A stretch of 64,000 bases of DNA. Origin: a virus. Positions within the stretch are counted from its first letter, which is position 1. Each line of letters starts with the position of its first letter. Below the pieces are notes generated by a model. It did not search any database. It saw only the letters and a list, made by a program, of their open reading frames with translations, and was not told the DNA's origin. Of this stretch, positions 1 to 64,000 are shown piece by piece. The stretch is taken from positions 12,859 through 76,858 of IMG/VR virus record IMGVR_UViG_3300021964_000045; one strand, given 5' to 3'. Made by a program: the position numbers and the translations under genes.

Positions 1-747
1 CAAGAATTTGTTGATCCTGCATTAGCACTTGCTGAAGCTGCAAGAATGTTGCTAGCTGATCCAATCATTGAACCTTTTGTTAAAGAAGCTGTAGGTGGTG
101 GTGTATCAATTACTACTAGTGCTTCAGGTGCTCCTGTAACTACTGTATACACAATTGAAGATGCATTGAATGGAACTTACGTACCATCTACTGATCCAGT
201 AGCTGATGCTGTTTCTGCTAAAGTTGCTTTTGTTGGTGCTTATGTAGATACTAAGTTTGGAGATTGTTCTTTTGATACACGTGATTACTTTGGTAAAGAG
301 CCAATTCAATTGGTAGCTTCTATCATGGATGAAACTGGTAACCCATGTAATGATTGTGGTACTGTAGTAACTACTCCAGGTACTATGCAACAAAAGACTG
401 GTGAGAGTGTTTTAAGAAACATTTTATTGACAGAGTCTTATGGGCAAGCTCCTTTCCATCAAGGAAACACGGATGCACAACGTATGCGTGAGATTGAAGG
501 ATCTGAGGAAGTAATTGCTGCTGTTGATCGTTCTGCTTTATACAAAGCTTACTATGTACAACACAGTATTCCACGTTTAAACAATGCTACAAGCGTATTT
601 GATAATGATCAGTATGTTTATGAAATCTTTGTTAAATGTGATGATGCTGCAACTCAAGGTGAAGTTGAAGCATTATTGGATGTATTGATTGCTGCAGCTG
701 TAGCTTCAGGAAACCCAATTGTAAGAGAAGATTCTATTGATCAATAA
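1..747 (+). CDS. Virion structural protein, 5'-truncated (possibly capsid auxiliary protein)
   Basis: Frame 1 is open from base 1, so the gene probably starts upstream of the window. Strongly biased codons (GCT/ACT/GGT), followed by a terminator, upstream of tail genes. Function is inferred from position only. Confidence 0.45.
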   Translation, partial: QEFVDPALALAEAARMLLADPIIEPFVKEAVGGGVSITTSASGAPVTTVYTIEDALNGTYVPSTDPVADAVSAKVAFVGAYVDTKFGDCSFDTRDYFGKEPIQLVASIMDETGNPCNDCGTVVTTPGTMQQKTGESVLRNILLTESYGQAPFHQGNTDAQRMREIEGSEEVIAAVDRSALYKAYYVQHSIPRLNNATSVFDNDQYVYEIFVKCDDAATQGEVEALLDVLIAAAVASGNPIVREDSIDQ

Positions 748-770
748 ATATTAGATAACTCTAAATAATG

Positions 771-806
771 AAGGGTGAGGGAGAAATCTCTCACCCTTTT
801 TATTTT
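771..806 (+). terminator. Rho-independent terminator
   Basis: aagggtgagggag-aaat-ctctcaccctt stem-loop followed by a T tract. Confidence 0.85.
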
Positions 807-820
807 ATAATTAGATCTTT

Positions 821-833
821 TTTTGTATATTAT
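821..833 (+). promoter_or_regulatory. Putative phage (late) promoter motif TTTTGTATATTAT
   Basis: Motif recurs intergenically upstream of gene starts at 821, 10225, 14401, 25120, 59861 (+) and 56773 (-). Confidence 0.65.
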
Positions 834-870
834 TACTGTAGCATAATAGTTTTATTTAATCAAAATAATC

Positions 871-1422
871 ATGGCAGATAAGCACATACTAAGTTTAGAA
901 GTTCCAACAGTAGCAAACTGTGAGATACTATCTATAAAAGATACAAGCCAATATTCATCTAAGCTTAATGTAGATTGCGGTGAAATATTCATTACTCCTC
1001 CTGGGTATAATGCACCTGCTATTATAAAAGTAGACCCAAATTTTGATGTTACTTTAAATGGGTGCCTTTTAGGAACTCAAGTTGATAATTGCGGTACAAT
1101 GAGAACACAATTACCTGATGGAATATATATAATTAAGTATGTTGTTTCTCCAGGATTAAAAGTTTTTGTAGAGTACAATCATTTAAGAATAACAAATTTA
1201 CTTACTTTATACTATGAAACTCTTTGTCATATTGATGTAAAGGATTGTGAACCCCATAGTGAAAGAAAAGATTTAATTGATGAAATGAAATATATTAGAA
1301 CTTTGATAGACGCAGCTGTAGCTAAAGTAGAATATTGCAATAGTCCATCAGAAGGTATGTCTTTATATGATTATGCTAAGAAAAGATTACAAAAGATATC
1401 TTGCAAAGTTGTAGGATGTTAA
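871..1422 (+). CDS. Hypothetical virion protein, Cys-rich (183 aa)
   Basis: Intact ORF in the structural module. Confidence 0.6.
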   Translation: MADKHILSLEVPTVANCEILSIKDTSQYSSKLNVDCGEIFITPPGYNAPAIIKVDPNFDVTLNGCLLGTQVDNCGTMRTQLPDGIYIIKYVVSPGLKVFVEYNHLRITNLLTLYYETLCHIDVKDCEPHSERKDLIDEMKYIRTLIDAAVAKVEYCNSPSEGMSLYDYAKKRLQKISCKVVGC

Positions 1423-1441
1423 ATTAAAAAACCAATAAATT

Positions 1442-1564
1442 ATGTGTAAGCACTGTAATAAATCATTTAGTTGTGGATGTCAAAAAACAAAAGCTTCAAA
1501 TGGAGTTATTGTTCACAAGACATGTCTTAAACAATATGAAGAAGCTTTAAAAAATAGCAAATAA
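1442..1564 (+). CDS. Small putative Zn-binding protein (40 aa; not in ORF track)
   Basis: Translated by hand: MCKHCNKSFSCGCQKTKASNGVIVHKTCLKQYEEALKNSK. Has CxxC...CGC...HxxC and fills the gap between two genes. Confidence 0.65.
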   Translation: MCKHCNKSFSCGCQKTKASNGVIVHKTCLKQYEEALKNSK

Positions 1565-1569
1565 ACAAC

Positions 1570-2076
1570 ATGGATTCTGCATTAGAAAAAACAATACACA
1601 CTCAGCAAAAATTTGCAACAGCAGTGTATAAAAATTTTATGTCATTAAGATATGGAATGGAACCTTGTTGCATTGTTGATATGGAAGCAGCTGTAATAGA
1701 TAAAGAACTTTGTGATTGGCAATCCTTAAAAAGTAAAAATGAAATGGGTTTAAGAAAAAGAAATATAAAACAATGTGAAACAGCTTCAGAAAAAGATGCT
1801 GTTATATGGACAAGTGTTGATGTAGATGCTTTAATAAAAAGATTAGACATATTAGAAACAACAACATTAGAAGATGAAAAAGATTTAAACTTTATATATG
1901 AACAACCTGTAGGATCACTTAAATGGGTTATAAATCACAATTTAGGTAAGAAGCCATCTGTAAGATTAGAAGATCTTGCTGGTAATGATCTTATGGCTGA
2001 AATAGATTATATAAATAATAATACATTAGAAATAGTATTTGCAATACCTGTTGCTGGTAGTGCTTATTTAAATTAA
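1570..2076 (+). CDS. Virion protein with C-terminal tail-fibre-type beta domain (168 aa)
   Basis: C-terminal WVINHNLGKKPSV...NNTLEIVF...GSAYLN resembles small HNL-type fibre-associated domains. Confidence 0.55.
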   Translation: MDSALEKTIHTQQKFATAVYKNFMSLRYGMEPCCIVDMEAAVIDKELCDWQSLKSKNEMGLRKRNIKQCETASEKDAVIWTSVDVDALIKRLDILETTTLEDEKDLNFIYEQPVGSLKWVINHNLGKKPSVRLEDLAGNDLMAEIDYINNNTLEIVFAIPVAGSAYLN

Positions 2077-2119
2077 TAGCAACAAATAAATAACAATTAA
2101 TAACAACTAAAAAACAATT

Positions 2120-3967
2120 ATGGCTTTTAAGTATTTGTCTCATTTAGAGACGTTAAACATTGACATGCAAGGGTATGAGTTACAGAATGCTGTAGTACAC
2201 TCTCTTACCACTGCAACAAGACCCGCCAGTCCAACTGAAGGGCAAATTATTTACAATCAGACATCATCTTCTTTAGAAGTTTATGATGGTTCTAGTTGGG
2301 TATCTGCAGCTGGTGATATTACTGCTGTAACTGCCGGTGCTGGTTTATCAGGCGGTGGTGCTTCAGGTTCTGTCACACTTGCTTTAGATTATGCTGGTGC
2401 TGATAACTTTATCTTAGCTGCTGGTGCAGGTTCAGGTGATGTTACAACATCAATGAAGATTGCAGTTAGTAATGCTTCAGATAATGTAGATTACTTTACA
2501 GTAGCTGCTTTACCATTTACAAATAACACTGGTACTGTAACTTCTGTTGGTGGTACTGGTACAGTAAGTGGTCTTACTCTTACAGGAACTGTAACTAGTT
2601 CTGGTAACTTAACACTTGGTGGTGCATTAACATTAACTTCAGCACAAATAGTAGCTGGTTTAGGTTATACACCTTATGATGAGACAAATCCAGACGGATT
2701 TACAGATTTTGCTGAACCAGGTATTTTCTCTGGTGGAGGTACTCCTACATTAGCTGCTGGCGTTACTGCTGCAGAAATCAGAACATTAATTGGTGCTGGT
2801 ACTTCAAGTACTTCAGGTACGGTTACTTCTGTTGCTGCTGCTGGTAATGACGGAATTACAGTTTCTGGTTCTCCAATTACTGGTGCTGGTACTATTACGT
2901 TAGGTTTATCAGACGGTGGGGTTAGTAATGCTAAATTAGCTAATTCTTCTGTAACGTTTGGTTCTACTACAGTTGCATTAGGTGCTACTTCAACTTCTAT
3001 TGCTGGTTTAACTGCATTAGATTTTGTAGCAGGTGATAGATCAATTGGTGCTTCTATTGGTGCTAATGATTTAACTCTTGGTGCTGCTGCATCTACAGTT
3101 GTAATTCCTGGTAACTTAACTGTTAACGGAACAACAACAACTGTTAATTCTAACACTGTAAATATTGGTGATGCAATTATCACATTGAATTCTGATGAAG
3201 CAGGTGCTCCTTCTCAAAACGCAGGTTTTGAAGTAGAAAGAGGTACATCAGCTAATGTTCAGTTTGTATGGGATGAATCAGCTGATAGATGGGACTTTGG
3301 TGCTGCCTATGATGTACGTGCTAATGCCTTTGTTGGTGATCTAGAAGGTAATGCTGACACAGCATCTGCTTGGGCAACTGGAAGAACTATTACTCTTGGT
3401 GGTGATGCTGCTGGTTCTGTATCAATTGATGGTACTGCCAACGTAACTCTTACTGTTTCTGGTGTTGAAGCATCTAGCGTTAAAGCTAACTCTGTTGCTC
3501 TTGGAACTGATACTACTGGTAACTATGTGAAATCTATTGTTGCTGGTGAAGGTATTGATGTTACTGCAGCTGGTGAAGGTGCAGACGTAACAATTTCTGC
3601 TGAAGATGCTTCTACAAGTAATAAAGGTATTGTTGAATTAGCAACATCTGCTGAAGCAGTAGCAGGAACTGATACTTCACGTGCTGTAACACCAGCAGGA
3701 GCCAATGCATTAGTTACAGACAGAATAAATGCACATAAGTTTGCTGATACGATGCCAGCAGGGCTAGTAGTTTATCCAGCTCCGCATGGTTTTGGTAGTA
3801 CTTTTGGTGTTGTTACTGTTCTTCCTATAGTTGCTACTCTTTTTGATGCAGTAACAGGTGAGCAAGTTATGGCTGAAATGGTTCAAGTAGATCCAGATAA
3901 CCTTGAAATTAGATTGGTAGCACCACATGCTAACGATATAATTATAGCATTACAATACGTTGGGTAA
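2120..3967 (+). CDS. Tail fibre protein (615 aa)
   Basis: G/A/S/T-rich, with GTVTSV repeats, GNLTVNGTTTTVNS, KGIVELAT..E...GTD..RAVTP fibre repeat. Confidence 0.8.
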   Translation: MAFKYLSHLETLNIDMQGYELQNAVVHSLTTATRPASPTEGQIIYNQTSSSLEVYDGSSWVSAAGDITAVTAGAGLSGGGASGSVTLALDYAGADNFILAAGAGSGDVTTSMKIAVSNASDNVDYFTVAALPFTNNTGTVTSVGGTGTVSGLTLTGTVTSSGNLTLGGALTLTSAQIVAGLGYTPYDETNPDGFTDFAEPGIFSGGGTPTLAAGVTAAEIRTLIGAGTSSTSGTVTSVAAAGNDGITVSGSPITGAGTITLGLSDGGVSNAKLANSSVTFGSTTVALGATSTSIAGLTALDFVAGDRSIGASIGANDLTLGAAASTVVIPGNLTVNGTTTTVNSNTVNIGDAIITLNSDEAGAPSQNAGFEVERGTSANVQFVWDESADRWDFGAAYDVRANAFVGDLEGNADTASAWATGRTITLGGDAAGSVSIDGTANVTLTVSGVEASSVKANSVALGTDTTGNYVKSIVAGEGIDVTAAGEGADVTISAEDASTSNKGIVELATSAEAVAGTDTSRAVTPAGANALVTDRINAHKFADTMPAGLVVYPAPHGFGSTFGVVTVLPIVATLFDAVTGEQVMAEMVQVDPDNLEIRLVAPHANDIIIALQYVG

Positions 3968-4011
3968 TAATTAAATAATCAATTAGATTTGTAAAATCTA
4001 AAAAAAGAAAT

Positions 4012-7000
4012 ATGGCAATTAAAATTTTATCTTCATTAGAACTTGGCAATTATCAGTTTTCATCAGAAGATGGTAGCAATGGTCAAGTGTTAACAACAGA
4101 TGGTAGTGGAAATGTGAGTTTTCAATCAATCCCACAATCTTCTAACTTTTATTTGAACGGTGCATCTTTTAATACAGGCTCAGGGGTATTAACTTTGACT
4201 GTTAATGGTGCAACTAATCAAACTGTTGATTTAGATGGCAGATATGCTTTAAGCAGTCATGTTCATGATTATGACAATTATGGTTCTTGGTCACTTAAAA
4301 CAAATAGTGTTCAAAGAACTACTGTACAGTCTGGGGGCACATTAGATCTTATTGCAGGATCTAATGTAGCCCTCAGCTACAGTGCTGGAGGAAAAGTCAC
4401 AATTTCTTCCACAGATACAAATGATAATACAAATCATTATGTGACAGGTGCATCTTTTAGTACCAGCAATGGTATACTAACATTAAGTAGACTTGGTTTA
4501 GGTGATCTAACGGTAGACCTAGATGGTAGGTTTACAGATAATGGTTACGCAGATGCAATGAATCAACATGTAAGAGTTGCTGATTCACCTACATTTAGAA
4601 ATTTAACTCTTGGGGGAACAGCTAATCCTAGATTAGATTTTAATGGATCAAGTGATACTGGTGTTGATATGTCAATTGTAGCTACTCCGGAAGGTCTTGA
4701 TTTTATTGAGCCAGAACAATCTGATAAAATACAGTTTCAAATATTTGATGATGGTGGTGTAAATTCTCCATTTGGTTATCAGTGGAACGGTCAATCATTA
4801 GATTCAAGGTATGCAGCGGCTTCTCATGAACATCCTATTTCAGAAGTAGCAGGTTTACAAGAACAATTAGATGGTTTACAACCAGCTGGTTCTTATTTAA
4901 CAAATGAGACTTTAACAGAATTATCTATAAGTGCTAATGTTCTTACATATAAAGATGAAGCAGGAGTTACCCATGATATAGATTTATCATTATATTTAGA
5001 TGATAGTAATCTTGCTAGATTGACAAGTGGTACTCTTAATGGTAGTACAGGTGTTGCAACTTTTACGCGAAGTGATAGCTCTACATTTACTGTAGATTTT
5101 AGTGCATTTCTTGCAGACGCTAATAACTATGCTGATGCACTTTCTTTTAGTACTAGCAATGGTGTTCTTACTTTAGGAAGAAACGGATCTTTAGCTGATT
5201 TAACTGTAGATTTAGATGGTAGATATTTAACCTCATTACCAAGTCATAACCACAATTCATTATATGATACAATTGGTTCTGCCAATGAAGTAAACACAAG
5301 AATTGATCAAGAAGTATTACCTGCTATTGATGCTAAATTAGATAGTTCTGTAAATCCAATTAAAGCTGCTACAGTGTCTAATGATACTATTACATTTACA
5401 AGAGCAGATAATACAACATTTAATGTAACAACTTCTGATGCAAATACATGGAGAGGAATTCATGATACACCAGTTGATGGTGCTACTGCAATTTCAATTA
5501 GTTCTAACTGGGCTTTTGATAATGTTAAAAAAGCAGTTCCTTCTAATGCGGTATTTACAGATACTAATACACAGCTTACAGATGCGCAGGTTAGAAGTAA
5601 ATTTAGTGCTGGTTCAAATGTTTCTATAAGTTCATCTGGTGTAATATCATCAACTGATACAAATACTGATACAAATAATTATTTAAGTTCTGCTTCTTTT
5701 AATACAACTAATGGAGTACTTACACTTAATAGAAGTGGATTGGGTGCAGTAACCGTTGACTTAGATGGGCGTTATGCTTATAGTTCACATAACCACACTT
5801 CTTTAACAGGAGTTACTTCCATAGGCTTTGCTGCACAATCATCAGATGCTGCTTCAATTTCAACAACCATTAGTAGTACATCAACATTTTTTGATTTTAA
5901 CTTAACTGATGACAATAGTAATGATTGGTGGAGATGGAGGTTTACACCTTCAGGTAGTACGGTTTATGATGCAATGACATTAAAACCTATAAGCAATGGT
6001 AGATCAGATTTAACTCTTTCTGGTGTTATGTATGCTTCTGGTGGTAATAGTGGTCAATGGAATCAAGCAGTTGCTTGGGGTAATCATGCTCTTGCCGGAT
6101 ACACAAGTAATGTAGGTACTTTAACAGGTATATCTACAGGTACTGGTTTGGATGGAACTTGGAGTTCTGGTTCTGGTACTATTACTTTGGATTTATCTGA
6201 GTTAGCTGATAAAACTGATGCTATTGATGCTTCAGTTGATGAAATAATAATGTTAGATAATGGAGCAGAAAGAAGAAAAAGGTTTGCTGAAATCTTTGGT
6301 TCTGCTGCATATGTGAATACAGGATCTTTTGATGCTGCTGGTTCAGCTGCTGCTGTAGCTGATGAACTCAATCTAAGAATTGATAATGAAGTTTTTTCTG
6401 CAATCCCAACAAATAACAATCAATTAACAAATGGGGCTGGTTATATCACGGATGGTAATACTGGGTGGAATAACACTTACGGTTTTATTACAGATGGTAA
6501 TACTAATTGGAATAATACTTATGGGTTTATTACTGCTAGTTCTACCGACACCCTAACTAATAAGTCAGGTAATATCTCTCAATGGACTAATGATTCTGGA
6601 TATATTACATCTATACCATCATCATATGCAACTGATTCTGAAGTTGACACTAAAATAACTACAGCAATTAATAATCTTATTGATGGTGCACCTGGTGCGC
6701 TTAATACATTAAATGAATTAGCTGCAGCAATTGGTGATAATTCTAGCTATGCAGCTAGTATCACTACAGCATTGGCTGGAAAGCAAGCAGCAGGTAATTA
6801 CTTTACAGATGGTGATACTGTTATTAACATGGCTAATAATGATGGTTTTGTTTATAATGACTCAACCAACAGAATGTATGTTAAACTTGATGGTAGTGAC
6901 AAGGAGATTTATCATACAGGTAATTTTAATCCTGCAAGTTATCAAGCTGCAGGTACATACAATACTATTATTGGTACAGACTCAGATATAAATACTTCTG

Positions 7001-8904
7001 GAGCTACTATTATAGATAACATCTACGTTACTGATGGTGTAATTACAAGCATGGGAACAAGAGTATTGACCTTAGCAAATTTAGGTTATACCGGTGCTAC
7101 TAATGCAAACTACATAACAAATAACAATCAGTTAACAAACGGTGCAGGATACCTAACTTCTACAAACGACAGAAACTATATTACAGATAGTAGAGGTGGT
7201 TATAGACTTCCTTCTTATTATAATGACAGATATGCTCAATGGGATTTCCAAAGTAGTACAGATACTGCAGCCGGAGGTGATGAATGGCATGGTATTTTAA
7301 CTGTATCCAAATGGTCAGCTTTTGATATAACCCATAGACAAGAACAATTATTATTTACTGGGGATAATTTAAAAAGAAGAACTGCATTAAGTGATAGTGA
7401 GTGGGGTGAAGTTAAAACTATTTGGGACTCTGGTAATATTAATCCAATTGTTTCTGCTACTGTATCAAATGATACTACAACCTACACAAAGGCTGATGGT
7501 AGTACGTTTGCACTAACTACTTCAGATGCTAATAGCAATGTTTATGTAACAGGTGCTTCATTTAATACAGGTAATGGTGTACTAACATTAACTAGAAATT
7601 CAGGATCTGTTACAGTTGATCTTGATGGGCGCTACTTACAAAGTATTAGTTCATCAAATGTTACAACTGCTTTAGGTTATACTCCTTTGAGTACATCAGG
7701 TAAAGCTGCAGATTCAAACCTTTTAGATGGATTAGACTTAGCAACAGGTAGAAATAATGTAGCAAATCAAGTTGTAAGAACCAATTCAAGTGGTTACGCT
7801 GACTTTGGTTGGATTAACACAACATCTGGAAACACAACAGGTACTCTTACAGATATATATGTAAACACTAATGATGGATACATAAGAAAAGCAACACCTG
7901 CTCATTTTAGAAGTCAGATTACTGATGGTGCTTATGACTCTATAGGTTCAGCAGATGCTGTTAACGCTCGTATTGATAATGAAGTGTTACCAGCTATACC
8001 TATAAATAATAATCAGTTGACTAACGGGGCTGGATATATAACATCTTATGTAGATACAAACTACTACTTAAACGGAATTACTAAGAGTGGTAATACTTTA
8101 ACATTCTCTGTAAACGGAACTACTAATCAGACCTACACATTTGGCGATGCTGCATTCCAAAACGCTGCGGCTATGACTGTAGCAGAAGCAGGTTATGCTT
8201 CAAGTGCAGGTGAAGCAAATTATGCTGAGAGTGCAGGTGCTGTAGATTGGGCGGCAGTGACAAGTAAGCCTACAATACCTACAAATAATAACCAATTAAC
8301 AAACGGTGCAGGATATATTACATCTTATGTAAACACCACATACTCAGCTGATGGTAATTATGGTATGACTTTATCTGGCACTACATTCAGATTAGAAGAT
8401 GATAGAAGAAGAAACTCAACATCTACTGATATATATACAGGTAATACACATGATTTTACTTGGTATGATGCATCTGTAGGTATTAGATGGTATACTGCTG
8501 GTGCTGAAGATATGCGTTTGCAAGATAACGGTACACTTCATGTAGATGGTGATGTTATTGCTTATTCTAGTACAATATCTGATAAAAGACTTAAAGATGA
8601 TGTTGTTACAATAACAAATGCTGTAGACAAAATTAAAGCATTAAGGGGAGTTGAATACACATGGAATGCAGGTACAAGAAAAGATAAAAGAGATCTTGGT
8701 CTTATAGCTCAGGAAGTTGAAGAAGTTTTACCAGAGATTGTGCATGAGCATGAAATGCCTCTTATGGAAGATGCTGAAGAAGGTACAGTTTACAAAACAG
8801 TTGATTATGAAAAAATTGTAGGTGTATTAATTGAAGGTATGAAAGAACAACAAGCGGAGATTGACTTATTGAAAGCAGAAGTAAAATTATTAAAAAGTAA
8901 CTAA
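4012..8904 (+). CDS. Long tail fibre with C-terminal intramolecular chaperone (peptidase S74), 1630 aa
   Basis: C-terminal SDKRLK...LRGVEYTW...GLIAQEVEEVLPEIV...VDYEK plus coiled coil; internal fibre repeats; GAPGALNTLNELAAAIGD motif. Confidence 0.9.
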   Translation: MAIKILSSLELGNYQFSSEDGSNGQVLTTDGSGNVSFQSIPQSSNFYLNGASFNTGSGVLTLTVNGATNQTVDLDGRYALSSHVHDYDNYGSWSLKTNSVQRTTVQSGGTLDLIAGSNVALSYSAGGKVTISSTDTNDNTNHYVTGASFSTSNGILTLSRLGLGDLTVDLDGRFTDNGYADAMNQHVRVADSPTFRNLTLGGTANPRLDFNGSSDTGVDMSIVATPEGLDFIEPEQSDKIQFQIFDDGGVNSPFGYQWNGQSLDSRYAAASHEHPISEVAGLQEQLDGLQPAGSYLTNETLTELSISANVLTYKDEAGVTHDIDLSLYLDDSNLARLTSGTLNGSTGVATFTRSDSSTFTVDFSAFLADANNYADALSFSTSNGVLTLGRNGSLADLTVDLDGRYLTSLPSHNHNSLYDTIGSANEVNTRIDQEVLPAIDAKLDSSVNPIKAATVSNDTITFTRADNTTFNVTTSDANTWRGIHDTPVDGATAISISSNWAFDNVKKAVPSNAVFTDTNTQLTDAQVRSKFSAGSNVSISSSGVISSTDTNTDTNNYLSSASFNTTNGVLTLNRSGLGAVTVDLDGRYAYSSHNHTSLTGVTSIGFAAQSSDAASISTTISSTSTFFDFNLTDDNSNDWWRWRFTPSGSTVYDAMTLKPISNGRSDLTLSGVMYASGGNSGQWNQAVAWGNHALAGYTSNVGTLTGISTGTGLDGTWSSGSGTITLDLSELADKTDAIDASVDEIIMLDNGAERRKRFAEIFGSAAYVNTGSFDAAGSAAAVADELNLRIDNEVFSAIPTNNNQLTNGAGYITDGNTGWNNTYGFITDGNTNWNNTYGFITASSTDTLTNKSGNISQWTNDSGYITSIPSSYATDSEVDTKITTAINNLIDGAPGALNTLNELAAAIGDNSSYAASITTALAGKQAAGNYFTDGDTVINMANNDGFVYNDSTNRMYVKLDGSDKEIYHTGNFNPASYQAAGTYNTIIGTDSDINTSGATIIDNIYVTDGVITSMGTRVLTLANLGYTGATNANYITNNNQLTNGAGYLTSTNDRNYITDSRGGYRLPSYYNDRYAQWDFQSSTDTAAGGDEWHGILTVSKWSAFDITHRQEQLLFTGDNLKRRTALSDSEWGEVKTIWDSGNINPIVSATVSNDTTTYTKADGSTFALTTSDANSNVYVTGASFNTGNGVLTLTRNSGSVTVDLDGRYLQSISSSNVTTALGYTPLSTSGKAADSNLLDGLDLATGRNNVANQVVRTNSSGYADFGWINTTSGNTTGTLTDIYVNTNDGYIRKATPAHFRSQITDGAYDSIGSADAVNARIDNEVLPAIPINNNQLTNGAGYITSYVDTNYYLNGITKSGNTLTFSVNGTTNQTYTFGDAAFQNAAAMTVAEAGYASSAGEANYAESAGAVDWAAVTSKPTIPTNNNQLTNGAGYITSYVNTTYSADGNYGMTLSGTTFRLEDDRRRNSTSTDIYTGNTHDFTWYDASVGIRWYTAGAEDMRLQDNGTLHVDGDVIAYSSTISDKRLKDDVVTITNAVDKIKALRGVEYTWNAGTRKDKRDLGLIAQEVEEVLPEIVHEHEMPLMEDAEEGTVYKTVDYEKIVGVLIEGMKEQQAEIDLLKAEVKLLKSN

Positions 8905-8905
8905 T

Positions 8906-9805
8906 ATGCCACTTCAAGGATCAGGTCAAATAAGTATAAGTGATATTAATGCAGAGCTTGGATTATCAAATTCAAATTCAAGTTTAAGAACTTTATCTGC
9001 TGATGCTGGATTTTCTACTCCAGATGCAATGTCTGAGTTTTATGATTATAGTTCTAGTCCACCAGAAGTAAATGAATATTTTTGGGATTTTGTTGAAGAT
9101 CAAAACGGTACTCGTTATTTAGCTAATTTTCCCAGCATTAGCCATACAGATAATTTTTCATTTAGTATGTGGGTACGGCCTTCATGGACGGCTACAGATA
9201 TTAATGTTGTTTTGTTTGACTTCGTACAGGATACCAGTAATAGGTTTTTCCTAATTTATGACTACGGATTAAATAGATTTGTTTGGAGGTACAGGTCTGC
9301 CGGAGCTAATTTTGATAGACAGTGGAACCTAACAGGAGCTAACAGTGCAGCTACAGGCTTGGGTACTAACTGGAGCGCAATAAATAGAGGACTCCGTAAC
9401 GGATTTGATTTTGTACATCTTGCAGGGTCTTATGATGCTTCTCAAACTAATGCTTCTAATGCTTATAAGATATATTGGAACGGTGTAGAAATGCCTGTAC
9501 AAGCAGTAGCAAACAGTAACGCAAAAAACGACTTTATTAAAGAGTCTTTATACATAGATGTTAACGGAACAAACAGTACTGCTGATAGAGATGCTGAATT
9601 TGATAATATTGCCTTCTGGAAAGGTAGGGTACTTTCTGCTGCTGATATCACAGCATTATACAATAACGGAACACCGGCTACAGCAGCATTTGTCAATCAA
9701 GAAAACAGTCTAGACTTTGAAGCCACCTTTGAAGAAGGAATACCAGAGGATACTACTGGTAACTGGCAATTAGAGTACGCTGGAGGAAACCCAGAACCGT
9801 ATTAA
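8906..9805 (+). CDS. Fibre-tip adhesin: gp38-like N-terminal anchor plus LamG/concanavalin-like domain (299 aa)
   Basis: N-terminal SGQISISDINAELG...MSEFY; FSFSMWVRP, VHLAGSYD, KIYWNG, RVLSAADITALYNNG are typical of LamG_3 domains; starts 1 nt after the fibre gene. Confidence 0.75.
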   Translation: MPLQGSGQISISDINAELGLSNSNSSLRTLSADAGFSTPDAMSEFYDYSSSPPEVNEYFWDFVEDQNGTRYLANFPSISHTDNFSFSMWVRPSWTATDINVVLFDFVQDTSNRFFLIYDYGLNRFVWRYRSAGANFDRQWNLTGANSAATGLGTNWSAINRGLRNGFDFVHLAGSYDASQTNASNAYKIYWNGVEMPVQAVANSNAKNDFIKESLYIDVNGTNSTADRDAEFDNIAFWKGRVLSAADITALYNNGTPATAAFVNQENSLDFEATFEEGIPEDTTGNWQLEYAGGNPEPY

Positions 9806-9841
9806 AATTAACAAATATTTTTTTATTTAAATTTCTTTTGA

Positions 9842-9849
9842 TATATTTG
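9842..9849 (+). promoter_or_regulatory. Bacteroidota sigma-A type -7 element TATATTTG
   Basis: Matches TAnnTTTG; intergenic, 22 nt before ATG at 9872. Confidence 0.5.
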
Positions 9850-9871
9850 TAGAAATTAATTTTATAATACC

Positions 9872-10156
9872 ATGGCAAAAGCAAAAAAATCAACACCAGC
9901 AGTAGAAAAGATTTCTGCTGAAGAATTAGAACAATTACAAGGTTTGCAAAAATCAATTGGATCAGCTTTAAACAGCTTATCAAATATTGAGATTGCAAAG
10001 TTTGAACTACTTAATGATCATTCTAGAATGAAAGCAGCAATGCAAGAACTTTCTGCTCAACTACAAGAAAAATATGGGGAAGTAAATATTTCTCTTATTG
10101 ATGGAGTTATTTCAGAAGTACCTGCTCAAGAAGCTGAAATGGAAGTTGCTAAATAG
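9872..10156 (+). CDS. Small coiled-coil protein, possible fibre assembly chaperone (94 aa)
   Basis: Heptad pattern ending LQEKYGEVNISLIDG; follows fibre genes. Confidence 0.5.
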   Translation: MAKAKKSTPAVEKISAEELEQLQGLQKSIGSALNSLSNIEIAKFELLNDHSRMKAAMQELSAQLQEKYGEVNISLIDGVISEVPAQEAEMEVAK

Positions 10157-10224
10157 CATCACTTACATTTTTTAAATCCTATTTTATAACTTAAGTAATC
10201 ATCTTCTTGTTTGATTACAAAAAC

Positions 10225-10237
10225 TTTTGTATATTAT
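10225..10237 (+). promoter_or_regulatory. Putative phage (late) promoter motif TTTTGTATATTAT
   Basis: Exact copy of the recurrent motif upstream of 10281. Confidence 0.65.
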
Positions 10238-10280
10238 ATATATATACAAGTAGGTTTTCTAAGTTGTAAAATAGGATTTT

Positions 10281-12446
10281 ATGTTACCAATAAAAAACGG
10301 AAGCACTTCACCGTGCTCAAATATATCTTCAAACTGTGTTGTTTGGCAAGGTCCAGACATTCCTTGCATAGGTTTGTGTAGTGGAGACACGGTTAGTGAT
10401 GTTATTGCTAAGCTTGCAGAAAAATTATGTAATCTATTAGAAGCAGGTTCTCCTGATATAGATCTTTCAGGTTTAGATCTTGCTTGTGTATTACCGGAAG
10501 GTTCTAAGGCACCAGATGCATCACAAGATATTATACAACTTATTATTGATTATGTGTGTGATATTGAAACAGGTACCATAGCTGGAGAGGTGTCACCAAT
10601 AGAACTTTGTGATGAGTTAATTTATGAAGATCCTGCAACTGGATTAGACGTAACTGAGCTACCACTAGCTGATTATGCAGCACTTCTTGGTGCTAAAATT
10701 TGTGATATAATTGAGAGTATTGATGTTATTAAGTTAACTCTTTTAGATTATGAATCAAGAATTACAATATTAGAAGAGTGTGTTGGTTTACCTTGTACAG
10801 AGACTGTAGATGAAGTAAATGTTGTTTCATCTTGTATTATACCATCTGCTACAGTTCCTCACTCTACATTAACTTTAGCTTTAGAAACAAGATTTTGTAA
10901 TTTAGAAGAAGCTATAGGTAGCCCTGCAATTATAGTAAATGCTGTCAATACAGCAGGTTGTATCACAGGCTCTGATTCTACGCTATCTCAAACAAGTACA
11001 TATGGTAGTAATCCTGATTGGATTAATACACCAACAACTTTAACACATTCTGTTCAAAATGCTTGGGTTGTACTATGTGATATGTATGCAGCTATACAAG
11101 ATATACAACTGAACTGTTGTCCAGGTGGATGTGATTCTATTATGTTTGATTATTCAGCATCTGTCAATAATGATGGTGCTGGTGTAGCAACTAGTATTTC
11201 TTTATTATTTACAGGTACATCACTAAGCTCTGGTTTTAGTGATTGTGGTGGTTCTACCACAGTTACTTTGACTGATGTTAATGGTGCAACAAAAAGTTCT
11301 GTAGTAAGTGTAGCTGCTTTAGCAGGAACTACTACAGCTTCTGTAATACCAATTAGTCCTTTAAGTCCTTATGGGGATATAACAATTGAAGTTCCTTTTT
11401 GTGTAGAAGATGAAACAGATCAATGTAATGAAACTAAAATAATTACATTACCAATCGGAGTTGTATGTCCAACAGATATAGCAGCAGAAAATGTTACAGC
11501 AACTGATGTAACTGTAACATTTACAAATGTACTTGGTTCTGGAGCATCCTATGTAATAGAAATATTGAAAGATGGTTTAGTTGTTCAGACAAGAACTGTA
11601 AACTCTCCAGCAGGTTCTGTGGCGGAAGTCTTTACAAGCTTAGATCCTAATGATGGATACACTATTAGAGTAACAGCATCTATAAGTGGACAATCAAGTA
11701 CTTGTACAACTGTTTATTTTGTAACATTGACAGATGAACCTCCATGTGACTCTGGTATAGACCTGGCAATTATTATGGATTATACGGCTTCAATGTCATT
11801 ACAAATAACTAATGCAAAAAGTGGAGCTGCGTCTTTAGTATCAACAGTAGCTCTAGAATCAGGATCAAATGCTTATAGAATGGGTCTTGTAATTACTGAT
11901 GAAGTCCCTAATGGTGGTAATGTAACCTATTCAACTAATACAGAATATACATCATTACCAACTGCTCAAAAATATGTTAATACTGCAGGGACTCCTAATT
12001 CAGATATTTATATTACTGCAATGGAAATGTTTGGATCAAATAATGGATTTCAGTTCCAAACTCAATTAAGCAAATTAGATAATACACTACCTTTGGGTCT
12101 CGGTGTTAATGGAGCAGAACCAATGGATATAGCATTAGATTTAGTTATAAATAATAATTTCCTTGGTTCATTTAGAAATAATATTGCTAAATATATTGTG
12201 ATAATTACAGATGCCGAACCTAGTGGTACAGATGATGCCTATAATTCTCCAGGAGGAGATAATGATGATGCATTTATTGCAACTTTGGAAACATCTTGTA
12301 TTGCTCAAGGTATAAAAGTATTTGTATTGGGTACAGGTGCTAATAATCAAGTATATAAAGATCTTGCAACAAATACAGGTGGATCATGGAATACTTCATT
12401 TGGAAGTGATTCAATTCAATCTGCTATTGAAAATGCATGTGATTAA
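10281..12446 (+). CDS. Cys-rich virion protein with FN3-like and C-terminal vWA domain (721 aa)
   Basis: DLAIIMDYTASM (MIDAS-like), AEP, KYIVIITDA, LATNTGG; FN3-like TSLDPNDGYTIRV. Confidence 0.75.
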   Translation: MLPIKNGSTSPCSNISSNCVVWQGPDIPCIGLCSGDTVSDVIAKLAEKLCNLLEAGSPDIDLSGLDLACVLPEGSKAPDASQDIIQLIIDYVCDIETGTIAGEVSPIELCDELIYEDPATGLDVTELPLADYAALLGAKICDIIESIDVIKLTLLDYESRITILEECVGLPCTETVDEVNVVSSCIIPSATVPHSTLTLALETRFCNLEEAIGSPAIIVNAVNTAGCITGSDSTLSQTSTYGSNPDWINTPTTLTHSVQNAWVVLCDMYAAIQDIQLNCCPGGCDSIMFDYSASVNNDGAGVATSISLLFTGTSLSSGFSDCGGSTTVTLTDVNGATKSSVVSVAALAGTTTASVIPISPLSPYGDITIEVPFCVEDETDQCNETKIITLPIGVVCPTDIAAENVTATDVTVTFTNVLGSGASYVIEILKDGLVVQTRTVNSPAGSVAEVFTSLDPNDGYTIRVTASISGQSSTCTTVYFVTLTDEPPCDSGIDLAIIMDYTASMSLQITNAKSGAASLVSTVALESGSNAYRMGLVITDEVPNGGNVTYSTNTEYTSLPTAQKYVNTAGTPNSDIYITAMEMFGSNNGFQFQTQLSKLDNTLPLGLGVNGAEPMDIALDLVINNNFLGSFRNNIAKYIVIITDAEPSGTDDAYNSPGGDNDDAFIATLETSCIAQGIKVFVLGTGANNQVYKDLATNTGGSWNTSFGSDSIQSAIENACD

Positions 12447-12463
12447 GATAAAAAAATAAAAAA

Positions 12464-13024
12464 ATGAGTTGTAATTGTAATACATGTAAATCAAGTCCGT
12501 GTGGTTGTAAAGATCATAGTTTAACTACACCTTGTGGTTATACTGACTGTAGTCCAGGTAATGAAAGATGTGATGATGTACAGTGTACTGAATGTGTTTC
12601 ATATTGTGGATCTACATTTCAAGTTGAAACACCAGGTGGTATTTTAAAAATAAATACCGGTGAAAGGCTTGATATGATTATACAAAAATTTAGTTTAATG
12701 ATAGCTAATGGTTTAGGTGTTTGTACTGCAGATAATGTACATCATGCACCTTATAACGTTTATGCTGAAGATATTACAGATACAAGCATAACTGCAGTTT
12801 GGGGTGGTATATCTTCTTTAAGTACAGCATTTAATGTTTATTATGATACTGTGGTTAGTCCATCTGGTTGGGTTTTAGCTAACGCAACTCCATTGGCAAC
12901 AGCAATAGATGATTTTAACATTACTTTATTAGCACCAAGTACAGAATATAAAATTAAAATAGTATCCGTTTTAGGATCAACAACTTGTGATTCAGTTGAG
13001 ATTTTGGTTACTACAACAGCATAA
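12464..13024 (+). CDS. Cys-rich protein with C-terminal FN3-like domain (186 aa)
   Basis: N-terminal Cys cluster; APYNV...ITDTSITAVW...LAPSTEYKIKIVS. Confidence 0.7.
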   Translation: MSCNCNTCKSSPCGCKDHSLTTPCGYTDCSPGNERCDDVQCTECVSYCGSTFQVETPGGILKINTGERLDMIIQKFSLMIANGLGVCTADNVHHAPYNVYAEDITDTSITAVWGGISSLSTAFNVYYDTVVSPSGWVLANATPLATAIDDFNITLLAPSTEYKIKIVSVLGSTTCDSVEILVTTTA

Positions 13025-13069
13025 CAACAAGAAGTGGTGGTTTGTTGGTTTTCTACTACTAACGTTGGA

Positions 13070-13099
13070 GAGGGTCCCTACGGGGACCTTCTTTTTTTT
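13070..13099 (+). terminator. Rho-independent terminator with cUACGg tetraloop
   Basis: gagggtccc-tacg-gggaccttc followed by T8. Confidence 0.92.
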
Positions 13100-13115
13100 A
13101 TACAATAAATTTTAA

Positions 13116-13123
13116 TATATTTG
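13116..13123 (+). promoter_or_regulatory. Bacteroidota sigma-A type -7 element TATATTTG
   Basis: Matches TAnnTTTG; lies between a terminator and ATG at 13145. Confidence 0.55.
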
Positions 13124-13144
13124 GTAAACTTTTAAATATTTCTT

Positions 13145-14365
13145 ATGAGTAACTTAAAACAAAAAGTAAAAGATAGTTTAAGATGGAAAAAGCATCCAGC
13201 CATTAGTAGTGAAAGACTTGGTATAAGTGAAGAAGAATATATTAAGATAAAAAAACAAATTTTGCAAGAAAGAAAAAAAGATAAAAAGCAAAATAATTTT
13301 TTTAACAAACTATCTAAAAATTCAGAAATAACAGAGGCCATAAATCTAGATAAAGGTGAAGGTAAGATATCAGGAACCTTCAACCATGAACCAAAGAGCG
13401 CAGAAGAGATAATTAAGTTATTGAAGATAGATATAAACAAATGGAAACTATCTCAGTACTGGAATAAACAAATGGGTGATCATTGGAGAGTATCTGCTTT
13501 AGTATCTCAAGTTAAAAACTCTGAACAAAAGCTATTTGAAGATTTACTAAAAAACTGGGAACCTAAAACGTATAGAATACCTTCATCTAAAATTAGCAAA
13601 GGAAATAAAGAAACTGTATGTGGTGTTATGTCACTTCAAGATATTCATTTTGGTAAAGAAGGTAATGATACAATTGATAAAGATTTTGAAGATACTATTA
13701 TAAATTTAATGGAAAGAGCAACACCAGCTCATTACATTGAAAAAATGTATTTTGTTGTAGGAGGTGATTTAATCAACATGGATACTTTTGAGGGTACAAC
13801 TACAAGCGGTACAGGTTTAGATAACTGTATGCCTGCCACAGAGGCTTATATGCAAGCGTTTGATGCAATGCATTGGGCAATTAATTATATTAGTGCTTTT
13901 TGTAAAGAATTGGTTGTTGTCTATGTACCAGGAAATCATGATAGGCTTTCTTCATTTCATTTAGTTCATGCTTTATCTAAGTCCATAAAGTCAAGTAAAA
14001 TAACCTGGGATGTTAAATATGAAGAAAGAAAAGTGCATGTATATGGTAACAACTTTAATGCATTTGAACATGGTGATAAGAGAAGTAAAAATAATCCTTT
14101 AATATATGCCAGTGAGTACCCAAAGCAATGGGGAACTACAACTAACAGAACATTATTTAAGGGTCATATTCATACTGATAGACGAGTGGAATATATGACA
14201 TCAAATGAAACAGCTGGATTTATAGAAAAAACATTACCAAGTTTAGGTAAAACAGATTACTACCATTACTCAAATAAATATGTTTGTAATAGAAGATCAG
14301 GAAAATTAGAACTTCAACACCCGTTAATGGGTAATATCTGTGAATTAACATATCAGGCAATATAA
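13145..14365 (+). CDS. Calcineurin-like metallophosphoesterase (406 aa)
   Basis: All five motifs present: DIH, GGD, GNHD, EHGD, GHIH; N-terminal helical/HTH-like extension. Confidence 0.85.
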   Translation: MSNLKQKVKDSLRWKKHPAISSERLGISEEEYIKIKKQILQERKKDKKQNNFFNKLSKNSEITEAINLDKGEGKISGTFNHEPKSAEEIIKLLKIDINKWKLSQYWNKQMGDHWRVSALVSQVKNSEQKLFEDLLKNWEPKTYRIPSSKISKGNKETVCGVMSLQDIHFGKEGNDTIDKDFEDTIINLMERATPAHYIEKMYFVVGGDLINMDTFEGTTTSGTGLDNCMPATEAYMQAFDAMHWAINYISAFCKELVVVYVPGNHDRLSSFHLVHALSKSIKSSKITWDVKYEERKVHVYGNNFNAFEHGDKRSKNNPLIYASEYPKQWGTTTNRTLFKGHIHTDRRVEYMTSNETAGFIEKTLPSLGKTDYYHYSNKYVCNRRSGKLELQHPLMGNICELTYQAI

Positions 14366-14367
14366 AG

Positions 14368-14404
14368 AACAGCAACTTATACTTTCATAAGTGCTGTTTT
14401 TTTT
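14368..14404 (+). terminator. Rho-independent terminator
   Basis: aacagcaacttat-actttc-ataagtgctgtt plus T tract, which overlaps the next promoter motif. Confidence 0.7.
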
Positions 14405-14414
14405 GTAAATTAAT
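14401..14414 (+). promoter_or_regulatory. Putative phage promoter motif variant TTTTGTAAATTAAT
   Basis: One mismatch to the TTTGTATATTA core, just upstream of 14424. Confidence 0.5.
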
Positions 14415-14423
14415 AATATAAGT

Positions 14424-14990
14424 ATGATTAATAATTTTAATAAGCCTGACTTAAATGCCCCTAGATATAGGAGTAAAACGTTAGGTATACTAAATAAAGA
14501 AACATTTAAAGAATTTAAAGACAAGAGACCATTATACTCAAACATAGATGATGATAAGTTAAAAAATATTATTAAGCTATATAACAGAGCATTATGGAAA
14601 GGAGTAATAGAACATAGAGACGGTGTAGAGTTACCAGATTCATTAGGTTATATATTTATAGGAACATGTCCTCCGGCTAAGACTGTGAATATAGATTATT
14701 CTAAATCTAATGAATATGGTAAAGTTTTAAGAAATAAAAATTGGGATACGGACGGAAACATAGGAAAGATATTTTATACAAATTGGTCAACTAAATACAG
14801 ATTTAAAAACAGAGAACTTTGGTCTTTTGTTGCCTGTAGAGATTTTAAAAGATCAGTGGCTAAAGAATATCCTAAAAGTTGGACTAAGTATGTAAAGATG
14901 CAGAGCAAAATGAAAGTCTCTCATTTATATGATCCTAATTCAAATGATACTAAAGAAGCACTAAAGAACTATGATGAATTTGAAACATAA
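14424..14990 (+). CDS. IHF/HU-like DNA-binding protein (188 aa)
   Basis: Basic; helix followed by GVELPDSLGYIFI. Its position before ring and muzzle genes matches the conserved crAss-like block. Confidence 0.55.
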   Translation: MINNFNKPDLNAPRYRSKTLGILNKETFKEFKDKRPLYSNIDDDKLKNIIKLYNRALWKGVIEHRDGVELPDSLGYIFIGTCPPAKTVNIDYSKSNEYGKVLRNKNWDTDGNIGKIFYTNWSTKYRFKNRELWSFVACRDFKRSVAKEYPKSWTKYVKMQSKMKVSHLYDPNSNDTKEALKNYDEFET

Positions 14991-14995
14991 ACATC

Positions 14996-15667
14996 ATGAC
15001 AACTATAGGATCAGTAATATCAAGAATAAGAGGTCAAGTAAAAGCAGAAGTACAAGATGCTTTTGTAACTGACAGATATGTATATAGCTTAATACAAAAA
15101 TTTGCACAACTGTTAATTAGAAGGCAGGATAATGCAAATAAGCTTATGAAATTTAATGCTATATGGAAGACTCTTCCTTTTATAGAATTAATTGAAGTAG
15201 ATAAAGTAGAAGCAGCTTGTACTGGAATCCAATCAGGTTGTACAATTAAAAGAACTAAAAATAAGCTTCCTAATATGATGGAAGGTTATTGGGGTCCATT
15301 AATTAGAACTGTTAGCTCTATAGATGGCTCTAGAGAACTTAAAGCTACCCATCCGGGTACTTATACCTCCTTAACAAAAACAACTTCTTTTAGATACAAT
15401 AATCAAAAATATTTTTGGTATATGAATGGCTATTTATATTTACCAGATTTAGAATGGGATGCTGTAAAATTAGAAGGTGTTTTTGATGATGATATATCAG
15501 ATTGGCTGTGTGAAACCAAAGATGAATGTACGCCAAGATACAAGCAAGAAATAAATATTCCAGAATCATTATTTGCAGAGATAGAGCAGCAAGTTATGCA
15601 AGTTATGTCTAATACATTAAGAATACCATCTGAAGATTCTGATAACAAAATTAATTTACATAGATAA
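14996..15667 (+). CDS. Tail ring/tubular protein (223 aa)
   Basis: Size, YFWYMNGYLY motif and position upstream of the stabilization protein. Confidence 0.55.
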   Translation: MTTIGSVISRIRGQVKAEVQDAFVTDRYVYSLIQKFAQLLIRRQDNANKLMKFNAIWKTLPFIELIEVDKVEAACTGIQSGCTIKRTKNKLPNMMEGYWGPLIRTVSSIDGSRELKATHPGTYTSLTKTTSFRYNNQKYFWYMNGYLYLPDLEWDAVKLEGVFDDDISDWLCETKDECTPRYKQEINIPESLFAEIEQQVMQVMSNTLRIPSEDSDNKINLHR

Positions 15668-16548
15668 TGGCAATATCACACAAATACAGAACCTTTGATA
15701 GTTTAATGGAAGACGTTTCTATTGACTTTTCTTCTTATGCTTTAGAAGGCATGATTGACGCTGCACAACTTATTAAAGTAGCAACAAGAGTTAACTATGA
15801 TTTAGGTATAAGAATACATAGAACAAAACAAGTAGTTTTGGATGTAGAACACAATAAAGCTAGACTACCTCATGACTTTGCATATTTAAACTATGCATTT
15901 ATTTGTGGTGATTACAATGTTGAAGTAAGCATGCCATCAGGAACTCATATTGAAGATGTTGCTGTAGATTATGTACCTGATCCAGGTTTTACAGATTCAT
16001 GCAGTGATGGTACTTGCAATGATGTTTGTGTAATTCAGAATTGTCCTGACGGTAAAGAATATAAATTAATACATAAAGTAGCACCAAGTCAATATAGATC
16101 TTACACTGCTTTTTCACCGTTACGTATAACAAATGTCAATGATGCTACTTGTGACTGCCCTAATATAAATGTTAAATCAGAAATGATTGCTGAAATTAAA
16201 GATGGATTTTTAAAAACAAACTTTAAGACAGGAAAAGTATATCTAAATTTTCAAGGAGCAATGGAAGATAATGAAGGTAACTTATTAGTACTGGATCATC
16301 CTTATTGTAATGAGTATTATGAATACGCTTTAAAACAAAGAATACTTGAAAATATGATATTTGCAGGAGAACCTGTAGGTAATCAAATGGGGTTAATAGA
16401 ACAAAGGCTTAGAGCTGCAAGAAATAACGCTTTATCATTTGTTAATACTCCTGACTTTGCTGAATTAAAAAAGATGTGGTTGGTTAATAGAAAAGCTCAA
16501 TATCATAACTACTACAATATGTTTAAAAGTGGACCTACATTAAGATAA
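15667..16548 (+). CDS. Tail ring/tubular (gatekeeper-like) protein (293 aa)
   Basis: ARLPHDF; GFLKTNFKTGKVYLNFQG..D.EG; TAATG coupling to the previous gene. Confidence 0.6.
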   Translation: MAISHKYRTFDSLMEDVSIDFSSYALEGMIDAAQLIKVATRVNYDLGIRIHRTKQVVLDVEHNKARLPHDFAYLNYAFICGDYNVEVSMPSGTHIEDVAVDYVPDPGFTDSCSDGTCNDVCVIQNCPDGKEYKLIHKVAPSQYRSYTAFSPLRITNVNDATCDCPNINVKSEMIAEIKDGFLKTNFKTGKVYLNFQGAMEDNEGNLLVLDHPYCNEYYEYALKQRILENMIFAGEPVGNQMGLIEQRLRAARNNALSFVNTPDFAELKKMWLVNRKAQYHNYYNMFKSGPTLR

Positions 16549-16552
16549 TATT

Positions 16553-19500
16553 ATGGCAAAGAAAAGAAATACAAAAAAAGCCAGCAAACCTAATTTACAA
16601 AATACATCTAGTGTAGACATTAGAATATTTTTAAAAGGTATGGTTAAAGATCCTAATGCTTCTTTTCAACAAAAAGATACTTGGTCTCACGCACGTAATG
16701 CAATAAATAATTCTGTAGACGGAGATGTAGGTTTGTTAGGTAATGAACCAGCAAACGTAGCTTGTGGTAGAGCGCCTTATACTATTATAGGAGCAGTGCA
16801 TACTTATTCAGATCAATGGATTATTTATTCCACTGATAATGTTAATTCAGAAATTGGACTATTTGATGATAGCAAATGTGAATATACTACTTTAGTTAAT
16901 GATCCATGTTTAGCATTCAATCAACATCATTTAATAACAGGTGCAGCAAAAGAAAATTTTGATTGTACTTGGCAAGTATATTGGGATGATGGAAATAATC
17001 CATCCAGGACACTTAACATAGATGATATACCTTGGAAACAAATTGTTGTATCTAATCCAGGAGATCCTTGTGTTATATATGAAGATACCAATGATTTAGA
17101 TTGTGAAAAAATAAGACTTGCTCCTTTGTTAGATACGCCTTGCGTTAAGATAAAAAAGTCTGAAAGTGGTGGTCAGTTAAGAAATGGATCATACCAAGTC
17201 TTTATAGCTTATACTGTAAATGAACAAAAGGTAACTGATTATATTGGAGTATCTAATATTCAATCATTATTTGATCATGCAGGTACTTCTGGTTCATTAG
17301 CTATAAACGTTACTAATCTTGATAAAGAATTTGATTATTATGAGTTAGTAATACTAAGTAATAATCAAGAAAATACTGTTGCAAAAAAAATAGGATTATA
17401 TAGCACTGAGCAATCAGATATAGAAATAGATTATATTGATCAATCTTTAGTTACTGTACCTCTAGAATTTATACCTCTGCGTACACCTGCTTATGAAAAA
17501 TCAGATGCAATGTATGTTGTAAATGATTATTTAATAAGACAAGGACCTACAGAACAATTTGATTTTAACTACCAACCTCTTGCTAATAAAATAAAAACAA
17601 GATGGACTGTAGCTGAATACCCTGCTGACTACTATTATAAAAGTGGTAATAAAACAGGATTCATGCGTGATGAGCAATACGCTTTTTTTATAAGGTGGAT
17701 TTACAACACAGGTGAAAGATCAAGTTCATATCACATACCAGGTAGAGCACCAAGAACAAATGGAGTTAATCAATTTGGACAGACTGTTGATGAGACAGCA
17801 ATTAATGTTACACAAAATGCATTAAACGGTACAGAACAAAATTATCAAGTTTATAATACTGCTACTATAACTCAGCCTAGTTTAAGTATACCCACTGGTG
17901 ATGGAGGTACTATTATTGCAAAAGGGGATATGGCTTATTGGGAGTCAACTGAAAAATATCCAGCAACTAGACCAGATCTATGGAATACTTCTTCAAATCC
18001 TATATGGGGAGGTGGTAATCCAGATTATGATTTATGTGGCTTACCCATAAGACATCATAAAATGCCAACAGAAGAAATTGGATCTCAGTTAATGCTTTCT
18101 GGTCTAAATGCTGGTGGTGCTAATACAATAAGAATCCTTGGTGTTGAATTTTATGATATACAACCTCCTTTAGATAATGATGGTAATTTGATTACTAACA
18201 TAGTTGGTTATGAAATACTAAGAGGTTCAAGAGAAGGTCATAGATCTATTCTTGCAAAAGGTATATTTAGAAACATGAGAGTTTATGATATACCAGACGG
18301 TGGACAAACTCTTGGTAATGATAAAGGATTATATCCAAATTATCCATACAATGATTTAAGACCTGATATATTTTTTCATGATGGTAAGAAAAATGATCAA
18401 CACAGAACAGATGGTTGTGATAATTTTACTCAGTCTAAAAATAATTACAAGCCCTTAACAGGTTATAAAAAAGATTACTTTACATTTCATTCACCTGAAT
18501 TAATGTTTAGAAAGCCTTTTTTAAATGCTTATGAAACTAGAATATATGGTGAGTTAAATGGTGAGTCTGTTGGTAAATTTATAAAATCAGAAAATCACCC
18601 TCAAAATAAATTATTAAGAAATGGTGCTGCAATTGTTGCCGGGCTTTTTGGTATTGGTTATGCAGTCAGACAAGTTCAAGGAGAAACAACAAAAGAACAA
18701 CAAGCACTTCAAGGTTTTAATCCAATATATGCACCATGGTTTGTTGGTGGTCCAGGTTCTACAGGTGGTACTTTTACAGGTGGTTTTACTGCAGCAAGTG
18801 GTACGATACCACTAATGGCAGGTGGAAGTGCTATAGCTAATATCCTTGTTAATGAGCTTTTAAAAAATGCCGTAGATGTTAGTGATATATATACGGGTGG
18901 TCTTGTATCTGATTTAGTATTGGAAGGTAGAGGAGCAACTAGCTTTTTAGCTACTGCTGCTCCTGGTACAATGGGTGGTGGAGTGAATAGAGGTGTTACC
19001 TATACTAGCCCTGACTCTGCAATACCTAGTTTATTAGGTGTAGCTATGGGTCTTGTTATTGCTCAGAAAAATATTACAATAGGAGCTCAAGAACTTATTG
19101 ATTTAATGTATAACCTTGTTGCTGAAGATGATTTTGCATTTAAATATAATTCACATGGATTTTATAATTTTTTTAGAAAAAGATTATCTAATCAACTTTA
19201 TAGAACCAAAAATAAAAATGCTAATTATGTAAAAAGTTCATTTCAAGAATTTGAAGGTTTTAAAATAAATAATTTATTTAGACCAATGACAGTTGCAATT
19301 GCAACAGAAGATGAATTTGATAATCCTATTAAACTTGATAATTCTAGATATGCAATTGGTGGTGATGCTACTTCTGACTACTTAGATAATTTTTTAGAAA
19401 ATCCAGAGCAAGAACAAACAAGAAATATATCTGCCTTATATGGTGGTTTGAAATTTGAGTTTGAAAATCAGTATGGTCAATTGGATGGTATTAAACAAGT

Positions 19501-21640
19501 TCAAATGAAAGGGTGTGTTGAATTAATTACTGCAGAAAACACATATGACACTTTTCAATCAGAACCTATTTTTTCAGGTGATATTTATGTAAATAGATAC
19601 ACAGAAAAAACAATCATGCCTATCTTTGCTGATTTTTTAAATGGACAACCTGATCAATTTACTTATGATTATTTACAAAGAATAAATATTCCTTACCCAA
19701 GATTTTGGATGGACACAAGGAAATTTGACACTTCTGCTTTAGCAATGGAAATTGTTACGCTTGGTTTTGCAGACACAAAAAATCAAGCTTTACCAAATGA
19801 TTTATTTTATTTAGATAGAGGGATAAATAGTTGTGGAACTGGTTTTTCAGATGTATTTAAAGGTAATGATCCTAATCAAGCTTTCAATATGACAACAGCA
19901 TATATGTATACTCATGTAAATGGTGTACAAGATTTTTATGTTGAGTCTGAATATAATTTAGCTTATAGAGATTGGGATGATCAAGATGATAAAAGACATT
20001 ATGATTCATATGAGTTTGCAGAAGTTGATGCTTTATTTCATGCTGATCACATTAAAAAAGGTAACTTTTATAAATATGATTTATCATTAAGTGTAAGCAA
20101 GATGATAACTCAGGTTACTTCTTTTGGTAATGTTCAACCTAGAGATTATGATCCTACAATAGCTGAAAATTGTTATCAGCATTATCCTAAAAGATTAATT
20201 TATTCTTTGCAGGCTAAACAAGAAGCTAAGAAAGATTTTTGGCGTGTGTTTTTAGCAAACAACTATAAAGATTTTAAAACTAAGGTTAATGTAATAAAAC
20301 CAATTAATAAAAGTGGTGCTATTATATTTTTTCCATATCAGTCACCTCAGATGTTCCAGGGTGTAGATCAACTACAAACAGACTTAGGAGTTAAGGTAAC
20401 AATAGGAGATGGTGGTTTATTTAATCAACCTTTTCAAAATATTGTTAACTCTGATTTGTCAAATGAACATGGCTCATCTGAAAGTGCAAGATCTGTTGTT
20501 AATACACCAATGGGTTTATTTTATATATCACAAGCCCAAGGTAAAATATTTCATTATACCGGAAGGTTAGATAACATATCAAATGTTGGTATGAAGCAAT
20601 GGTTTAATAAATACTTACCATCTCAATTAATAAAACAGTTTCCAGAATTAGAGTTTAGTAAACTATCAGATAACCCTGTTGTTGGTATAGGTTGTCAGTC
20701 TATATTTGACCCTAACTATAATATTGTATATTTTACTAAAAAAGATTATAGAGTAAAAGAAAGATACTTAGATCAGAATTCAAGATTAGGTTTTGTTGTT
20801 TTTGAAAATGGTAATTTCTTATTCAAAAGAAGTGCAACATCTGCTGGTTTTTTAATTAGCATAGGTGATCCTACTTTCTTTGAAGATGCATCTTGGACTG
20901 TGTCTTATGACCCAAAAATAAAAGCATGGATATCATTTCACGATTGGCATCCTGAACTTGTACTACCTAGTATAAATAACTTTTTAACTACTAAGACAGA
21001 TACTAATCCAGCTGCTAGAAATAAAGGTAGTATATGGAGACATAACAGCAGATGTGATTTATATAGTAATTACTATGATGTTGATTATCCTTGGGAGGTT
21101 GAAATAATAGAAAATACAGGCTCTAATGTTAATACATTAAGAAGTGTAGAATATCAGTTAGAATCTTATGTTTATAAAGGTGATTTAGAAAATGGTTGTG
21201 CTGATGATAGATGGCATGATTTAGATTACAATTTTAATGAAGCTATAATTCATAATTCAGAACAAGTATCTGGTTTACTAAGATTAAATTTAAATCCTAA
21301 AGAAGATCCTTATGGTGCACTACAATATCCAATAGTTGGTTTAAATGATATTAATATTCTTTATTCAAAGGAAGAACAAAAATATAGATTTAATCAATTT
21401 TGGGATATTACAGATGACCGTGGTGAATTTACTGGTGTACAACGTAGTGCTTTTATAACTCAAATAAATGGATATATAAAAGATTTAAATTTTGCAAATC
21501 TTAACTATTCTAAAGAAGAGGTTCAACGTAAGAAATTTAGACATTATTATAATAAAGTTTTATTAAGAAGAAGAGTATCTGGTAATAGAAAAATGTTAAT
21601 AAAACTAGCAAGTACAAAACTTAATAATTCTTTTAGATAA
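16553..21640 (+). CDS. Tail stabilization/muzzle protein (P22 gp10-like, crAss-type), 1695 aa
   Basis: N-terminal KGMVKD...HARN, beta-propeller-like repeats, WTVSYDPKIKAWISFHDW; position in the tail block. Confidence 0.75.
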   Translation: MAKKRNTKKASKPNLQNTSSVDIRIFLKGMVKDPNASFQQKDTWSHARNAINNSVDGDVGLLGNEPANVACGRAPYTIIGAVHTYSDQWIIYSTDNVNSEIGLFDDSKCEYTTLVNDPCLAFNQHHLITGAAKENFDCTWQVYWDDGNNPSRTLNIDDIPWKQIVVSNPGDPCVIYEDTNDLDCEKIRLAPLLDTPCVKIKKSESGGQLRNGSYQVFIAYTVNEQKVTDYIGVSNIQSLFDHAGTSGSLAINVTNLDKEFDYYELVILSNNQENTVAKKIGLYSTEQSDIEIDYIDQSLVTVPLEFIPLRTPAYEKSDAMYVVNDYLIRQGPTEQFDFNYQPLANKIKTRWTVAEYPADYYYKSGNKTGFMRDEQYAFFIRWIYNTGERSSSYHIPGRAPRTNGVNQFGQTVDETAINVTQNALNGTEQNYQVYNTATITQPSLSIPTGDGGTIIAKGDMAYWESTEKYPATRPDLWNTSSNPIWGGGNPDYDLCGLPIRHHKMPTEEIGSQLMLSGLNAGGANTIRILGVEFYDIQPPLDNDGNLITNIVGYEILRGSREGHRSILAKGIFRNMRVYDIPDGGQTLGNDKGLYPNYPYNDLRPDIFFHDGKKNDQHRTDGCDNFTQSKNNYKPLTGYKKDYFTFHSPELMFRKPFLNAYETRIYGELNGESVGKFIKSENHPQNKLLRNGAAIVAGLFGIGYAVRQVQGETTKEQQALQGFNPIYAPWFVGGPGSTGGTFTGGFTAASGTIPLMAGGSAIANILVNELLKNAVDVSDIYTGGLVSDLVLEGRGATSFLATAAPGTMGGGVNRGVTYTSPDSAIPSLLGVAMGLVIAQKNITIGAQELIDLMYNLVAEDDFAFKYNSHGFYNFFRKRLSNQLYRTKNKNANYVKSSFQEFEGFKINNLFRPMTVAIATEDEFDNPIKLDNSRYAIGGDATSDYLDNFLENPEQEQTRNISALYGGLKFEFENQYGQLDGIKQVQMKGCVELITAENTYDTFQSEPIFSGDIYVNRYTEKTIMPIFADFLNGQPDQFTYDYLQRINIPYPRFWMDTRKFDTSALAMEIVTLGFADTKNQALPNDLFYLDRGINSCGTGFSDVFKGNDPNQAFNMTTAYMYTHVNGVQDFYVESEYNLAYRDWDDQDDKRHYDSYEFAEVDALFHADHIKKGNFYKYDLSLSVSKMITQVTSFGNVQPRDYDPTIAENCYQHYPKRLIYSLQAKQEAKKDFWRVFLANNYKDFKTKVNVIKPINKSGAIIFFPYQSPQMFQGVDQLQTDLGVKVTIGDGGLFNQPFQNIVNSDLSNEHGSSESARSVVNTPMGLFYISQAQGKIFHYTGRLDNISNVGMKQWFNKYLPSQLIKQFPELEFSKLSDNPVVGIGCQSIFDPNYNIVYFTKKDYRVKERYLDQNSRLGFVVFENGNFLFKRSATSAGFLISIGDPTFFEDASWTVSYDPKIKAWISFHDWHPELVLPSINNFLTTKTDTNPAARNKGSIWRHNSRCDLYSNYYDVDYPWEVEIIENTGSNVNTLRSVEYQLESYVYKGDLENGCADDRWHDLDYNFNEAIIHNSEQVSGLLRLNLNPKEDPYGALQYPIVGLNDINILYSKEEQKYRFNQFWDITDDRGEFTGVQRSAFITQINGYIKDLNFANLNYSKEEVQRKKFRHYYNKVLLRRRVSGNRKMLIKLASTKLNNSFR

Positions 21641-24600
21641 TGAAGAAGAAATTTGAATACACGGAAACAAAAGGATTACCGGGAGGACCTAATGAATACA
21701 TAACTCATGTATCAGGTATGTTTAGTACTGAAGGGTATAAAAGAAACTCACCTGATGTAAACAATCCTTACAATATAATTCCTTCTGGGTCTATAACAAT
21801 GAAAGGTGTAGACTTCCCTGTTATGGGAACAGATAATCTGGGTAATAGCAAAGCAATGATACCGGGTAATGATTATCAATTTCCTGGAGATATGGTATTT
21901 GAAACTCCTATGTATAAAAGAGGGGGTGGTTTATTAACTAAGACTATGAAGTGTAATAACTGCAGTTGGGAATGGAAAGCTGCAGATGGAGGTAATGATG
22001 TAACAACGTGTCACAAATGTGGAGGAGAAGCTTTACCTAAAGCTCAAGATGGAAATGGAGAATATATAGTTAAATCAGGAAATACTTTTGATGGGATTGC
22101 TAATAAATTAGGTATTGATAAACAAGCTCTTAGAGAAGCTAATCCTGGAATAGATTATAATAAACTTAAAATAAATCAATTAATTAAATTACCTACACAA
22201 GTTGTACAGAAACCTGTACAACAACCTGAAGAAACATCAAAAGCAGTTGTTAAAAAAGAACCATTTAATAATTATACAATTACTCCAGATTTACTTTATA
22301 AACAAGCTTATGTAGAATCAAGGCTTGAACCTAAAGCAAAAAATAGTTTAGGGTATATGGGTTTAGGGCAGATAGGGGAAGGTGTTATAACTGATTATAA
22401 AAGAGCAACAGGGGTTAAAGAAGTAGATCCATATGATCCAAAACAAAATCATGATGTACAAGAGTGGTCAATGAATGAATTATATAATGCTTCATTTATA
22501 GATAAACCAGGTGCCACTGCAGAAAATAGATTGATTAAGGCTTTAGCTTCTTATAATTATGGACGAGGTAAAGTAAAAGATATATTAGAAGCAGAAAAAG
22601 CTAAAGGTAATGATATTTACAAAAGTAATGATTGGACAAAACAATTACCTAAAGAAACAAGAGAGTATATAGATATGATTGTTTATAATGGTAAAACTGA
22701 AAAGAGACCCAATGTGCAAGAAAATTATCTTAATGCTACAACAGATGATTCTTATAAAGATTTAAGAAGTATATATAAGTTTCAACTTAAAGGTGAAGTA
22801 AATTCTAAATCTGCAGCTGTATTTGATATACCATCTTACTATGGTGATTTGGGTAGAAGATTTGTGCAAGAACAAAGAATTGTTGCTCAAGATAATACAA
22901 GGGTTAGTATACCTGCCGTAAATAAAGAACTGGCTTTCTTTAATAAAATAGAAAAACAAGATTTAAGTAATTTTAAATATGATGTAAGACCAATAGAAAT
23001 TGCAAGAGATAATACAAATGTTGTATTACCCGGTAGACCGGAATTAAATACATCTTCTCCTGAACAATTAGATATTGCAGGTAGACAATTAGAACGGCCT
23101 AATTTAGCACGTCAATTTACAGAAGCAGTAAATGAGTATACTCCAAAAAATAAGTATGAAAAGGATTATGCAAATGCTTCATCAGATGAAATAAAAAATC
23201 TTCAAAGAACTTTAATTAAAGAAGGTTATGGTAGTTTATTGGGTGAATTTGGTGAAGAAGGAAATGGTGTAGATGGTAAATTTGGACCTAAAACAAAAGC
23301 TGCTTATAACAGTTTGATTTCTGACGGAAATTTAGGTTTAAATAATATTGATAAATATTATAAAAAATATTCTAACAATAATAAAGCAGATGTAATAAAA
23401 ATTCAAAATACTCTTGTAGAACAAGGTTATTTACCAGAAAAAACAAAAGATGGTAAAAGTAATATAGATGGTAAATTTGGAGACAGAACTAAACTTGCAC
23501 TTCAAGAATATAACTCATCCACCAAAGATGAAGATCCTAATGCTTTTATATTTAATAATATACCAAATAAATTAGAAGATCCAAGATGTGCTGCTGGTAT
23601 GTGTTCTATACTTGAAGATAACAATATAATAACAGAAGCTCTTGGTATAAAGTATAAGAATGCTTGGGACATACATGAAAATATGAGGAATGCAGGTAAT
23701 AGTCAAAGTATATACAATATATATGATGAACCTGAATTTGCTAATTTGGGTCCAGGTACATCTGCTGAAGAACTTAAATCAATAACAAAGGAAGTTAAAC
23801 AACGCTCACAAACAAAAGAATCAGATTATGAAGTTGGAGATATTGTTGGTTTGTATTGGCCTAATTCACAGTATCATGAAGAAACTTTGAAAAATTCAAA
23901 AACGTTTAATACACACGTTGGTTTTGTTTCTGATTTTGATAAGAATGGTAAACCCATTATAACCCATAACGTTAGTGGTAATGTCTTACAGCAACCGTAT
24001 GATCAGCTTCAAACAACTTGGATATCAAGACCAGAAAAAAATGTAAAACTTAACAAAAAGTATGATGCTTCTGAATATCAAAAAATAGAAGTAGATGAAA
24101 ATCTTATTTCTAATTTTGAAGCAAAAAAGGAAAGACCTTTAACAACTAATGAAAGAGATGTTGTTGGTAATATAATGAAGAGGTCAAGATATAATGCACA
24201 AGCTATTCCTGAAATGCTTAATTCATCAGTTGACAGAAATTGGTTAGAAGCAGCAACATTTGCAATAACAGGTGTTGAAAGTTCTGCGGGAATTTCACCA
24301 AATACACCAAGAACTGTAGAAGAAGCAGCTAGTCAAAATTATGGTTTGCAGGGGTTAGCATATACTATTAAAGATAAAACATCAGAAGATATATCATTAG
24401 GTGTGGCCAAAACAAAGTTTAATTCTTTAGATAATTTTGCAAAAGAGTATTTTAATATTAATAGCCCAGAAGATCTGGCCAATGATAATAAAGCAACAGA
24501 TGCAGTAAGTTATTTATTAGTTAAGCATTATGAATTATTTAAAAATTATTCTCAACAATATCCAGAGTTAGGGCTAACAGATCAAGACATTAAAAACATG

Positions 24601-25104
24601 TCTATTTTAGCACATAATCAAGGTACAAATATGCTATTAAAAACAGGAAGAAATTTATCTGGACCTGGAGATAATAGATCAATAGAAGAACAAATTGAAA
24701 GTTTAAGAAAACTATATCAAGGAAAGATAAAAGATGTATCATCTACAAAACTTAAGTATCTTGGTGACGTTGGTGAATTTATTTATAATCTTACTAAAGA
24801 TGAAGGTGATGAAACTTACGTGTCTAAATCAAATAGATACATAGATGAAGTTTACAATAAAAATAAAAAACAATATGTAAATGTTGATAGCCGTAAACCT
24901 AAGCCATCAATAATGGCAAAAGGCGGTGAGTATCAAGTATTTAGCAATTATGTAAATGGAATGTACGATAATACACCTAATGATAAAGAAGCTAAAAAAA
25001 TATATGACAAATTAAATAGAGTACACTACAAAGATGCAAAGAAAGCTGGCACAACAGTTCCTAATTACATTTTAAGTGTGTTAATGAATACAGCTAATGA
25101 TTAG
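21640..25104 (+). CDS. Virion-associated multi-domain peptidoglycan hydrolase (Zn ribbon, LysM, SLT, 2x PG-binding, CHAP/NlpC-like, second SLT-like), 1154 aa
   Basis: LysM YIVKSGNTFDGIANKLG...ANP; SLT YVES...GLGQI...ASYNYG...ETREY; two DGKFG.kT repeats; RCAAG...NAWD...GDIV...THVG; GVES...LGVAK...AHNQG. Confidence 0.85.
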   Translation: MKKKFEYTETKGLPGGPNEYITHVSGMFSTEGYKRNSPDVNNPYNIIPSGSITMKGVDFPVMGTDNLGNSKAMIPGNDYQFPGDMVFETPMYKRGGGLLTKTMKCNNCSWEWKAADGGNDVTTCHKCGGEALPKAQDGNGEYIVKSGNTFDGIANKLGIDKQALREANPGIDYNKLKINQLIKLPTQVVQKPVQQPEETSKAVVKKEPFNNYTITPDLLYKQAYVESRLEPKAKNSLGYMGLGQIGEGVITDYKRATGVKEVDPYDPKQNHDVQEWSMNELYNASFIDKPGATAENRLIKALASYNYGRGKVKDILEAEKAKGNDIYKSNDWTKQLPKETREYIDMIVYNGKTEKRPNVQENYLNATTDDSYKDLRSIYKFQLKGEVNSKSAAVFDIPSYYGDLGRRFVQEQRIVAQDNTRVSIPAVNKELAFFNKIEKQDLSNFKYDVRPIEIARDNTNVVLPGRPELNTSSPEQLDIAGRQLERPNLARQFTEAVNEYTPKNKYEKDYANASSDEIKNLQRTLIKEGYGSLLGEFGEEGNGVDGKFGPKTKAAYNSLISDGNLGLNNIDKYYKKYSNNNKADVIKIQNTLVEQGYLPEKTKDGKSNIDGKFGDRTKLALQEYNSSTKDEDPNAFIFNNIPNKLEDPRCAAGMCSILEDNNIITEALGIKYKNAWDIHENMRNAGNSQSIYNIYDEPEFANLGPGTSAEELKSITKEVKQRSQTKESDYEVGDIVGLYWPNSQYHEETLKNSKTFNTHVGFVSDFDKNGKPIITHNVSGNVLQQPYDQLQTTWISRPEKNVKLNKKYDASEYQKIEVDENLISNFEAKKERPLTTNERDVVGNIMKRSRYNAQAIPEMLNSSVDRNWLEAATFAITGVESSAGISPNTPRTVEEAASQNYGLQGLAYTIKDKTSEDISLGVAKTKFNSLDNFAKEYFNINSPEDLANDNKATDAVSYLLVKHYELFKNYSQQYPELGLTDQDIKNMSILAHNQGTNMLLKTGRNLSGPGDNRSIEEQIESLRKLYQGKIKDVSSTKLKYLGDVGEFIYNLTKDEGDETYVSKSNRYIDEVYNKNKKQYVNVDSRKPKPSIMAKGGEYQVFSNYVNGMYDNTPNDKEAKKIYDKLNRVHYKDAKKAGTTVPNYILSVLMNTAND

Positions 25105-25119
25105 GCATTCTCACCAATA

Positions 25120-25133
25120 TTTTGTATATTAAT
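25120..25133 (+). promoter_or_regulatory. Putative phage (late) promoter motif TTTTGTATATTAAT
   Basis: Recurrent motif upstream of 25151. Confidence 0.65.
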
Positions 25134-25150
25134 TATATATATTATTATCA

Positions 25151-27442
25151 ATGAAAGCAAATAAAAAAAGTTTATACCAAGAAGGTGGTTCAGTAGATAA
25201 AGAGTCTATTAATCCTGTAGTTAATGAACTTTCTGCAGTTATAAAAAGTAATATAGAAAATGGAGGTTCCCCGGAAGAAGTATTAAAAACTTTTTTATTA
25301 CAAGGTATACCTGTTGATCAGCTTACAATAGCCTTTGAATCAGCTGGTTATGATCCAGGAGCATTTGGTGAATTATTGCAAAATGTTGAAATAATGATGG
25401 CTCAAGAAGAACAAGCTCAACAACCAGAGCAGCAAGTTCAAGAGCAAATGCCTCCATCAATGATGCAACCAGAAAACATAGAACAACCTCAAATGCAATT
25501 TGGTGGTGGTACAAATGTATCATCTGGTTTTTTATCACAAAGCCCTCAAGACAAACGTCCTATTTATATGCCTCCAGTTCCTGCAAAAGGAAATTTATTG
25601 GGTGCTGCTTTTTTATTAGATGACGCAGCTGGAAGATTATTTTCAGGAGAAGATGCCAACAATGATGGTGTTATGGATGGAACATTTAGAGACTGGAGTG
25701 CAAAACGAGCAAGATATAAAAAGAAGCAGTTAGGTAATAGAAGTTACACTGTAGATTACAAAGGTTTAGATCCTGCTGATTATGCACCTAATTGGGAAGA
25801 TTTAGCAGATTTAACAGAGACAAAATTTTCAAAGTTTTTTAAAGGTAAAAAAGAAAGAGAAAGAATAAACCAAGTACAGAATACAGGTTTGCAAACAAAA
25901 GAAGAGTTTGCTGAAAATATTTTTAAAAATAGTTTGGTAAACTTTGATCCAGAAACAAATAATTATACTGGTGTATTAGCATCAGATGAAGAAGACTATG
26001 ATGTATTAGGTAAAAAAACTAAAATAGATCTTGGTTTACTTGGACCAAAAAAAGAAAGAAAATTTAAAGATCCATCCTCTTGGTTTGGAAGAGAAGAAGC
26101 CCCTTTAAGTCAAAATGCTAATTCATTTCAGAATGTTGTAGAAAGATTAAACCAAGTAAATGATATAGATTCAGAAATGATGATTGAGGCTGCTACAAAT
26201 TATGAATCAGGTCAAGGCTTAAATGCAAATAGAAGTTCTTATGATAAAAGTTTATTAAGTCCTGAAGAATATGTAAAGGCACAAGCTGATTACAGAAATA
26301 TAATGCTTGGTAATATACCAATGGAATCAACAAATCCAGCTAATTTTATTACAAATACACCTAGTAAAGTAACAAAAACAGAACCGGTAGAACCAGAGCA
26401 ACAACAAAGATCTGTTGTAGAATTACCACGAGAAGAAGTAACATCTACACCGGAAGTTGATTCTTACAAGGATTGGGCTAAAAAAAATCAGGTTAGACTT
26501 CAATTAAAAGGGTTAACTACAGAGGCTCAACAACGAGCTGTTTATGAAGCTGAATCTGAATTTGAATTTAAATATGGAGGTGATTATTTACCTAAAGCTC
26601 AGATGCTTGGTGAATTTGATCCTAACAATCCATTTGGTTTACCTGACTTTTCTCAGATGGGTCAAACATCATACATAAATCCAGCAACTGGACAACCTTG
26701 GACTGCTGGTACACCTAGTACTACACCTAGTACTACACCTAGTACTACACCTTTACAAGATCAACAACCTGTTTATGCCAGTGGCCCAGGTTCTGGTATG
26801 GGAAGTATGTTCTTAGATCAACAAGCATTTCAGCAAGAGTTAGATGCATTAAATACATCTTTAGGGGATGCAGAAGAATCTACTGCAACAGCTTTAGGGG
26901 ATGCACAAGAACCTACTGTAAAAAGAAAAAGAACAGTGGGTAATGCTCTTAAGCAAGCTAAAACTTTTATAAAAGAAAATCCATCAATGAGGGCTTTTGG
27001 TGATGTTTCAGATTTTGTTGTTAAAGGTGCTAATATGGCCAATGAGCTTTTTACTCAGGCTAAATTTTATGACTATAAAAATGAATTAAGAAATTCAACA
27101 ATGGCTGACAAAGTCTATTTAGCTACAGAAAATCCCGTAAATAAAAGAGGTACCTTTGATGCTAATTTAGGTTTGGCAGAACCAGACAATCTTGTTGATT
27201 ATTATGCTCAAGCAATGTACGGAAAAGAAACGTACAAATCAGGTGGTGAGTTTGAACCACATATGATGTTTGATCCTGTATCAGGAAAAGGTTATAAAGC
27301 TAATGTAGAATCTGATCATAATAGATATGCTAAGTTAGGTTTCTTACATCAAGATGAAATGCAAAAAGGTGGAGAAGTAGAAATAGATAATGATACGCTA
27401 GCAGCATTAATAGCTGCAGGTGCAGATATAGAAATATTATAA
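25151..27442 (+). CDS. Probable internal virion/cargo protein (763 aa)
   Basis: Low complexity, Q/E/P-rich, repeated [MYF][QK]xGG motifs, located among ejection genes. Confidence 0.55.
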   Translation: MKANKKSLYQEGGSVDKESINPVVNELSAVIKSNIENGGSPEEVLKTFLLQGIPVDQLTIAFESAGYDPGAFGELLQNVEIMMAQEEQAQQPEQQVQEQMPPSMMQPENIEQPQMQFGGGTNVSSGFLSQSPQDKRPIYMPPVPAKGNLLGAAFLLDDAAGRLFSGEDANNDGVMDGTFRDWSAKRARYKKKQLGNRSYTVDYKGLDPADYAPNWEDLADLTETKFSKFFKGKKERERINQVQNTGLQTKEEFAENIFKNSLVNFDPETNNYTGVLASDEEDYDVLGKKTKIDLGLLGPKKERKFKDPSSWFGREEAPLSQNANSFQNVVERLNQVNDIDSEMMIEAATNYESGQGLNANRSSYDKSLLSPEEYVKAQADYRNIMLGNIPMESTNPANFITNTPSKVTKTEPVEPEQQQRSVVELPREEVTSTPEVDSYKDWAKKNQVRLQLKGLTTEAQQRAVYEAESEFEFKYGGDYLPKAQMLGEFDPNNPFGLPDFSQMGQTSYINPATGQPWTAGTPSTTPSTTPSTTPLQDQQPVYASGPGSGMGSMFLDQQAFQQELDALNTSLGDAEESTATALGDAQEPTVKRKRTVGNALKQAKTFIKENPSMRAFGDVSDFVVKGANMANELFTQAKFYDYKNELRNSTMADKVYLATENPVNKRGTFDANLGLAEPDNLVDYYAQAMYGKETYKSGGEFEPHMMFDPVSGKGYKANVESDHNRYAKLGFLHQDEMQKGGEVEIDNDTLAALIAAGADIEIL
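26710..26752 (+). repeat. 12-bp perfect tandem repeat (tacacctagtac, about 3.6 copies) encoding TPST
   Basis: Directly visible, in frame. Confidence 0.95.
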
Positions 27443-27444
27443 TC

Positions 27445-30132
27445 ATGGCAAAAATTAAAATAAATAAATTACCTGAAGGTTTTGAATTAAAAGATGGTAA
27501 GGTTACAAAGTCTATGCAGCAAGGTGGTGCCACCACAGGTGATCAATCTGGATATGGTCTTGTAACAGATAACTTAACACCAAATCAATTCAATGATGAT
27601 GAAAGTAAGTCAATAAGATATTCACTTTCTTCAGTGCCTAGAGATATGGCTAATTTAGAAGCAGAGGGTGGTGAAACTGTATTAACTGATTTAAATGACA
27701 GTGGTCAGTTTGGTTTATATAATATAACTGGTCCTAGACATGGTAGCGGTGGAGTTCCTATGTTTTTACCAGAACAGTCATTTGTATTTTCTGATACACA
27801 AAAAATGAAGCTTAGTAGAAAAGAGTTAGCAGAATTTGGTGTAGAATCTAAAAAGAAAATGACTCCTGCACAAGTATCAAAAAGATATCAACTTAATGAA
27901 TTTATAGGAGCAATGGAATCAGAAGATACTGATCCTATAAAATTTAAAAGTGCAGAATTAATGGTTGATAAAAATCAAAATAAATTATCTAAGTTGGCAT
28001 TTGCACAGGAATCAAAGAAAAATTTTGAGGATGGTGTACCTCTTGCTTCACATCCTTACTTAGTAAGTATGGGGATTGATCCTATGGAGTTTACTCAAAA
28101 AGTGGAAAATATAACTAGGGAACAAGCGGCACAAAGAATGCTACAATCTCTACCTCCAGAAGAACAAGCAAAAATGGCAGCTCTTCAACAGATGATGGCT
28201 CAAGCTGGACAACAGCAACAAATGCCAATGGCTAAATATGGTAATGAATTACCAAAAGCTCAAGATGGTAACAAGGAGTATAAAAGTTTTTTATATGATT
28301 ATCAACCACCTATAGTTGCCCAGGATAATACATATGTTAACAATCCATATATAAATGTTGAAAGGAATCTTGATTATATGAATAATCAGCTAAAGCAAGC
28401 AAAAGAAGAAGACGATGCGCTTGAGAATAAATATTTTAGCACTGACTTAGGAGATACTCCGGAAGGTTCAATTGATTTTGGAGTAACTTCAGTTAATGAT
28501 GATGTTGTAAAAGAAGAAACTGCAGTAACACAACCGGCTAACAATAATCAATCTAACCCTTCTACTGAACGTAGAACAGCCGGTAGACAGATTGGTGGTA
28601 GAAGAATTGACCTTCAAGGTTTTAAAGGTGGTAAAGCTTTAGGTTCTGGTTATAAGCAATATCAAGAATTAGAGCGTTTGTTTACATCTGATTCACCTGA
28701 GTGGGTTGCAACTACTGATAAAGCATATGCTGCATTTAGAGCTAATGCTATAGCACAAGGGATACCAGAAGCTGATATTCCAACAAAAGATGTTGCTATG
28801 CAAAATTTCTTGAAGTATCAAGAAAATAACTATAAGATACAAGACTTGGTTCCTGATGAATATAGATATGCTACTCAATTAGATAAGGGTAGTGATAATG
28901 CAAAGGATGTAAAGAAAAATGAAAATACACAGAAGCTTTTTAATAAAACTGCTGAGTTATATCCTGATCAATATGAAGCTTATCAAATAGATGATGCAAC
29001 AACTAAAATGAATCAGTTGTTTTTCCAAGCTGTTACTTTAGCAGATGAGCAAAGTGATAATCCTAATTTAAATTATTTAGCTAGCGGGCCTACCCAAAAG
29101 GGCAACTGGGCTGACAACAAAACAATATCTAAGGCAGAAGGCTTTTATGGTAACAATACTTTAAATCAAACATTACAAGTAAGAGAACCAGAGAAACCAG
29201 AACCACCAGAAACACCACCACCACCAGACACACCAGAACCACCTCCTGTTAAAACCTATACTCAACCTGATCCAGAATTTTGGACGCAAGATTTAAATAA
29301 TCTAGCTGCAATTGCCATGAGGGATAGAGAGTTATTTTTACCATGGCAACCTGCTGTGGAAATACCAAAAGCTGATTATGTACTTGAAGAACCCACAAGA
29401 CAGTTGGCTGATGTTAATGAGCAACTAAATATAATTACTCAAGGTGCAGGAGCATTTGGAAATCCTCAAGCATTTAATGCTAGAGCATCACAAGCTCAGG
29501 GTAAAGCATTTGCACAAAACGCAAATACTTTTGCTCAAGTTCATCAAAGAAATATAGGAACTGTTAATAGAGGTTTGGCACTGAATGCTCAATTAGAAGC
29601 GGGTGCAAAAAGGGAACAGAGAGATAGAGATGTTAAGTTATATGATGATACACAACTTACTCTTCAAAACTATATGGATGAAAAGAATTTAGATAGAGAA
29701 CAATACACAGGTTTAATGAACACAGCTCTTACTAATAGAGCTAATACAGCAAACCTAAATACATTGTATCCTTACTATAACATAGATCCAACACAAGGTG
29801 GTATAATTGAAATGACAGGTGATTTACCAAGTATAGTTGCTAATAAATCAGCAGGAAATCAATTGAATAAATATGATGAAATGTCACAAAGAGCTTTAGA
29901 TTTAGAGGCTAAAGGTTTAGATGGTAGCACAATAAACACAATATTGCAAAACACATATGGACAAGCACCTAAAGTAGCACCTAATACAGGAGCAGATCCG
30001 TATGCTGATGCTTTAAGAATGATACGTGAATCAGGTATGCCTGCTGGCTATCCAGGTGGACGTAAAGCAAACAAAGGTAAAGAGATTAAAGAATACGCTA
30101 TTCCTTTTTATGCAGGTAAGACAGGTTTTTAA
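27445..30132 (+). CDS. Probable internal virion/cargo protein (895 aa)
   Basis: N-terminal ANLEAEGGETV...GPRHGSGGV...VFSD region, Pro-rich linker, LPKAQDG motif. Confidence 0.55.
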   Translation: MAKIKINKLPEGFELKDGKVTKSMQQGGATTGDQSGYGLVTDNLTPNQFNDDESKSIRYSLSSVPRDMANLEAEGGETVLTDLNDSGQFGLYNITGPRHGSGGVPMFLPEQSFVFSDTQKMKLSRKELAEFGVESKKKMTPAQVSKRYQLNEFIGAMESEDTDPIKFKSAELMVDKNQNKLSKLAFAQESKKNFEDGVPLASHPYLVSMGIDPMEFTQKVENITREQAAQRMLQSLPPEEQAKMAALQQMMAQAGQQQQMPMAKYGNELPKAQDGNKEYKSFLYDYQPPIVAQDNTYVNNPYINVERNLDYMNNQLKQAKEEDDALENKYFSTDLGDTPEGSIDFGVTSVNDDVVKEETAVTQPANNNQSNPSTERRTAGRQIGGRRIDLQGFKGGKALGSGYKQYQELERLFTSDSPEWVATTDKAYAAFRANAIAQGIPEADIPTKDVAMQNFLKYQENNYKIQDLVPDEYRYATQLDKGSDNAKDVKKNENTQKLFNKTAELYPDQYEAYQIDDATTKMNQLFFQAVTLADEQSDNPNLNYLASGPTQKGNWADNKTISKAEGFYGNNTLNQTLQVREPEKPEPPETPPPPDTPEPPPVKTYTQPDPEFWTQDLNNLAAIAMRDRELFLPWQPAVEIPKADYVLEEPTRQLADVNEQLNIITQGAGAFGNPQAFNARASQAQGKAFAQNANTFAQVHQRNIGTVNRGLALNAQLEAGAKREQRDRDVKLYDDTQLTLQNYMDEKNLDREQYTGLMNTALTNRANTANLNTLYPYYNIDPTQGGIIEMTGDLPSIVANKSAGNQLNKYDEMSQRALDLEAKGLDGSTINTILQNTYGQAPKVAPNTGADPYADALRMIRESGMPAGYPGGRKANKGKEIKEYAIPFYAGKTGF

Positions 30133-30191
30133 ACCTAAAGAGTGTATTAATAAAGTTTTTAAAACTTATAAAATTTTAGTAATTTAGTATT

Positions 30192-33100
30192 ATGGCAACA
30201 TACGTACCAGGAAGTAAGACATATTCAAGAGAGATTCAACCATTTACACCAGACTATAAGTTTTTGTCTAGTGTATTAGGTACCAGACAGGATCGCTATG
30301 ATACCAACTATAAACAATTAAGTGATTTATATGGTAAAGTTGTGTATGCAGATTTATCAAGAGAAGACACAATTGGAATGAGAGATCAGTATGCAAATAA
30401 ACTTGCACCAAAAATTCAACAAATTTCAGGTATGGATCTTTCTCTACGTCAAAATGTTGATTCAGCAAAGAGTGTATTCAAACCTTTTTATGAAGATGAT
30501 CTTATTGTTAAAGATCTTGTTTATACAAAACAGTTTAAACAAAACGCCCAATTAGCACAAGCATTTAAAAACTCTGATAATGTAGAACAAAGAAAAAAGT
30601 ATTGGTCTACGGGCATGCAATATTTAAACTATCAAATGGAAGATTTTAAAACTGCTGATAGAGATGCAGCTTTAAAGCAAGGTCTACCAACATATATAGA
30701 AAACGTTGATTTATATTCAATGTCTACTAAGCTTTTAAAGGATGCTGGATTTGGAGATGTAGAAATTGATATTCCAGATCCAACAGGTCATTGGATTATC
30801 AGAGAAAAAAATGGTAAACAACAAGTACCAGGAGCTTATAACTTTTTACAAAAAACTTTATTAGAAGACCCAAGGGTGATGGATGCTTATAGAGCAAGTG
30901 GTTATGTTGATTCTAGAAACTTTGCACAAAAAGGATTAGACTCTGGTTTATATTCTACTGTGTTAGAGGGACAGACTGCATGGGCTAAAGACAAGCTAAG
31001 TGATCTTGCTCAAAGAAATGCTACGGCTAATGAAATAATTAAACAGCAGTTTGATGAAGCTTTATCAGCTAAAAATAATTGGGAGGAGTATGAAAGAACA
31101 TCTGGTGTAATACCCAATAGTCCAGAAGCAAAAGCAATGATGGAAGCTCTTGAGCAATATGAAAAGAGTAGAGGTGCATTAGAGAGAAATGAAGAAACAT
31201 TACAAAGGGTAGACAATCTAAATATTGATGAAGATCCTGATCTTTTAAACAAAGCATTTAATCTTTTGATGAACTATAATCTTAGCACTGACATATTAGG
31301 TGCAGCTAAGGCACATAGCATGAAAGATTATTCTAGAACTATTACTGCTAACCCATACAAAAAGTTGGAAGTTCAACATAAGTACAGTATGGCTAGAATT
31401 GAACAGCAGCATATTAATAGAAAAAAAGAAATTGCTCTTAAAGCACAATTAGATCCAAGTGTTGCTCCAACTGCTTCTAGTAGTTTAGTAGATGCATTAT
31501 TTGGTGGAACTATAACAGGTATAACAAAAAACTCAACTGAAGTTAGAGAAGTGGAAGATGCAATGGCAGACAATACTGAAAGAGCTGCTGAATATGCACA
31601 AGAAACTAATAAAGGTAAAGCTGATTTTATTCTAAAAATGGATCAACTTAGCAAAGTAGGAGGCGGTCTTCAAAATACTGAATATAACAGTATGGAGATT
31701 AAGCTAAATGATGGCACTAAGTTTAAAGGTACATATGATGAAATAAAAGCAAAACTTAATGAAGAAGGTAATGAAAATCTAGTTGATTTAAATTATGATA
31801 ATGCTGTTAAGATACTTACAAATAAATTACCAACTAATAACCCTAAAGCTTTAGAAAGTCCAGAACTTATACAAGCATATAGCATGTATAATACTATACA
31901 AGGACGACAGAATAAATCAATTGCTTATGAAAAAAGTTTAAACACTGTATTAGCTAAGAACTATGATTTATTAAAAGTTGGAACTACAAAACAAGGTCAA
32001 CAATTAAAAAAACAAATTGACGCTAATATTCCAGAGCTCGTTATTACAAGTCAACTTGATGATACAAAAAGAGCAGTTCTTTCTAAAGATGATTTTGTAG
32101 AATTATATCTAAAAAGAGCTAAGGCTGGTCAGATTGAAGGTAAAAATTATAAAGAAGGTAGAGGAAGAAGAAATGATAAAGGTGAATATGAATATATTTC
32201 TGCTACAATTTTTCCAGAAGTTGCTGATTGGATAGATGAAAAAATTGATGAAAAAATATTTGGTGATATAATTTTTCTTGAAAAAGATGCAAGAAAAGAT
32301 GCAGAAGCGGCTTATAAAGTTCAATATGATTTACTTAATCAGAGTATAGATGGTACCTTAAATGTTAATGAAATGGGAGGGTCAAGAACTTTCCAACCAT
32401 TTTCAGCAGAAGCTGTATTTAGAGGAATTCCTTTAGATGAAATGAATGAAAGCAATCTGTTTACTTATCAAGGTTACGGAGCTACATTTAATGTCAACAC
32501 AATAGCTTCTGATAAAAAAGCACAGGAAATGATTTTCAACTTTAAGAGACAGTATGATATGAGCTCAGAAAAAGTTGTTATGACTGCAGGTGCAACTGAA
32601 TTAGTAAATGATACAAGAGCTCAATTTATTGTTGATGAAGTGATAAGAGACAGTAGACAAGCAATGCTTGATCCCAAAGCTGCAGCCTCTAAGAAGTTTT
32701 CTTATCAGTTAGAGTATAATCCTGTTGAAACAATAGACGGTAAAACATATGCATCATACACAATAAAAAATGACTATGACTATGTTAAAGGTTTTTCAGG
32801 AGCAACAAAAGGCGCTGGTGGTGGAAAAAATACAGCAATGTTAAATCCTACGGAAATACCACAGTACACAGAAATTAAAGTAATAGTTCCTTCAGAGCAA
32901 GACATGAATCCTAGAAAAGCAGGTCAGTACAATGTATCTTCAGTTGATACAAGTATTGATTTAGCAGATGATAAAGTTTATAATTATAATGCATTTTCTG
33001 AAAAAGCTGGATCTTTTAAAGTATTTAAAAATAATGATAATTATTATGTTGCTATGGAAATGATGCAACTAGATCCAAAAACAGGTTTGTTTAATTCAGC

Positions 33101-33260
33101 TGGTGTTCAATCACCAATGTTGATTGAAGATAAAAATGGTCCTGCTGGTAAGCATAATATTGATAACTTTGTAAATCATTATCAAATGATAATGATGGAA
33201 GAGTTTAGAAGAAATATTGAAGCAGAGCAGGCTTGGAAGAAAAAAAACATGCCTAAATAA
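30192..33260 (+). CDS. Probable internal virion/ejection protein (1022 aa)
   Basis: Helical/coiled-coil character; immediately precedes the giant RNAP gene. Confidence 0.55.
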   Translation: MATYVPGSKTYSREIQPFTPDYKFLSSVLGTRQDRYDTNYKQLSDLYGKVVYADLSREDTIGMRDQYANKLAPKIQQISGMDLSLRQNVDSAKSVFKPFYEDDLIVKDLVYTKQFKQNAQLAQAFKNSDNVEQRKKYWSTGMQYLNYQMEDFKTADRDAALKQGLPTYIENVDLYSMSTKLLKDAGFGDVEIDIPDPTGHWIIREKNGKQQVPGAYNFLQKTLLEDPRVMDAYRASGYVDSRNFAQKGLDSGLYSTVLEGQTAWAKDKLSDLAQRNATANEIIKQQFDEALSAKNNWEEYERTSGVIPNSPEAKAMMEALEQYEKSRGALERNEETLQRVDNLNIDEDPDLLNKAFNLLMNYNLSTDILGAAKAHSMKDYSRTITANPYKKLEVQHKYSMARIEQQHINRKKEIALKAQLDPSVAPTASSSLVDALFGGTITGITKNSTEVREVEDAMADNTERAAEYAQETNKGKADFILKMDQLSKVGGGLQNTEYNSMEIKLNDGTKFKGTYDEIKAKLNEEGNENLVDLNYDNAVKILTNKLPTNNPKALESPELIQAYSMYNTIQGRQNKSIAYEKSLNTVLAKNYDLLKVGTTKQGQQLKKQIDANIPELVITSQLDDTKRAVLSKDDFVELYLKRAKAGQIEGKNYKEGRGRRNDKGEYEYISATIFPEVADWIDEKIDEKIFGDIIFLEKDARKDAEAAYKVQYDLLNQSIDGTLNVNEMGGSRTFQPFSAEAVFRGIPLDEMNESNLFTYQGYGATFNVNTIASDKKAQEMIFNFKRQYDMSSEKVVMTAGATELVNDTRAQFIVDEVIRDSRQAMLDPKAAASKKFSYQLEYNPVETIDGKTYASYTIKNDYDYVKGFSGATKGAGGGKNTAMLNPTEIPQYTEIKVIVPSEQDMNPRKAGQYNVSSVDTSIDLADDKVYNYNAFSEKAGSFKVFKNNDNYYVAMEMMQLDPKTGLFNSAGVQSPMLIEDKNGPAGKHNIDNFVNHYQMIMMEEFRRNIEAEQAWKKKNMPK

Positions 33261-33288
33261 TAATACATTTTAAGATAAAATAATCAAC

Positions 33289-36200
33289 ATGCAAGATTCA
33301 AATATACAGACTGATCCTATCTATCAACCAGATGACTTTCAGTTTCAACCAATTGATGAAATGTTTGACTTAGACTTTGATGCAGAAAGCGTTCAAGGTA
33401 TGGGAGATTACATGAAAAATTTAGAAGCATTGGCACCAGCAATGAATCAATATGCAATGCCTCTTGATCTACCTATTTCAAAACACAATTCACCTAAACC
33501 TGGTTTTGATAATTTTGAATCATTTAAAAAAGTATTTAATTCACCAACTCCTTTTTTAGGTGGTGAACAACAAATGAAATTACAAGATCCTATAATTTCT
33601 GGAATTAAGTCTTCTAGTTATGACAGGTATGCAAGAATGGATGCTTTTGATAAATTGGGTTGGAGACCTGATATGGATATGGAGTCTTACTATAATGCAA
33701 ATACTACAGGATGGGATGATTTTAAAAGGTCATGGGGTCCGTGGTGGACTAACTTTTCAAGTGGTTTTACAAGTGCTGCTAGATCTTGGGGTGATTTGTT
33801 TAGTGGTGATGAAAGCTACTGGACATCAGCAGATTTAGAAGGTGCTACTGCTATGTCAGAAGCAAACAGATTAGGAGCAAGTACAAGAGGTGGTACCACT
33901 GGTTTCTTAGTTAATCTTAATCTAAATGCAGCTCAAACATTAGGAACAATTAGTGAAATTGCTGCAGAAGAATTAGCACTTGCCGCTGCTGGTGCTGCTT
34001 TAACTTCAACTGGTGCTGGAGCTCCAGCCGGTATAGGTGCATTTGTTGCTGGTACGGGTAAAAATTTTGTAAAAGGGATTAAGAGTATAGGTAATATATT
34101 TGATATTACAAGAACAGTAAGGCTTGGTAAAGATGTATTATCAACTCTTAGAACTGCCGATAAAGCAAAAGATTTTTGGAGTGTAGCTAAAGCAGGAGGA
34201 AGATTAGCTGGTGACTTTTTTACACCAGAATTAAGAGCCACTTTAAAGTCTTTTAAATCTTCTGAAAGTGCCGCGAGAGGTTTAAGTAATTTAGCTAAGA
34301 CATCAAAATCATTTGGTGCATTTTACAGAGATGCTAGAGCAATAAACCTTACAATGAGTGAATCTAAACTTGAAGCAGGTTTTGCTTATCAAGATATGTT
34401 TGCTGAAAATGTTGAAAGAGTAATGCGTGAAAACGGTGGTGCTCAATTAACACCAGAACAATTAAATGATATAAATATTGAAGCATTAAAGGCAGCTACA
34501 AATTCTGTTTTATTTAATGCTCCAGCAATTTTTATAACTAATAAAATTGTTTTAGGTAAAGCCCTTGGCGGATTTTCTCCGCAACTAAGAAGAATTTTTA
34601 ATAAAGTAGGAAATTCTAAAAACATAGTAAGAAAAACTACAGTACAAAATTTTATAAAGAATAGAGCTGCTGGTAAGACAGCAGGTAAATTATTTCAAGA
34701 AACATCTAATAAATCAGTTATTGGTAAATTATTTGGTTGGAATAAATTAAAAGCTTTAGGTGTTAAGGGTAGTCTTAAATATACAGCTGGAGGAATACTT
34801 AGATATTCTGCCGGTGGTTTAAGTGAAGGTTTGCAAGAAGTCTATCAAGAAGGTGTTGCTGTAGGTCTTGTTGATTATCATTCAGCATTATTAGATACAC
34901 CAAATGCTAATAGACATGATCTTCAAAAAGCAGCAATGATGGCTGGTATTGATAGTCAAACAACCGGTCAAGGGTTTGAAACTTTCTTGTCTGGATTTTT
35001 AATGGGTGGATTAGTCCAAGGTCCTCAAAGACTAATGTTTGAGGTATTGCCTAGTTACATTCAGGAAAAAAGAAATCCTAAAGACTATGCAGAATATAAA
35101 AAACAAAGAGATGAATTTGTAGATAAGGTTAATGACATAGCAGAAGAAGTTGCTAAAGATCCTGCAAATTTTATGAGTTCTTCAAAACTAAACTTTTTTA
35201 GCCAAAAACAATCTGAAGATGATGGTGATAAACACATGTTTGAAGATAGTGAATTAGGCTTAAGAGATAGCAATGATGATTCTTTTATTATGAATGCTCA
35301 TCATATGGTTGCTAATGGAACAGAAGGTTTATATATAGAACAACTGGAAGATATTCAGAAATTATCTGATGAAGCATTAATAGAAGCTTATCCTAATCAA
35401 AAAGAAGATATAGAGTCTGGTAAGTTTAAAGAACGTGTTGATAAATCAATTGAAAGAATTAAAAACTTCAAAAAAGACTATGATGCAAGTTTTAACATTA
35501 TAGAAAACCCTTATGCGTTTAAACAATTTGAACAAGGTTCAAAAGAATATAATATTGCATTAGCAAAATACAGTGCTGTAGAACATGGACGTTTGCTTTA
35601 TCTACTCAGTAAAGAATCTTTTAAATCTGCTGCTAATAGAAGAGATGCAATTGAACAAGCTCTTAAGCTTACAACAGCAGAAGGTAGCGCTGACGTTAAT
35701 GATCTTACACCTTTATTGGCTGTTGATTCTATACAAAGAGAAGTTGCTTTATTAAGTAGTGAAATAGAAGCTTTAGAAAATGCAGAAAATATAGATAAAA
35801 CCATTCTTGATTCTAAGAAAGATAAACTTGTTGCTCTTACCGGATACTTAGTTACTCTTCAAAGCATAGAAGATAAAGAAGCAGGTGTATATGATAGAGA
35901 TAAGATGGAAGTTCTTAAAACTCCACTTAAAGCATATATTGAATCTGTATCAAAGAATGTTTTACTTGATGATGAAAAGTTGTCTTACTTAGTAAAGCAA
36001 TTAGTAGATCACAGTTATTTAGATAAAAGAGCTCAAGTTTATGCTCGTAGTGTATCTATGTTTAGTGATCAAGCTAAGTTTACTGAAATGTCAGATAGAT
36101 TAAGTGAAGTGTTTTTAACACGCTTTAATAATATTAAAAGAGATTTTAAAGCAAGTGTTATAAAGGGTATGCAAAACCAGGAAAGAGTTTCTTTGCTAGA

Positions 36201-39200
36201 AGCTTTGGCTGCTATAGGTAGTGAAAATAAAAACGGTGGTGTTTACGCAGAAACAGAACAGTCTGTTAAATTTATGGAAACAGGTGATGCATCTGTTTTA
36301 GTTGATTTCTACACAGAAGCAGGAAAAGTTTTTAAGTCTAATAGTAATGAGTTGTATGGAAAAATACAAACTCTTATAGATAACTATAATAGAGTTAAGT
36401 TTGAATCTGAAAAGTCTGATGTTAAAGCTGAAGAAACAAAAACAGATGTAAACAAAAAAGATACAAGTACTGATAAAAAATCAGAGTTAAATGATTACTT
36501 AAAGTTATCTTCTGATAGCCCTATACTTAACGTAGAAGATGGTATTGATATACTAAAAGAAAATGAATCTCCTTTTTCTAAACTACTATTAGAAGATTTA
36601 TATTCAAGATACAAGCAACAGCAAAGAATTGCTAAAGAACCAATTGTAAGCAAAGCAGATTGGATTAATACAACAGAAGGAACTAATGCTGTAGCAGCGC
36701 TAGAAAAACTTAAAGGTATATGGCTTGCCTCTGAAAGCAATAAAGCTTTAACAGATCAAGCTAAAAATAACATTGCTAAGAGTGAAGAAGGATTCCAAGA
36801 ATGGATACTTTCTCAAAAGGATGATGCTTCTGTTTATAGATCACTTGAATTTGGTGGTTTAAAAGCTACAGACGTAGAAAGAAATGAAACTAATGAAGGG
36901 TTTGATTCTGTTGTAGAAGATAATCCTTTGCTTGAATGGGCAGATAAAGGCCCTGGTGTAAATATTCTTAAAAAAGAAATAGCAAGTATTGATTCTATAG
37001 ATGATGAAGATGTATCTGATGTTAGAGAAACAATATACACTTTAACAGATAACTCTGGTAACAGAGTGTCAGATGATCTTTTAGATTTAGCTGGTTTAGA
37101 TAGAGCTGCTTTTACAGATTTTCAACAAGCCGTTGATGCATTTGAAGAACTTAAAAAAGTTATACCTGATACAACTCCTTTTAATTTTGATGGTGTTACA
37201 TTAAAAAATCTAGATGTTGTAGAAGATGCCAATGGTAATAAGTTTAGAGTTTTAGGCACTGCATCTTCTGCTAATAATGGAGCAAAGCTTGAATTAATTT
37301 CTCTTGAAAAACAAGATACAGAAGGTGTAGATAAAGCACTTTCTTCTTTTACAGTTGAACAATCTGGTTTTTCAGATTTGTATACAAAGGTTGAAGAAAC
37401 ATTTGAAGGTGTTAAGCTATCAGCTAATGCTGTAAAACTTTTACCATCTGAGGTTAATGGTATCTATCCTAAATCATTTGGGCCATTTGGCACAGACACA
37501 GATGTAGATATGAGATTTAACAAGGTTCTTTCTTTATTATCTCCAGAGCAACTATCTACTTTAGAAATTAAAATAAGACCAAACCCAAATCAATCATCAA
37601 ATTTCTTAAGAGCAGGTGATGATACTACTGAAAACAAACTTATTGTTAGAGGAGATAAGTATACAATGGAAGTAGTTATACCTGAAAACATGAGAGAAGG
37701 TATATTAGAAAGAATGGATGGCTTTAGTTATCCTGAAAATTGGGATGGTGCTATTGGATTTGTAAGAAATGATCATTTTAGATTTACTAACAACGGTAAT
37801 CAAAATGATATAGTTGAAATAAATCAATTAGAAGATAAAGTAATAGAGAGATATATTACACCAGATGGAGTGAGTGTTTCAGAAATGAAGCAAGAAATGC
37901 TTAAGCAAAAATATCTTACTCTAAAGATAGATGAGTTGATGAAAGATAAAACTAATGCTACCATAACCATGGCAGACTTAGAAAGCTTAAACTTCTCATT
38001 TAAAGTAACAGGTGGTCAGTATGAAGACACCAATAGCTATGATACTACATATGATAACTTAGATCAAAATAAATATGATGGTCATAAGATTGTAATTGTT
38101 AATACAAGGAACGTTGATTCTATTGGTGAAAGATTTGAAACAGATATTGAAGATCCACAAGAACATCTAGCATTTGTAGAAAAAGTAATTAGTGAGTTAG
38201 AATCAACTCCTGTTGAAGGAGGTGATGCTAACATGTATCAAAAGGCTATTTCAAAAGGAGGGTACGTAGGTATTATTAAAGATCCTCTTACAGGTAAGAT
38301 TGTACTGGCTAGATTAGTACCTAGAAATTTAGAAGTAGATGAGCGTAATGAATTATTTACAGAGCTTATAACCAAAGCTAAAGAAGTTAGAGATTCTAAA
38401 ACTGGTACACAACCTAAGCAAACTACTGAAGCAGAAAGTTTAAAAGCTGTTCAGATTCTTTACCAAGGAATATATGGTACCCCTTATCAGCAAAATGTAG
38501 GTGGTCCTGGCTTAGTAAAACTTGAGGTAGAGGTTGAGGAAGAACAAGATCAAAACTATGTAGGAATTAAATTTGTAACTACAATAATAAGCAAAAAAGG
38601 AAATTCTATAAAGCAAAACGAAAAGAGATATGTTACTGCAGAGCAGTTTATAAATGAGTTTAATTTAACTGATGAAGAACTAGATAATACTAAACCAGCT
38701 ACTAAAGAATCAGGAAGCCAATCTATACCTCTTACTAAAGAAGATGGAGAAAGGCGTATAGCAGAATATGGGCAAGAAAAGTTAAAGCTTGAAAAAGTTG
38801 GTAGTGGTTATGGTATGCCTTTGAGAACTTACTTACAGTTAATGGAAGAAGAGTCTACTGGTAAAATTACTGTACTAAGCATTAGAAAAGATACGGCTAA
38901 TGGTAATACATTCATATCTATTGTGGGTCCTTATGGTCCGCTTGATATACAGGTTAATAGGGAACCCGCTTCTATAAAGCAAGCTGCTAAATCTCAACAA
39001 GCTAGTAAGGCTGAAACTACAAAAAGTAGCATGCCTTTATTTGATTGGAATAAACAATTTAATAATAAATTTTTTAGTGCAACTAACCCAACAGAAAAAA
39101 CATACTTAGACTTACAGGTTACAAAATCTGGAGACATTGTTTTAAGAGTTAAAGTTGGAGCTAAAGGCTCTACATTGACAGCAATGCAAAGCTTTAAATC

Positions 39201-42200
39201 TGCTGAGTTAGATAACTTAAAACCAGAAGACATTTTAAGTTTATACTCATTGCTTAATCAAAATCAAAAAGTTATAGACTTTAATGCAAAAAGCAATAAT
39301 ATATTAAATTTTGGTGAGCATAATTTAAAAACAACTTTCCCATTAGATGCTACGTTAGATCAAATTTTAAATCAAACAAAAACAAATTTAGACTCACGTG
39401 TTCTTAAAGGTGTTAGGGTAAAGCTTGAAACAACAGATGAAATGGTTGCTGGCCTTAAAATGGTTCAAGCATCTAAACCTGTTAATGCTCCATCTGATGA
39501 GTATAGTCAATTTGTTGATACTGGTTTTGTGTCACAAGAAACACTGGAAAGAATAGCTAATAAAGAAGCTAATAAACCCGGTTCTCTTACACTTGAAGAG
39601 CAAGCAATATATGCAGACAAAGTTGCTGAAATAAATAAAATATTACAGCAAAAAGCAAATGTTGAAATGCAAGAAGATATTGACTTGCAGGCTATGAGTG
39701 AAGAGCGTTATAATGAATATAAATCTAAAGACTTTAAAGATTTACCAAGAGAAATAAAAATTGGTATTGTAAATCAAGTTGTTCAGGAAGGTAGAGAATC
39801 TCTAACTGAAAGACAACAAGAAATACTAAAGGTTAACAATGATGAGCTTGAATTGCTTATCATGTCTAAGTCATATACTAAACCAGTTGAAGCTGAGGGT
39901 AAAACATTAGAGCAAGAAATAGCAGAGGTTGAGGAAGCAATAAAGAAAGAAAAGAAACGTATTGCCAATGAAGCTAAAAGAACAGGACAACATCAAGCTA
40001 CTTTAAGAAAAAATTCTAAGATTTATGTAAGCTTGGTAGATAAGCTTGATGAATTAGAAAAAAGAAGTACTGATGAAAGTGCATTTAAAATACTTGATCC
40101 TTCTGAGACTTTACAGAAAGAGGAATCTATTGATGAGTTTTTAGAATGGGCTGCTGTAAACTTACCTGACTTTATTAAAATTAAAGACTTGTCTGAGATT
40201 AAGACACGTTTAAAAAGTACAGGTACAACAGTAGGTCAGTTTACAATGGCTTTAAGAAATATTGCAGGAGGCCTTAGTGTTGAAGGTACAATTTACACTG
40301 GACCATCTAACGGTATAGGTTATCATGAGTCTTTTCATGCTGTATTTAGAATGCTGCTTACTACAGAAGAGCAAAATAATTTATTGAAACTTGCCAAAGA
40401 TGAGGTAAGAAAGAAATTTAAAACATATAAAGCTCTTCAGGAAGACATAAGCAAATTTGCAAACAGACATCCTAAGTATAGACAGTTGTCAAAAGCTGCA
40501 TTAGAACGTGAATACTTAGAGGAGTATATGGCTGATCAATTTCAGGCATTTAAAACAAATCCAAGAAGTACAAAAACTAGTTCAACAATTAAGAGTTTCT
40601 TTAACCGTGTTGTTGAATGGATTAAGTCTGTATTAAAGTCTTTTAGAAAAAATGAACTTGATTTATTTTATGAAAGAATAGACGCTGGTAAATACAGAAA
40701 TACTCAAATATTAGATAATCAATATACTAATTCATTAGAATCTGGAGTAGCAATAGATGCATTTAAAGCAATACCTTATAAGATCATTAGAGGTACTAAA
40801 TTAAAATCAGCTAAATACTTAGATCCTGCCAAAGCAGATATGCTTACAAGAATGATTGGACAAGTATATGTTACAAGAAGAGGTGATTCAAAGTATAGTG
40901 AATTACAAGATGAGGAACTATTATCTGCAACAATTATTGATTTTGCAGATTTATATGATTCAGAAAAAGATATCTATGCAAGTCTTTCTGATGTTGATTT
41001 AGATACTGTTGAACAGTTAAATGAAGCCCTTAATCTTCAAGAAGGTAAAGCTGTTAAAGAATCAGTAACTAAGTATCTTGATATTTTGAATCTTAAGTTT
41101 GATGAGATGGATGATCAAATTGAGGAAGATGAAGATGATTATGGTTCAAGAAAAGTAGGTGATTATACAAAAGATGCAAATCAAACAGGTGGTTATAATT
41201 CAGCTACAAAAGAAGTTAGAACATTTATAGCAGGTGTATCTATTGATTCTAAAGATATGTTTGGTAATGTAGAGTTACAGGACGGTACACCAATAAGAGT
41301 ACCTGTTAACCATATAGACGTTTATAACGGTCTTATGTTGGCTGGTATGAATGAAACAAGTGACAGTAAGATGTTAGAGAAGTTGTATTATTTTTCACGT
41401 AGAAATGAAAATACAGCTGCAGTAATTGATGAGTTGTTTAGAGTAACTGGAATTGACATAAATGAATTTAAAGAAACTGGTCAAATACCAAATAAAATAG
41501 ATAACTCAATGTTGTTTAATCAATTCATGACAACATTTAAAAATGCTAGATTTGATTACATCTTTCAATTAACTGATCCTACTACAGGAAAAGTTAGAAT
41601 TATTTCAGCTTCCAATAGAGATGCAGCAAATGCACAAATAGACTATTGGAAAAAAATATTTAATGATAAGTTTGAAATATTTAGAACAGATAATGCAAGT
41701 GTAAGACAAGCTGTATCTGGAGTTGCCATGCTTTCAAAAGATATGGAAAAGAAAAAGATTACAAATAAAGATTTAAAAGCTAAATCATTATTGTATTCTA
41801 AACTTATTAGTGAACAGCTGGGTATAAAGTTAAGTCCTTTATATATAGAAATAAGTATTGCAAATAACCTATCAGGTAAATTAACCAAGTATCAAGAAAC
41901 TCTTATTGATATGGGTAAAAATGCAAGATTACTTAGAAGAGAAGATTTAACTTTAATTACTACTAAGCTTACAGGTAAAGAAAAAAGCACAGGTAAACCA
42001 TTACCAGAAAATTTATTTATTGATGACTCAGAAAGAGGTTTAAGTTCAAGGTTAAAACAAATAGCATTAGGTAATGCATTATTTGATGAGACAGTTGGTA
42101 ATACAGTTTTTGAAGATCCTGAAAGAAACTTAATATATGCACATCAAAATCAGACATTTCATTCAAGAAGAATGATTGAGTTGTCAGATGATGCTGTAAT

Positions 42201-45200
42201 TAGAAAATTACAAGAACAGTTTCCAGATAACACACTTCTTAATTCTGAAGCATTTTTAGAATTGAGTACATCAAAGCAATTACAATTAATCAGAACCGCT
42301 GGTTCTAACATGCTTGCTGAAAATGTAGAATCAATGGATCTACAAGAAGCAGATGACTTATCAAGACAATCTGTACAAGGTACAAAGTATGGTAAGTTTA
42401 ATTCAGTTGAATTCACAAGCAACTTAATAAATAGCTACTTTGAAAGATTCAATACTAAATCAAATAAAGTTGAGACAGCAGCAAATACTGCATTAGCTCC
42501 TGTATTTATAAGGCTAATTGAGTCATCAAATACTGGTGATAGTGTTGGACTTCCTGTTATTAAAGCCGTTAAACTAAGTTCAGATGGTAAAGATGTTGTA
42601 CTAACACCAGAAGCATTTGATCAGTTTGTAAATAGACTTAGAACAGAGTACAATATTATACAAAAAAATAATCAAGACTATGATAAAAATGGTCCTGGTA
42701 ATATTAAAGGTTATAATGATAGTAAGAATGGACGTGGGTTTAAGTTCTTTAAAGGTGATTCTCTTATAAGCAAAGAAACACAAGCTGAATTAATTAAATC
42801 AGCAGTTGAAGGTAAAACCTTTGATGAAGTATTTGGTAAAGAATACAAGACAGAATTGAATAATATAATTAAAGACTATATTAAAGAATTCCAAGGTCTA
42901 GCTCAAAAAGCAAGATTAACTACTTCACAACATGTCAAAGGTATATTCCCAGATACAGAAAAAGCTTCATCTAGTATGGAAAAGCTAAATGTATTTAGAA
43001 AGAATGAACCTGCCAACTTAGCTCAAATATTTATAAGCAATTGGTTAAACACAATGGCTATTAATGAACTGATATTAGGTGAAGAAGCTAAGTTGTTTAA
43101 AGATGCAGTGATAGATCCTATTAAAAGAGCTAAGATGCAAAACGCAGCTCATGATTCTATTGCTTTTGATTTCTTACCAAAGGATGATAGCTTAGGTATA
43201 TCTCATACACTTGGTAGAGAATCTATTGGTTTATTTACATTTACTGATCCGGCTACAGAAGACGGTGGTGATAAAGCTGATGCACAATCTTATCAAACAG
43301 CTAAAGGTGCTCGTTACTCTGCATATGGATTAGGTAGTTTAAATAGTGCATTAGCTAAGATGTATGATGCTATTGATAACGGGGAGAGTGTTGATAATGA
43401 TTGGTTTAGTACATATCTAAAACAACATCCTAAACATGCTCCTTTAAATTCAAAGAAATATGTTTTTGGTAATGGTCAAACATTTATCAAAACATCTACA
43501 GTTGTCTTAACAAAAGAACTTACTTCTTATAAAAATGAAGAAGGTGCGTGGGTGGCTAAAGTAGGAATGGAAAGACTACACAACTTACGTGAAAACATGG
43601 AAAGGTGGGAGTCTCAAAATGATGGTAAGATTGCAATTGCTGCTCCTGAGTCAGCAGTTAAAATGCTAAAACAAAATGTAATTGATAATGAAAGCATGAC
43701 AGCTGAAACAATGGTTTTAAATGAAGAGCATGTTACTTTATTGGATGCCAAAGATTTTGGTAGACAGATGGTAAATCCTTCAAACAAACTTTTGATGACG
43801 GATGCTAGTCAAATTAAAACTATTATAACATCTGAGCAAGCAGTACTAGATAAAGACTTTAAAGTTGTAATTGATGGTGAAGAATTACCAATTGCTGATG
43901 TGGTAAAAGAATATCATAGATTTACAGCTGCTGGTGTTAACTTTGAATACAGTGATAAAAAGAATTTAATATTTGATTTACTACCTCACTTGGAAGAGAG
44001 TGTATTAGAGCAAATGGATATTGAACCAAATTTATATTCTTTTATTAAGACAGCACAAGCAAATTTAAAATCATCTGCTGCAAGTAGTACGGAAGTAGAA
44101 TTCTTTACAGAAGAAGATGGAAAACCTAAATATGAATTAAACAATCCAATAACAAGTCAGAAGTTTGAACAGTTCTTTATGGCATACTTTAGCAAAAAAG
44201 TATTAAGTCAAAAAGTACCAGGTGTAACACTTGCATTAATGTCTGACTTTGGAGTACCTGTTATTAGAGAGATTTATTCTTTTGACACAACAGGTAGACC
44301 GGATAAACAAAGAGTTGTTAGAAGAAAAAATTCTAATCAGTATAATGGTCAAAATCTATTAGACATAACCAATGCTGAAGATTTAGAATTGGCAAAACAA
44401 CAACTTGAATCAGATCCTTCTAAACCAATTGTTGTTTTAGATAGATTACGCTATGACATGAAAGAATATGACATGGTTAATCCAAATGATCCTTCAACTT
44501 GGGTGGCAACTAATATTAGATATGCTGAGACACTTATGCCTGCTCATCATGAAGACGTGATGCGTCATTTAGAAAATAAAAACATTAAGGATCTACCTGA
44601 TTCTGTAGCTAAAATGTTTGCTGTTAGGATACCTACACAAGATAAGCATTCTTCAATACCTTCAAAGGTTGTTGATTTTTTACCTGTCTTTTATGGGTCA
44701 ACTGCAATATTCCCTGAAGACTTAATTAAAGTATCAGGAGCAGATTTTGATATTGATAAAGTATATGCAGCAATTAAAGAGTGGTATTATAAAGACGGTA
44801 AGTTTACTGAATATGGTACCAGAAAAGGCTCTGAAGGATTTGCTGATTATATTAGATATACAAACAAAAAAGTTGCTGAAAGAGGTAGTAACTTAAATGA
44901 AGCTTTATTAAAGTATAATGCTGGAGGTCTAGCAGCTGAAGTTGAAAGTAAATCAATTGAAGAAATAATGGATCTTTTAACATTAGGTTATAGCCCTGAA
45001 GCAATTGATGCTTCTATTATGCTTGGACTACCTATTACAGAAAAAGAATATAATAAGTATATTAAAGATAATGGAGTAGAACCATATAAAGCTTCTATTA
45101 CAAATAAATTAGTTAGCTTAAAATATTCACTTGTAGGAAATACTAAACTTACAGAAACAACAGATGGCTCTGTTCCTGTATCATACCAGCCTGCAGATAT

Positions 45201-48117
45201 TGAAGCTGTTAAAGAAGTGTGGGAAAGCTTAAGTAATCGTTTTGAAATACTTAAGACTTATACTAAAGATGGTGACATGTCAATTGATAATTTGATAGGT
45301 CAATTCTACAGTCACAAAAATGTTAAAGAAAACTCAGGTCTTATTGGAGCTGTTGTACCACCTGCTACAATCATTAACTTTTTAAAGGAAATGAATGTTT
45401 CTTCAGAATGGTTTAGTTTAGATGTAGATGGTATATCCTATAATAGATTTACTAATAAAAGTGAATCAGATAGAACACACTATATAATATCTAATTTAAT
45501 TACGCTTGCAACAGATGATGCAAAAGAACGTTTGCTGAGTAAACTTGGATATAACAAAAAAGGAATAAAGCTTGTTTTGGCTATGGTTTCTTTTGGTATT
45601 CCATTAGAGCAAGCATCAATGCTCGTTAATGTAAAAGCTGTAAGAGAAATTCTTGAAGAAAGTGAATCACCAATGAGTGATATTAGAGTAGCAAGAAAAG
45701 ATCTTTTAAAACGAAATGTTGAAGCTAAGCCTGTAACAACTGCTTCATTAGGTAAAGGTATAGAAGGAGATGTATCTGATCAAGAATTATTAGGTTTATT
45801 AAATCTAGTAATTCAAGCAGATGCACTATCTGGTGAAATAGATAATTTGCAAGCAATATTTAGTTTGAATAAAGGTTTTGGAAAAGACTTTTCATCTTTA
45901 ATGAATGTAGATGATTCAATAGATAAAGCAGGATTGTATTTATCTAATCAAGAAATGCAAGATTCTATTTCAAACAAACAAAGAATATTTGATTTAAGAA
46001 ATGCTTTTAGCACAGACTTATCAAAAGATAAACCAGTGCGTCACTACATTGGAGAATACATAAGAATATTTGAAGACTTTAAAAGAAATGTATTACCTGA
46101 AGTATTTACTTCTCAGAGTCCTGATTTTAAACGTATTCTTCAAGGAGTATTAAGCTACACTAAAATTGTTGGTGGAAAAGAAGGAGCTAAAGTAAAAGCT
46201 CAAATTCAAAAAGACATGCTTTCTTACTTTACAATTAAGGCTTATATGAAAGACTTATTTGATAGAGAAGCAGGATCTCTTGTTGGTGGTTCATTAACAA
46301 ATGAATTTTTGTATCCAAGTGAAAACAGTGACTTTAATATTACTACAGTATTTAAGGATCTTAAGAATAACTTTAATACAGGTGATAATTATTTTCTTGA
46401 CTATTTTGTATTTACAAAAACTGTAAAGTCAGAGGATAATAAAACAGGGATGAATATTGCAACTACAAGAAGCTTTGGTAAATTAAGTGACAATGAAAAA
46501 GTAAGAATACAAAATGGTTTTCAAGCCCTTTACGGTGATATCAAAACAAGAAAGGAAGCTGTGCATATACTTCATTATATAATGGCCAAAGACGGTTTAA
46601 GTTTGGCAGCAGGTAGTTTGTTACAAGCTATTACACCATTTGGTTTAGAAAAATATTTAGGGGCAAGTACTGAAGTGTTTAAAACATTTAAAGGACAAAA
46701 TAAATTTGAGGATGTATTTGGTCAAAGCTTACAAGAATTAAGTTTAGATTTTATAAATAACTATGGTATGTCTGCTTCTTTTGCTAGTAATATAAAAGCT
46801 GACTATACTGTTTTTTCTAAAAATTCTGGATACTCAACTAGAGCTGATAAAGATAGATTAACAGTTGTTAGATCAGATAAAGATTCAGCACCTATGATAT
46901 TTCCTAAATTTATTTTTAGAGAAACTAAAAATCCAATTGGAGTTCAAAAACAATATTATAAGTTAGTAAGTGGAAGTTTAAAAGAAAATGAAGTATCTGT
47001 TGACAATATAGACGCTTCTCTATTGACAGAAGGTCTTTATGAAAAGTTTGATTTAGAAGGTTCTTATTATCAAAATGGAATAGGATTTATTTTTGATAAT
47101 GAAAATTTTAAAAGACCAAAGACATTTGAGTTATATACAACAGATAGATTTGATGCAGTAGATGTAAACTTTGATACGACTACTATTCCGGATGATGTTA
47201 CAATGCCAGAAGGTATTTCTGAATTAAGTAGTTTAAATAATGTAAATAGAGTTGCAACAGAAAAAGGTATTGAAGTTGGAGGAAAAAATATTGCAGATAT
47301 TACAGATAAAGATATACCAGAGGGAATTAAAGATGCTGCTGATAAATTGCTAGCATTTACTAAAAAAGGTTCACCAGCAACACAAACTAGTGGGGTTACT
47401 ATAAATAATAAAAAATGGACTAAAGATTCTCCAAAAGAAAACCTTAATACTGCTTATGTATTTACAGAGAATATAAACTCAATAGGAGATACTAGAGTTG
47501 GAGGAGGCTCTGCTGTAATTAGAAATAATCCTAATGCCGTTGGTATAGTAACTAAGAAGTATTATACATATAAAGAAAATAGGGATGCTAATAATAAAGA
47601 GCAATGGAATGCTAACTTTCAAGATACAGATGCTGATTTTGAATTATTTAAGAAAGTTAACTTAGAACAATTTGCTAAATTAGATAAATTTGATTCTAAA
47701 ATATTTCCAGATTCTTTTGCTAATTCTTTGGCTGCTGTACCTAATAGATTTGCGTTATGGCTTCAGAATGAATTACAAACTAGATATGGTTTAGTTACTG
47801 AAGTAAACAGTAAAGGAACGGGTCTAATATCTAAATCTGTACAGCCAACACAACCAACACAACAAACTAGTGAAGTTGAAACTGGTCAGTTAGATTTGTT
47901 TGATGTTAGTGAATTGCAATCATTAGGTTTACCTTTGACAGATAATTTTAGTATATTGCTGGAAGATTTAAAAACAACACCTGGGGCAATTCAAAAAATG
48001 AAAGAAGATGGTGTTAATATATCAGATTTAAATTCTCTTAAAGAATCATTTAAGAAGAGTGCATTTACAGAAGAATCACAATATGAAGAGCACTTGAGAA
48101 AGTGTTACTTAAAATAA
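33289..48117 (+). CDS. Giant virion protein with crAss-type two-barrel RNA polymerase and zincin motif (4942 aa)
   Basis: VRIPTQ...GADFDIDK (DFDID at 44743-44757, about aa 3819) is the catalytic motif of crAss-like virion RNAPs; YHESFHAV (40324-40338) is a zincin HExxH; N-terminal Gly/Ala hydrophobic helices. Confidence 0.88.
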   Translation: MQDSNIQTDPIYQPDDFQFQPIDEMFDLDFDAESVQGMGDYMKNLEALAPAMNQYAMPLDLPISKHNSPKPGFDNFESFKKVFNSPTPFLGGEQQMKLQDPIISGIKSSSYDRYARMDAFDKLGWRPDMDMESYYNANTTGWDDFKRSWGPWWTNFSSGFTSAARSWGDLFSGDESYWTSADLEGATAMSEANRLGASTRGGTTGFLVNLNLNAAQTLGTISEIAAEELALAAAGAALTSTGAGAPAGIGAFVAGTGKNFVKGIKSIGNIFDITRTVRLGKDVLSTLRTADKAKDFWSVAKAGGRLAGDFFTPELRATLKSFKSSESAARGLSNLAKTSKSFGAFYRDARAINLTMSESKLEAGFAYQDMFAENVERVMRENGGAQLTPEQLNDINIEALKAATNSVLFNAPAIFITNKIVLGKALGGFSPQLRRIFNKVGNSKNIVRKTTVQNFIKNRAAGKTAGKLFQETSNKSVIGKLFGWNKLKALGVKGSLKYTAGGILRYSAGGLSEGLQEVYQEGVAVGLVDYHSALLDTPNANRHDLQKAAMMAGIDSQTTGQGFETFLSGFLMGGLVQGPQRLMFEVLPSYIQEKRNPKDYAEYKKQRDEFVDKVNDIAEEVAKDPANFMSSSKLNFFSQKQSEDDGDKHMFEDSELGLRDSNDDSFIMNAHHMVANGTEGLYIEQLEDIQKLSDEALIEAYPNQKEDIESGKFKERVDKSIERIKNFKKDYDASFNIIENPYAFKQFEQGSKEYNIALAKYSAVEHGRLLYLLSKESFKSAANRRDAIEQALKLTTAEGSADVNDLTPLLAVDSIQREVALLSSEIEALENAENIDKTILDSKKDKLVALTGYLVTLQSIEDKEAGVYDRDKMEVLKTPLKAYIESVSKNVLLDDEKLSYLVKQLVDHSYLDKRAQVYARSVSMFSDQAKFTEMSDRLSEVFLTRFNNIKRDFKASVIKGMQNQERVSLLEALAAIGSENKNGGVYAETEQSVKFMETGDASVLVDFYTEAGKVFKSNSNELYGKIQTLIDNYNRVKFESEKSDVKAEETKTDVNKKDTSTDKKSELNDYLKLSSDSPILNVEDGIDILKENESPFSKLLLEDLYSRYKQQQRIAKEPIVSKADWINTTEGTNAVAALEKLKGIWLASESNKALTDQAKNNIAKSEEGFQEWILSQKDDASVYRSLEFGGLKATDVERNETNEGFDSVVEDNPLLEWADKGPGVNILKKEIASIDSIDDEDVSDVRETIYTLTDNSGNRVSDDLLDLAGLDRAAFTDFQQAVDAFEELKKVIPDTTPFNFDGVTLKNLDVVEDANGNKFRVLGTASSANNGAKLELISLEKQDTEGVDKALSSFTVEQSGFSDLYTKVEETFEGVKLSANAVKLLPSEVNGIYPKSFGPFGTDTDVDMRFNKVLSLLSPEQLSTLEIKIRPNPNQSSNFLRAGDDTTENKLIVRGDKYTMEVVIPENMREGILERMDGFSYPENWDGAIGFVRNDHFRFTNNGNQNDIVEINQLEDKVIERYITPDGVSVSEMKQEMLKQKYLTLKIDELMKDKTNATITMADLESLNFSFKVTGGQYEDTNSYDTTYDNLDQNKYDGHKIVIVNTRNVDSIGERFETDIEDPQEHLAFVEKVISELESTPVEGGDANMYQKAISKGGYVGIIKDPLTGKIVLARLVPRNLEVDERNELFTELITKAKEVRDSKTGTQPKQTTEAESLKAVQILYQGIYGTPYQQNVGGPGLVKLEVEVEEEQDQNYVGIKFVTTIISKKGNSIKQNEKRYVTAEQFINEFNLTDEELDNTKPATKESGSQSIPLTKEDGERRIAEYGQEKLKLEKVGSGYGMPLRTYLQLMEEESTGKITVLSIRKDTANGNTFISIVGPYGPLDIQVNREPASIKQAAKSQQASKAETTKSSMPLFDWNKQFNNKFFSATNPTEKTYLDLQVTKSGDIVLRVKVGAKGSTLTAMQSFKSAELDNLKPEDILSLYSLLNQNQKVIDFNAKSNNILNFGEHNLKTTFPLDATLDQILNQTKTNLDSRVLKGVRVKLETTDEMVAGLKMVQASKPVNAPSDEYSQFVDTGFVSQETLERIANKEANKPGSLTLEEQAIYADKVAEINKILQQKANVEMQEDIDLQAMSEERYNEYKSKDFKDLPREIKIGIVNQVVQEGRESLTERQQEILKVNNDELELLIMSKSYTKPVEAEGKTLEQEIAEVEEAIKKEKKRIANEAKRTGQHQATLRKNSKIYVSLVDKLDELEKRSTDESAFKILDPSETLQKEESIDEFLEWAAVNLPDFIKIKDLSEIKTRLKSTGTTVGQFTMALRNIAGGLSVEGTIYTGPSNGIGYHESFHAVFRMLLTTEEQNNLLKLAKDEVRKKFKTYKALQEDISKFANRHPKYRQLSKAALEREYLEEYMADQFQAFKTNPRSTKTSSTIKSFFNRVVEWIKSVLKSFRKNELDLFYERIDAGKYRNTQILDNQYTNSLESGVAIDAFKAIPYKIIRGTKLKSAKYLDPAKADMLTRMIGQVYVTRRGDSKYSELQDEELLSATIIDFADLYDSEKDIYASLSDVDLDTVEQLNEALNLQEGKAVKESVTKYLDILNLKFDEMDDQIEEDEDDYGSRKVGDYTKDANQTGGYNSATKEVRTFIAGVSIDSKDMFGNVELQDGTPIRVPVNHIDVYNGLMLAGMNETSDSKMLEKLYYFSRRNENTAAVIDELFRVTGIDINEFKETGQIPNKIDNSMLFNQFMTTFKNARFDYIFQLTDPTTGKVRIISASNRDAANAQIDYWKKIFNDKFEIFRTDNASVRQAVSGVAMLSKDMEKKKITNKDLKAKSLLYSKLISEQLGIKLSPLYIEISIANNLSGKLTKYQETLIDMGKNARLLRREDLTLITTKLTGKEKSTGKPLPENLFIDDSERGLSSRLKQIALGNALFDETVGNTVFEDPERNLIYAHQNQTFHSRRMIELSDDAVIRKLQEQFPDNTLLNSEAFLELSTSKQLQLIRTAGSNMLAENVESMDLQEADDLSRQSVQGTKYGKFNSVEFTSNLINSYFERFNTKSNKVETAANTALAPVFIRLIESSNTGDSVGLPVIKAVKLSSDGKDVVLTPEAFDQFVNRLRTEYNIIQKNNQDYDKNGPGNIKGYNDSKNGRGFKFFKGDSLISKETQAELIKSAVEGKTFDEVFGKEYKTELNNIIKDYIKEFQGLAQKARLTTSQHVKGIFPDTEKASSSMEKLNVFRKNEPANLAQIFISNWLNTMAINELILGEEAKLFKDAVIDPIKRAKMQNAAHDSIAFDFLPKDDSLGISHTLGRESIGLFTFTDPATEDGGDKADAQSYQTAKGARYSAYGLGSLNSALAKMYDAIDNGESVDNDWFSTYLKQHPKHAPLNSKKYVFGNGQTFIKTSTVVLTKELTSYKNEEGAWVAKVGMERLHNLRENMERWESQNDGKIAIAAPESAVKMLKQNVIDNESMTAETMVLNEEHVTLLDAKDFGRQMVNPSNKLLMTDASQIKTIITSEQAVLDKDFKVVIDGEELPIADVVKEYHRFTAAGVNFEYSDKKNLIFDLLPHLEESVLEQMDIEPNLYSFIKTAQANLKSSAASSTEVEFFTEEDGKPKYELNNPITSQKFEQFFMAYFSKKVLSQKVPGVTLALMSDFGVPVIREIYSFDTTGRPDKQRVVRRKNSNQYNGQNLLDITNAEDLELAKQQLESDPSKPIVVLDRLRYDMKEYDMVNPNDPSTWVATNIRYAETLMPAHHEDVMRHLENKNIKDLPDSVAKMFAVRIPTQDKHSSIPSKVVDFLPVFYGSTAIFPEDLIKVSGADFDIDKVYAAIKEWYYKDGKFTEYGTRKGSEGFADYIRYTNKKVAERGSNLNEALLKYNAGGLAAEVESKSIEEIMDLLTLGYSPEAIDASIMLGLPITEKEYNKYIKDNGVEPYKASITNKLVSLKYSLVGNTKLTETTDGSVPVSYQPADIEAVKEVWESLSNRFEILKTYTKDGDMSIDNLIGQFYSHKNVKENSGLIGAVVPPATIINFLKEMNVSSEWFSLDVDGISYNRFTNKSESDRTHYIISNLITLATDDAKERLLSKLGYNKKGIKLVLAMVSFGIPLEQASMLVNVKAVREILEESESPMSDIRVARKDLLKRNVEAKPVTTASLGKGIEGDVSDQELLGLLNLVIQADALSGEIDNLQAIFSLNKGFGKDFSSLMNVDDSIDKAGLYLSNQEMQDSISNKQRIFDLRNAFSTDLSKDKPVRHYIGEYIRIFEDFKRNVLPEVFTSQSPDFKRILQGVLSYTKIVGGKEGAKVKAQIQKDMLSYFTIKAYMKDLFDREAGSLVGGSLTNEFLYPSENSDFNITTVFKDLKNNFNTGDNYFLDYFVFTKTVKSEDNKTGMNIATTRSFGKLSDNEKVRIQNGFQALYGDIKTRKEAVHILHYIMAKDGLSLAAGSLLQAITPFGLEKYLGASTEVFKTFKGQNKFEDVFGQSLQELSLDFINNYGMSASFASNIKADYTVFSKNSGYSTRADKDRLTVVRSDKDSAPMIFPKFIFRETKNPIGVQKQYYKLVSGSLKENEVSVDNIDASLLTEGLYEKFDLEGSYYQNGIGFIFDNENFKRPKTFELYTTDRFDAVDVNFDTTTIPDDVTMPEGISELSSLNNVNRVATEKGIEVGGKNIADITDKDIPEGIKDAADKLLAFTKKGSPATQTSGVTINNKKWTKDSPKENLNTAYVFTENINSIGDTRVGGGSAVIRNNPNAVGIVTKKYYTYKENRDANNKEQWNANFQDTDADFELFKKVNLEQFAKLDKFDSKIFPDSFANSLAAVPNRFALWLQNELQTRYGLVTEVNSKGTGLISKSVQPTQPTQQTSEVETGQLDLFDVSELQSLGLPLTDNFSILLEDLKTTPGAIQKMKEDGVNISDLNSLKESFKKSAFTEESQYEEHLRKCYLK

Positions 48118-48124
48118 AATAATA

Positions 48125-51100
48125 ATGGCTAAGTGTTATAATAAAAATTTACCTGAGTATCAATCTTTATCTGAAGAGTTTAAAGATAACATGGTTGTTG
48201 ATAGCTTAATTGAAAAATGGCAAGCATTAAATAACTCAGAAGAGTTCCCTACTGTAGAACAAGCAAAACAAGTAAAAGAAGAACTTAATTTATCTTTTTC
48301 ATTAAAGACTAAGGCTTTTACAGATGCGTTAATATCTAATTTAGTAAGAAACAAAATTATACATTACTCAGAAAAGTATGGTGGTTACTATCTTAATAAT
48401 ACTAGAGGGGATGAAAGAATTGGTAATCCTGAAAGCTTAAGAATTAACTATAATAGATTAATGGGTTACTTAGATAAAAATAAGATACCTAGAGATGTTA
48501 TAGATGATACTGAAACAAGGAGGTCACGTAGGATTTTTATAAATGAAGATGCACTGATGCCTGCAGATGTTTTACCAAAAAGCAGAAGAGCAGCAGGTAC
48601 TCACACAGTTGATGTATTAAATCACGTGAGACAAATGATACCTGGCTTAGAGTATAAAATTCTGTCTGTTAAAGAAGCAGAGAATCTTTATGAGTCATTA
48701 CCACCATCTCAAAAAAATAAAACACCATTTGCTCAAATAAATAGTTTTTACGTAAATCAAACAGCTATCTTAATCAAAGGTAGAGTTACCCATGACATTG
48801 CAATAGAAGAGGTCTTACACCCTTTAATTGATGCAGTGTATGTAGACAACCAAGAGTTATTTAATAGCTTGTACAATGAAGCTGTAGCTAATTTTCCTGA
48901 ACTCAAGCAAGAAATAGATGAAGCTTATAATACTAAGTATAGAAAGTTTAGTGAAAAGCACAGACAACTTGAACTTGTTACTCAAGCTTTAACAAGATAT
49001 TTTTCTAATGAGTTTGAAAATACACCAACTAAATCATTTAGAGATAAGGTTGGAGAGTTTTTAAATTGGTTCTTAGATGTAATTAAAAATCTTTATGAAG
49101 TATATACAGGTGGTACAGCTAAGCTTAAAGTAGATAATATAAAACCAGGAACAAGTTTATCAGATATTGCAAAACTTCTTAATACAAGTGAGCTTCAATT
49201 TAAGTTAGAAAAGAAAGTTGATTCTAAGGTTAGATATTCACTATCTGAAGAAAAGCAAAACTCATTAGATCAAATAAGAAGAAAAGGTAATGATGCACAA
49301 AAAATTGTTTTAGATAAACTATTTCATGCTGCACAACAAAGAAAAGGAGATACGCCTACATTCAGTGTAGGTAAAAAAGATATTGGAGATAATGATGACA
49401 TAGTAATATTAAATGAGAAAAATCATACTTACTATAATTTAAAAGATCTATCTATTGAATATGTTTCATCTACAACTGCTATTGGTGGTAAGATGGAAAA
49501 CTTAGATAATGTACAAATGAATCTTGCCGTTGGTAATGACTTTGACAATATAGCTGAGTCTATAGTATTAGGAAAGTCATTAGCGGATATCAAAGAAGCT
49601 GGTATGCAAATCTTAACTGATGAGCAACTAACCAGAGCATATTATTCAATGGATGGATATATCAAGGCAATTACCAACCAAGGAGATATATTAGTACCTC
49701 AAGTTGTTGTTCATGGTAAAAACGCAGAAGGTATTAACATTGCAGGAACTATTGATTTACTTGCAATAACACCACAGGGTAAATTAAAAATATTAGATTT
49801 AAAGACAAGTAAAAATAGATTATCAACTAGTGAAGATGGTAAATATAATACTGAATGGGATTTAAAAGATGATTCTTTATTAAAAGCTTATGGTGTAGAA
49901 AAATTATCAACTAAACAAAAACATAATCTTCAAGTAAACTTATATGCAAGAATGCTTGAGAATATGGGCTATGAAGTTGACTCTTCTGAACAAGGGGCAA
50001 GTACTCATCATATATGGGTTGACATAAAAGGTAAAGGTAAAAATCAAACATTTTCAGGAAATTTTGAAATAGAGGATATGGTTTTTCATCCTATAAGTCA
50101 AAATAAACCTTACGTTGATGCTCTAATGCCTAAGAATATAAATAAAGTATCACAAGCAGAACTTGATAAGGCACTAGCTGATACGGGTGATTCAACCAAA
50201 ATACTTGATGAAATAAACAACTCTGAATTTGAAGGACTAGATGAATATAACCCATCTGAATTTGGTGGATTGGAACAAAACATGTACTTCAATGCAATTA
50301 AAAAATATAGAAAAAGTCTTACAACTAGACGTGATGTAATTGAAACAGTAAGATCTGCTGTTTACATGGACAGATCTAAAGAAGATGCAGTAGAAAGAAT
50401 AAGTACTATGCTTGCATTTACAACTATTGCATTAACGGAAAAAGGAGAAGCACCTAGAGTATTTACAGAATTGCTTAGAGATGTTAAAAAAGAATTAGAA
50501 TCCTATGAAAAGTTTCTTTTAAATAAAGACAATGCATCTAATCCACTATATTTAACAAGGGCAACAAATTATGAAAACTTTATTAAAACATTTGAAGGAT
50601 TATATAAATTACCATCTATTGCCTCGTTAACTGGAATACAGAAAGATCTAATACTACAAATACAAAATACATTAAATAGACTTAGTGAATCTACTGCGGA
50701 AAAACCAAGCATTATTGATGAAGCATTATTTACTCATGGAAAAGCTATTATTAAAAAATATTCAGGTAAAGATTTTACATCTTATGTAGATCCTATAACA
50801 GGAGAAGTTGTAAATCCATTTGACGATTTATTTTACTCTGTAATAGAAGACATGAGTACTGTTGATTATTATACAAGAGATATAAATACAGCAGAAGATA
50901 CTATTCTTGCTACAATGAAAAAGATGTGGCATGCAAAAAGGCAAGAAGTTCTTGATAGAATAGAAGCAAGAAAAGGTTTTGTTTTATATGCGTCTAGACT
51001 AGCTAAGCTATCACCAGGAAAAAGTCCAAAAGATATCTATGAATTCATGATTGAATTGGATAAAAATGGTGTACATACGGGAGAGCTAGTTAAAAAGATA

Positions 51101-53881
51101 GGACCTCAATACTATGATCAGTTTAATGCTTTATATAAATCATTACGTGATTCTAATGGAGAACCTCTGCAGTATATACCAATTGGTGATATTGCTAAAG
51201 CAAGACCAGAAGATATTAAAAAGAACAAAGAGTTGTATCAAAAAAAGCAAGCATTTGCAGAATTTATGCGAGCTGAAATTGTAGACCAAGAAGATGGTAC
51301 AACAACAGATGGTGAATTTCACAGATATACTTCTGAATTTATAGAAGCAAGAAAGAGAAATGAAGTACAAACATCAAATGGTTTTTGGGTATGGAATGGT
51401 GCTAAAGGTAAAGAAGAAGAAATTTACTATAACAAATACTATACTGTACAAAAATATAATCAAGCCATAAAAAAGGATGGTGTATTTACAGGTAAGGTTA
51501 TAGAAAAAGAAGGTAGATTTGTTAAGAAAGAATACAAAGAGATAAGAGAAGTATCAGGCTCTGGGCAGGTAATGACTAGTGATAAATACAGAGCTATAAT
51601 GAATGCACCACAAACGGATGCACTAGCTTCAGCAAGAAAAAGTTATTACTTAGCTTATACTGCACTATGGAAAGATCTCAATGACAAACTTCCTGATGGT
51701 GTTAGAGATTACATGTATGGTAAATCCCCACGAGTACGTGGTAATTTTGCAAGCTATGCTAAAAATAAACCTAATGGAGTCAAAGCATTATGGGCATCCA
51801 CAAAAAAAGATACTAAAGAGTTCTTTTCTACAACCACAAGATTAACTAAAGTTAATGTAAATGAAAAAGGAGAATTTGTTGAAGGTATACCTATTATGTA
51901 TACAGGTAACCTTAGACAAGCAGAAGATATAGAAGCTATAGAAAAACAGATCAAAGAACTTAAAGATACATACGCTAACACATCTGCTGCAAATTCTCAA
52001 TCATATGTAAAAACATTACAGAAACTTGAGTCTGAATTAGTTGCAGTAAAGTCTAAACCAGCAGCGGAAGAGTTAAGTTATGACTTAACAGAAGCTATAA
52101 TGAAATATGCTGCCATGGCTGAAAACTATGAAGTCATGAGTGGTATTGAAGATACAATGCTTGCTTTACAAGAGATTATAAATAAAAGACAATACTCTAA
52201 AAGAGTTACAACAAGTAAAAAAGTAATAAGAGGTGCTAAAAAATTAGCAGGAGTTGCACAAGATGCAGCTGATACAAAAGCAATGAATACAAAGAATGCT
52301 GCTGGAAAGTTTATGGAAATGGTATTTTATGATTCAGATGACTTAACTAAAAATGCAGCAGAAAAAATTATAGATAAAATTTTAGGTTGGACTTCATTAA
52401 GTTATGTTGCATTTAATGTTTTTGGTAACTTTAATAACTACACCATTGCAAGAGTAAATAATGGTATAGAAGCAATGGGTCAAAGATTTTTTGCTAGAAA
52501 TGCTTATATAAGAGCATCAAAAGAATTTAATAAAAGAGCTATTCCAGATCTTATTAAAAGAACTTCTCATTCTGCAACTGCACTAAGAGGTTCTGGAAAG
52601 TATGATCCATATGAACCCACAAGTAAGTATGAAGGATTTGTTGATTTATTTAGAATGATGGATAATAAATCAGACTTAAGAGAAGCAGGTGGTGTTACCG
52701 ATAGAACAGGTAAAAGTTATTATGACCGCTTTAAAGAATTTGGTTATATATTACAGGATGCTGCAGAATATAATGTGCAGACTAAGGTGGGTATGGCCAT
52801 TGTTATGGATACTTACATTTTAAATAAAGACACAGGTGAAATTTTAAGTTTGTATGATGCCTTTGAATTTAATGGGGATCAAAAGCTATCATTAAAAGAT
52901 GGATTTACAACAATAATTAAACCTAAAAAGAATTTACCAACCTTTAAACAAGCTCTAAGTGGAACTAATATAAAAAGAGATGATCAAGGTAATATGCTTT
53001 ATGATGAAGTGGGTGAATATAATGATAAGTTTAGATATGATTTACGTATGAAAATACGTGAAGTAAATAAACAAATACATGGTAACTATGCTAAAGAAGA
53101 TAAGGTTGTATTACAACAGTGGTATGTAGGTAAGTTGCTATTTCAATTTCATAAGTGGGTTGCTCCTGCGCTTAGAGCAAGATATCAAAGAGAATATTTT
53201 GATGAAAACTTAGGTTGGATGGAAGGTAGAATTTTATCTTGGTGGAAATTTGTTAAGTATATGACATTAGCATCTGTTGGGAAACTACCAGGTAATTTAA
53301 ACAAAGGTATGAGTGTTGAAGCTTATTTAGATAGTATTGCAAGAAAAGATGTGAATGGTGAAATAAGTGCTTCTGAACAACAAAGATTAGAAAATCAAAT
53401 ATTAAATGTTCATAGATTTAATGGTGAGTTAGCTACAATAGGTTTAACATTTATGATAATAGAATTATTTAATACAATACTTTTATCTGATGATGATGAC
53501 AGTATGTGGGTTAAAAAACTTAAAAACATTGCACGTTACCAAGCAGATAGAACTAAAAAAGAATTGATGATATTTGTTCCAAGTAAAAGTATGATAACAC
53601 AAAATGTAGAATTCTTTGATAGCCCTCTTGCAGTAACAGGGACGCTTGGAGAAATGGGTGAACTTATTGATTCAGGATGGGACTATGGTAAAAATGGATT
53701 AAAATACACTATGACAGGCAATGAAGAAGACTGGTTCTATAATAAAGATGTATATTATCAAAGAGGTAGAAGAGCAGGTCAGCTTAAATTAACTAAAGAA
53801 TTTATGGACATAGTACCAATTTTGTACACAATAAAGAAGTGGCAAGATTACGAACAGTTAAATAATTTCTTCATTAAGTAA
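48125..53881 (+). CDS. Large virion/ejected protein with PD-(D/E)xK nuclease and degenerate zincin (1918 aa)
   Basis: IAGTIDLL...ILDLKTS...QVNLYARML (RecB-like); IEEVLHP in place of HExxH; helical C-terminal region. Confidence 0.75.
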   Translation: MAKCYNKNLPEYQSLSEEFKDNMVVDSLIEKWQALNNSEEFPTVEQAKQVKEELNLSFSLKTKAFTDALISNLVRNKIIHYSEKYGGYYLNNTRGDERIGNPESLRINYNRLMGYLDKNKIPRDVIDDTETRRSRRIFINEDALMPADVLPKSRRAAGTHTVDVLNHVRQMIPGLEYKILSVKEAENLYESLPPSQKNKTPFAQINSFYVNQTAILIKGRVTHDIAIEEVLHPLIDAVYVDNQELFNSLYNEAVANFPELKQEIDEAYNTKYRKFSEKHRQLELVTQALTRYFSNEFENTPTKSFRDKVGEFLNWFLDVIKNLYEVYTGGTAKLKVDNIKPGTSLSDIAKLLNTSELQFKLEKKVDSKVRYSLSEEKQNSLDQIRRKGNDAQKIVLDKLFHAAQQRKGDTPTFSVGKKDIGDNDDIVILNEKNHTYYNLKDLSIEYVSSTTAIGGKMENLDNVQMNLAVGNDFDNIAESIVLGKSLADIKEAGMQILTDEQLTRAYYSMDGYIKAITNQGDILVPQVVVHGKNAEGINIAGTIDLLAITPQGKLKILDLKTSKNRLSTSEDGKYNTEWDLKDDSLLKAYGVEKLSTKQKHNLQVNLYARMLENMGYEVDSSEQGASTHHIWVDIKGKGKNQTFSGNFEIEDMVFHPISQNKPYVDALMPKNINKVSQAELDKALADTGDSTKILDEINNSEFEGLDEYNPSEFGGLEQNMYFNAIKKYRKSLTTRRDVIETVRSAVYMDRSKEDAVERISTMLAFTTIALTEKGEAPRVFTELLRDVKKELESYEKFLLNKDNASNPLYLTRATNYENFIKTFEGLYKLPSIASLTGIQKDLILQIQNTLNRLSESTAEKPSIIDEALFTHGKAIIKKYSGKDFTSYVDPITGEVVNPFDDLFYSVIEDMSTVDYYTRDINTAEDTILATMKKMWHAKRQEVLDRIEARKGFVLYASRLAKLSPGKSPKDIYEFMIELDKNGVHTGELVKKIGPQYYDQFNALYKSLRDSNGEPLQYIPIGDIAKARPEDIKKNKELYQKKQAFAEFMRAEIVDQEDGTTTDGEFHRYTSEFIEARKRNEVQTSNGFWVWNGAKGKEEEIYYNKYYTVQKYNQAIKKDGVFTGKVIEKEGRFVKKEYKEIREVSGSGQVMTSDKYRAIMNAPQTDALASARKSYYLAYTALWKDLNDKLPDGVRDYMYGKSPRVRGNFASYAKNKPNGVKALWASTKKDTKEFFSTTTRLTKVNVNEKGEFVEGIPIMYTGNLRQAEDIEAIEKQIKELKDTYANTSAANSQSYVKTLQKLESELVAVKSKPAAEELSYDLTEAIMKYAAMAENYEVMSGIEDTMLALQEIINKRQYSKRVTTSKKVIRGAKKLAGVAQDAADTKAMNTKNAAGKFMEMVFYDSDDLTKNAAEKIIDKILGWTSLSYVAFNVFGNFNNYTIARVNNGIEAMGQRFFARNAYIRASKEFNKRAIPDLIKRTSHSATALRGSGKYDPYEPTSKYEGFVDLFRMMDNKSDLREAGGVTDRTGKSYYDRFKEFGYILQDAAEYNVQTKVGMAIVMDTYILNKDTGEILSLYDAFEFNGDQKLSLKDGFTTIIKPKKNLPTFKQALSGTNIKRDDQGNMLYDEVGEYNDKFRYDLRMKIREVNKQIHGNYAKEDKVVLQQWYVGKLLFQFHKWVAPALRARYQREYFDENLGWMEGRILSWWKFVKYMTLASVGKLPGNLNKGMSVEAYLDSIARKDVNGEISASEQQRLENQILNVHRFNGELATIGLTFMIIELFNTILLSDDDDSMWVKKLKNIARYQADRTKKELMIFVPSKSMITQNVEFFDSPLAVTGTLGEMGELIDSGWDYGKNGLKYTMTGNEEDWFYNKDVYYQRGRRAGQLKLTKEFMDIVPILYTIKKWQDYEQLNNFFIK

Positions 53882-53885
53882 ACAG

Positions 53886-53913
53886 AAGGGGAGCTTTTAT
53901 AGCTCCTCTTTTA
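53886..53913. terminator. Hairpin between convergent genes (probable terminator)
   Basis: aaggggagct-tttat-agctcctctt plus T tract at the +/- strand junction. Confidence 0.7.
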
Positions 53914-54495
53914 TTTTCCTATCTTCCAGTAAAGACCACCGGATATAACAGGTTCAAAGTTTTGGTTAACCCCTAAACCTATGCTATACATTTGTTTCTT
54001 TTTATTCTTATATAGTAGACTACCACCTAAGTAATTTAGCTGATCTGATCTACCTTTTAAATCAATACCCCAATAGAACTCTCTATTATTTAAATAGATT
54101 TCTTTTGTTACTGTAGTTGTTGGATAAATAAGATCATACTCTATAGTCCGTGCAAATATTTTGTTCTGAGATATAGAATCAATTATAGTTAGATTAAGAC
54201 TATCTAATTCTTGTTTGTCTTGATATACGTATGTAGCAAAGTAATCTTTTAATATTGCTACTGTATCAATAGGTTGTATTCTAACTATTGTGTCTACCCT
54301 GGTCTCTATTTTTTGTACATACTCAGGTACGTAAACAGGTACGTTTTTAGTAATTGTATCATACCTGGTTTCAATCTTTGTTATAATAACAGGGTCAACA
54401 GGAATAGGATCCCCTGAACAGTTTCTCATTATTAATAATATAATCACTAAGATCACTATCAATAAGGTTTGTAAATTTTTAAAGTACTTTTTCAT
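53911..54495 (-). CDS. Membrane-anchored spanin-like protein (194 aa)
   Basis: N-terminal TM followed by RNCS; DT-rich extended stalk; C-terminal amphipathic beta strands ending GGLYWKIGK. Resembles lysis-accessory (DUF6808-like) genes of Bacteroidota phages. Confidence 0.5.
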   Translation of the reverse strand: MKKYFKNLQTLLIVILVIILLIMRNCSGDPIPVDPVIITKIETRYDTITKNVPVYVPEYVQKIETRVDTIVRIQPIDTVAILKDYFATYVYQDKQELDSLNLTIIDSISQNKIFARTIEYDLIYPTTTVTKEIYLNNREFYWGIDLKGRSDQLNYLGGSLLYKNKKKQMYSIGLGVNQNFEPVISGGLYWKIGK

Positions 54496-55106
54496 TTCTT
54501 ATCAGTATTAGTTGCATGCTTTACACCCATTATTGTACCTATTATACTAAAAGAGTTAGTTAACAGTATACCAAATAAATTGGACCAGGTACTCTCTATT
54601 ATTTTAGAATCATGTCCAAACAATAAAACAAACACATATAAGCCGGTTGTTATTAATCCTACTCCCATGATTACCCAAAGAGCAACCTTGACAATATTAC
54701 TCATTAGTTCTGTTTGTGTTTTCTTTTGGAGTAATGACAAATCAGTTTGAGCAATTTCTTTTGCTTCCTCAGCTTCTGATCTTAATTTATGAGCTTCCTT
54801 TTCAGCTAAAATTGCTTCTTCTGCTGACTTACTTGCTTCATCTAAAGCTTTTGATAGTTGTTTATTTACCCTATCATTTTCTTTAGCTGCTAATTCTAAA
54901 TCTTTATTTTGAGCCTGAACCTGTTTAGTTATATCTAAACGTTTTCTTCTTTGAGATAAATCTTTCTTCTTACACTCTTCAATATAATCTTTAACTTCAG
55001 GATCAGAAGTCTTAGCCAACAACTTAACAAAGTTTCCTTCTATGTAAACTTTTTTAGTCTTAGCTTTCTTAATAGCTTCTTTGATAGTGTCTTTAGAACT
55101 TATCAC
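54492..55106 (-). CDS. Coiled-coil protein with two C-terminal TM helices, holin-like (204 aa)
   Basis: Charged N-terminal coiled coil; TM1 VALWVIMGVGLITTGLYVFVLLF; TM2 LFGILLTNSFSIIGTIMGV; GTG start overlaps the regulator's stop. Confidence 0.55.
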   Translation of the reverse strand: MISSKDTIKEAIKKAKTKKVYIEGNFVKLLAKTSDPEVKDYIEECKKKDLSQRRKRLDITKQVQAQNKDLELAAKENDRVNKQLSKALDEASKSAEEAILAEKEAHKLRSEAEEAKEIAQTDLSLLQKKTQTELMSNIVKVALWVIMGVGLITTGLYVFVLLFGHDSKIIESTWSNLFGILLTNSFSIIGTIMGVKHATNTDKK

Positions 55107-55537
55107 CTATATACTTTAAAAGGATTAGTTTTATTGACATAACCATCATAGTCTTTGTGAAACTCCTCTAGTCTTGGCTCAATGTCATCAGACTTAATAA
55201 TCCAAAACTGTGCACCTACTTCTTTAGCTTTTTCAATTTCCCCGCTATCACTGCTGCTAGAAATAATGCCAATAACACATCCGTTACCATAATCTTGATT
55301 TATCTTCCTTATCATTTCTATACCGTCAAAGCTAGAACCAATAATATTAAGATCTACAAAGACACACTGGGGCCTATCATTTCCATTATCTGGAAACCAA
55401 CTCTTAAACATTCTATCAGCTTCATCTGAGCTATCCAGTGATTCTATAGATAAAGCTATATCTAACATACTACAAGCATCTTCAAATACCAAATGAAATA
55501 AATTTTCATCATCTATTAGCATTAATGTATCAATCAT
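55103..55537 (-). CDS. Single-domain response regulator (CheY/Rcp1-like receiver), 144 aa
   Basis: LIDD (D9,D10), VFVDLN (D62), DGIE, IISSS (S93), GAQFWIIK (K115); no output domain. Confidence 0.92.
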   Translation of the reverse strand: MIDTLMLIDDENLFHLVFEDACSMLDIALSIESLDSSDEADRMFKSWFPDNGNDRPQCVFVDLNIIGSSFDGIEMIRKINQDYGNGCVIGIISSSSDSGEIEKAKEVGAQFWIIKSDDIEPRLEEFHKDYDGYVNKTNPFKVYR

Positions 55538-56433
55538 AATTTTATTTTTATTTCTGTTCCTTGTTCTAATTTTTTTGCACTTACTTTAAATTTGTGCTCT
55601 TTTAAAATTGCAATTGAAATATTAAGACCCAATCCTGTGCCTGCTTCTTCTTGCCCTTCTTTTCTTGCGTATGGTTTTGATAATAAAATAAATTCTTCAT
55701 TGGTGATTCCTCTACCGTTGTCTTGTATAGCAATAAAGGAATTCAATTCATCATCTATATCTTTATAAATTTTAATATACTTTGTACCTGAGTCATTATA
55801 TTTCAATCCATTTCTTATGAAGTTATCTAAAGCTGTACAAAATAATGCTTCATTTATTTTTAATGATGTATCTAAACTATCATCTAGTATAACTTGATTC
55901 TTGTAAGCAGTTAAACGTAAATAGTCTTCTAGTATAAATTTTATATTTTTTAATTCAGTTTTTAACTCAGCATTTTCTTTTACAAGATTTGTAAACTCAT
56001 AAACTCCTGCATAAACTTTTTGTGCATGATGTAATCCATCAGTTATTAATTTAATTGGAGCATTTATTTTTAACTCTTTAATATCTTCTTCACTAAGTCT
56101 ACGCTTGAGAGATTTAAGACCTCTGGGTAAATAAGTGTTAATGCCACTATGCATGTCATGACGTATGATTTTTGCTGCGTGTTCTAGATATATATTCTTT
56201 TGAGAAAGGTCTTTTCTTATTTTAGCTTTATTTAATAAAAACTCTTGTACTACTTTAAAAAAAGGAGGCATAAAAAATACAACACATCCCCAACCAAACT
56301 TAGCCAACTCTAAAGACGGATCACATAATCCAAACACAATACATGTCTGCACTCCAAAAAATGTAATCATAATTAGACCAGCAACAGCTAATGATATTTT
56401 AGCGTTTAATGATATATCATCTAAAGCACTCAT
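55534..56433 (-). CDS. Membrane sensor histidine kinase (299 aa)
   Basis: Two N-terminal TMs; H box IIRHDM (H92); N box LDNFIRNGLKY; G1 IQDNGRGI; G2 GTGLGL. Confidence 0.92.
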   Translation of the reverse strand: MSALDDISLNAKISLAVAGLIMITFFGVQTCIVFGLCDPSLELAKFGWGCVVFFMPPFFKVVQEFLLNKAKIRKDLSQKNIYLEHAAKIIRHDMHSGINTYLPRGLKSLKRRLSEEDIKELKINAPIKLITDGLHHAQKVYAGVYEFTNLVKENAELKTELKNIKFILEDYLRLTAYKNQVILDDSLDTSLKINEALFCTALDNFIRNGLKYNDSGTKYIKIYKDIDDELNSFIAIQDNGRGITNEEFILLSKPYARKEGQEEAGTGLGLNISIAILKEHKFKVSAKKLEQGTEIKIKL

Positions 56434-56435
56434 GC

Positions 56436-56636
56436 TTATAGCTCAGATTTCTTAAATCCACATTTGCTAAAAAACCATTTAGACGGACAAAATCCTGTCC
56501 ATACACCAACGTTTAACATAAATGTTACAAAGATTACTACCGCCCAGGATTCAAAAAAATAGCCTGCAAGTAATACTATAGACATTAACAAGTAAACCAT
56601 TCTTGTATCAGTAATTGACTCAAATAATTTTTTCAT
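56436..56636 (-). CDS. DUF2892/YgaP-like two-TM membrane protein (66 aa)
   Basis: R followed by two hydrophobic helices ending TGFCP, the DUF2892-type signature. Confidence 0.7.
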   Translation of the reverse strand: MKKLFESITDTRMVYLLMSIVLLAGYFFESWAVVIFVTFMLNVGVWTGFCPSKWFFSKCGFKKSEL

Positions 56637-56647
56637 AATATAAAATT

Positions 56648-56758
56648 TTAGTGCATTGATATAGTATCAAAAAAAGCAACCTTAAGTCTTATCCAAAACC
56701 TTTTAGACCACTTTAAAGATTTAAATTCTTCTGTTTCAAAATATTCATACACATCCAT
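56648..56758 (-). CDS. Small hypothetical protein (36 aa; not in ORF track)
   Basis: Translated by hand: MDVYEYFETEEFKSLKWSKRFWIRLKVAFFDTISMH. Fills the gap between the promoter motif and the DUF2892 gene. Confidence 0.5.
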   Translation of the reverse strand: MDVYEYFETEEFKSLKWSKRFWIRLKVAFFDTISMH

Positions 56759-56761
56759 ATA

Positions 56762-56773
56762 ATAATATACAAA
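56762..56773 (-). promoter_or_regulatory. Putative phage (late) promoter motif TTTGTATATTAT heading the signalling operon
   Basis: Reverse complement of ataatatacaaa; same core as the structural-gene motif; follows the nrdA terminator. Confidence 0.65.
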
Positions 56774-56782
56774 TTATATGCT

Positions 56783-56824
56783 TGTAAAACAAGAAGAACC
56801 GGCCTCAGAATAAGACCGGTTCTT
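56783..56824 (-). terminator. Terminator downstream of nrdA
   Basis: Minus strand aagaaccggtct-tattctg-aggccggttctt followed by cttgtttt. Confidence 0.7.
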
Positions 56825-56835
56825 GTATGATTTAT

Positions 56836-56870
56836 CCAACATTAAGTAATGTTTTAGAACTTAATGTTGG
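56836..56870. repeat. Perfect 12-bp inverted repeat just after the nrdA stop
   Basis: ccaacattaagt-N11-acttaatgttgg. Confidence 0.8.
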
Positions 56871-56872
56871 TT

Positions 56873-58498
56873 TTATCCTTCACAGGAAGCACATTCAAGA
56901 ATGTTTCTAGAAAAAGCTTGAGCTGAACTCACACTAAATTGATAGTATAAAGTTTTAACACCTTGCTCATGTGCAAAAAGATATAGTTGATTTATATCTT
57001 TTGCTGGAACAGATGGATCAATCATAATATTTAATGATTGTGATTGATCAATATACTTTTGTCTAGCTGCCGCTTGAATGATTATTTCTTTAGGACTGAT
57101 TTCAATAAATGATTTAAATACTGCTTTTGTTGGAAAGTCTAAGTGTTGTACACTTCCATCTTTTTTCAAAATGTCTTCCCACACATCTTCTGTATTTAAA
57201 CCATATTTATCTAACTCACATTCTAAGAAAGGATTCTTATATATGGTTTTTGACTTAGCTAAATCTTTTACAAAGTAATTAGACTTAATTGGTTCAATAC
57301 CCATACTTACCTGACCTAAAATAAAAGAACTAGACTTAGTAGGGGCAACAGCCATAAGAGTTGTATTTGCATAACCTGGTCTTATAGATCTAATACCTTT
57401 ATCATGATATAACTGAGCAGATGCCGCTTCACTTCTTATGTTAAGTGTTCTAAATATCTCAGTATTAAGAAACTTAGCTTCCATAGATTCAAACTCTACA
57501 AGCTTTGACTGTAATAATGAATGCCAACCTAATACCCCTAAACCAATTGCTCTGTGATCTTTGGCAAAGTTATATGCTCTTGACATACCAGGCATTGTCT
57601 TAGCTTTTGTTATAAACTCATCTATAACTGCATTTAAGAATAAAGTATATGTTTCAATTGCATCTGTCTTAATAATCTCATCCCAGTGTAATAAGTTAAT
57701 AGAACCTAAGCAACACACAAATGAATTAAATGAATCAGTTGGTAATTGTATTTCACTACATAAATTAGATGCTGTAATATCAAACCCTAGCTCTTTATAT
57801 GGTGAATTATTATTTGAGTTATCTTTAAACATAATATAAGGAAAGCCAAACTCATTTCTCTTCTGAATTATCTTAGCCCATATTTTACGTTTTTCAGAAT
57901 CTCCTTCTTTCATTTCTTTAACCCACTGATCTGTTACTGTAACACCAAATTGTAGATTTTGAATTGGGTTTCCTTCACCACCTATTTCTAGAAATTCCAG
58001 TATATCTTCATGTTCAACAGGAAGCCATGCTGCACATGCACCGCGTCTAGCTTCTGATTGTTTGCATACATCAACAACTGTGTCATATATTCTAGCATAA
58101 TGAACCGGTCCATCTGCAGTTCCACCTGTACTTATCTCAGTGCCTCTTGGTCTAATGTTTCCTAAGTATACAGAAGTTCCTCCACCATACTTACTCATCA
58201 TCCCAATTTCACGGCCACCATTTAATATACTATCTAAGTTATCATCTACATTAGATCCGTAACAGCTAATTGGCAAACCTTTTGATTTACCAAAGTTAAT
58301 CCACACGGGTGTAGATAAACTATAAAATCCTTTTGACATGTATTCTTCAAACTTTTTAGCAAAGCCTTTTATGTCTAAATACTTTTCAGCTATAATAGCT
58401 ATGTCATGTATACGTTGTTCAGGGGCTTCACTTATATAACCCCTGGATAAAAAAGTACGGCTATCTTCATTAAGCCAATAATATTTTTGTCTTTCCAT
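56873..58498 (-). CDS. nrdA: Ribonucleotide reductase class I alpha subunit (541 aa, no ATP cone)
   Basis: PISCY, SNLCSEI, CCLGS, APT, TLYY, C-terminal CASC. Confidence 0.95.
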   Translation of the reverse strand: MERQKYYWLNEDSRTFLSRGYISEAPEQRIHDIAIIAEKYLDIKGFAKKFEEYMSKGFYSLSTPVWINFGKSKGLPISCYGSNVDDNLDSILNGGREIGMMSKYGGGTSVYLGNIRPRGTEISTGGTADGPVHYARIYDTVVDVCKQSEARRGACAAWLPVEHEDILEFLEIGGEGNPIQNLQFGVTVTDQWVKEMKEGDSEKRKIWAKIIQKRNEFGFPYIMFKDNSNNNSPYKELGFDITASNLCSEIQLPTDSFNSFVCCLGSINLLHWDEIIKTDAIETYTLFLNAVIDEFITKAKTMPGMSRAYNFAKDHRAIGLGVLGWHSLLQSKLVEFESMEAKFLNTEIFRTLNIRSEAASAQLYHDKGIRSIRPGYANTTLMAVAPTKSSSFILGQVSMGIEPIKSNYFVKDLAKSKTIYKNPFLECELDKYGLNTEDVWEDILKKDGSVQHLDFPTKAVFKSFIEISPKEIIIQAAARQKYIDQSQSLNIMIDPSVPAKDINQLYLFAHEQGVKTLYYQFSVSSAQAFSRNILECASCEG

Positions 58499-58506
58499 AT
58501 TGTTTT

Positions 58507-59487
58507 TTAAAATAGGTCATCTTCAGTAATGGCCTTTGATTTTTTATTATAATCTATTGATTTTTTGTAAAAGAAGTCTCCTTCTTTGGTTGCTGTAATT
58601 TCTACATCAAACCATTTTGTTGCTGCCAACAAATTACTGTCAACATCAAATATAGGATTCATTCCAATCTTACTTAGAGAATTGTTAAAACGATTTCTTA
58701 TAAAGTTTTCTATTGTCTCTTTTGGTAGAAAAGTTAATTCACCATTCTCAAATATCCAATTGAGTATATCACACTCAGCGGCATAAGCTTTCATACAAGC
58801 AGAATAAATTAATTCTTCAAACTCTTCATCAAACCACTCAGGATTTTCTAATTTAATAATATTAATTATTTCTGCACCAAAGTTACCGTGTATGTCTTCT
58901 TCCTTAGATGTTGCTTCAACTACATTTGAAATACCTTTAAATAGGTTTTTCTCTTTGTTGAATGACATCATAATTAAGAACTGTGAAAATAAACTAACAT
59001 GCTCTATAAATAATGAAAATAATAAAACAGACTTTGTGTACATTTTATTATCTCTACTTCTAGAGCCGTCTAAATACTTTTTAAGATATTTAATTCTACC
59101 GGCAATAGCAGGGATTTCAACAACTGTTTTAAATTCCTCTTCTAAACCAAGAATTCTAAGTAATCTTGCGTATGCATCTTTGTGTCTTACTTCAGATTCT
59201 GCAAAGGTCATACCTACATCTCCAATTTCAGTAATTGGCATTCTTTTATAAAGGTCAGCCCAAAATGTTTTTACATTTACTTCAATTTGAGCAATGGCTA
59301 ACATTGTTCTTTTAATAACTTCACGCTCCTCTTCAGTAACTTTAGTCTTAAAGTCATCAATGTCTGTTGTAAAGTTGTACTCTGTATCTATCCAGTAAGA
59401 GTGTCTTATAGCATCCTTGTAATCTAATAAGGATGGGTATTCATAGGGCATAATATTTTCCCTGGGCATAAAAATGTTTTTGCTCAT
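58507..59487 (-). CDS. nrdB: Ribonucleotide reductase class I beta subunit (326 aa)
   Basis: QIE, ESEVRHKDAY (ExxH plus radical Tyr), IEHVSLFSQF, EEDIH, C-terminal DFF...Y. Confidence 0.95.
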   Translation of the reverse strand: MSKNIFMPRENIMPYEYPSLLDYKDAIRHSYWIDTEYNFTTDIDDFKTKVTEEEREVIKRTMLAIAQIEVNVKTFWADLYKRMPITEIGDVGMTFAESEVRHKDAYARLLRILGLEEEFKTVVEIPAIAGRIKYLKKYLDGSRSRDNKMYTKSVLLFSLFIEHVSLFSQFLIMMSFNKEKNLFKGISNVVEATSKEEDIHGNFGAEIINIIKLENPEWFDEEFEELIYSACMKAYAAECDILNWIFENGELTFLPKETIENFIRNRFNNSLSKIGMNPIFDVDSNLLAATKWFDVEITATKEGDFFYKKSIDYNKKSKAITEDDLF

Positions 59488-59602
59488 AATGTGTTTATTT
59501 ATAATAGTTTATAGAAAAAAATAGCTATAAAACCAATACATAACGTATTAGTAGTATAGCTGTTTTCTGTATGATCAATTTACTAAAAATTGATGACTCT
59601 CA

Positions 59603-59610
59603 CAAATGTA
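59603..59610 (-). promoter_or_regulatory. Bacteroidota sigma-A type -7 element TACATTTG upstream of nrdB
   Basis: Reverse complement of caaatgta; matches TAnnTTTG. Confidence 0.5.
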
Positions 59611-59617
59611 AGATATA

Positions 59618-59809
59618 TTATTTCCAATTCATATGGGAATAACTAATTTTAAAAAAGATCAATCCAAATTCAACACTAAGAACATTTCTAAATTGTTCAT
59701 CAGCACATTTTACATCAGCATTAATTGTATTAATACCTAGCAAAGGCTCTGAAGGAAGGAATCTAAAAGTTACTTTGTGATTGAATGTTGTTTCTGTTAC
59801 GTTTGACAT
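59618..59809 (-). CDS. Hypothetical protein (63 aa)
   Basis: Non-overlapping ORF with an upstream TAnnTTTG element. Confidence 0.6.
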   Translation of the reverse strand: MSNVTETTFNHKVTFRFLPSEPLLGINTINADVKCADEQFRNVLSVEFGLIFFKISYSHMNWK

Positions 59810-59860
59810 TTTTATAAAGTTTAAAGATTAATGGTTTTAAATTTCAAAATTCAACAGGAA

Positions 59861-59873
59861 TTTTGTATATTAT
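59861..59873 (+). promoter_or_regulatory. Putative phage (late) promoter motif TTTTGTATATTAT
   Basis: Exact copy of the motif at the strand switch. Confidence 0.65.
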
Positions 59874-59887
59874 ATATAGATAGTAGA

Positions 59888-59895
59888 CAAAGATA
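59888..59895 (-). promoter_or_regulatory. Bacteroidota sigma-A type -7 element TATCTTTG
   Basis: Reverse complement of caaagata; points toward ORF 59809 and nrdBA. Confidence 0.5.
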
Positions 59896-59939
59896 AGAAA
59901 TTACAATGACTATCATTTTTATTTATAAATAATTATTAC

Positions 59940-60251
59940 ATGGACTCTACACAAATTATAATAACCGTACTTACGGTTGCCGGATCAACCGGTGTCTGGC
60001 AGTTTATAGCAACAAGATATAAATCCAATAAAGAAAAAGAAAAGTTTGATACATTAAATAGTGACGGTGTGCAATATAGAGATGATTTAAAAAATAGAGT
60101 AAGAAACTTAGAAAGTTTGCTTGCTGTAAGCTCTGATGAAAAAGATTTAATGAGAGAGCAAGTACTTGCATTAACAGCAGAAGTACATGCACTTAGAGTA
60201 AAGGTTGACTTCTTAGAAAAAGAAAATCAAAGACTTAAGAATTTGAGTTAA
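59940..60251 (+). CDS. Single-TM plus coiled-coil protein, holin/antiholin-like (103 aa)
   Basis: IIITVLTVAGSTGVWQFI followed by heptad repeats. Confidence 0.5.
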   Translation: MDSTQIIITVLTVAGSTGVWQFIATRYKSNKEKEKFDTLNSDGVQYRDDLKNRVRNLESLLAVSSDEKDLMREQVLALTAEVHALRVKVDFLEKENQRLKNLS

Positions 60252-60289
60252 CAAAAAAAAATATTATATTTATATATAAACACATTACT

Positions 60290-60544
60290 ATGATAAAAAT
60301 TGTTTTAAATAAAATTTGGAATTTCTCACTTAAAAAAGGTTGGGATTGGGTTTGGTCTAAAACAACAGTAGATGAAAAAGCTATTGAAGTTGTTAAAGAA
60401 ACAAAGCGTAGAGCCAAAAGAGTAAAGGAAGAATTCCAGGATGTAAAAGCTGAGGTCAAAGATGTTGTTAAACAATCTAAGGATGTAGTTGATGCAGCTA
60501 AAGGTAAAAGACGTAGAGGTAGACCAAAGAAAAAAGCAGAGTAA
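60290..60544 (+). CDS. Basic amphipathic protein with C-terminal AT-hook-like RRGRPKK (84 aa)
   Basis: Intact ORF, coupled by TAATG to the next gene. Confidence 0.55.
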   Translation: MIKIVLNKIWNFSLKKGWDWVWSKTTVDEKAIEVVKETKRRAKRVKEEFQDVKAEVKDVVKQSKDVVDAAKGKRRRGRPKKKAE

Positions 60545-60786
60545 TGAAAAAGATAATTAATTGGGCAGCAGGTTTACTTAAAGATGAGAAGGGTTCTCCT
60601 TCATCAAAAAGATTTATTGGTGTTATAGCTGGTTTATCTTTATGTATAACTCTTTTTGCAAATCAATTTACAGAAGAGCACATTGCTCCTTCTCCTATTT
60701 TAATTAATGCTGTTGCAGCTTTAGCTTTTGGTGCATTGGGTTTAGCTTCTGTAGATAAAATTTGGAGTAAAAGAGATAAAGAATAG
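60544..60786 (+). CDS. Two-TM holin-like protein (80 aa)
   Basis: SSKR followed by two TM helices and a charged C-terminal tail. Confidence 0.55.
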   Translation: MKKIINWAAGLLKDEKGSPSSKRFIGVIAGLSLCITLFANQFTEEHIAPSPILINAVAALAFGALGLASVDKIWSKRDKE

Positions 60787-60790
60787 TACA

Positions 60791-60925
60791 GTGGCAAATT
60801 TAACATTAAAATCATATGAAAAACCTAGTAAGAAAAAAAGACCAGGTGTTCATGCTAAAAGTAAAAGTTCAAACTCTAAATTAAGTAAGAACTATAAAAA
60901 GAAATATAAAGGACAAGGTAGATAA
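60791..60925 (+). CDS. Small Lys-rich protein ending KKKYKGQGR (44 aa; not in ORF track)
   Basis: Translated by hand from GTG: MANLTLKSYEKPSKKKRPGVHAKSKSSNSKLSKNYKKKYKGQGR. Confidence 0.65.
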   Translation: MANLTLKSYEKPSKKKRPGVHAKSKSSNSKLSKNYKKKYKGQGR

Positions 60926-61068
60926 TGAATTGGGAATTAGAAATAGCGTTTCATTGGCCTCATGATAGACTAGCTTTAGGCTGGGAGATAATGAGACCTG
61001 ACGCAGAATATAACTATTACACAATTAAAATTTTCCTTGTTATAGTAACCTTTACATTAAATGTATAA
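60925..61068 (+). CDS. Small hypothetical protein (47 aa; not in ORF track)
   Basis: MNWELEIAFHWPHDRLALGWEIMRPDAEYNYYTIKIFLVIVTFTLNV; TAATG overlap with the previous ORF. Confidence 0.6.
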   Translation: MNWELEIAFHWPHDRLALGWEIMRPDAEYNYYTIKIFLVIVTFTLNV

Positions 61069-61089
61069 TAAAATTAAATAATTAGAATT

Positions 61090-61380
61090 ATGTTATTTGG
61101 AAAAAAAACAAAAATATATGCACCAAATATCAGCGCTAATGTAGAAGCTGATGTAGATGCTAAAATGAAAAAAGGTGGTGAAAAAGGAGCAAAAGCTCTT
61201 ATTGCTGCCTTAAAAAAACAAGGTTATAAAAACGGTGGTGAAAATACATCACTACTAAATAAAATGACTTATGGTGGTGGTATTGATATGTCAGAAAAAC
61301 TTGTAAACACTATGAGAGGTGCAGGAAAAAAAATGCAAATAGGGGGTAGCACATACTCAGGACCTAAAAAGAAAAAGTAA
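61090..61380 (+). CDS. Small basic protein with four xxxGG motifs, probable internal virion protein (96 aa)
   Basis: MKKGG, YKNGG, MTYGG, MQIGG. Confidence 0.55.
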   Translation: MLFGKKTKIYAPNISANVEADVDAKMKKGGEKGAKALIAALKKQGYKNGGENTSLLNKMTYGGGIDMSEKLVNTMRGAGKKMQIGGSTYSGPKKKK

Positions 61381-61961
61381 TGCAAATACTAACTGACATA
61401 TTAAGTCTTTTTAAAAGAAAACAAATGGTCAAGGAGACAACTCCAGATGACCTTATTGTTATTGGTAGACATGAAGAGCCGGATATGTTAGGTATTGCAT
61501 CCCCTATACCATATAAATCAGCTAAGTTAATAAAGGTTAAAGACTTATTAAATATTTCTGAGTGTAATTACTCAAACCTTAATAATGCTACTGGAACAAA
61601 TCCCAATGGAATTTATATTAATAAAACAAGTGATCCTTGCTCTGTTAATTTAAGATCTATTACAGCTGTGGGTAACAACATAAACATTGTTACAAATAGC
61701 AATGAGATTGAAGTTTCAACTACAGGTGAACCAAATATAGGTTACAGTGTAGGTACAGGAAAGTCAATATATAAAGATAAACTAGGAGAAATATTAAGAT
61801 TCAAAACTATAACAAATGGTAATGGAGCAATTGGTATTACAGAAAGTGCTGATGAAATTGATATTAATTTAAAAAAAGTTTTACTATCATCACCAGATGG
61901 TACCGTATGGGAAATTACAGTTGATAATGGTGGTAAAATTACAGCAACAGCTCAACCTTAA
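61380..61961 (+). CDS. Fibre/decoration-like protein, paralog 1 (193 aa)
   Basis: Shared N-terminal domain; C-terminal LSSPDGTVWEITVDNGG fibre-type motif. Confidence 0.6.
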   Translation: MQILTDILSLFKRKQMVKETTPDDLIVIGRHEEPDMLGIASPIPYKSAKLIKVKDLLNISECNYSNLNNATGTNPNGIYINKTSDPCSVNLRSITAVGNNINIVTNSNEIEVSTTGEPNIGYSVGTGKSIYKDKLGEILRFKTITNGNGAIGITESADEIDINLKKVLLSSPDGTVWEITVDNGGKITATAQP

Positions 61962-61967
61962 AGAATA

Positions 61968-62588
61968 ATGAATTTATTACAAGACATACTAGGACTAGTT
62001 ACAAGAAAACAACAAGTTAAACCTGTTGACACTGATGTACTACCTATTGGTAGATATAAAACTTCCAAAGAAGTATTTAAACCAAAACCAGAGATGAAAA
62101 CAAATCTGGTTACTTTAAGGGACTTAAAAAATTATATTAGTAAAGATCCATCTGGAGATAATCAAACATTATCCCTGGATGGAAATGATTTATCTATATC
62201 AAACGGAAATACAGTAGACTTATCTACTCTTGATCTTGATTCATCTTCAGTACCTGTTAAGTTAGTACCATTTAATATAGTAGCAGGGGCAGATCAATCT
62301 GGTTCTATACCATTAGATTTTAATCTAATTAATCTTTCATGGGATGGTTTAGATAATGGAACATATACATTAAATATTCCTAGTGCATCTTCAATGCTGT
62401 ATAGAAATATACGCATTGTGACTGATGGTACATTGGATAATGGTGCTCAAGATAAAATAAATGTAACACCAGTACATGGAGAAACTATAGATGGAGCTCC
62501 ATTTTTTGAAATATCTAAACGTTATGAAGGTATTTCCATATGGTCAGATGGTGTAGAGTGGAGAATTATACAAGCTAAAGCACACTAA
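61968..62588 (+). CDS. Fibre/decoration-like protein, paralog 2 (206 aa)
   Basis: Shared N-terminal domain; QTLSLDGNDLSISNGNTVDL repeat; ETIDG...WSDGVEW tip motif. Confidence 0.6.
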   Translation: MNLLQDILGLVTRKQQVKPVDTDVLPIGRYKTSKEVFKPKPEMKTNLVTLRDLKNYISKDPSGDNQTLSLDGNDLSISNGNTVDLSTLDLDSSSVPVKLVPFNIVAGADQSGSIPLDFNLINLSWDGLDNGTYTLNIPSASSMLYRNIRIVTDGTLDNGAQDKINVTPVHGETIDGAPFFEISKRYEGISIWSDGVEWRIIQAKAH

Positions 62589-62590
62589 AC

Positions 62591-62782
62591 ATGCCAGTAA
62601 AAAAGAAAAGTACAGTAAACAAAGCGGGTAATTATACTAAACCTACAATGCGTAAAGCTTTATTTAATAAAATTAAAGCTGGTAGTAAAGGTGGTAACCC
62701 AGGACAGTGGTCTGCACGTAAAGCACAAATGCTTGCCAAACAGTATAAAGCTAAAGGTGGTGGATATAAAACTAAAAAATAA
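62591..62782 (+). CDS. DUF5872-like basic protein, N-terminal half (63 aa)
   Basis: YTKP...KGG.PGQWSARKAQ.LA..Y...GGGY signature. Confidence 0.7.
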   Translation: MPVKKKSTVNKAGNYTKPTMRKALFNKIKAGSKGGNPGQWSARKAQMLAKQYKAKGGGYKTKK

Positions 62783-63024
62783 TGGCTAAAGCAAAGTCAC
62801 AGAAAAGTTTAGATAAATGGACTAAGCAGAAGTGGAGAACTCCTTCTGGTAAAAAAAGTAAAGATACTGGTGAAGTATATGCTCCAGCTAAAACTATTTC
62901 TAAACTTAAAAGTACTGCTGCCGGTAGAAAAAAATTAGCCGCTGCTAATAAGAAAAAAAGAGCAGCAACTAAAAAAGGTAAACAACATGCTAGTCATGGA
63001 TTACATAAAGGAAAAAAAAGATAA
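62782..63024 (+). CDS. Basic protein resembling the continuation of DUF5872 (80 aa)
   Basis: QKSLDKWTKQKWRT...GEVYAP; TAATG overlap. Confidence 0.6.
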   Translation: MAKAKSQKSLDKWTKQKWRTPSGKKSKDTGEVYAPAKTISKLKSTAAGRKKLAAANKKKRAATKKGKQHASHGLHKGKKR

Positions 63025-63037
63025 AAACTAGATAATT

Positions 63038-64000
63038 ATGAATTTTATACAAGAAGTCTTAAATCTCTTAGACAGAAAACAAGACAAGAAAAAACTTGAT
63101 CTCAGAAGAGATTGGTTTGAATTTGGTAGAACCAGACCTAGTAGTGTTGGTAATCCGTTATATACACCTAAAATGAATCCTCATGCAATTAGGTATGATG
63201 ATTTAAAATGTAATATAATTTCTGGACTAGTAAGTGGTACAGGTACTGAGTATACATTACCAATGTGGTCAACAATAGATACTAATAATTGTAATGTGCA
63301 AACAATCATTGATTCAGTATATAGTCAAGATGCTGGTGCTTCAGAAGGTTTAGTTAGCGCTAACTTTAGAGTAACGGGTGATACTGTACTTGAGGGTGAT
63401 CTTTTAGTATTAGGCACTCAAACAATTGTTGAATCAACTATTGTACAAGTAGCTGATAATATTATGCGGATTAATTCTGGCGGTGCTGGTGTTGACGCAG
63501 GTATTGAAGTTATTCAGCCAAGTGGTACTAAAACTTGGGCTTGGGATAATGCTCAAGGTATGTGGTCAACATTTGGTGATAGCATTCTTACAACAGATAT
63601 TACTATTCAAGGTGCCATCAAACAAGATGGTGAAACCTTAATCAATGTTGTTAATGAAGCAGAAGGTTTGTTGTCACAAGATAATGATGAATCCTTAGCA
63701 ACTGTTGCTGCTATTATTGATTATGTAGATAAATTAGTAGATAAAGCAGAATATGAAGTAATTTATACAACAGATGCCGGTTTAACACAGGCAGGACCTG
63801 GTCAATTAGTATTTAATCAAGCAACTGATGAAATTTACATGAGTTGGTATGATCTTAATAGTAATGATAGAAAATATGCTTTAGAAACAATTTTATATTC
63901 ACCTGGTAAAAAGCCATTTGGTTTATTTACTGCAGATAAAGCTGATCCTTGGGTTAACTATAATGCTCAGTATTTTAATCCATGTGGTATTGAAATCTTA
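63038..64000 (+). CDS. Fibre-like protein, paralog 3, 3'-truncated (not in ORF track)
   Basis: Starts MNFIQEVLNLLDRKQ and stays open to the window end; contains GDLLVLGTQTIVEST...DNIMRIN...AGIEV, similar to the 615-aa fibre. Confidence 0.7.
   Translation, partial: MNFIQEVLNLLDRKQDKKKLDLRRDWFEFGRTRPSSVGNPLYTPKMNPHAIRYDDLKCNIISGLVSGTGTEYTLPMWSTIDTNNCNVQTIIDSVYSQDAGASEGLVSANFRVTGDTVLEGDLLVLGTQTIVESTIVQVADNIMRINSGGAGVDAGIEVIQPSGTKTWAWDNAQGMWSTFGDSILTTDITIQGAIKQDGETLINVVNEAEGLLSQDNDESLATVAAIIDYVDKLVDKAEYEVIYTTDAGLTQAGPGQLVFNQATDEIYMSWYDLNSNDRKYALETILYSPGKKPFGLFTADKADPWVNYNAQYFNPCGIEIL

Follow-up and report, generated by a model that had tools for sequence, protein, structure and literature searches.

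A two-component signalling operon of a crAss-like phage that may act on a membrane protein to tune lysis

The 64-kb window, the whole stretch of DNA analysed here, is part of a 76.9-kb IMG/VR contig from a distant crAss-like phage of estuarine and marine water; sequencing runs with matching DNA come from numerous studies of estuary, marine and seawater metagenomes, and no RNA run was listed. Its TerL is of the crAss type, matching phrog_6681 (4.5e-60) with 24-27% identity to crAss-like TerLs over 85-89% of the length, and so are its portal (phrog_6547, 4.7e-94) and its MCP (phrog_11589, 4.8e-32). The source phage is apparently a lytic crAss-like phage. The operon considered here, a histidine kinase (HK) and a receiver (RR) together with four other ORFs, lies between two terminator-like hairpins (Table 1).

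Table 1. Features of the signalling operon and its surroundings (positions in the window)
Feature	Position	Strand	Remarks
80-aa 2-TM protein	60544..60786	+	74% identical to L048:4353-4595; two TM segments; 3.8 kb from the operon
Terminator-like hairpin	56794..56824	-	3' of nrdA; 14-bp stem followed by a T run
Promoter-like motif TTTGTATATTAT	56762..56773	-	Operon head; TTTACA -35-like hexamer 18 nt upstream of TATTAT
p36	56648..56758	-	36-aa ORF, optional in the family
p66	56436..56636	-	2-TM membrane protein
Histidine kinase (HK)	55534..56433	-	Short-form membrane kinase
Receiver (RR)	55103..55537	-	144-aa receiver-only response regulator
p204	54492..55106	-	Starts at GTG; N-termini of homologues align with this start
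p194	53911..54495	-	N-terminal TM anchor and periplasmic domain
Bidirectional terminator-like hairpin	53884..53912	.	Scored on both strands; between p194 and a convergent 1918-aa gene

An earlier note on this DNA had described six minus-strand ORFs, three 4-nt overlaps, intact catalytic residues, two terminators and a shared 12-mer, and all of these lie where it placed them. By the ORF coordinates, the overlaps are ATGA (55534-55537), GTGA (55103-55106) and ATGA (54492-54495). In about 20 relatives, a further gene for a membrane protein separates the receiver gene from that of p204; thus, translational coupling is not universal. The hairpin 3' of nrdA forms the boundary between the nrdBA genes and the signalling operon. 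It is kept in the complete sister genome, G001, in which both arms carry substitutions and most of the pairing is preserved (alignment by eye, pairs uncounted). The window contains the promoter-like motif TTTGTATATTAT four times as an exact match, compared with an expectation of 0.04; none of 100 shuffles reaches four, and every copy is intergenic and oriented like the next gene. Intergenic, co-oriented sites number 7 in G000 and 9 in G001, located 10-68 nt 5' of start codons; in G001, GTTGTATATTAT is present 35 nt 5' of p66. In both genomes such sites precede structural genes, as expected from the proposal that the operon is headed by the motif of the virion genes. The operon may be expressed late.

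The first two ORFs differ in how firmly they belong to the unit. Homologues of p36 (36-41 aa, 45-56% identity) lie in relatives between the endolysin and a holin_4-like gene. Because the p36 ATG comes 3 nt after the motif, and because G001 lacks p36, its expression in the source phage is doubtful. In contrast to this optional ORF, p66 is always immediately 5' of the kinase, is 68-88% identical across loci and contains an invariant WTGFCPSK motif; it is missing where the N-terminus of the kinase differs (L049/L050). It may serve as an accessory partner to the membrane module of the kinase. The description of p66, which carries a GFCP motif, as DUF2892-like is weak: PF11127 (DUF2892 / YgaP-like_TM) scores 13.3 bits where the cut-off is 25.3 (E 0.093), just 3 of 15 homologues match it, none above the cut-off (best E 0.024), and the Atlas lead for this family scores just 0.89.

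The kinase consists of a TM hairpin, with an outer loop of ~13 residues and three conserved Cys, followed by a DHp helix containing H92 and an ATPase domain. The latter matches HATPase_c (PF02518) at 7.4e-12; the Pfam HisKA model gives no score, and the DHp-CA region is covered by distant matches to VicK, KinB and EnvZ. H92, within IIRHDMHSGINTY of the DHp helix, is invariant in 17 homologues, as are the N (N204/N208), G1 (DNGRG) and G2 (GTGLGLN) boxes. The closest solved relatives are VicK/CovS-like, QseC, WalK and CpxA. Related phages have kinases with a PAS domain, or with GAF and PAS, whereas the kinase of the source phage has no PAS.

The receiver matches Response_reg (PF00072) at 1.4e-7, with 32.1 bits against a cut-off of 30.2. 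This is its sole domain; there is no output domain, and Pfam detects no LytTR DNA-binding output within the 144 aa. D9, D10, D62, S93 and K115, the residues on which its assignment as an intact receiver-only regulator was based, are invariant in 25 receivers, together with the aromatic switch residue W112. Mean column identity among these 25 is 83%, and the C-terminal extension is conserved. The unit is a real, phage-specific two-component module, in which phosphate would pass from H92 to D62.

The module is widespread among uncultured viruses. Essentially all of 56 viral contigs preserve the order p66-HK-RR-p204, which provides the conserved linkage across phages that the earlier note had proposed as a check, and the NrdA that flanks the conserved module is just ~39% identical. 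A search of 5.8 billion proteins places the receiver family in 3,741 clusters; p204 has 247 representative clusters. Searches of 50,697 phage records with the region (blastn) and with the receiver and p204 (tblastn) return nothing, the kinase has only weak ATPase-domain matches there, and the module was found in no cultured phage. Searches of the literature on phage kinase/regulator pairs linked to lysis, on crAss-like histidine kinases and on DUF6808 turned up no account of the module.

The product of the gene after the receiver, p204, contains a small N-terminal helical domain (approximately residues 1-75), a long helix or coiled coil, and a C-terminal hairpin of two TM segments ending in a KHATNTDKK tail; much of its 204 aa is cytoplasmic. 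In the AlphaFold model (pLDDT 80) residues 36-163 form one continuous helix. TM2 is polar and, in the alignment, almost invariant. No Pfam or PHROG family matches p204, nor does any described holin or antiholin family. For both the receiver and the N-domain of p204 the nearest relative is G001 (91% and 76% identity, respectively), but the hairpin is 95% identical to that of L028, from another lineage, and just 62% identical to that of G001. The co-inheritance of receiver and N-domain could reflect mere physical adjacency on the DNA. A complex prediction with the receiver and p204 residues 1-90 gave a median score of 0.19, compared with a mark of 0.32, and is given no weight either way. Contact between the receiver and p204 is nevertheless what the proposed pathway would need, and it is presumed in what follows.

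Both ends of p204 also occur in other proteins. The coiled coil and hairpin are fused to GAF (P0268), to two PAS domains (P0292, present at 253 viral loci) or to one PAS domain (P0298, P0282). At six of the eight loci of these sensor-hairpin fusions that were examined, a gene of the endolysin class or a holin-like gene of the smallTM84 type lies no more than a few genes away, with no kinase or receiver present; at some, such as L141, L150 and L115, it lies directly between endolysin and holin-like genes. Since the PAS/GAF versions drop the receiver and retain the hairpin, the hairpin appears to be the conserved output. Conversely, the N-domain of p204 replaces the sensor domain on HisKA-HATPase_c kinases (P0367, P0381, P0386) on several independent contigs, and from this position it behaves as an input module. 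The fused forms of p204 were detected by profile search only; a p204 homologue search restricted to longer lengths found none. Likewise, a metagenome scan for the N-domain-kinase fusions, and a comparison of P0381 with viral contigs, returned only p204-type N-domain matches and no full-length fusion. Two further combinations, P0315 (N-domain with FecCD) and P0286 (GT2 with hairpin), are singletons on contigs of 1.5 kb and 0.8 kb and are probably chimeric assemblies. Taken with its topology, p204 is a candidate output protein, holin- or antiholin-like.

In related phages the module is found among lysis genes. Of the 34 loci with an upstream flank of 2 kb or more, 31 have an endolysin, and 29 a holin_4-like gene, no further than 3 kb away; these counts do not represent independent events because many of the 56 loci come from related phages. 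Nevertheless, five non-homologous endolysin types are represented (PG_binding_1+Amidase_2, Amidase_2, Phage_lysozyme, phrog_894 and phrog_33083), and the gene order around module and endolysin varies between loci; thus, the link is to lysis function, beyond inherited synteny. The source lineage is one of the three exceptions (G001, that is L022, with L006 and L039). In G001 the PG_binding_1+Amidase_2 endolysin is ~68 kb from the operon and has no membrane-protein neighbours. The source phage also encodes the 80-aa 2-TM protein of Table 1, within a block that has a copy of the promoter-like motif at its head (59862). Its counterpart in L048 is directly 5' of an Amidase_2 endolysin, and a small membrane protein of this kind precedes the endolysin in relatives; by this resemblance, the 80-aa protein is a candidate for the canonical holin of the source phage. 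In relatives p204 is present alongside two other holin-like genes, a coexistence that fits better with p204 as a regulator than as the main holin.

The reading adopted here, for which the chances seem about even or slightly better, is that the operon encodes a phage two-component relay whose target is a membrane protein instead of DNA and which sets the time of lysis. Because related phages hold the kinase-receiver-hairpin set inside lysis gene clusters, the module probably tunes the timing of host lysis, and the sequence comparisons support sensor-controlled regulation of lysis through p204. In the proposed pathway, the kinase, having almost no external loop, would read a signal in or at the membrane, probably together with p66; in relatives, cytoplasmic PAS or GAF domains would give extra input. 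The kinase would autophosphorylate on H92 and hand the phosphate on to receiver residue D62; once phosphorylated, the receiver would bind the small N-terminal domain of p204. The resulting change would travel along the long helix to the two-helix membrane hairpin, which would promote or delay hole formation by the phage holins and, in this way, set the lysis time. The sensed signal, proposed earlier to be the membrane state, and the direction of the effect on lysis are both presumptive parts of this pathway. The earlier lysis-timing interpretation is partly supported: the lysis cassettes of relatives and the hairpin fusions found there speak for it, and the distant endolysin of the source lineage speaks against it.

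The same relay through p204 may control some other late membrane function, such as superinfection exclusion, controlled depolarisation or protection of the envelope of the infected cell, and the proximity of lysis genes would then reflect a shared "membrane/late accessory" region. This is unlikely, although it accommodates several observations: the module works apart from the endolysin in the source lineage, p204 belongs to no holin family, and the region in relatives also carries nrdBA and other accessory genes. It does not readily account for the sensor-hairpin fusions placed between endolysin and holin-like genes, nor for an adjacency that is kept with five different endolysin types.

A somewhat poorer prospect is that p204 is itself the holin of the phage and p194 its spanin, the two making up a self-contained lysis unit that is gated by the relay. 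The topology of p204, with two TMs and a short charged C-terminus, is that of a class II holin, and the endolysin of G001 has no adjacent holin. p194 has a TM anchor at its N-terminus, a periplasmic domain and the invariant Cys26, and its translation is coupled to that of p204. However, the phage retains its distinct 80-aa holin-like gene, relatives have two further holin-like genes beside p204, and p194 is missing from every other module-bearing lineage: although it has 347 clusters, on contigs of up to about 117-140 kb, among the 56 module loci it occurs in G001 only and is specific to this crAss-like lineage. Nor does p194 resemble the known spanin classes. It has no Pfam hit and no PHROG or Pfam spanin match, and its periplasmic domain is predicted to be beta-rich in a poor AF2 model (pLDDT 60) that finds no match in the PDB with Foldseek at E<=0.001. 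As an i-spanin it would have the N-terminal TM but neither a predicted coiled-coil periplasmic domain nor an o-spanin gene, there being no same-strand ORF of at least 30 aa inside or after p194. As a u-spanin it would have an atypical lipobox, with R or K at position -2 from Cys26 in all homologues, and no predicted C-terminal hydrophobic segment or TM. The label "spanin-like" thus has no support from homology or fold, and p194 lacks the defining features of o- and u-spanins; taken together, the "holin-like" and "spanin-like" labels describe topology and nothing beyond it. An Atlas lead that would make p194 a DUF6808 protein was not confirmed; no p194 homologue matches PF20647. A weak DUF6808 hit in the genome falls on a different gene, G000:C1:975-1493.

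Single-domain CheY-type receivers can act as phosphate sinks or partner-switchers. Such a role, in which the receiver would hit host targets as a sink or phosphorelay hijacker and reprogram host physiology while p204 is an unrelated neighbour or an anchor, agrees with the highly conserved receiver surface (the 83% column identity noted above). It is nonetheless improbable: the receiver is always accompanied by its own kinase and p204, and the one-component versions dispense with the receiver and retain the hairpin. Finally, the idea that the pair was captured from a host not long ago and plays no part specific to the phage is effectively refuted: nothing was found in its favour beyond a kinase core that is generic HisKA-type by distant similarity, no isolate genome contains homologues of the receiver or module, a search of 185,579 species genomes gives six close hits, all on MAG contigs that are assigned to five phyla and contain the same HK-RR-p204 phage module, and the catalytic residues are invariant across thousands of phage variants.

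The proposed relay onto p204 can be compared with several known systems. It resembles lysis inhibition in T4 (holin T, antiholins RI and RIII) as a signal-responsive, post-translationally regulated lysis clock, in which protein contacts on the soluble domain of a membrane lysis protein change its behaviour when a condition is sensed. However, there is no sequence relationship, and T4 uses no kinase or phosphotransfer and senses superinfection in the periplasm, whereas in the module a cytoplasmic input domain would receive its signal from a complete kinase/receiver pair or from a PAS/GAF sensor fused to the hairpin protein. LytSR-CidAB/LrgAB likewise couples a membrane kinase, thought to read membrane state, to holin-like membrane proteins. 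LytR, though, is a DNA-binding (LytTR) transcriptional regulator, while the receiver of the module has no output domain; LytS is a multi-pass sensor, while this kinase has 2 TMs; and p204 is unrelated to the Cid/Lrg proteins and phage-borne, like the rest of the module. With class II holins and pinholins (phage 21 S68/S71) and with lambda S105/S107, p204 shares a two-helix N-in/C-in hairpin, a short charged C-terminus and, in relatives, a place among lysis genes. Unlike them, it has ~130 cytoplasmic residues, comprising the input domain and signalling helix, before the hairpin, and there is no homology. VqmA of VP882 and the arbitrium receptor AimR are also phage-carried sensors that choose the time of host killing, but they are one-component DNA-binding receptors acting on lysis-lysogeny genes, whereas the module would be a phosphorelay or fused sensor that ends in a membrane protein.

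Lysis timing determines phage burst size and fitness. To our knowledge, little is known of condition-dependent adjustment of lysis beyond T4-type lysis inhibition and a few switches at the level of transcription. The broader proposal, held tentatively and with somewhat more doubt than belief, is that aquatic phages possess an undescribed, modular form of lysis control, built from a sensor, a signalling helix and a hairpin, gated post-translationally by a phosphorelay and with parts swapped by recombination. In its one-component form PAS or GAF is fused to the hairpin; in its two-component form a membrane kinase with p66 is followed by the receiver, the N-domain and the hairpin. To this the window adds that the module persists when detached from the endolysin, that the PAS input is dispensable and that the module is a mosaic between phage lineages: in the source lineage it has moved away from the endolysin, its kinase is without PAS, and p194 has been gained. 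The module occurs in marine and freshwater phages in thousands of variants and is connected to a phage-only membrane hairpin; it would be a rare two-component system with a membrane-protein output, and its parts (kinase core, receiver, N-domain and hairpin) are compact and separable. If the proposal is true, these parts are exchanged between unrelated phage lineages through recombination, a complete phosphorelay would represent a new coupling of lysis to a sensed signal, and a phage could time lysis according to membrane redox or energy state in the infected cell.

The operon lies on a 76,858-bp IMG/VR viral contig (bases 12859-76858 form the window; CheckV completeness 67%) with crAss-type matches for the terminase, portal, and capsid proteins; identity of the terminase to its counterparts in crAss-like phages of Bacteroides, Flavobacterium, and Cellulophaga is ~25%. 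A complete sister genome of 116,877 bp, G001, is collinear with this contig at ~80% nucleotide identity, with the operon likewise placed between nrdBA and the convergent 1918-aa gene. Many studies have recovered near-identical DNA in metagenomes of estuary, marine, and seawater origin. The giant ORFs of the window (see table) are of the kind usual for virion or cargo proteins of crAss-like phages. The products of three consecutive genes at its end have the motif M..L.DIL.L..RKQ in common at the N-terminus and diverge after it; they look like fibre or receptor-binding proteins built on a common adaptor.

The operon itself comprises the six minus-strand ORFs that an earlier note had described from the sequence: p36, p66, a kinase, a receiver-only regulator, p204, and p194. 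ORF coordinates bear out the 4-nt overlaps among the last four genes, and the gap between p66 and the kinase gene is 2 nt. Terminator-like hairpins were found on both flanks, in agreement with the note's picture of a unit bracketed by two terminators. A Pfam search recognized no domain in p36, p204, or p194.

Features of the window, with positions and supporting matches
Feature	Position	Strand	Remark
p36	56648-56758	-	ORF
p66	56436-56636	-	ORF; sub-threshold YgaP-like_TM Pfam match only
kinase	55534-56433	-	Pfam ATPase domain, 7.4e-12
receiver	55103-55537	-	Pfam receiver domain, 32.1 bits (cut-off 30.2)
p204	54492-55106	-	ORF, GTG start
p194	53911-54495	-	ORF
terminator-like hairpin	56824-56794		one flank of operon
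terminator-like hairpin	53884-53912		other flank of operon
TTTGTATATTAT-type sites	822, 10226, 25121, 56762, 59862		others in upstream part of contig
small 2-TM protein	60544-60786	+	80 aa, holin-like; homologue precedes endolysins in other loci
giant ORF	33289-48117	+	4942 aa
giant ORF	48125-53881	+	1918 aa
giant ORF	16553-21640	+	1695 aa
giant ORF	4012-8904	+	1630 aa
fibre-like gene	61380-61961	+
fibre-like gene	61968-62588	+
fibre-like gene	63038-64000	+

With the kinase as query, 56 loci (58-76% identity) were retrieved from viral contigs. The order p66-kinase-receiver-p204 is kept in nearly all of them, and the linkage of these genes across phages, expected of the phage-encoded unit that the note had claimed, is thus conserved. 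The most conserved part of the module is the receiver (66-91% identity); NrdA, which flanks the module, is only ~39% identical. In alignments of homologues, D9, D10, D62, S93, W112, and K115 of the receiver are invariant, as are H92 and the N, G1, and G2 boxes of the kinase. The kinase membrane hairpin is also conserved, with a very short outer loop flanked by three Cys residues (C37 invariant, C31 and C50 at least 90% conserved), and p66 carries an invariant WTGFCPSK motif that includes C50 of GFCP.

In the related loci, nrdB and nrdA are usually followed by a small 2-TM protein, the endolysin, p36, a 140-aa holin_4-like protein, and then p66, the kinase, and the receiver; p204 comes next, in some loci after a 162-aa membrane protein, and is followed by a further membrane protein. 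The 140-aa protein barely reaches the Phage_holin_4_1 cut-off (22.4 vs 22.2 bits) and matches holin phrog_199 with E 5e-4. Among the 34 loci whose upstream flank extends for 2 kb or more, an endolysin is encoded within 3 kb in 31, and 29 have the holin_4-like gene. These endolysins are of five unrelated kinds: PG_binding_1+Amidase_2, Amidase_2, Phage_lysozyme (1.9e-42), phrog_894 peptidase-type (5.4e-40), and phrog_33083 (5.5e-16). Gene order is at times rearranged, with adjacency to the lysis genes retained. Because adjacency survives both reordering and the varied kinds of endolysin, the association of the module is with lysis function, although the loci do not count as independent samples. 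The 162-aa membrane protein, situated between receiver and p204 (L026:3206-3694 and ~20 other loci), has a weak match to an Rz-like spanin (phrog_1327, E 0.004); it is missing from the window.

The architecture of p204 suggests how such a module might act. Its AlphaFold model (pLDDT 80) has a small helical N-domain, an unbroken helix (residues 36-163) leading into TM1, and then TM2. A p204 profile found 247 relatives among 1.84 billion representatives. In some of these the N-domain ahead of the coiled coil and hairpin is replaced by a GAF domain (P0268) or by one or two PAS domains (P0282, P0298, and P0292, the last type being present at 253 viral loci). Conversely, P0367, P0381, and P0386 are soluble HisKA-HATPase_c kinases (318-342 aa, on several contigs) in which the sensor part has given way to the p204 N-domain with the beginning of its helix. 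These two-way fusions argue that the hairpin is a constant output, the helix a transmission element, and the N-domain an input module. At six of eight examined sensor-hairpin fusion loci, an endolysin-class or holin-like gene lies within a few genes: the order is endolysin, fusion, small 2-TM protein in L141; the same followed by a second endolysin in L150; and fusion, small 2-TM protein, lysozyme, peptidase in L115. Neither kinase nor receiver was found in the gene neighbourhoods of the fusions near lysis genes.

The reading we favour, at about even odds, is a phage phosphorelay acting on p204 and thereby on lysis timing. In this relay the kinase would phosphorylate the receiver, the receiver would contact p204, and p204 would set the timing of lysis; the cue that is sensed and the direction in which lysis timing shifts are likewise conjectural. 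The Cys residues of the kinase outer loop and C50 of p66 could form a thiol-based sensing site, and from their conservation we speculate that the cue is thiol, redox, or some other membrane state.

As to timing, TTTGTATATTAT, the promoter-like 12-mer motif that heads the operon, occurs in four exact copies in the window (0.04 expected), all intergenic and oriented as the next gene. There are seven TTTGTATATTAT-type sites in the contig and nine in G001, every one located between genes and in the orientation of the gene that follows. In the contig they precede a gene between portal and capsid, genes of 403, 183, 721, and 763 aa, a 103-aa gene at 59940, and this operon; corresponding sites are present in G001. 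The motif fits the Bacteroidota TAnnTTTG -7 box inexactly. As the note had stated, then, the operon and the structural genes are headed by the same motif, which makes co-regulation with virion genes plausible, and we infer that the operon is expressed late. Because the p36 ATG lies 3 nt past the motif in the window, p36 is either translated without a leader or not translated from this promoter. The G001 operon does not contain p36 and has a one-mismatch copy of the motif 35 nt upstream of p66.

Another late membrane function of the relay is a rival reading. This lineage is among three exceptions to endolysin adjacency. The PG_binding_1+Amidase_2 endolysin of G001 is near terminase, ~68 kb from the operon, with soluble-protein neighbours; the contig is incomplete and lacks the counterpart of that region. 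No holin_4-like gene was found in this lineage, and the 80-aa 2-TM protein is encoded in a divergent block headed by TTTGTATATTAT. Given the nearby endolysin gene in 31 of the 34 loci, this other membrane function is considered unlikely. The motif-headed block (59940-60786, +), with genes for a 103-aa protein (N-terminal TM and coiled coil), an 84-aa basic protein, and the holin-like protein, may add to the lysis or envelope genes of this phage.

A narrower reading, in which the operon would simply supply a holin and a spanin, draws on the hairpin of p204 and on p194, which is anchored by an N-terminal TM, keeps Cys26 invariant with R or K at position -2, and in a low-confidence model has an external domain rich in beta structure. 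The note had called p194 spanin-like. However, p194 matched no family and no solved fold, and neither a partner lipoprotein ORF nor a C-terminal TM was found; consequently, p194 belongs to no spanin class, and this reading is improbable. The protein (347 clusters) is specific to this crAss-like lineage; of the 56 loci, G001 alone encodes it. An Atlas lead to DUF6808 for p194 was not confirmed by a family check. Separately, a 172-aa gene near terminase (G000:C1:975-1493, L058) has a weak, below-cut-off DUF6808 match (18 bits), as does its G001 counterpart.

Action of the relay on host targets is quite improbable, p204 being kept beside kinase and receiver in nearly all loci. Recent capture from a host is rejected on the conservation record, and its probability is minimal. 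The receiver family numbers 3,741 clusters in a 5.8-billion-protein collection, with best matches on contigs of up to ~120 kb, and a search of isolated phages gave no homologue of receiver or p204. In 185,579 species genomes, close relatives occur only on six MAG contigs (L067-L072), binned as Verrucomicrobia, Bdellovibrionota, Alphaproteobacteria, Bacteroidetes, and Proteobacteria. All six bear the same kinase-receiver-p204 set although assigned to five phyla, which makes them very probably mis-binned phage DNA.

Within the phages, the operon is a mosaic (window 54492-56433 vs L022, the G001 locus, L028, and L002). For the receiver (91%) and the p204 N-domain (76%), G001 is the closest relative, whereas the p204 hairpin shares 95% identity with L028 but just 62% with G001; for the membrane part of the kinase, L002 (91%) is closer than G001 (79%). 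These differing nearest relatives point to recombination breakpoints within p204 and within the kinase. The window kinase is a short form without the ~120-aa PAS domain of the 426-aa G001 kinase (L022:8001-9281); kinases of other lineages carry PAS, or GAF plus PAS. Among relatives, the kinase comes in four lengths: without PAS, with a C-terminal insert, with PAS, and with GAF plus PAS; many relatives, too, have a short form.

As signal-dependent lysis control, the proposed phosphorelay would resemble T4 lysis inhibition and bacterial LytSR-Lrg/Cid control. It has no sequence in common with either and is predicted to use phosphotransfer and to end in a protein-level output. Literature searches found no published description of this module, which is both widespread and open to direct testing.

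Follow-up and report, generated by a model that had tools for sequence, protein, structure and literature searches.

The time of lysis is a central trait in the life history of a phage, and to our knowledge it responds to a signal in only a few known cases, mainly the lysis inhibition of the T-even phages and of ICP1. Holins are very diverse and high conservation among them is unusual, many antiholins are variants of their cognate holin, and the pinholin S21-68 of phage 21, which makes small depolarising holes, is 68 aa long and has no cytoplasmic sensor. In staphylococcal cells the LytSR system works with LrgAB and CidAB, and LytR is a DNA-binding protein that acts transcriptionally. Stand-alone receivers that act by binding a partner are exemplified by CheY with FliM and DivK with DivL, the S-helix connects kinase or cyclase outputs with a PAS or GAF domain, and in host defence the 2-TM effectors of CBASS and the type III CRISPR protein Cam1 have a sensing domain fused to a membrane-permeabilising TM effector. 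Phage T4 responds to superinfection, its antiholin RI acting directly on holin T (PMC11413866); the Vibrio phage ICP1 also shows lysis inhibition (PMC7182436).

The subject of this report is a 204-aa phage protein with a coiled coil and a C-terminal hairpin of two transmembrane (TM) helices, encoded directly downstream of a receiver gene. As with LytSR, a two-component system is linked to a holin-like membrane protein, but in the present case the system belongs to a phage, its receiver lacks an output domain, and the connection would apparently be protein-to-protein. The receiver is like CheY and DivK in being a REC-only protein whose phosphorylation state would be read by a partner, although the partner part is a new N-terminal domain (N-domain) on a coiled-coil membrane protein, to which the receiver would presumably bind. 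S21-68 has a similar arrangement of two TM helices, N-in/C-in, with a polar glycine-bearing helix, but there is no homology, and in the 204-aa protein TM1 is strongly hydrophobic and TM2 marginally so. Its coiled coil recalls the S-helix, a parallel coiled coil that likewise changes length in heptads and starts at the 'DIT' motif of PAS domains, the output here being a 2-TM hairpin and not an enzyme. CBASS effectors and Cam1 also combine a sensor domain with a small transmembrane effector, but their domain order is different, and the present family is phage-borne, occurs in lysis cassettes and has no PADLOC match. If the protein acts as proposed below, it would share with T4 (holin T, RI, RIII; PMC11413866) and ICP1 (PMC7182436) a phage-encoded, signal-responsive timing of lysis through membrane lysis proteins; it has no sequence or fold relation to the T4 proteins, and no kinase, receiver, PAS or GAF domain is known to take part in that system, whereas sensing here falls to a two-component relay or to a sensor domain fused on the cytoplasmic side. 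A literature search found no paper tying phage kinases, receivers or PAS domains to holins or lysis proteins.

The locus and its two-component relay

The window analysed is a stretch of 64,000 nucleotides, part of a ~76.9-kb IMG/VR virus record with an estimated completeness of 67%. Its source is an uncultured marine, crAss-like phage with giant virion proteins, one of which carries the DFDID polymerase motif of crAss-like phages; estuary and seawater metagenomes contain DNA near-identical to the window, and searches of deposited phage genomes by blastn and tblastn gave no match. The gene for the 204-aa protein lies among five tightly packed minus-strand genes that encode, in order, a 66-aa membrane protein, a 299-aa kinase, a 144-aa receiver, the 204-aa protein and a 194-aa protein. 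The upstream boundary of this unit is a terminator-like hairpin after nrdA (56794–56824, minus strand) with a 14-pair stem followed by a T run, and the ~160 nt of intergenic DNA beyond it contain promoter-like sites. At the other end, a two-way terminator-like hairpin (53884–53912) separates the 194-aa gene from a convergent gene of 1918 aa. The cassette is flanked in the window by ribonucleotide reductase genes and a backbone gene, outside any lysis cassette.

The first gene of the module, tm66 (56436–56636, minus strand), has a weak match to YgaP-like_TM (E=0.093). It immediately precedes the kinase gene in 12 of the first 39 loci; the kinases concerned measure about 296 to 428 aa, and none of the 532–707-aa kinases has it as a neighbour. 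We note that its product carries a GFCP motif, and that conserved Cys residues are present in the membrane helices of the kinase (56270–56433; VQTCIVFGLC, GWGCVVFFMPPFF).

The kinase gene (55534–56433, minus strand) encodes two TM helices followed by a DHp and a catalytic domain, with a HATPase_c match of 46.1 bits and many matches to kinase families in NCBIfam. The boxes can be read in the sequence: an H box (IIRHDMHSG), identified by eye with no HisKA Pfam match, an N box, G1 (DNGRGI) and G2 (GTGLGL), so that the product has both the phospho-accepting His of a DHp domain and the catalytic N, G1 and G2 boxes of a histidine kinase. The kinase of the window has no PAS or GAF domain; those of its relatives share the same constant 2-TM head, which is followed by none to two PAS domains or by GAF plus PAS.

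The receiver gene (55103–55537, minus strand) overlaps that of the kinase as ATGA. Its product scores 32.1 bits with Response_reg (PF00072), for which the cut-off is 30.2, and no further domain was found in its 144 aa, in agreement with the preliminary description of this DNA, which had called it a receiver without an output domain. The acidic pair (LIDDE), the phospho-acceptor Asp (VFVDLNI), the Ser (IISSS) and the Lys (IIKSD) are invariant or nearly so among 73 distinct homologs, as expected of a REC domain.

A receiver of this kind, the same description had argued, needs a partner, and the 204-aa protein is its fixed partner: the receiver gene is directly upstream of an N-domain gene in all 118 loci with room to check, including 78 of 78 metagenome loci with room (of 80) and 4 of 4 loci in metagenome-assembled genomes (MAGs). 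Kinase, receiver and membrane protein follow one another in this order in 36 of 39 viral loci; a contig end or a deletion accounts for the remaining three, and the gene downstream of the membrane protein is not conserved across loci of the family. Obligate co-occurrence with the receiver and the possession of an input domain, both found for the 204-aa protein, are the properties of an output partner. From gene linkage only, we infer that the receiver in its phosphorylated or unphosphorylated form binds the N-domain; in a comparison of distance matrices the receiver–N-domain correlation (r = 0.62) was barely above that between receiver and hairpin (r = 0.58).

Modules and register of the 204-aa protein

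The open reading frame (54492–55106, minus strand) begins with a GTG (55106–55104) that overlaps the TGA of the receiver (55105–55103) as GTGA. The start codon embedded in the receiver's stop had been remarked on previously, and we consider it sound because homologs at two other loci (L012 and L014, 'MISSKDTVKEA...') start with ATG at the same aligned position. Nor is the frame a chance one, since it has 3591 homologs at E<=0.01, forming 253 clusters at 50% identity. No meaningful match came from Pfam, PHROGs, NCBIfam or PADLOC, PF28006.1 being listed for a few homologs, and no holin family of Pfam or PHROGs was matched at E<=0.1. Neither Foldseek against the PDB nor a PDB profile search found anything, and the only match in BFVD by Foldseek was an uncharacterised homolog. 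The family is found almost exclusively on phage contigs: its Atlas clusters are 94–100% viral, and the genomes of 185,579 prokaryote species yielded only eight loci, all on MAG contigs and from eight phyla, which fits phage DNA that was mis-binned.

The general layout given in the preliminary description holds. It had noted a charged, helical N-terminus of about 135 aa, and 56 of these 135 residues are charged, the segment being helical in an AlphaFold2 model; the C-terminal 2-TM hairpin is supported by Kyte-Doolittle maxima of 2.35 for TM1 (residues 145–163) and 1.76 for TM2 (177–195) and by the same model. Built from a 32-sequence alignment with a mean pLDDT of 81, the model has short helices at residues 5–18 and 25–30, an unbroken helix from 36 to 163 that runs into TM1, a 4-residue turn, and a helix from 168 to 201, with block-mean pLDDT values of at least 90 across roughly residues 51–120. 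The topology is predicted to be N-in/C-in, as read from the long cytoplasmic N-terminus.

Alignment divides the family into three modules: an N-domain, a coiled coil of variable length, and a juxtamembrane motif with the hairpin. The N-domain (residues 1–70; 54897–55106, minus strand), which we take as the putative receiver-facing input on the basis of its invariant residues, the receiver linkage and the domain swaps described below, has invariant E23, G24, K28, D35, Y41, D49, R53, R56, T60, Q64, Q66 and N67. The variable coiled coil, or signalling helix (residues 71–118; 54753–54896, minus strand), lies inside the continuous helix 36–163. It is followed by the juxtamembrane motif DLxxLQKKxQxEL and TM1 (residues 119–163; 54618–54752, minus strand), in which A119, D122, L123, Q127, K128, Q131, L134, I138, A142, L143, I146, G148, V149 and G150 are invariant, and then by a short outer loop, TM2 (WSNLFGILLTNSFSIIGTIMGVK) and a charged tail (residues 164–204 and stop; 54492–54617, minus strand). 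TM1 is strongly hydrophobic; TM2 is polar (N176, T183, N184, S187, T191) and marginally hydrophobic. Among 73 distinct relatives the mean pairwise identity is 46% in the N-domain, 67% in the juxtamembrane segment, 62% in TM1 and 89% in TM2.

Several other functions for the cytoplasmic part were considered and set aside. Hpt-like phosphotransfer was rejected as this part has no invariant His, the spacing of D122 and Q127 is five rather than the four of a CheZ-like DxxxQ phosphatase motif, and bZIP-like DNA binding through the basic RRKRL...QN segment was dropped as the same position feeds a kinase core in fusion proteins. A separate observation is that a D-I-T tripeptide at residues 55–57 ('RLDITKQ', 54936–54944) opens the long helix of the N-domain and resembles the DIT motif at the end of PAS domains, its position being off the PAS-type spacing by one residue; as far as such a resemblance goes, the N-domain might derive from the C-terminal part of a PAS domain.

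Profile searches recovered variants in which the modules are exchanged. The same TM2 hairpin is common to the 204-aa protein and to forms with GAF plus coiled coil (P0145) or with PAS or PAS-PAS plus coiled coil (P0177, P0178 and P0161), and conversely the N-domain and coiled coil are joined to a histidine-kinase core (P0241, P0250, P0254 and P0260). The PAS-PAS-hairpin form is present at 253 viral loci, and none of the 80 of these examined has a kinase or receiver gene. The kinase fusions were found at no viral locus, and a metagenome scan gave a single short contig (L129), on which a protein that joins the N-domain and coiled coil to a HisKA/HATPase core is encoded directly downstream of a kinase–receiver pair. 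The preliminary description had supposed its N-terminal segment (VYIEGNF...RRKRLDITKQVQ) to be a docking site for the phosphorylated receiver that controls oligomerisation or pore formation; that segment is the conserved N-domain, and the PAS and GAF swaps together with the fusion to a kinase core bear out its behaviour as an input. It had also held that homologs commonly found without the kinase and regulator would speak against this arrangement. Such homologs do occur, but only as hairpins with a PAS or GAF sensor of their own, and these support the reading of the hairpin as a relay output instead of refuting it. Receiver linkage on the one hand, and PAS or GAF swaps that dispense with the relay on the other, are the reasons for assigning the hairpin as output and the N-domain as receiver-facing input.

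The length of the coiled coil is constrained. In 182 of 190 distinct sequences the spacing between the anchors N67 and D122 is 34, 41, 48, 55, 62, 69, 76 or 83 residues, and the eight exceptions share one other phase, the overall range being 34 to 87; the estimated probability of such heptad spacing by chance, over ten length classes, is ~3e-5. In the PAS forms the DIT motif is 35 or 42 residues from the hairpin anchor. Because the linker changes in steps of seven, the PAS DIT motif keeps its spacing and the modelled helix 36–163 is continuous, the coupling appears to be rigid, and the coiled coil is, judged by its spacing, a ruler and not a tether. We hold it to be very probable that the 204-aa protein is the output of the relay and is coupled to it through this coiled coil.

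Accessory status and gene neighbourhoods

Two complete relatives of the source phage differ at this locus. One (G002; 116,877 b) has the same cassette arrangement as the window, with its endolysin gene ~67 kb and a small 2-TM gene ~4 kb away. The other (G001; 117,277 b and 100% complete) has no hairpin homolog and retains the same endolysin and small 2-TM gene as its siblings; its corresponding slot (L209:5095–6987) contains genes for a 395-aa signal-peptide protein, a 94-aa TM and coiled-coil protein and a 136-aa signal-peptide protein, all unrelated to the module. On this comparison the content of the slot between nrdA and the gene for the 194-aa protein is variable cargo. A further locus (L037) has lost its kinase and receiver together with most of the 204-aa homolog, and an out-of-frame hairpin remnant is left beside an intact endolysin and holin. 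Because one sibling is without the module, the other has it and this third copy has decayed, the module is, on the genomic evidence, an accessory, mobile signalling unit with the hairpin as its output. At this site (L037:7898–8210) everything between codon 39 of the gene for the small membrane protein and codon 135 of that for the 204-aa homolog is missing, and both remnants contain in-frame TAG codons (GYLL-TAG-SWGVV and KHAT-TAG-TDKK-TAA) where the window has E and N, which suggests that TAG is read as an amino acid in this 169-kb phage.

The 194-aa gene (53911–54495, minus strand) is coupled to the gene of the 204-aa protein by an ATGA overlap and is a signal-plus-Cys backbone gene outside the module. 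It has 347 homologs, none of them with a Pfam family, and no PHROG match; of its 57 viral loci only one has the cassette, and in 56 it occurs independently of lysis genes and cassette. The preliminary description had called this neighbour spanin-like. An i-spanin has an N-terminal TM and a periplasmic coiled coil, an o-spanin is a small nested or adjacent lipoprotein, and a u-spanin is a lipoprotein with a C-terminal TM. The 194-aa protein has an N-terminal signal with Cys26, no C-terminal TM and no coiled coil, and this, with its independence of the cassette, fits none of the three types.

In hundreds of other phages the hairpin gene is found in the company of lysis genes. Its recurrent neighbours are endolysins of four unrelated types (GH19, GH24, M15 and amidase_2), Phage_holin_4_1 and members of a small 2-TM holin-like family, as well as lipoproteins that have a C-terminal TM and that we read as unimolecular spanins. 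An endolysin gene lies within 5 kb in 36 of 42 loci of the sensor-fused PAS type and in 19 of 38 of the kinase type, these being raw counts over loci with flanks of at least 3 kb and lower bounds, since these very loci supplied the sequences for the endolysin models. These neighbourhoods in relatives point to lysis control, and from them we judge a role of the hairpin in lysis timing to be rather probable.

For the window's own lineage, no endolysin was found in the 76.8 kb of the record that were covered, and close to the module in the window just one gene can be recognised as of lysis type, an 80-aa 2-TM holin-like frame (60544–60786, plus strand) of the small 2-TM family that recurs beside the hairpin gene at both kinds of locus. 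It is the last of a plus-strand trio (59940–60786) conserved in both siblings, which encodes a 103-aa TM and coiled-coil protein, an 84-aa basic protein and the 80-aa protein; these may be the lineage's holin or spanin-type genes, although its endolysin gene is elsewhere.

Possible roles of the hairpin

The preliminary description had termed the 204-aa protein holin-like, and part of this stands: it has a 2-TM membrane layout, and thus at least the one TM helix of a holin. Endolysin neighbours are a feature of its relatives and not of the window. Against a part as the essential hole-former are the absence of any holin-family match, the sibling that lacks the family, the co-occurrence of other holin-like genes and the distance of ~67 kb to the endolysin of the lineage, and with 204 aa it also exceeds the usual size of a class II holin. 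The essential holin of the phage is therefore probably another protein. That it is nonetheless a true holin, as that description had it, with the hairpin accumulating to form lethal holes that release the endolysin and the relay setting the trigger time, agrees with two TM helices, N-in/C-in, and a short charged C-terminal tail, which is the class II layout, and with the endolysin gene that directly adjoins the hairpin gene in 26 of 80 PAS-type loci or, as a GH19 enzyme, directly follows it in 10 kinase-type loci. The complete sibling, however, does without it while keeping the same endolysin and small 2-TM gene, the decayed remnant at L037 sits beside an intact endolysin and holin, and conservation of this degree would be exceptional for a holin, so that we regard a true holin as quite improbable. 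An antiholin, in which the hairpin binds the real holin and holds or releases it according to the state of the relay, much as T4 RI and RIII do with holin T, would account for the dispensability of the module in the sibling, as expected of a regulator, and for the all-round conservation of TM2, which fits a tight helix–helix interface. Other holin-like genes accompany the hairpin gene, at no more than 5 kb, in 30 of 42 loci of the PAS type and 10 of 38 of the kinase type. But the accompanying holins vary (Phage_holin_4_1, small 2-TM, or none detected) while the hairpin is nearly invariant, it is homologous to neither holin family (hhalign probability <1% with both) though many antiholins are holin variants, and in the lineage of the window the nearest holin-like gene is in another transcription unit; we think an antiholin unlikely.

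A further possibility is that the hairpin has nothing to do with lysis and serves to exclude superinfecting phages, to manage ions or energy in the infected cell, or to place the relay at the membrane, its link to lysis genes reflecting the ordinary clustering of membrane and accessory genes. In the window and the complete sibling that has it, a long distance indeed separates the module from the endolysin, and its slot is one of variable cargo. No lysis gene was recognised within 5 kb at 14 of the 38 loci of the kinase type, and the lack of PADLOC matches means that it is not a known defence system. The recurrence of four unrelated endolysin types beside the gene is nevertheless hard to explain without a shared role, and the hairpin, as the most conserved module, should be more than an anchor, and we consider an effector outside lysis unlikely.

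We rank first a signal-gated depolarising trigger, because the hairpin is nearly invariant while the holins that accompany it differ and are unrelated. With TM2 89% identical across phages whose holins differ, the hairpin would be expected to act on something universal. The 204-aa protein would form a parallel dimer, and the receiver, phosphorylated or not, would dock on its N-domain; the resulting change would pass mechanically down the coiled coil, as in the signalling helices of sensor kinases, and the four-helix membrane bundle would rearrange on the signal. Hairpins with a polar, nearly invariant TM2 could then assemble into a small pinholin-like channel, whose opening would collapse the membrane potential and fire the ordinary holins of the phage, so that the hairpin would be an accessory, signal-gated trigger and not an essential holin. 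That a gated depolarising channel is the molecular act of the hairpin, as the polar residues and their conservation hint, is a tentative suggestion. Taken as a whole, the best explanation is that the protein is the dedicated membrane output of a phage two-component relay and an accessory signal-gated lysis trigger, for which we see an even chance. The family may, somewhat more speculatively, constitute a self-contained modular phage sensory pathway, in which PAS or GAF domains, directly or through a kinase and a REC-only relay, act by way of a heptad-locked coiled coil on a hitherto undescribed 2-TM output that gates permeability and decides the time of lysis.

If this is true, many environmental phages would take account of the condition of their host cell before they lyse it, by a new kind of signal-dependent lysis control that is spread across many unrelated aquatic phages, and two-component systems would have a new class of output that acts on the membrane and is neither enzymatic nor DNA-binding. 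The system is small and modular, consisting of four genes or of one fused gene.

Finally, near the right end of the window (61380–64000), three consecutive genes encode proteins of 193, 206 and at least 321 aa that share the N-terminal motif M.(I/L)(L/I)(T/Q)(D/E)(I/V)L.L..RKQ; the trio looks like alternative versions of a fibre or receptor-binding protein built on one attachment module.
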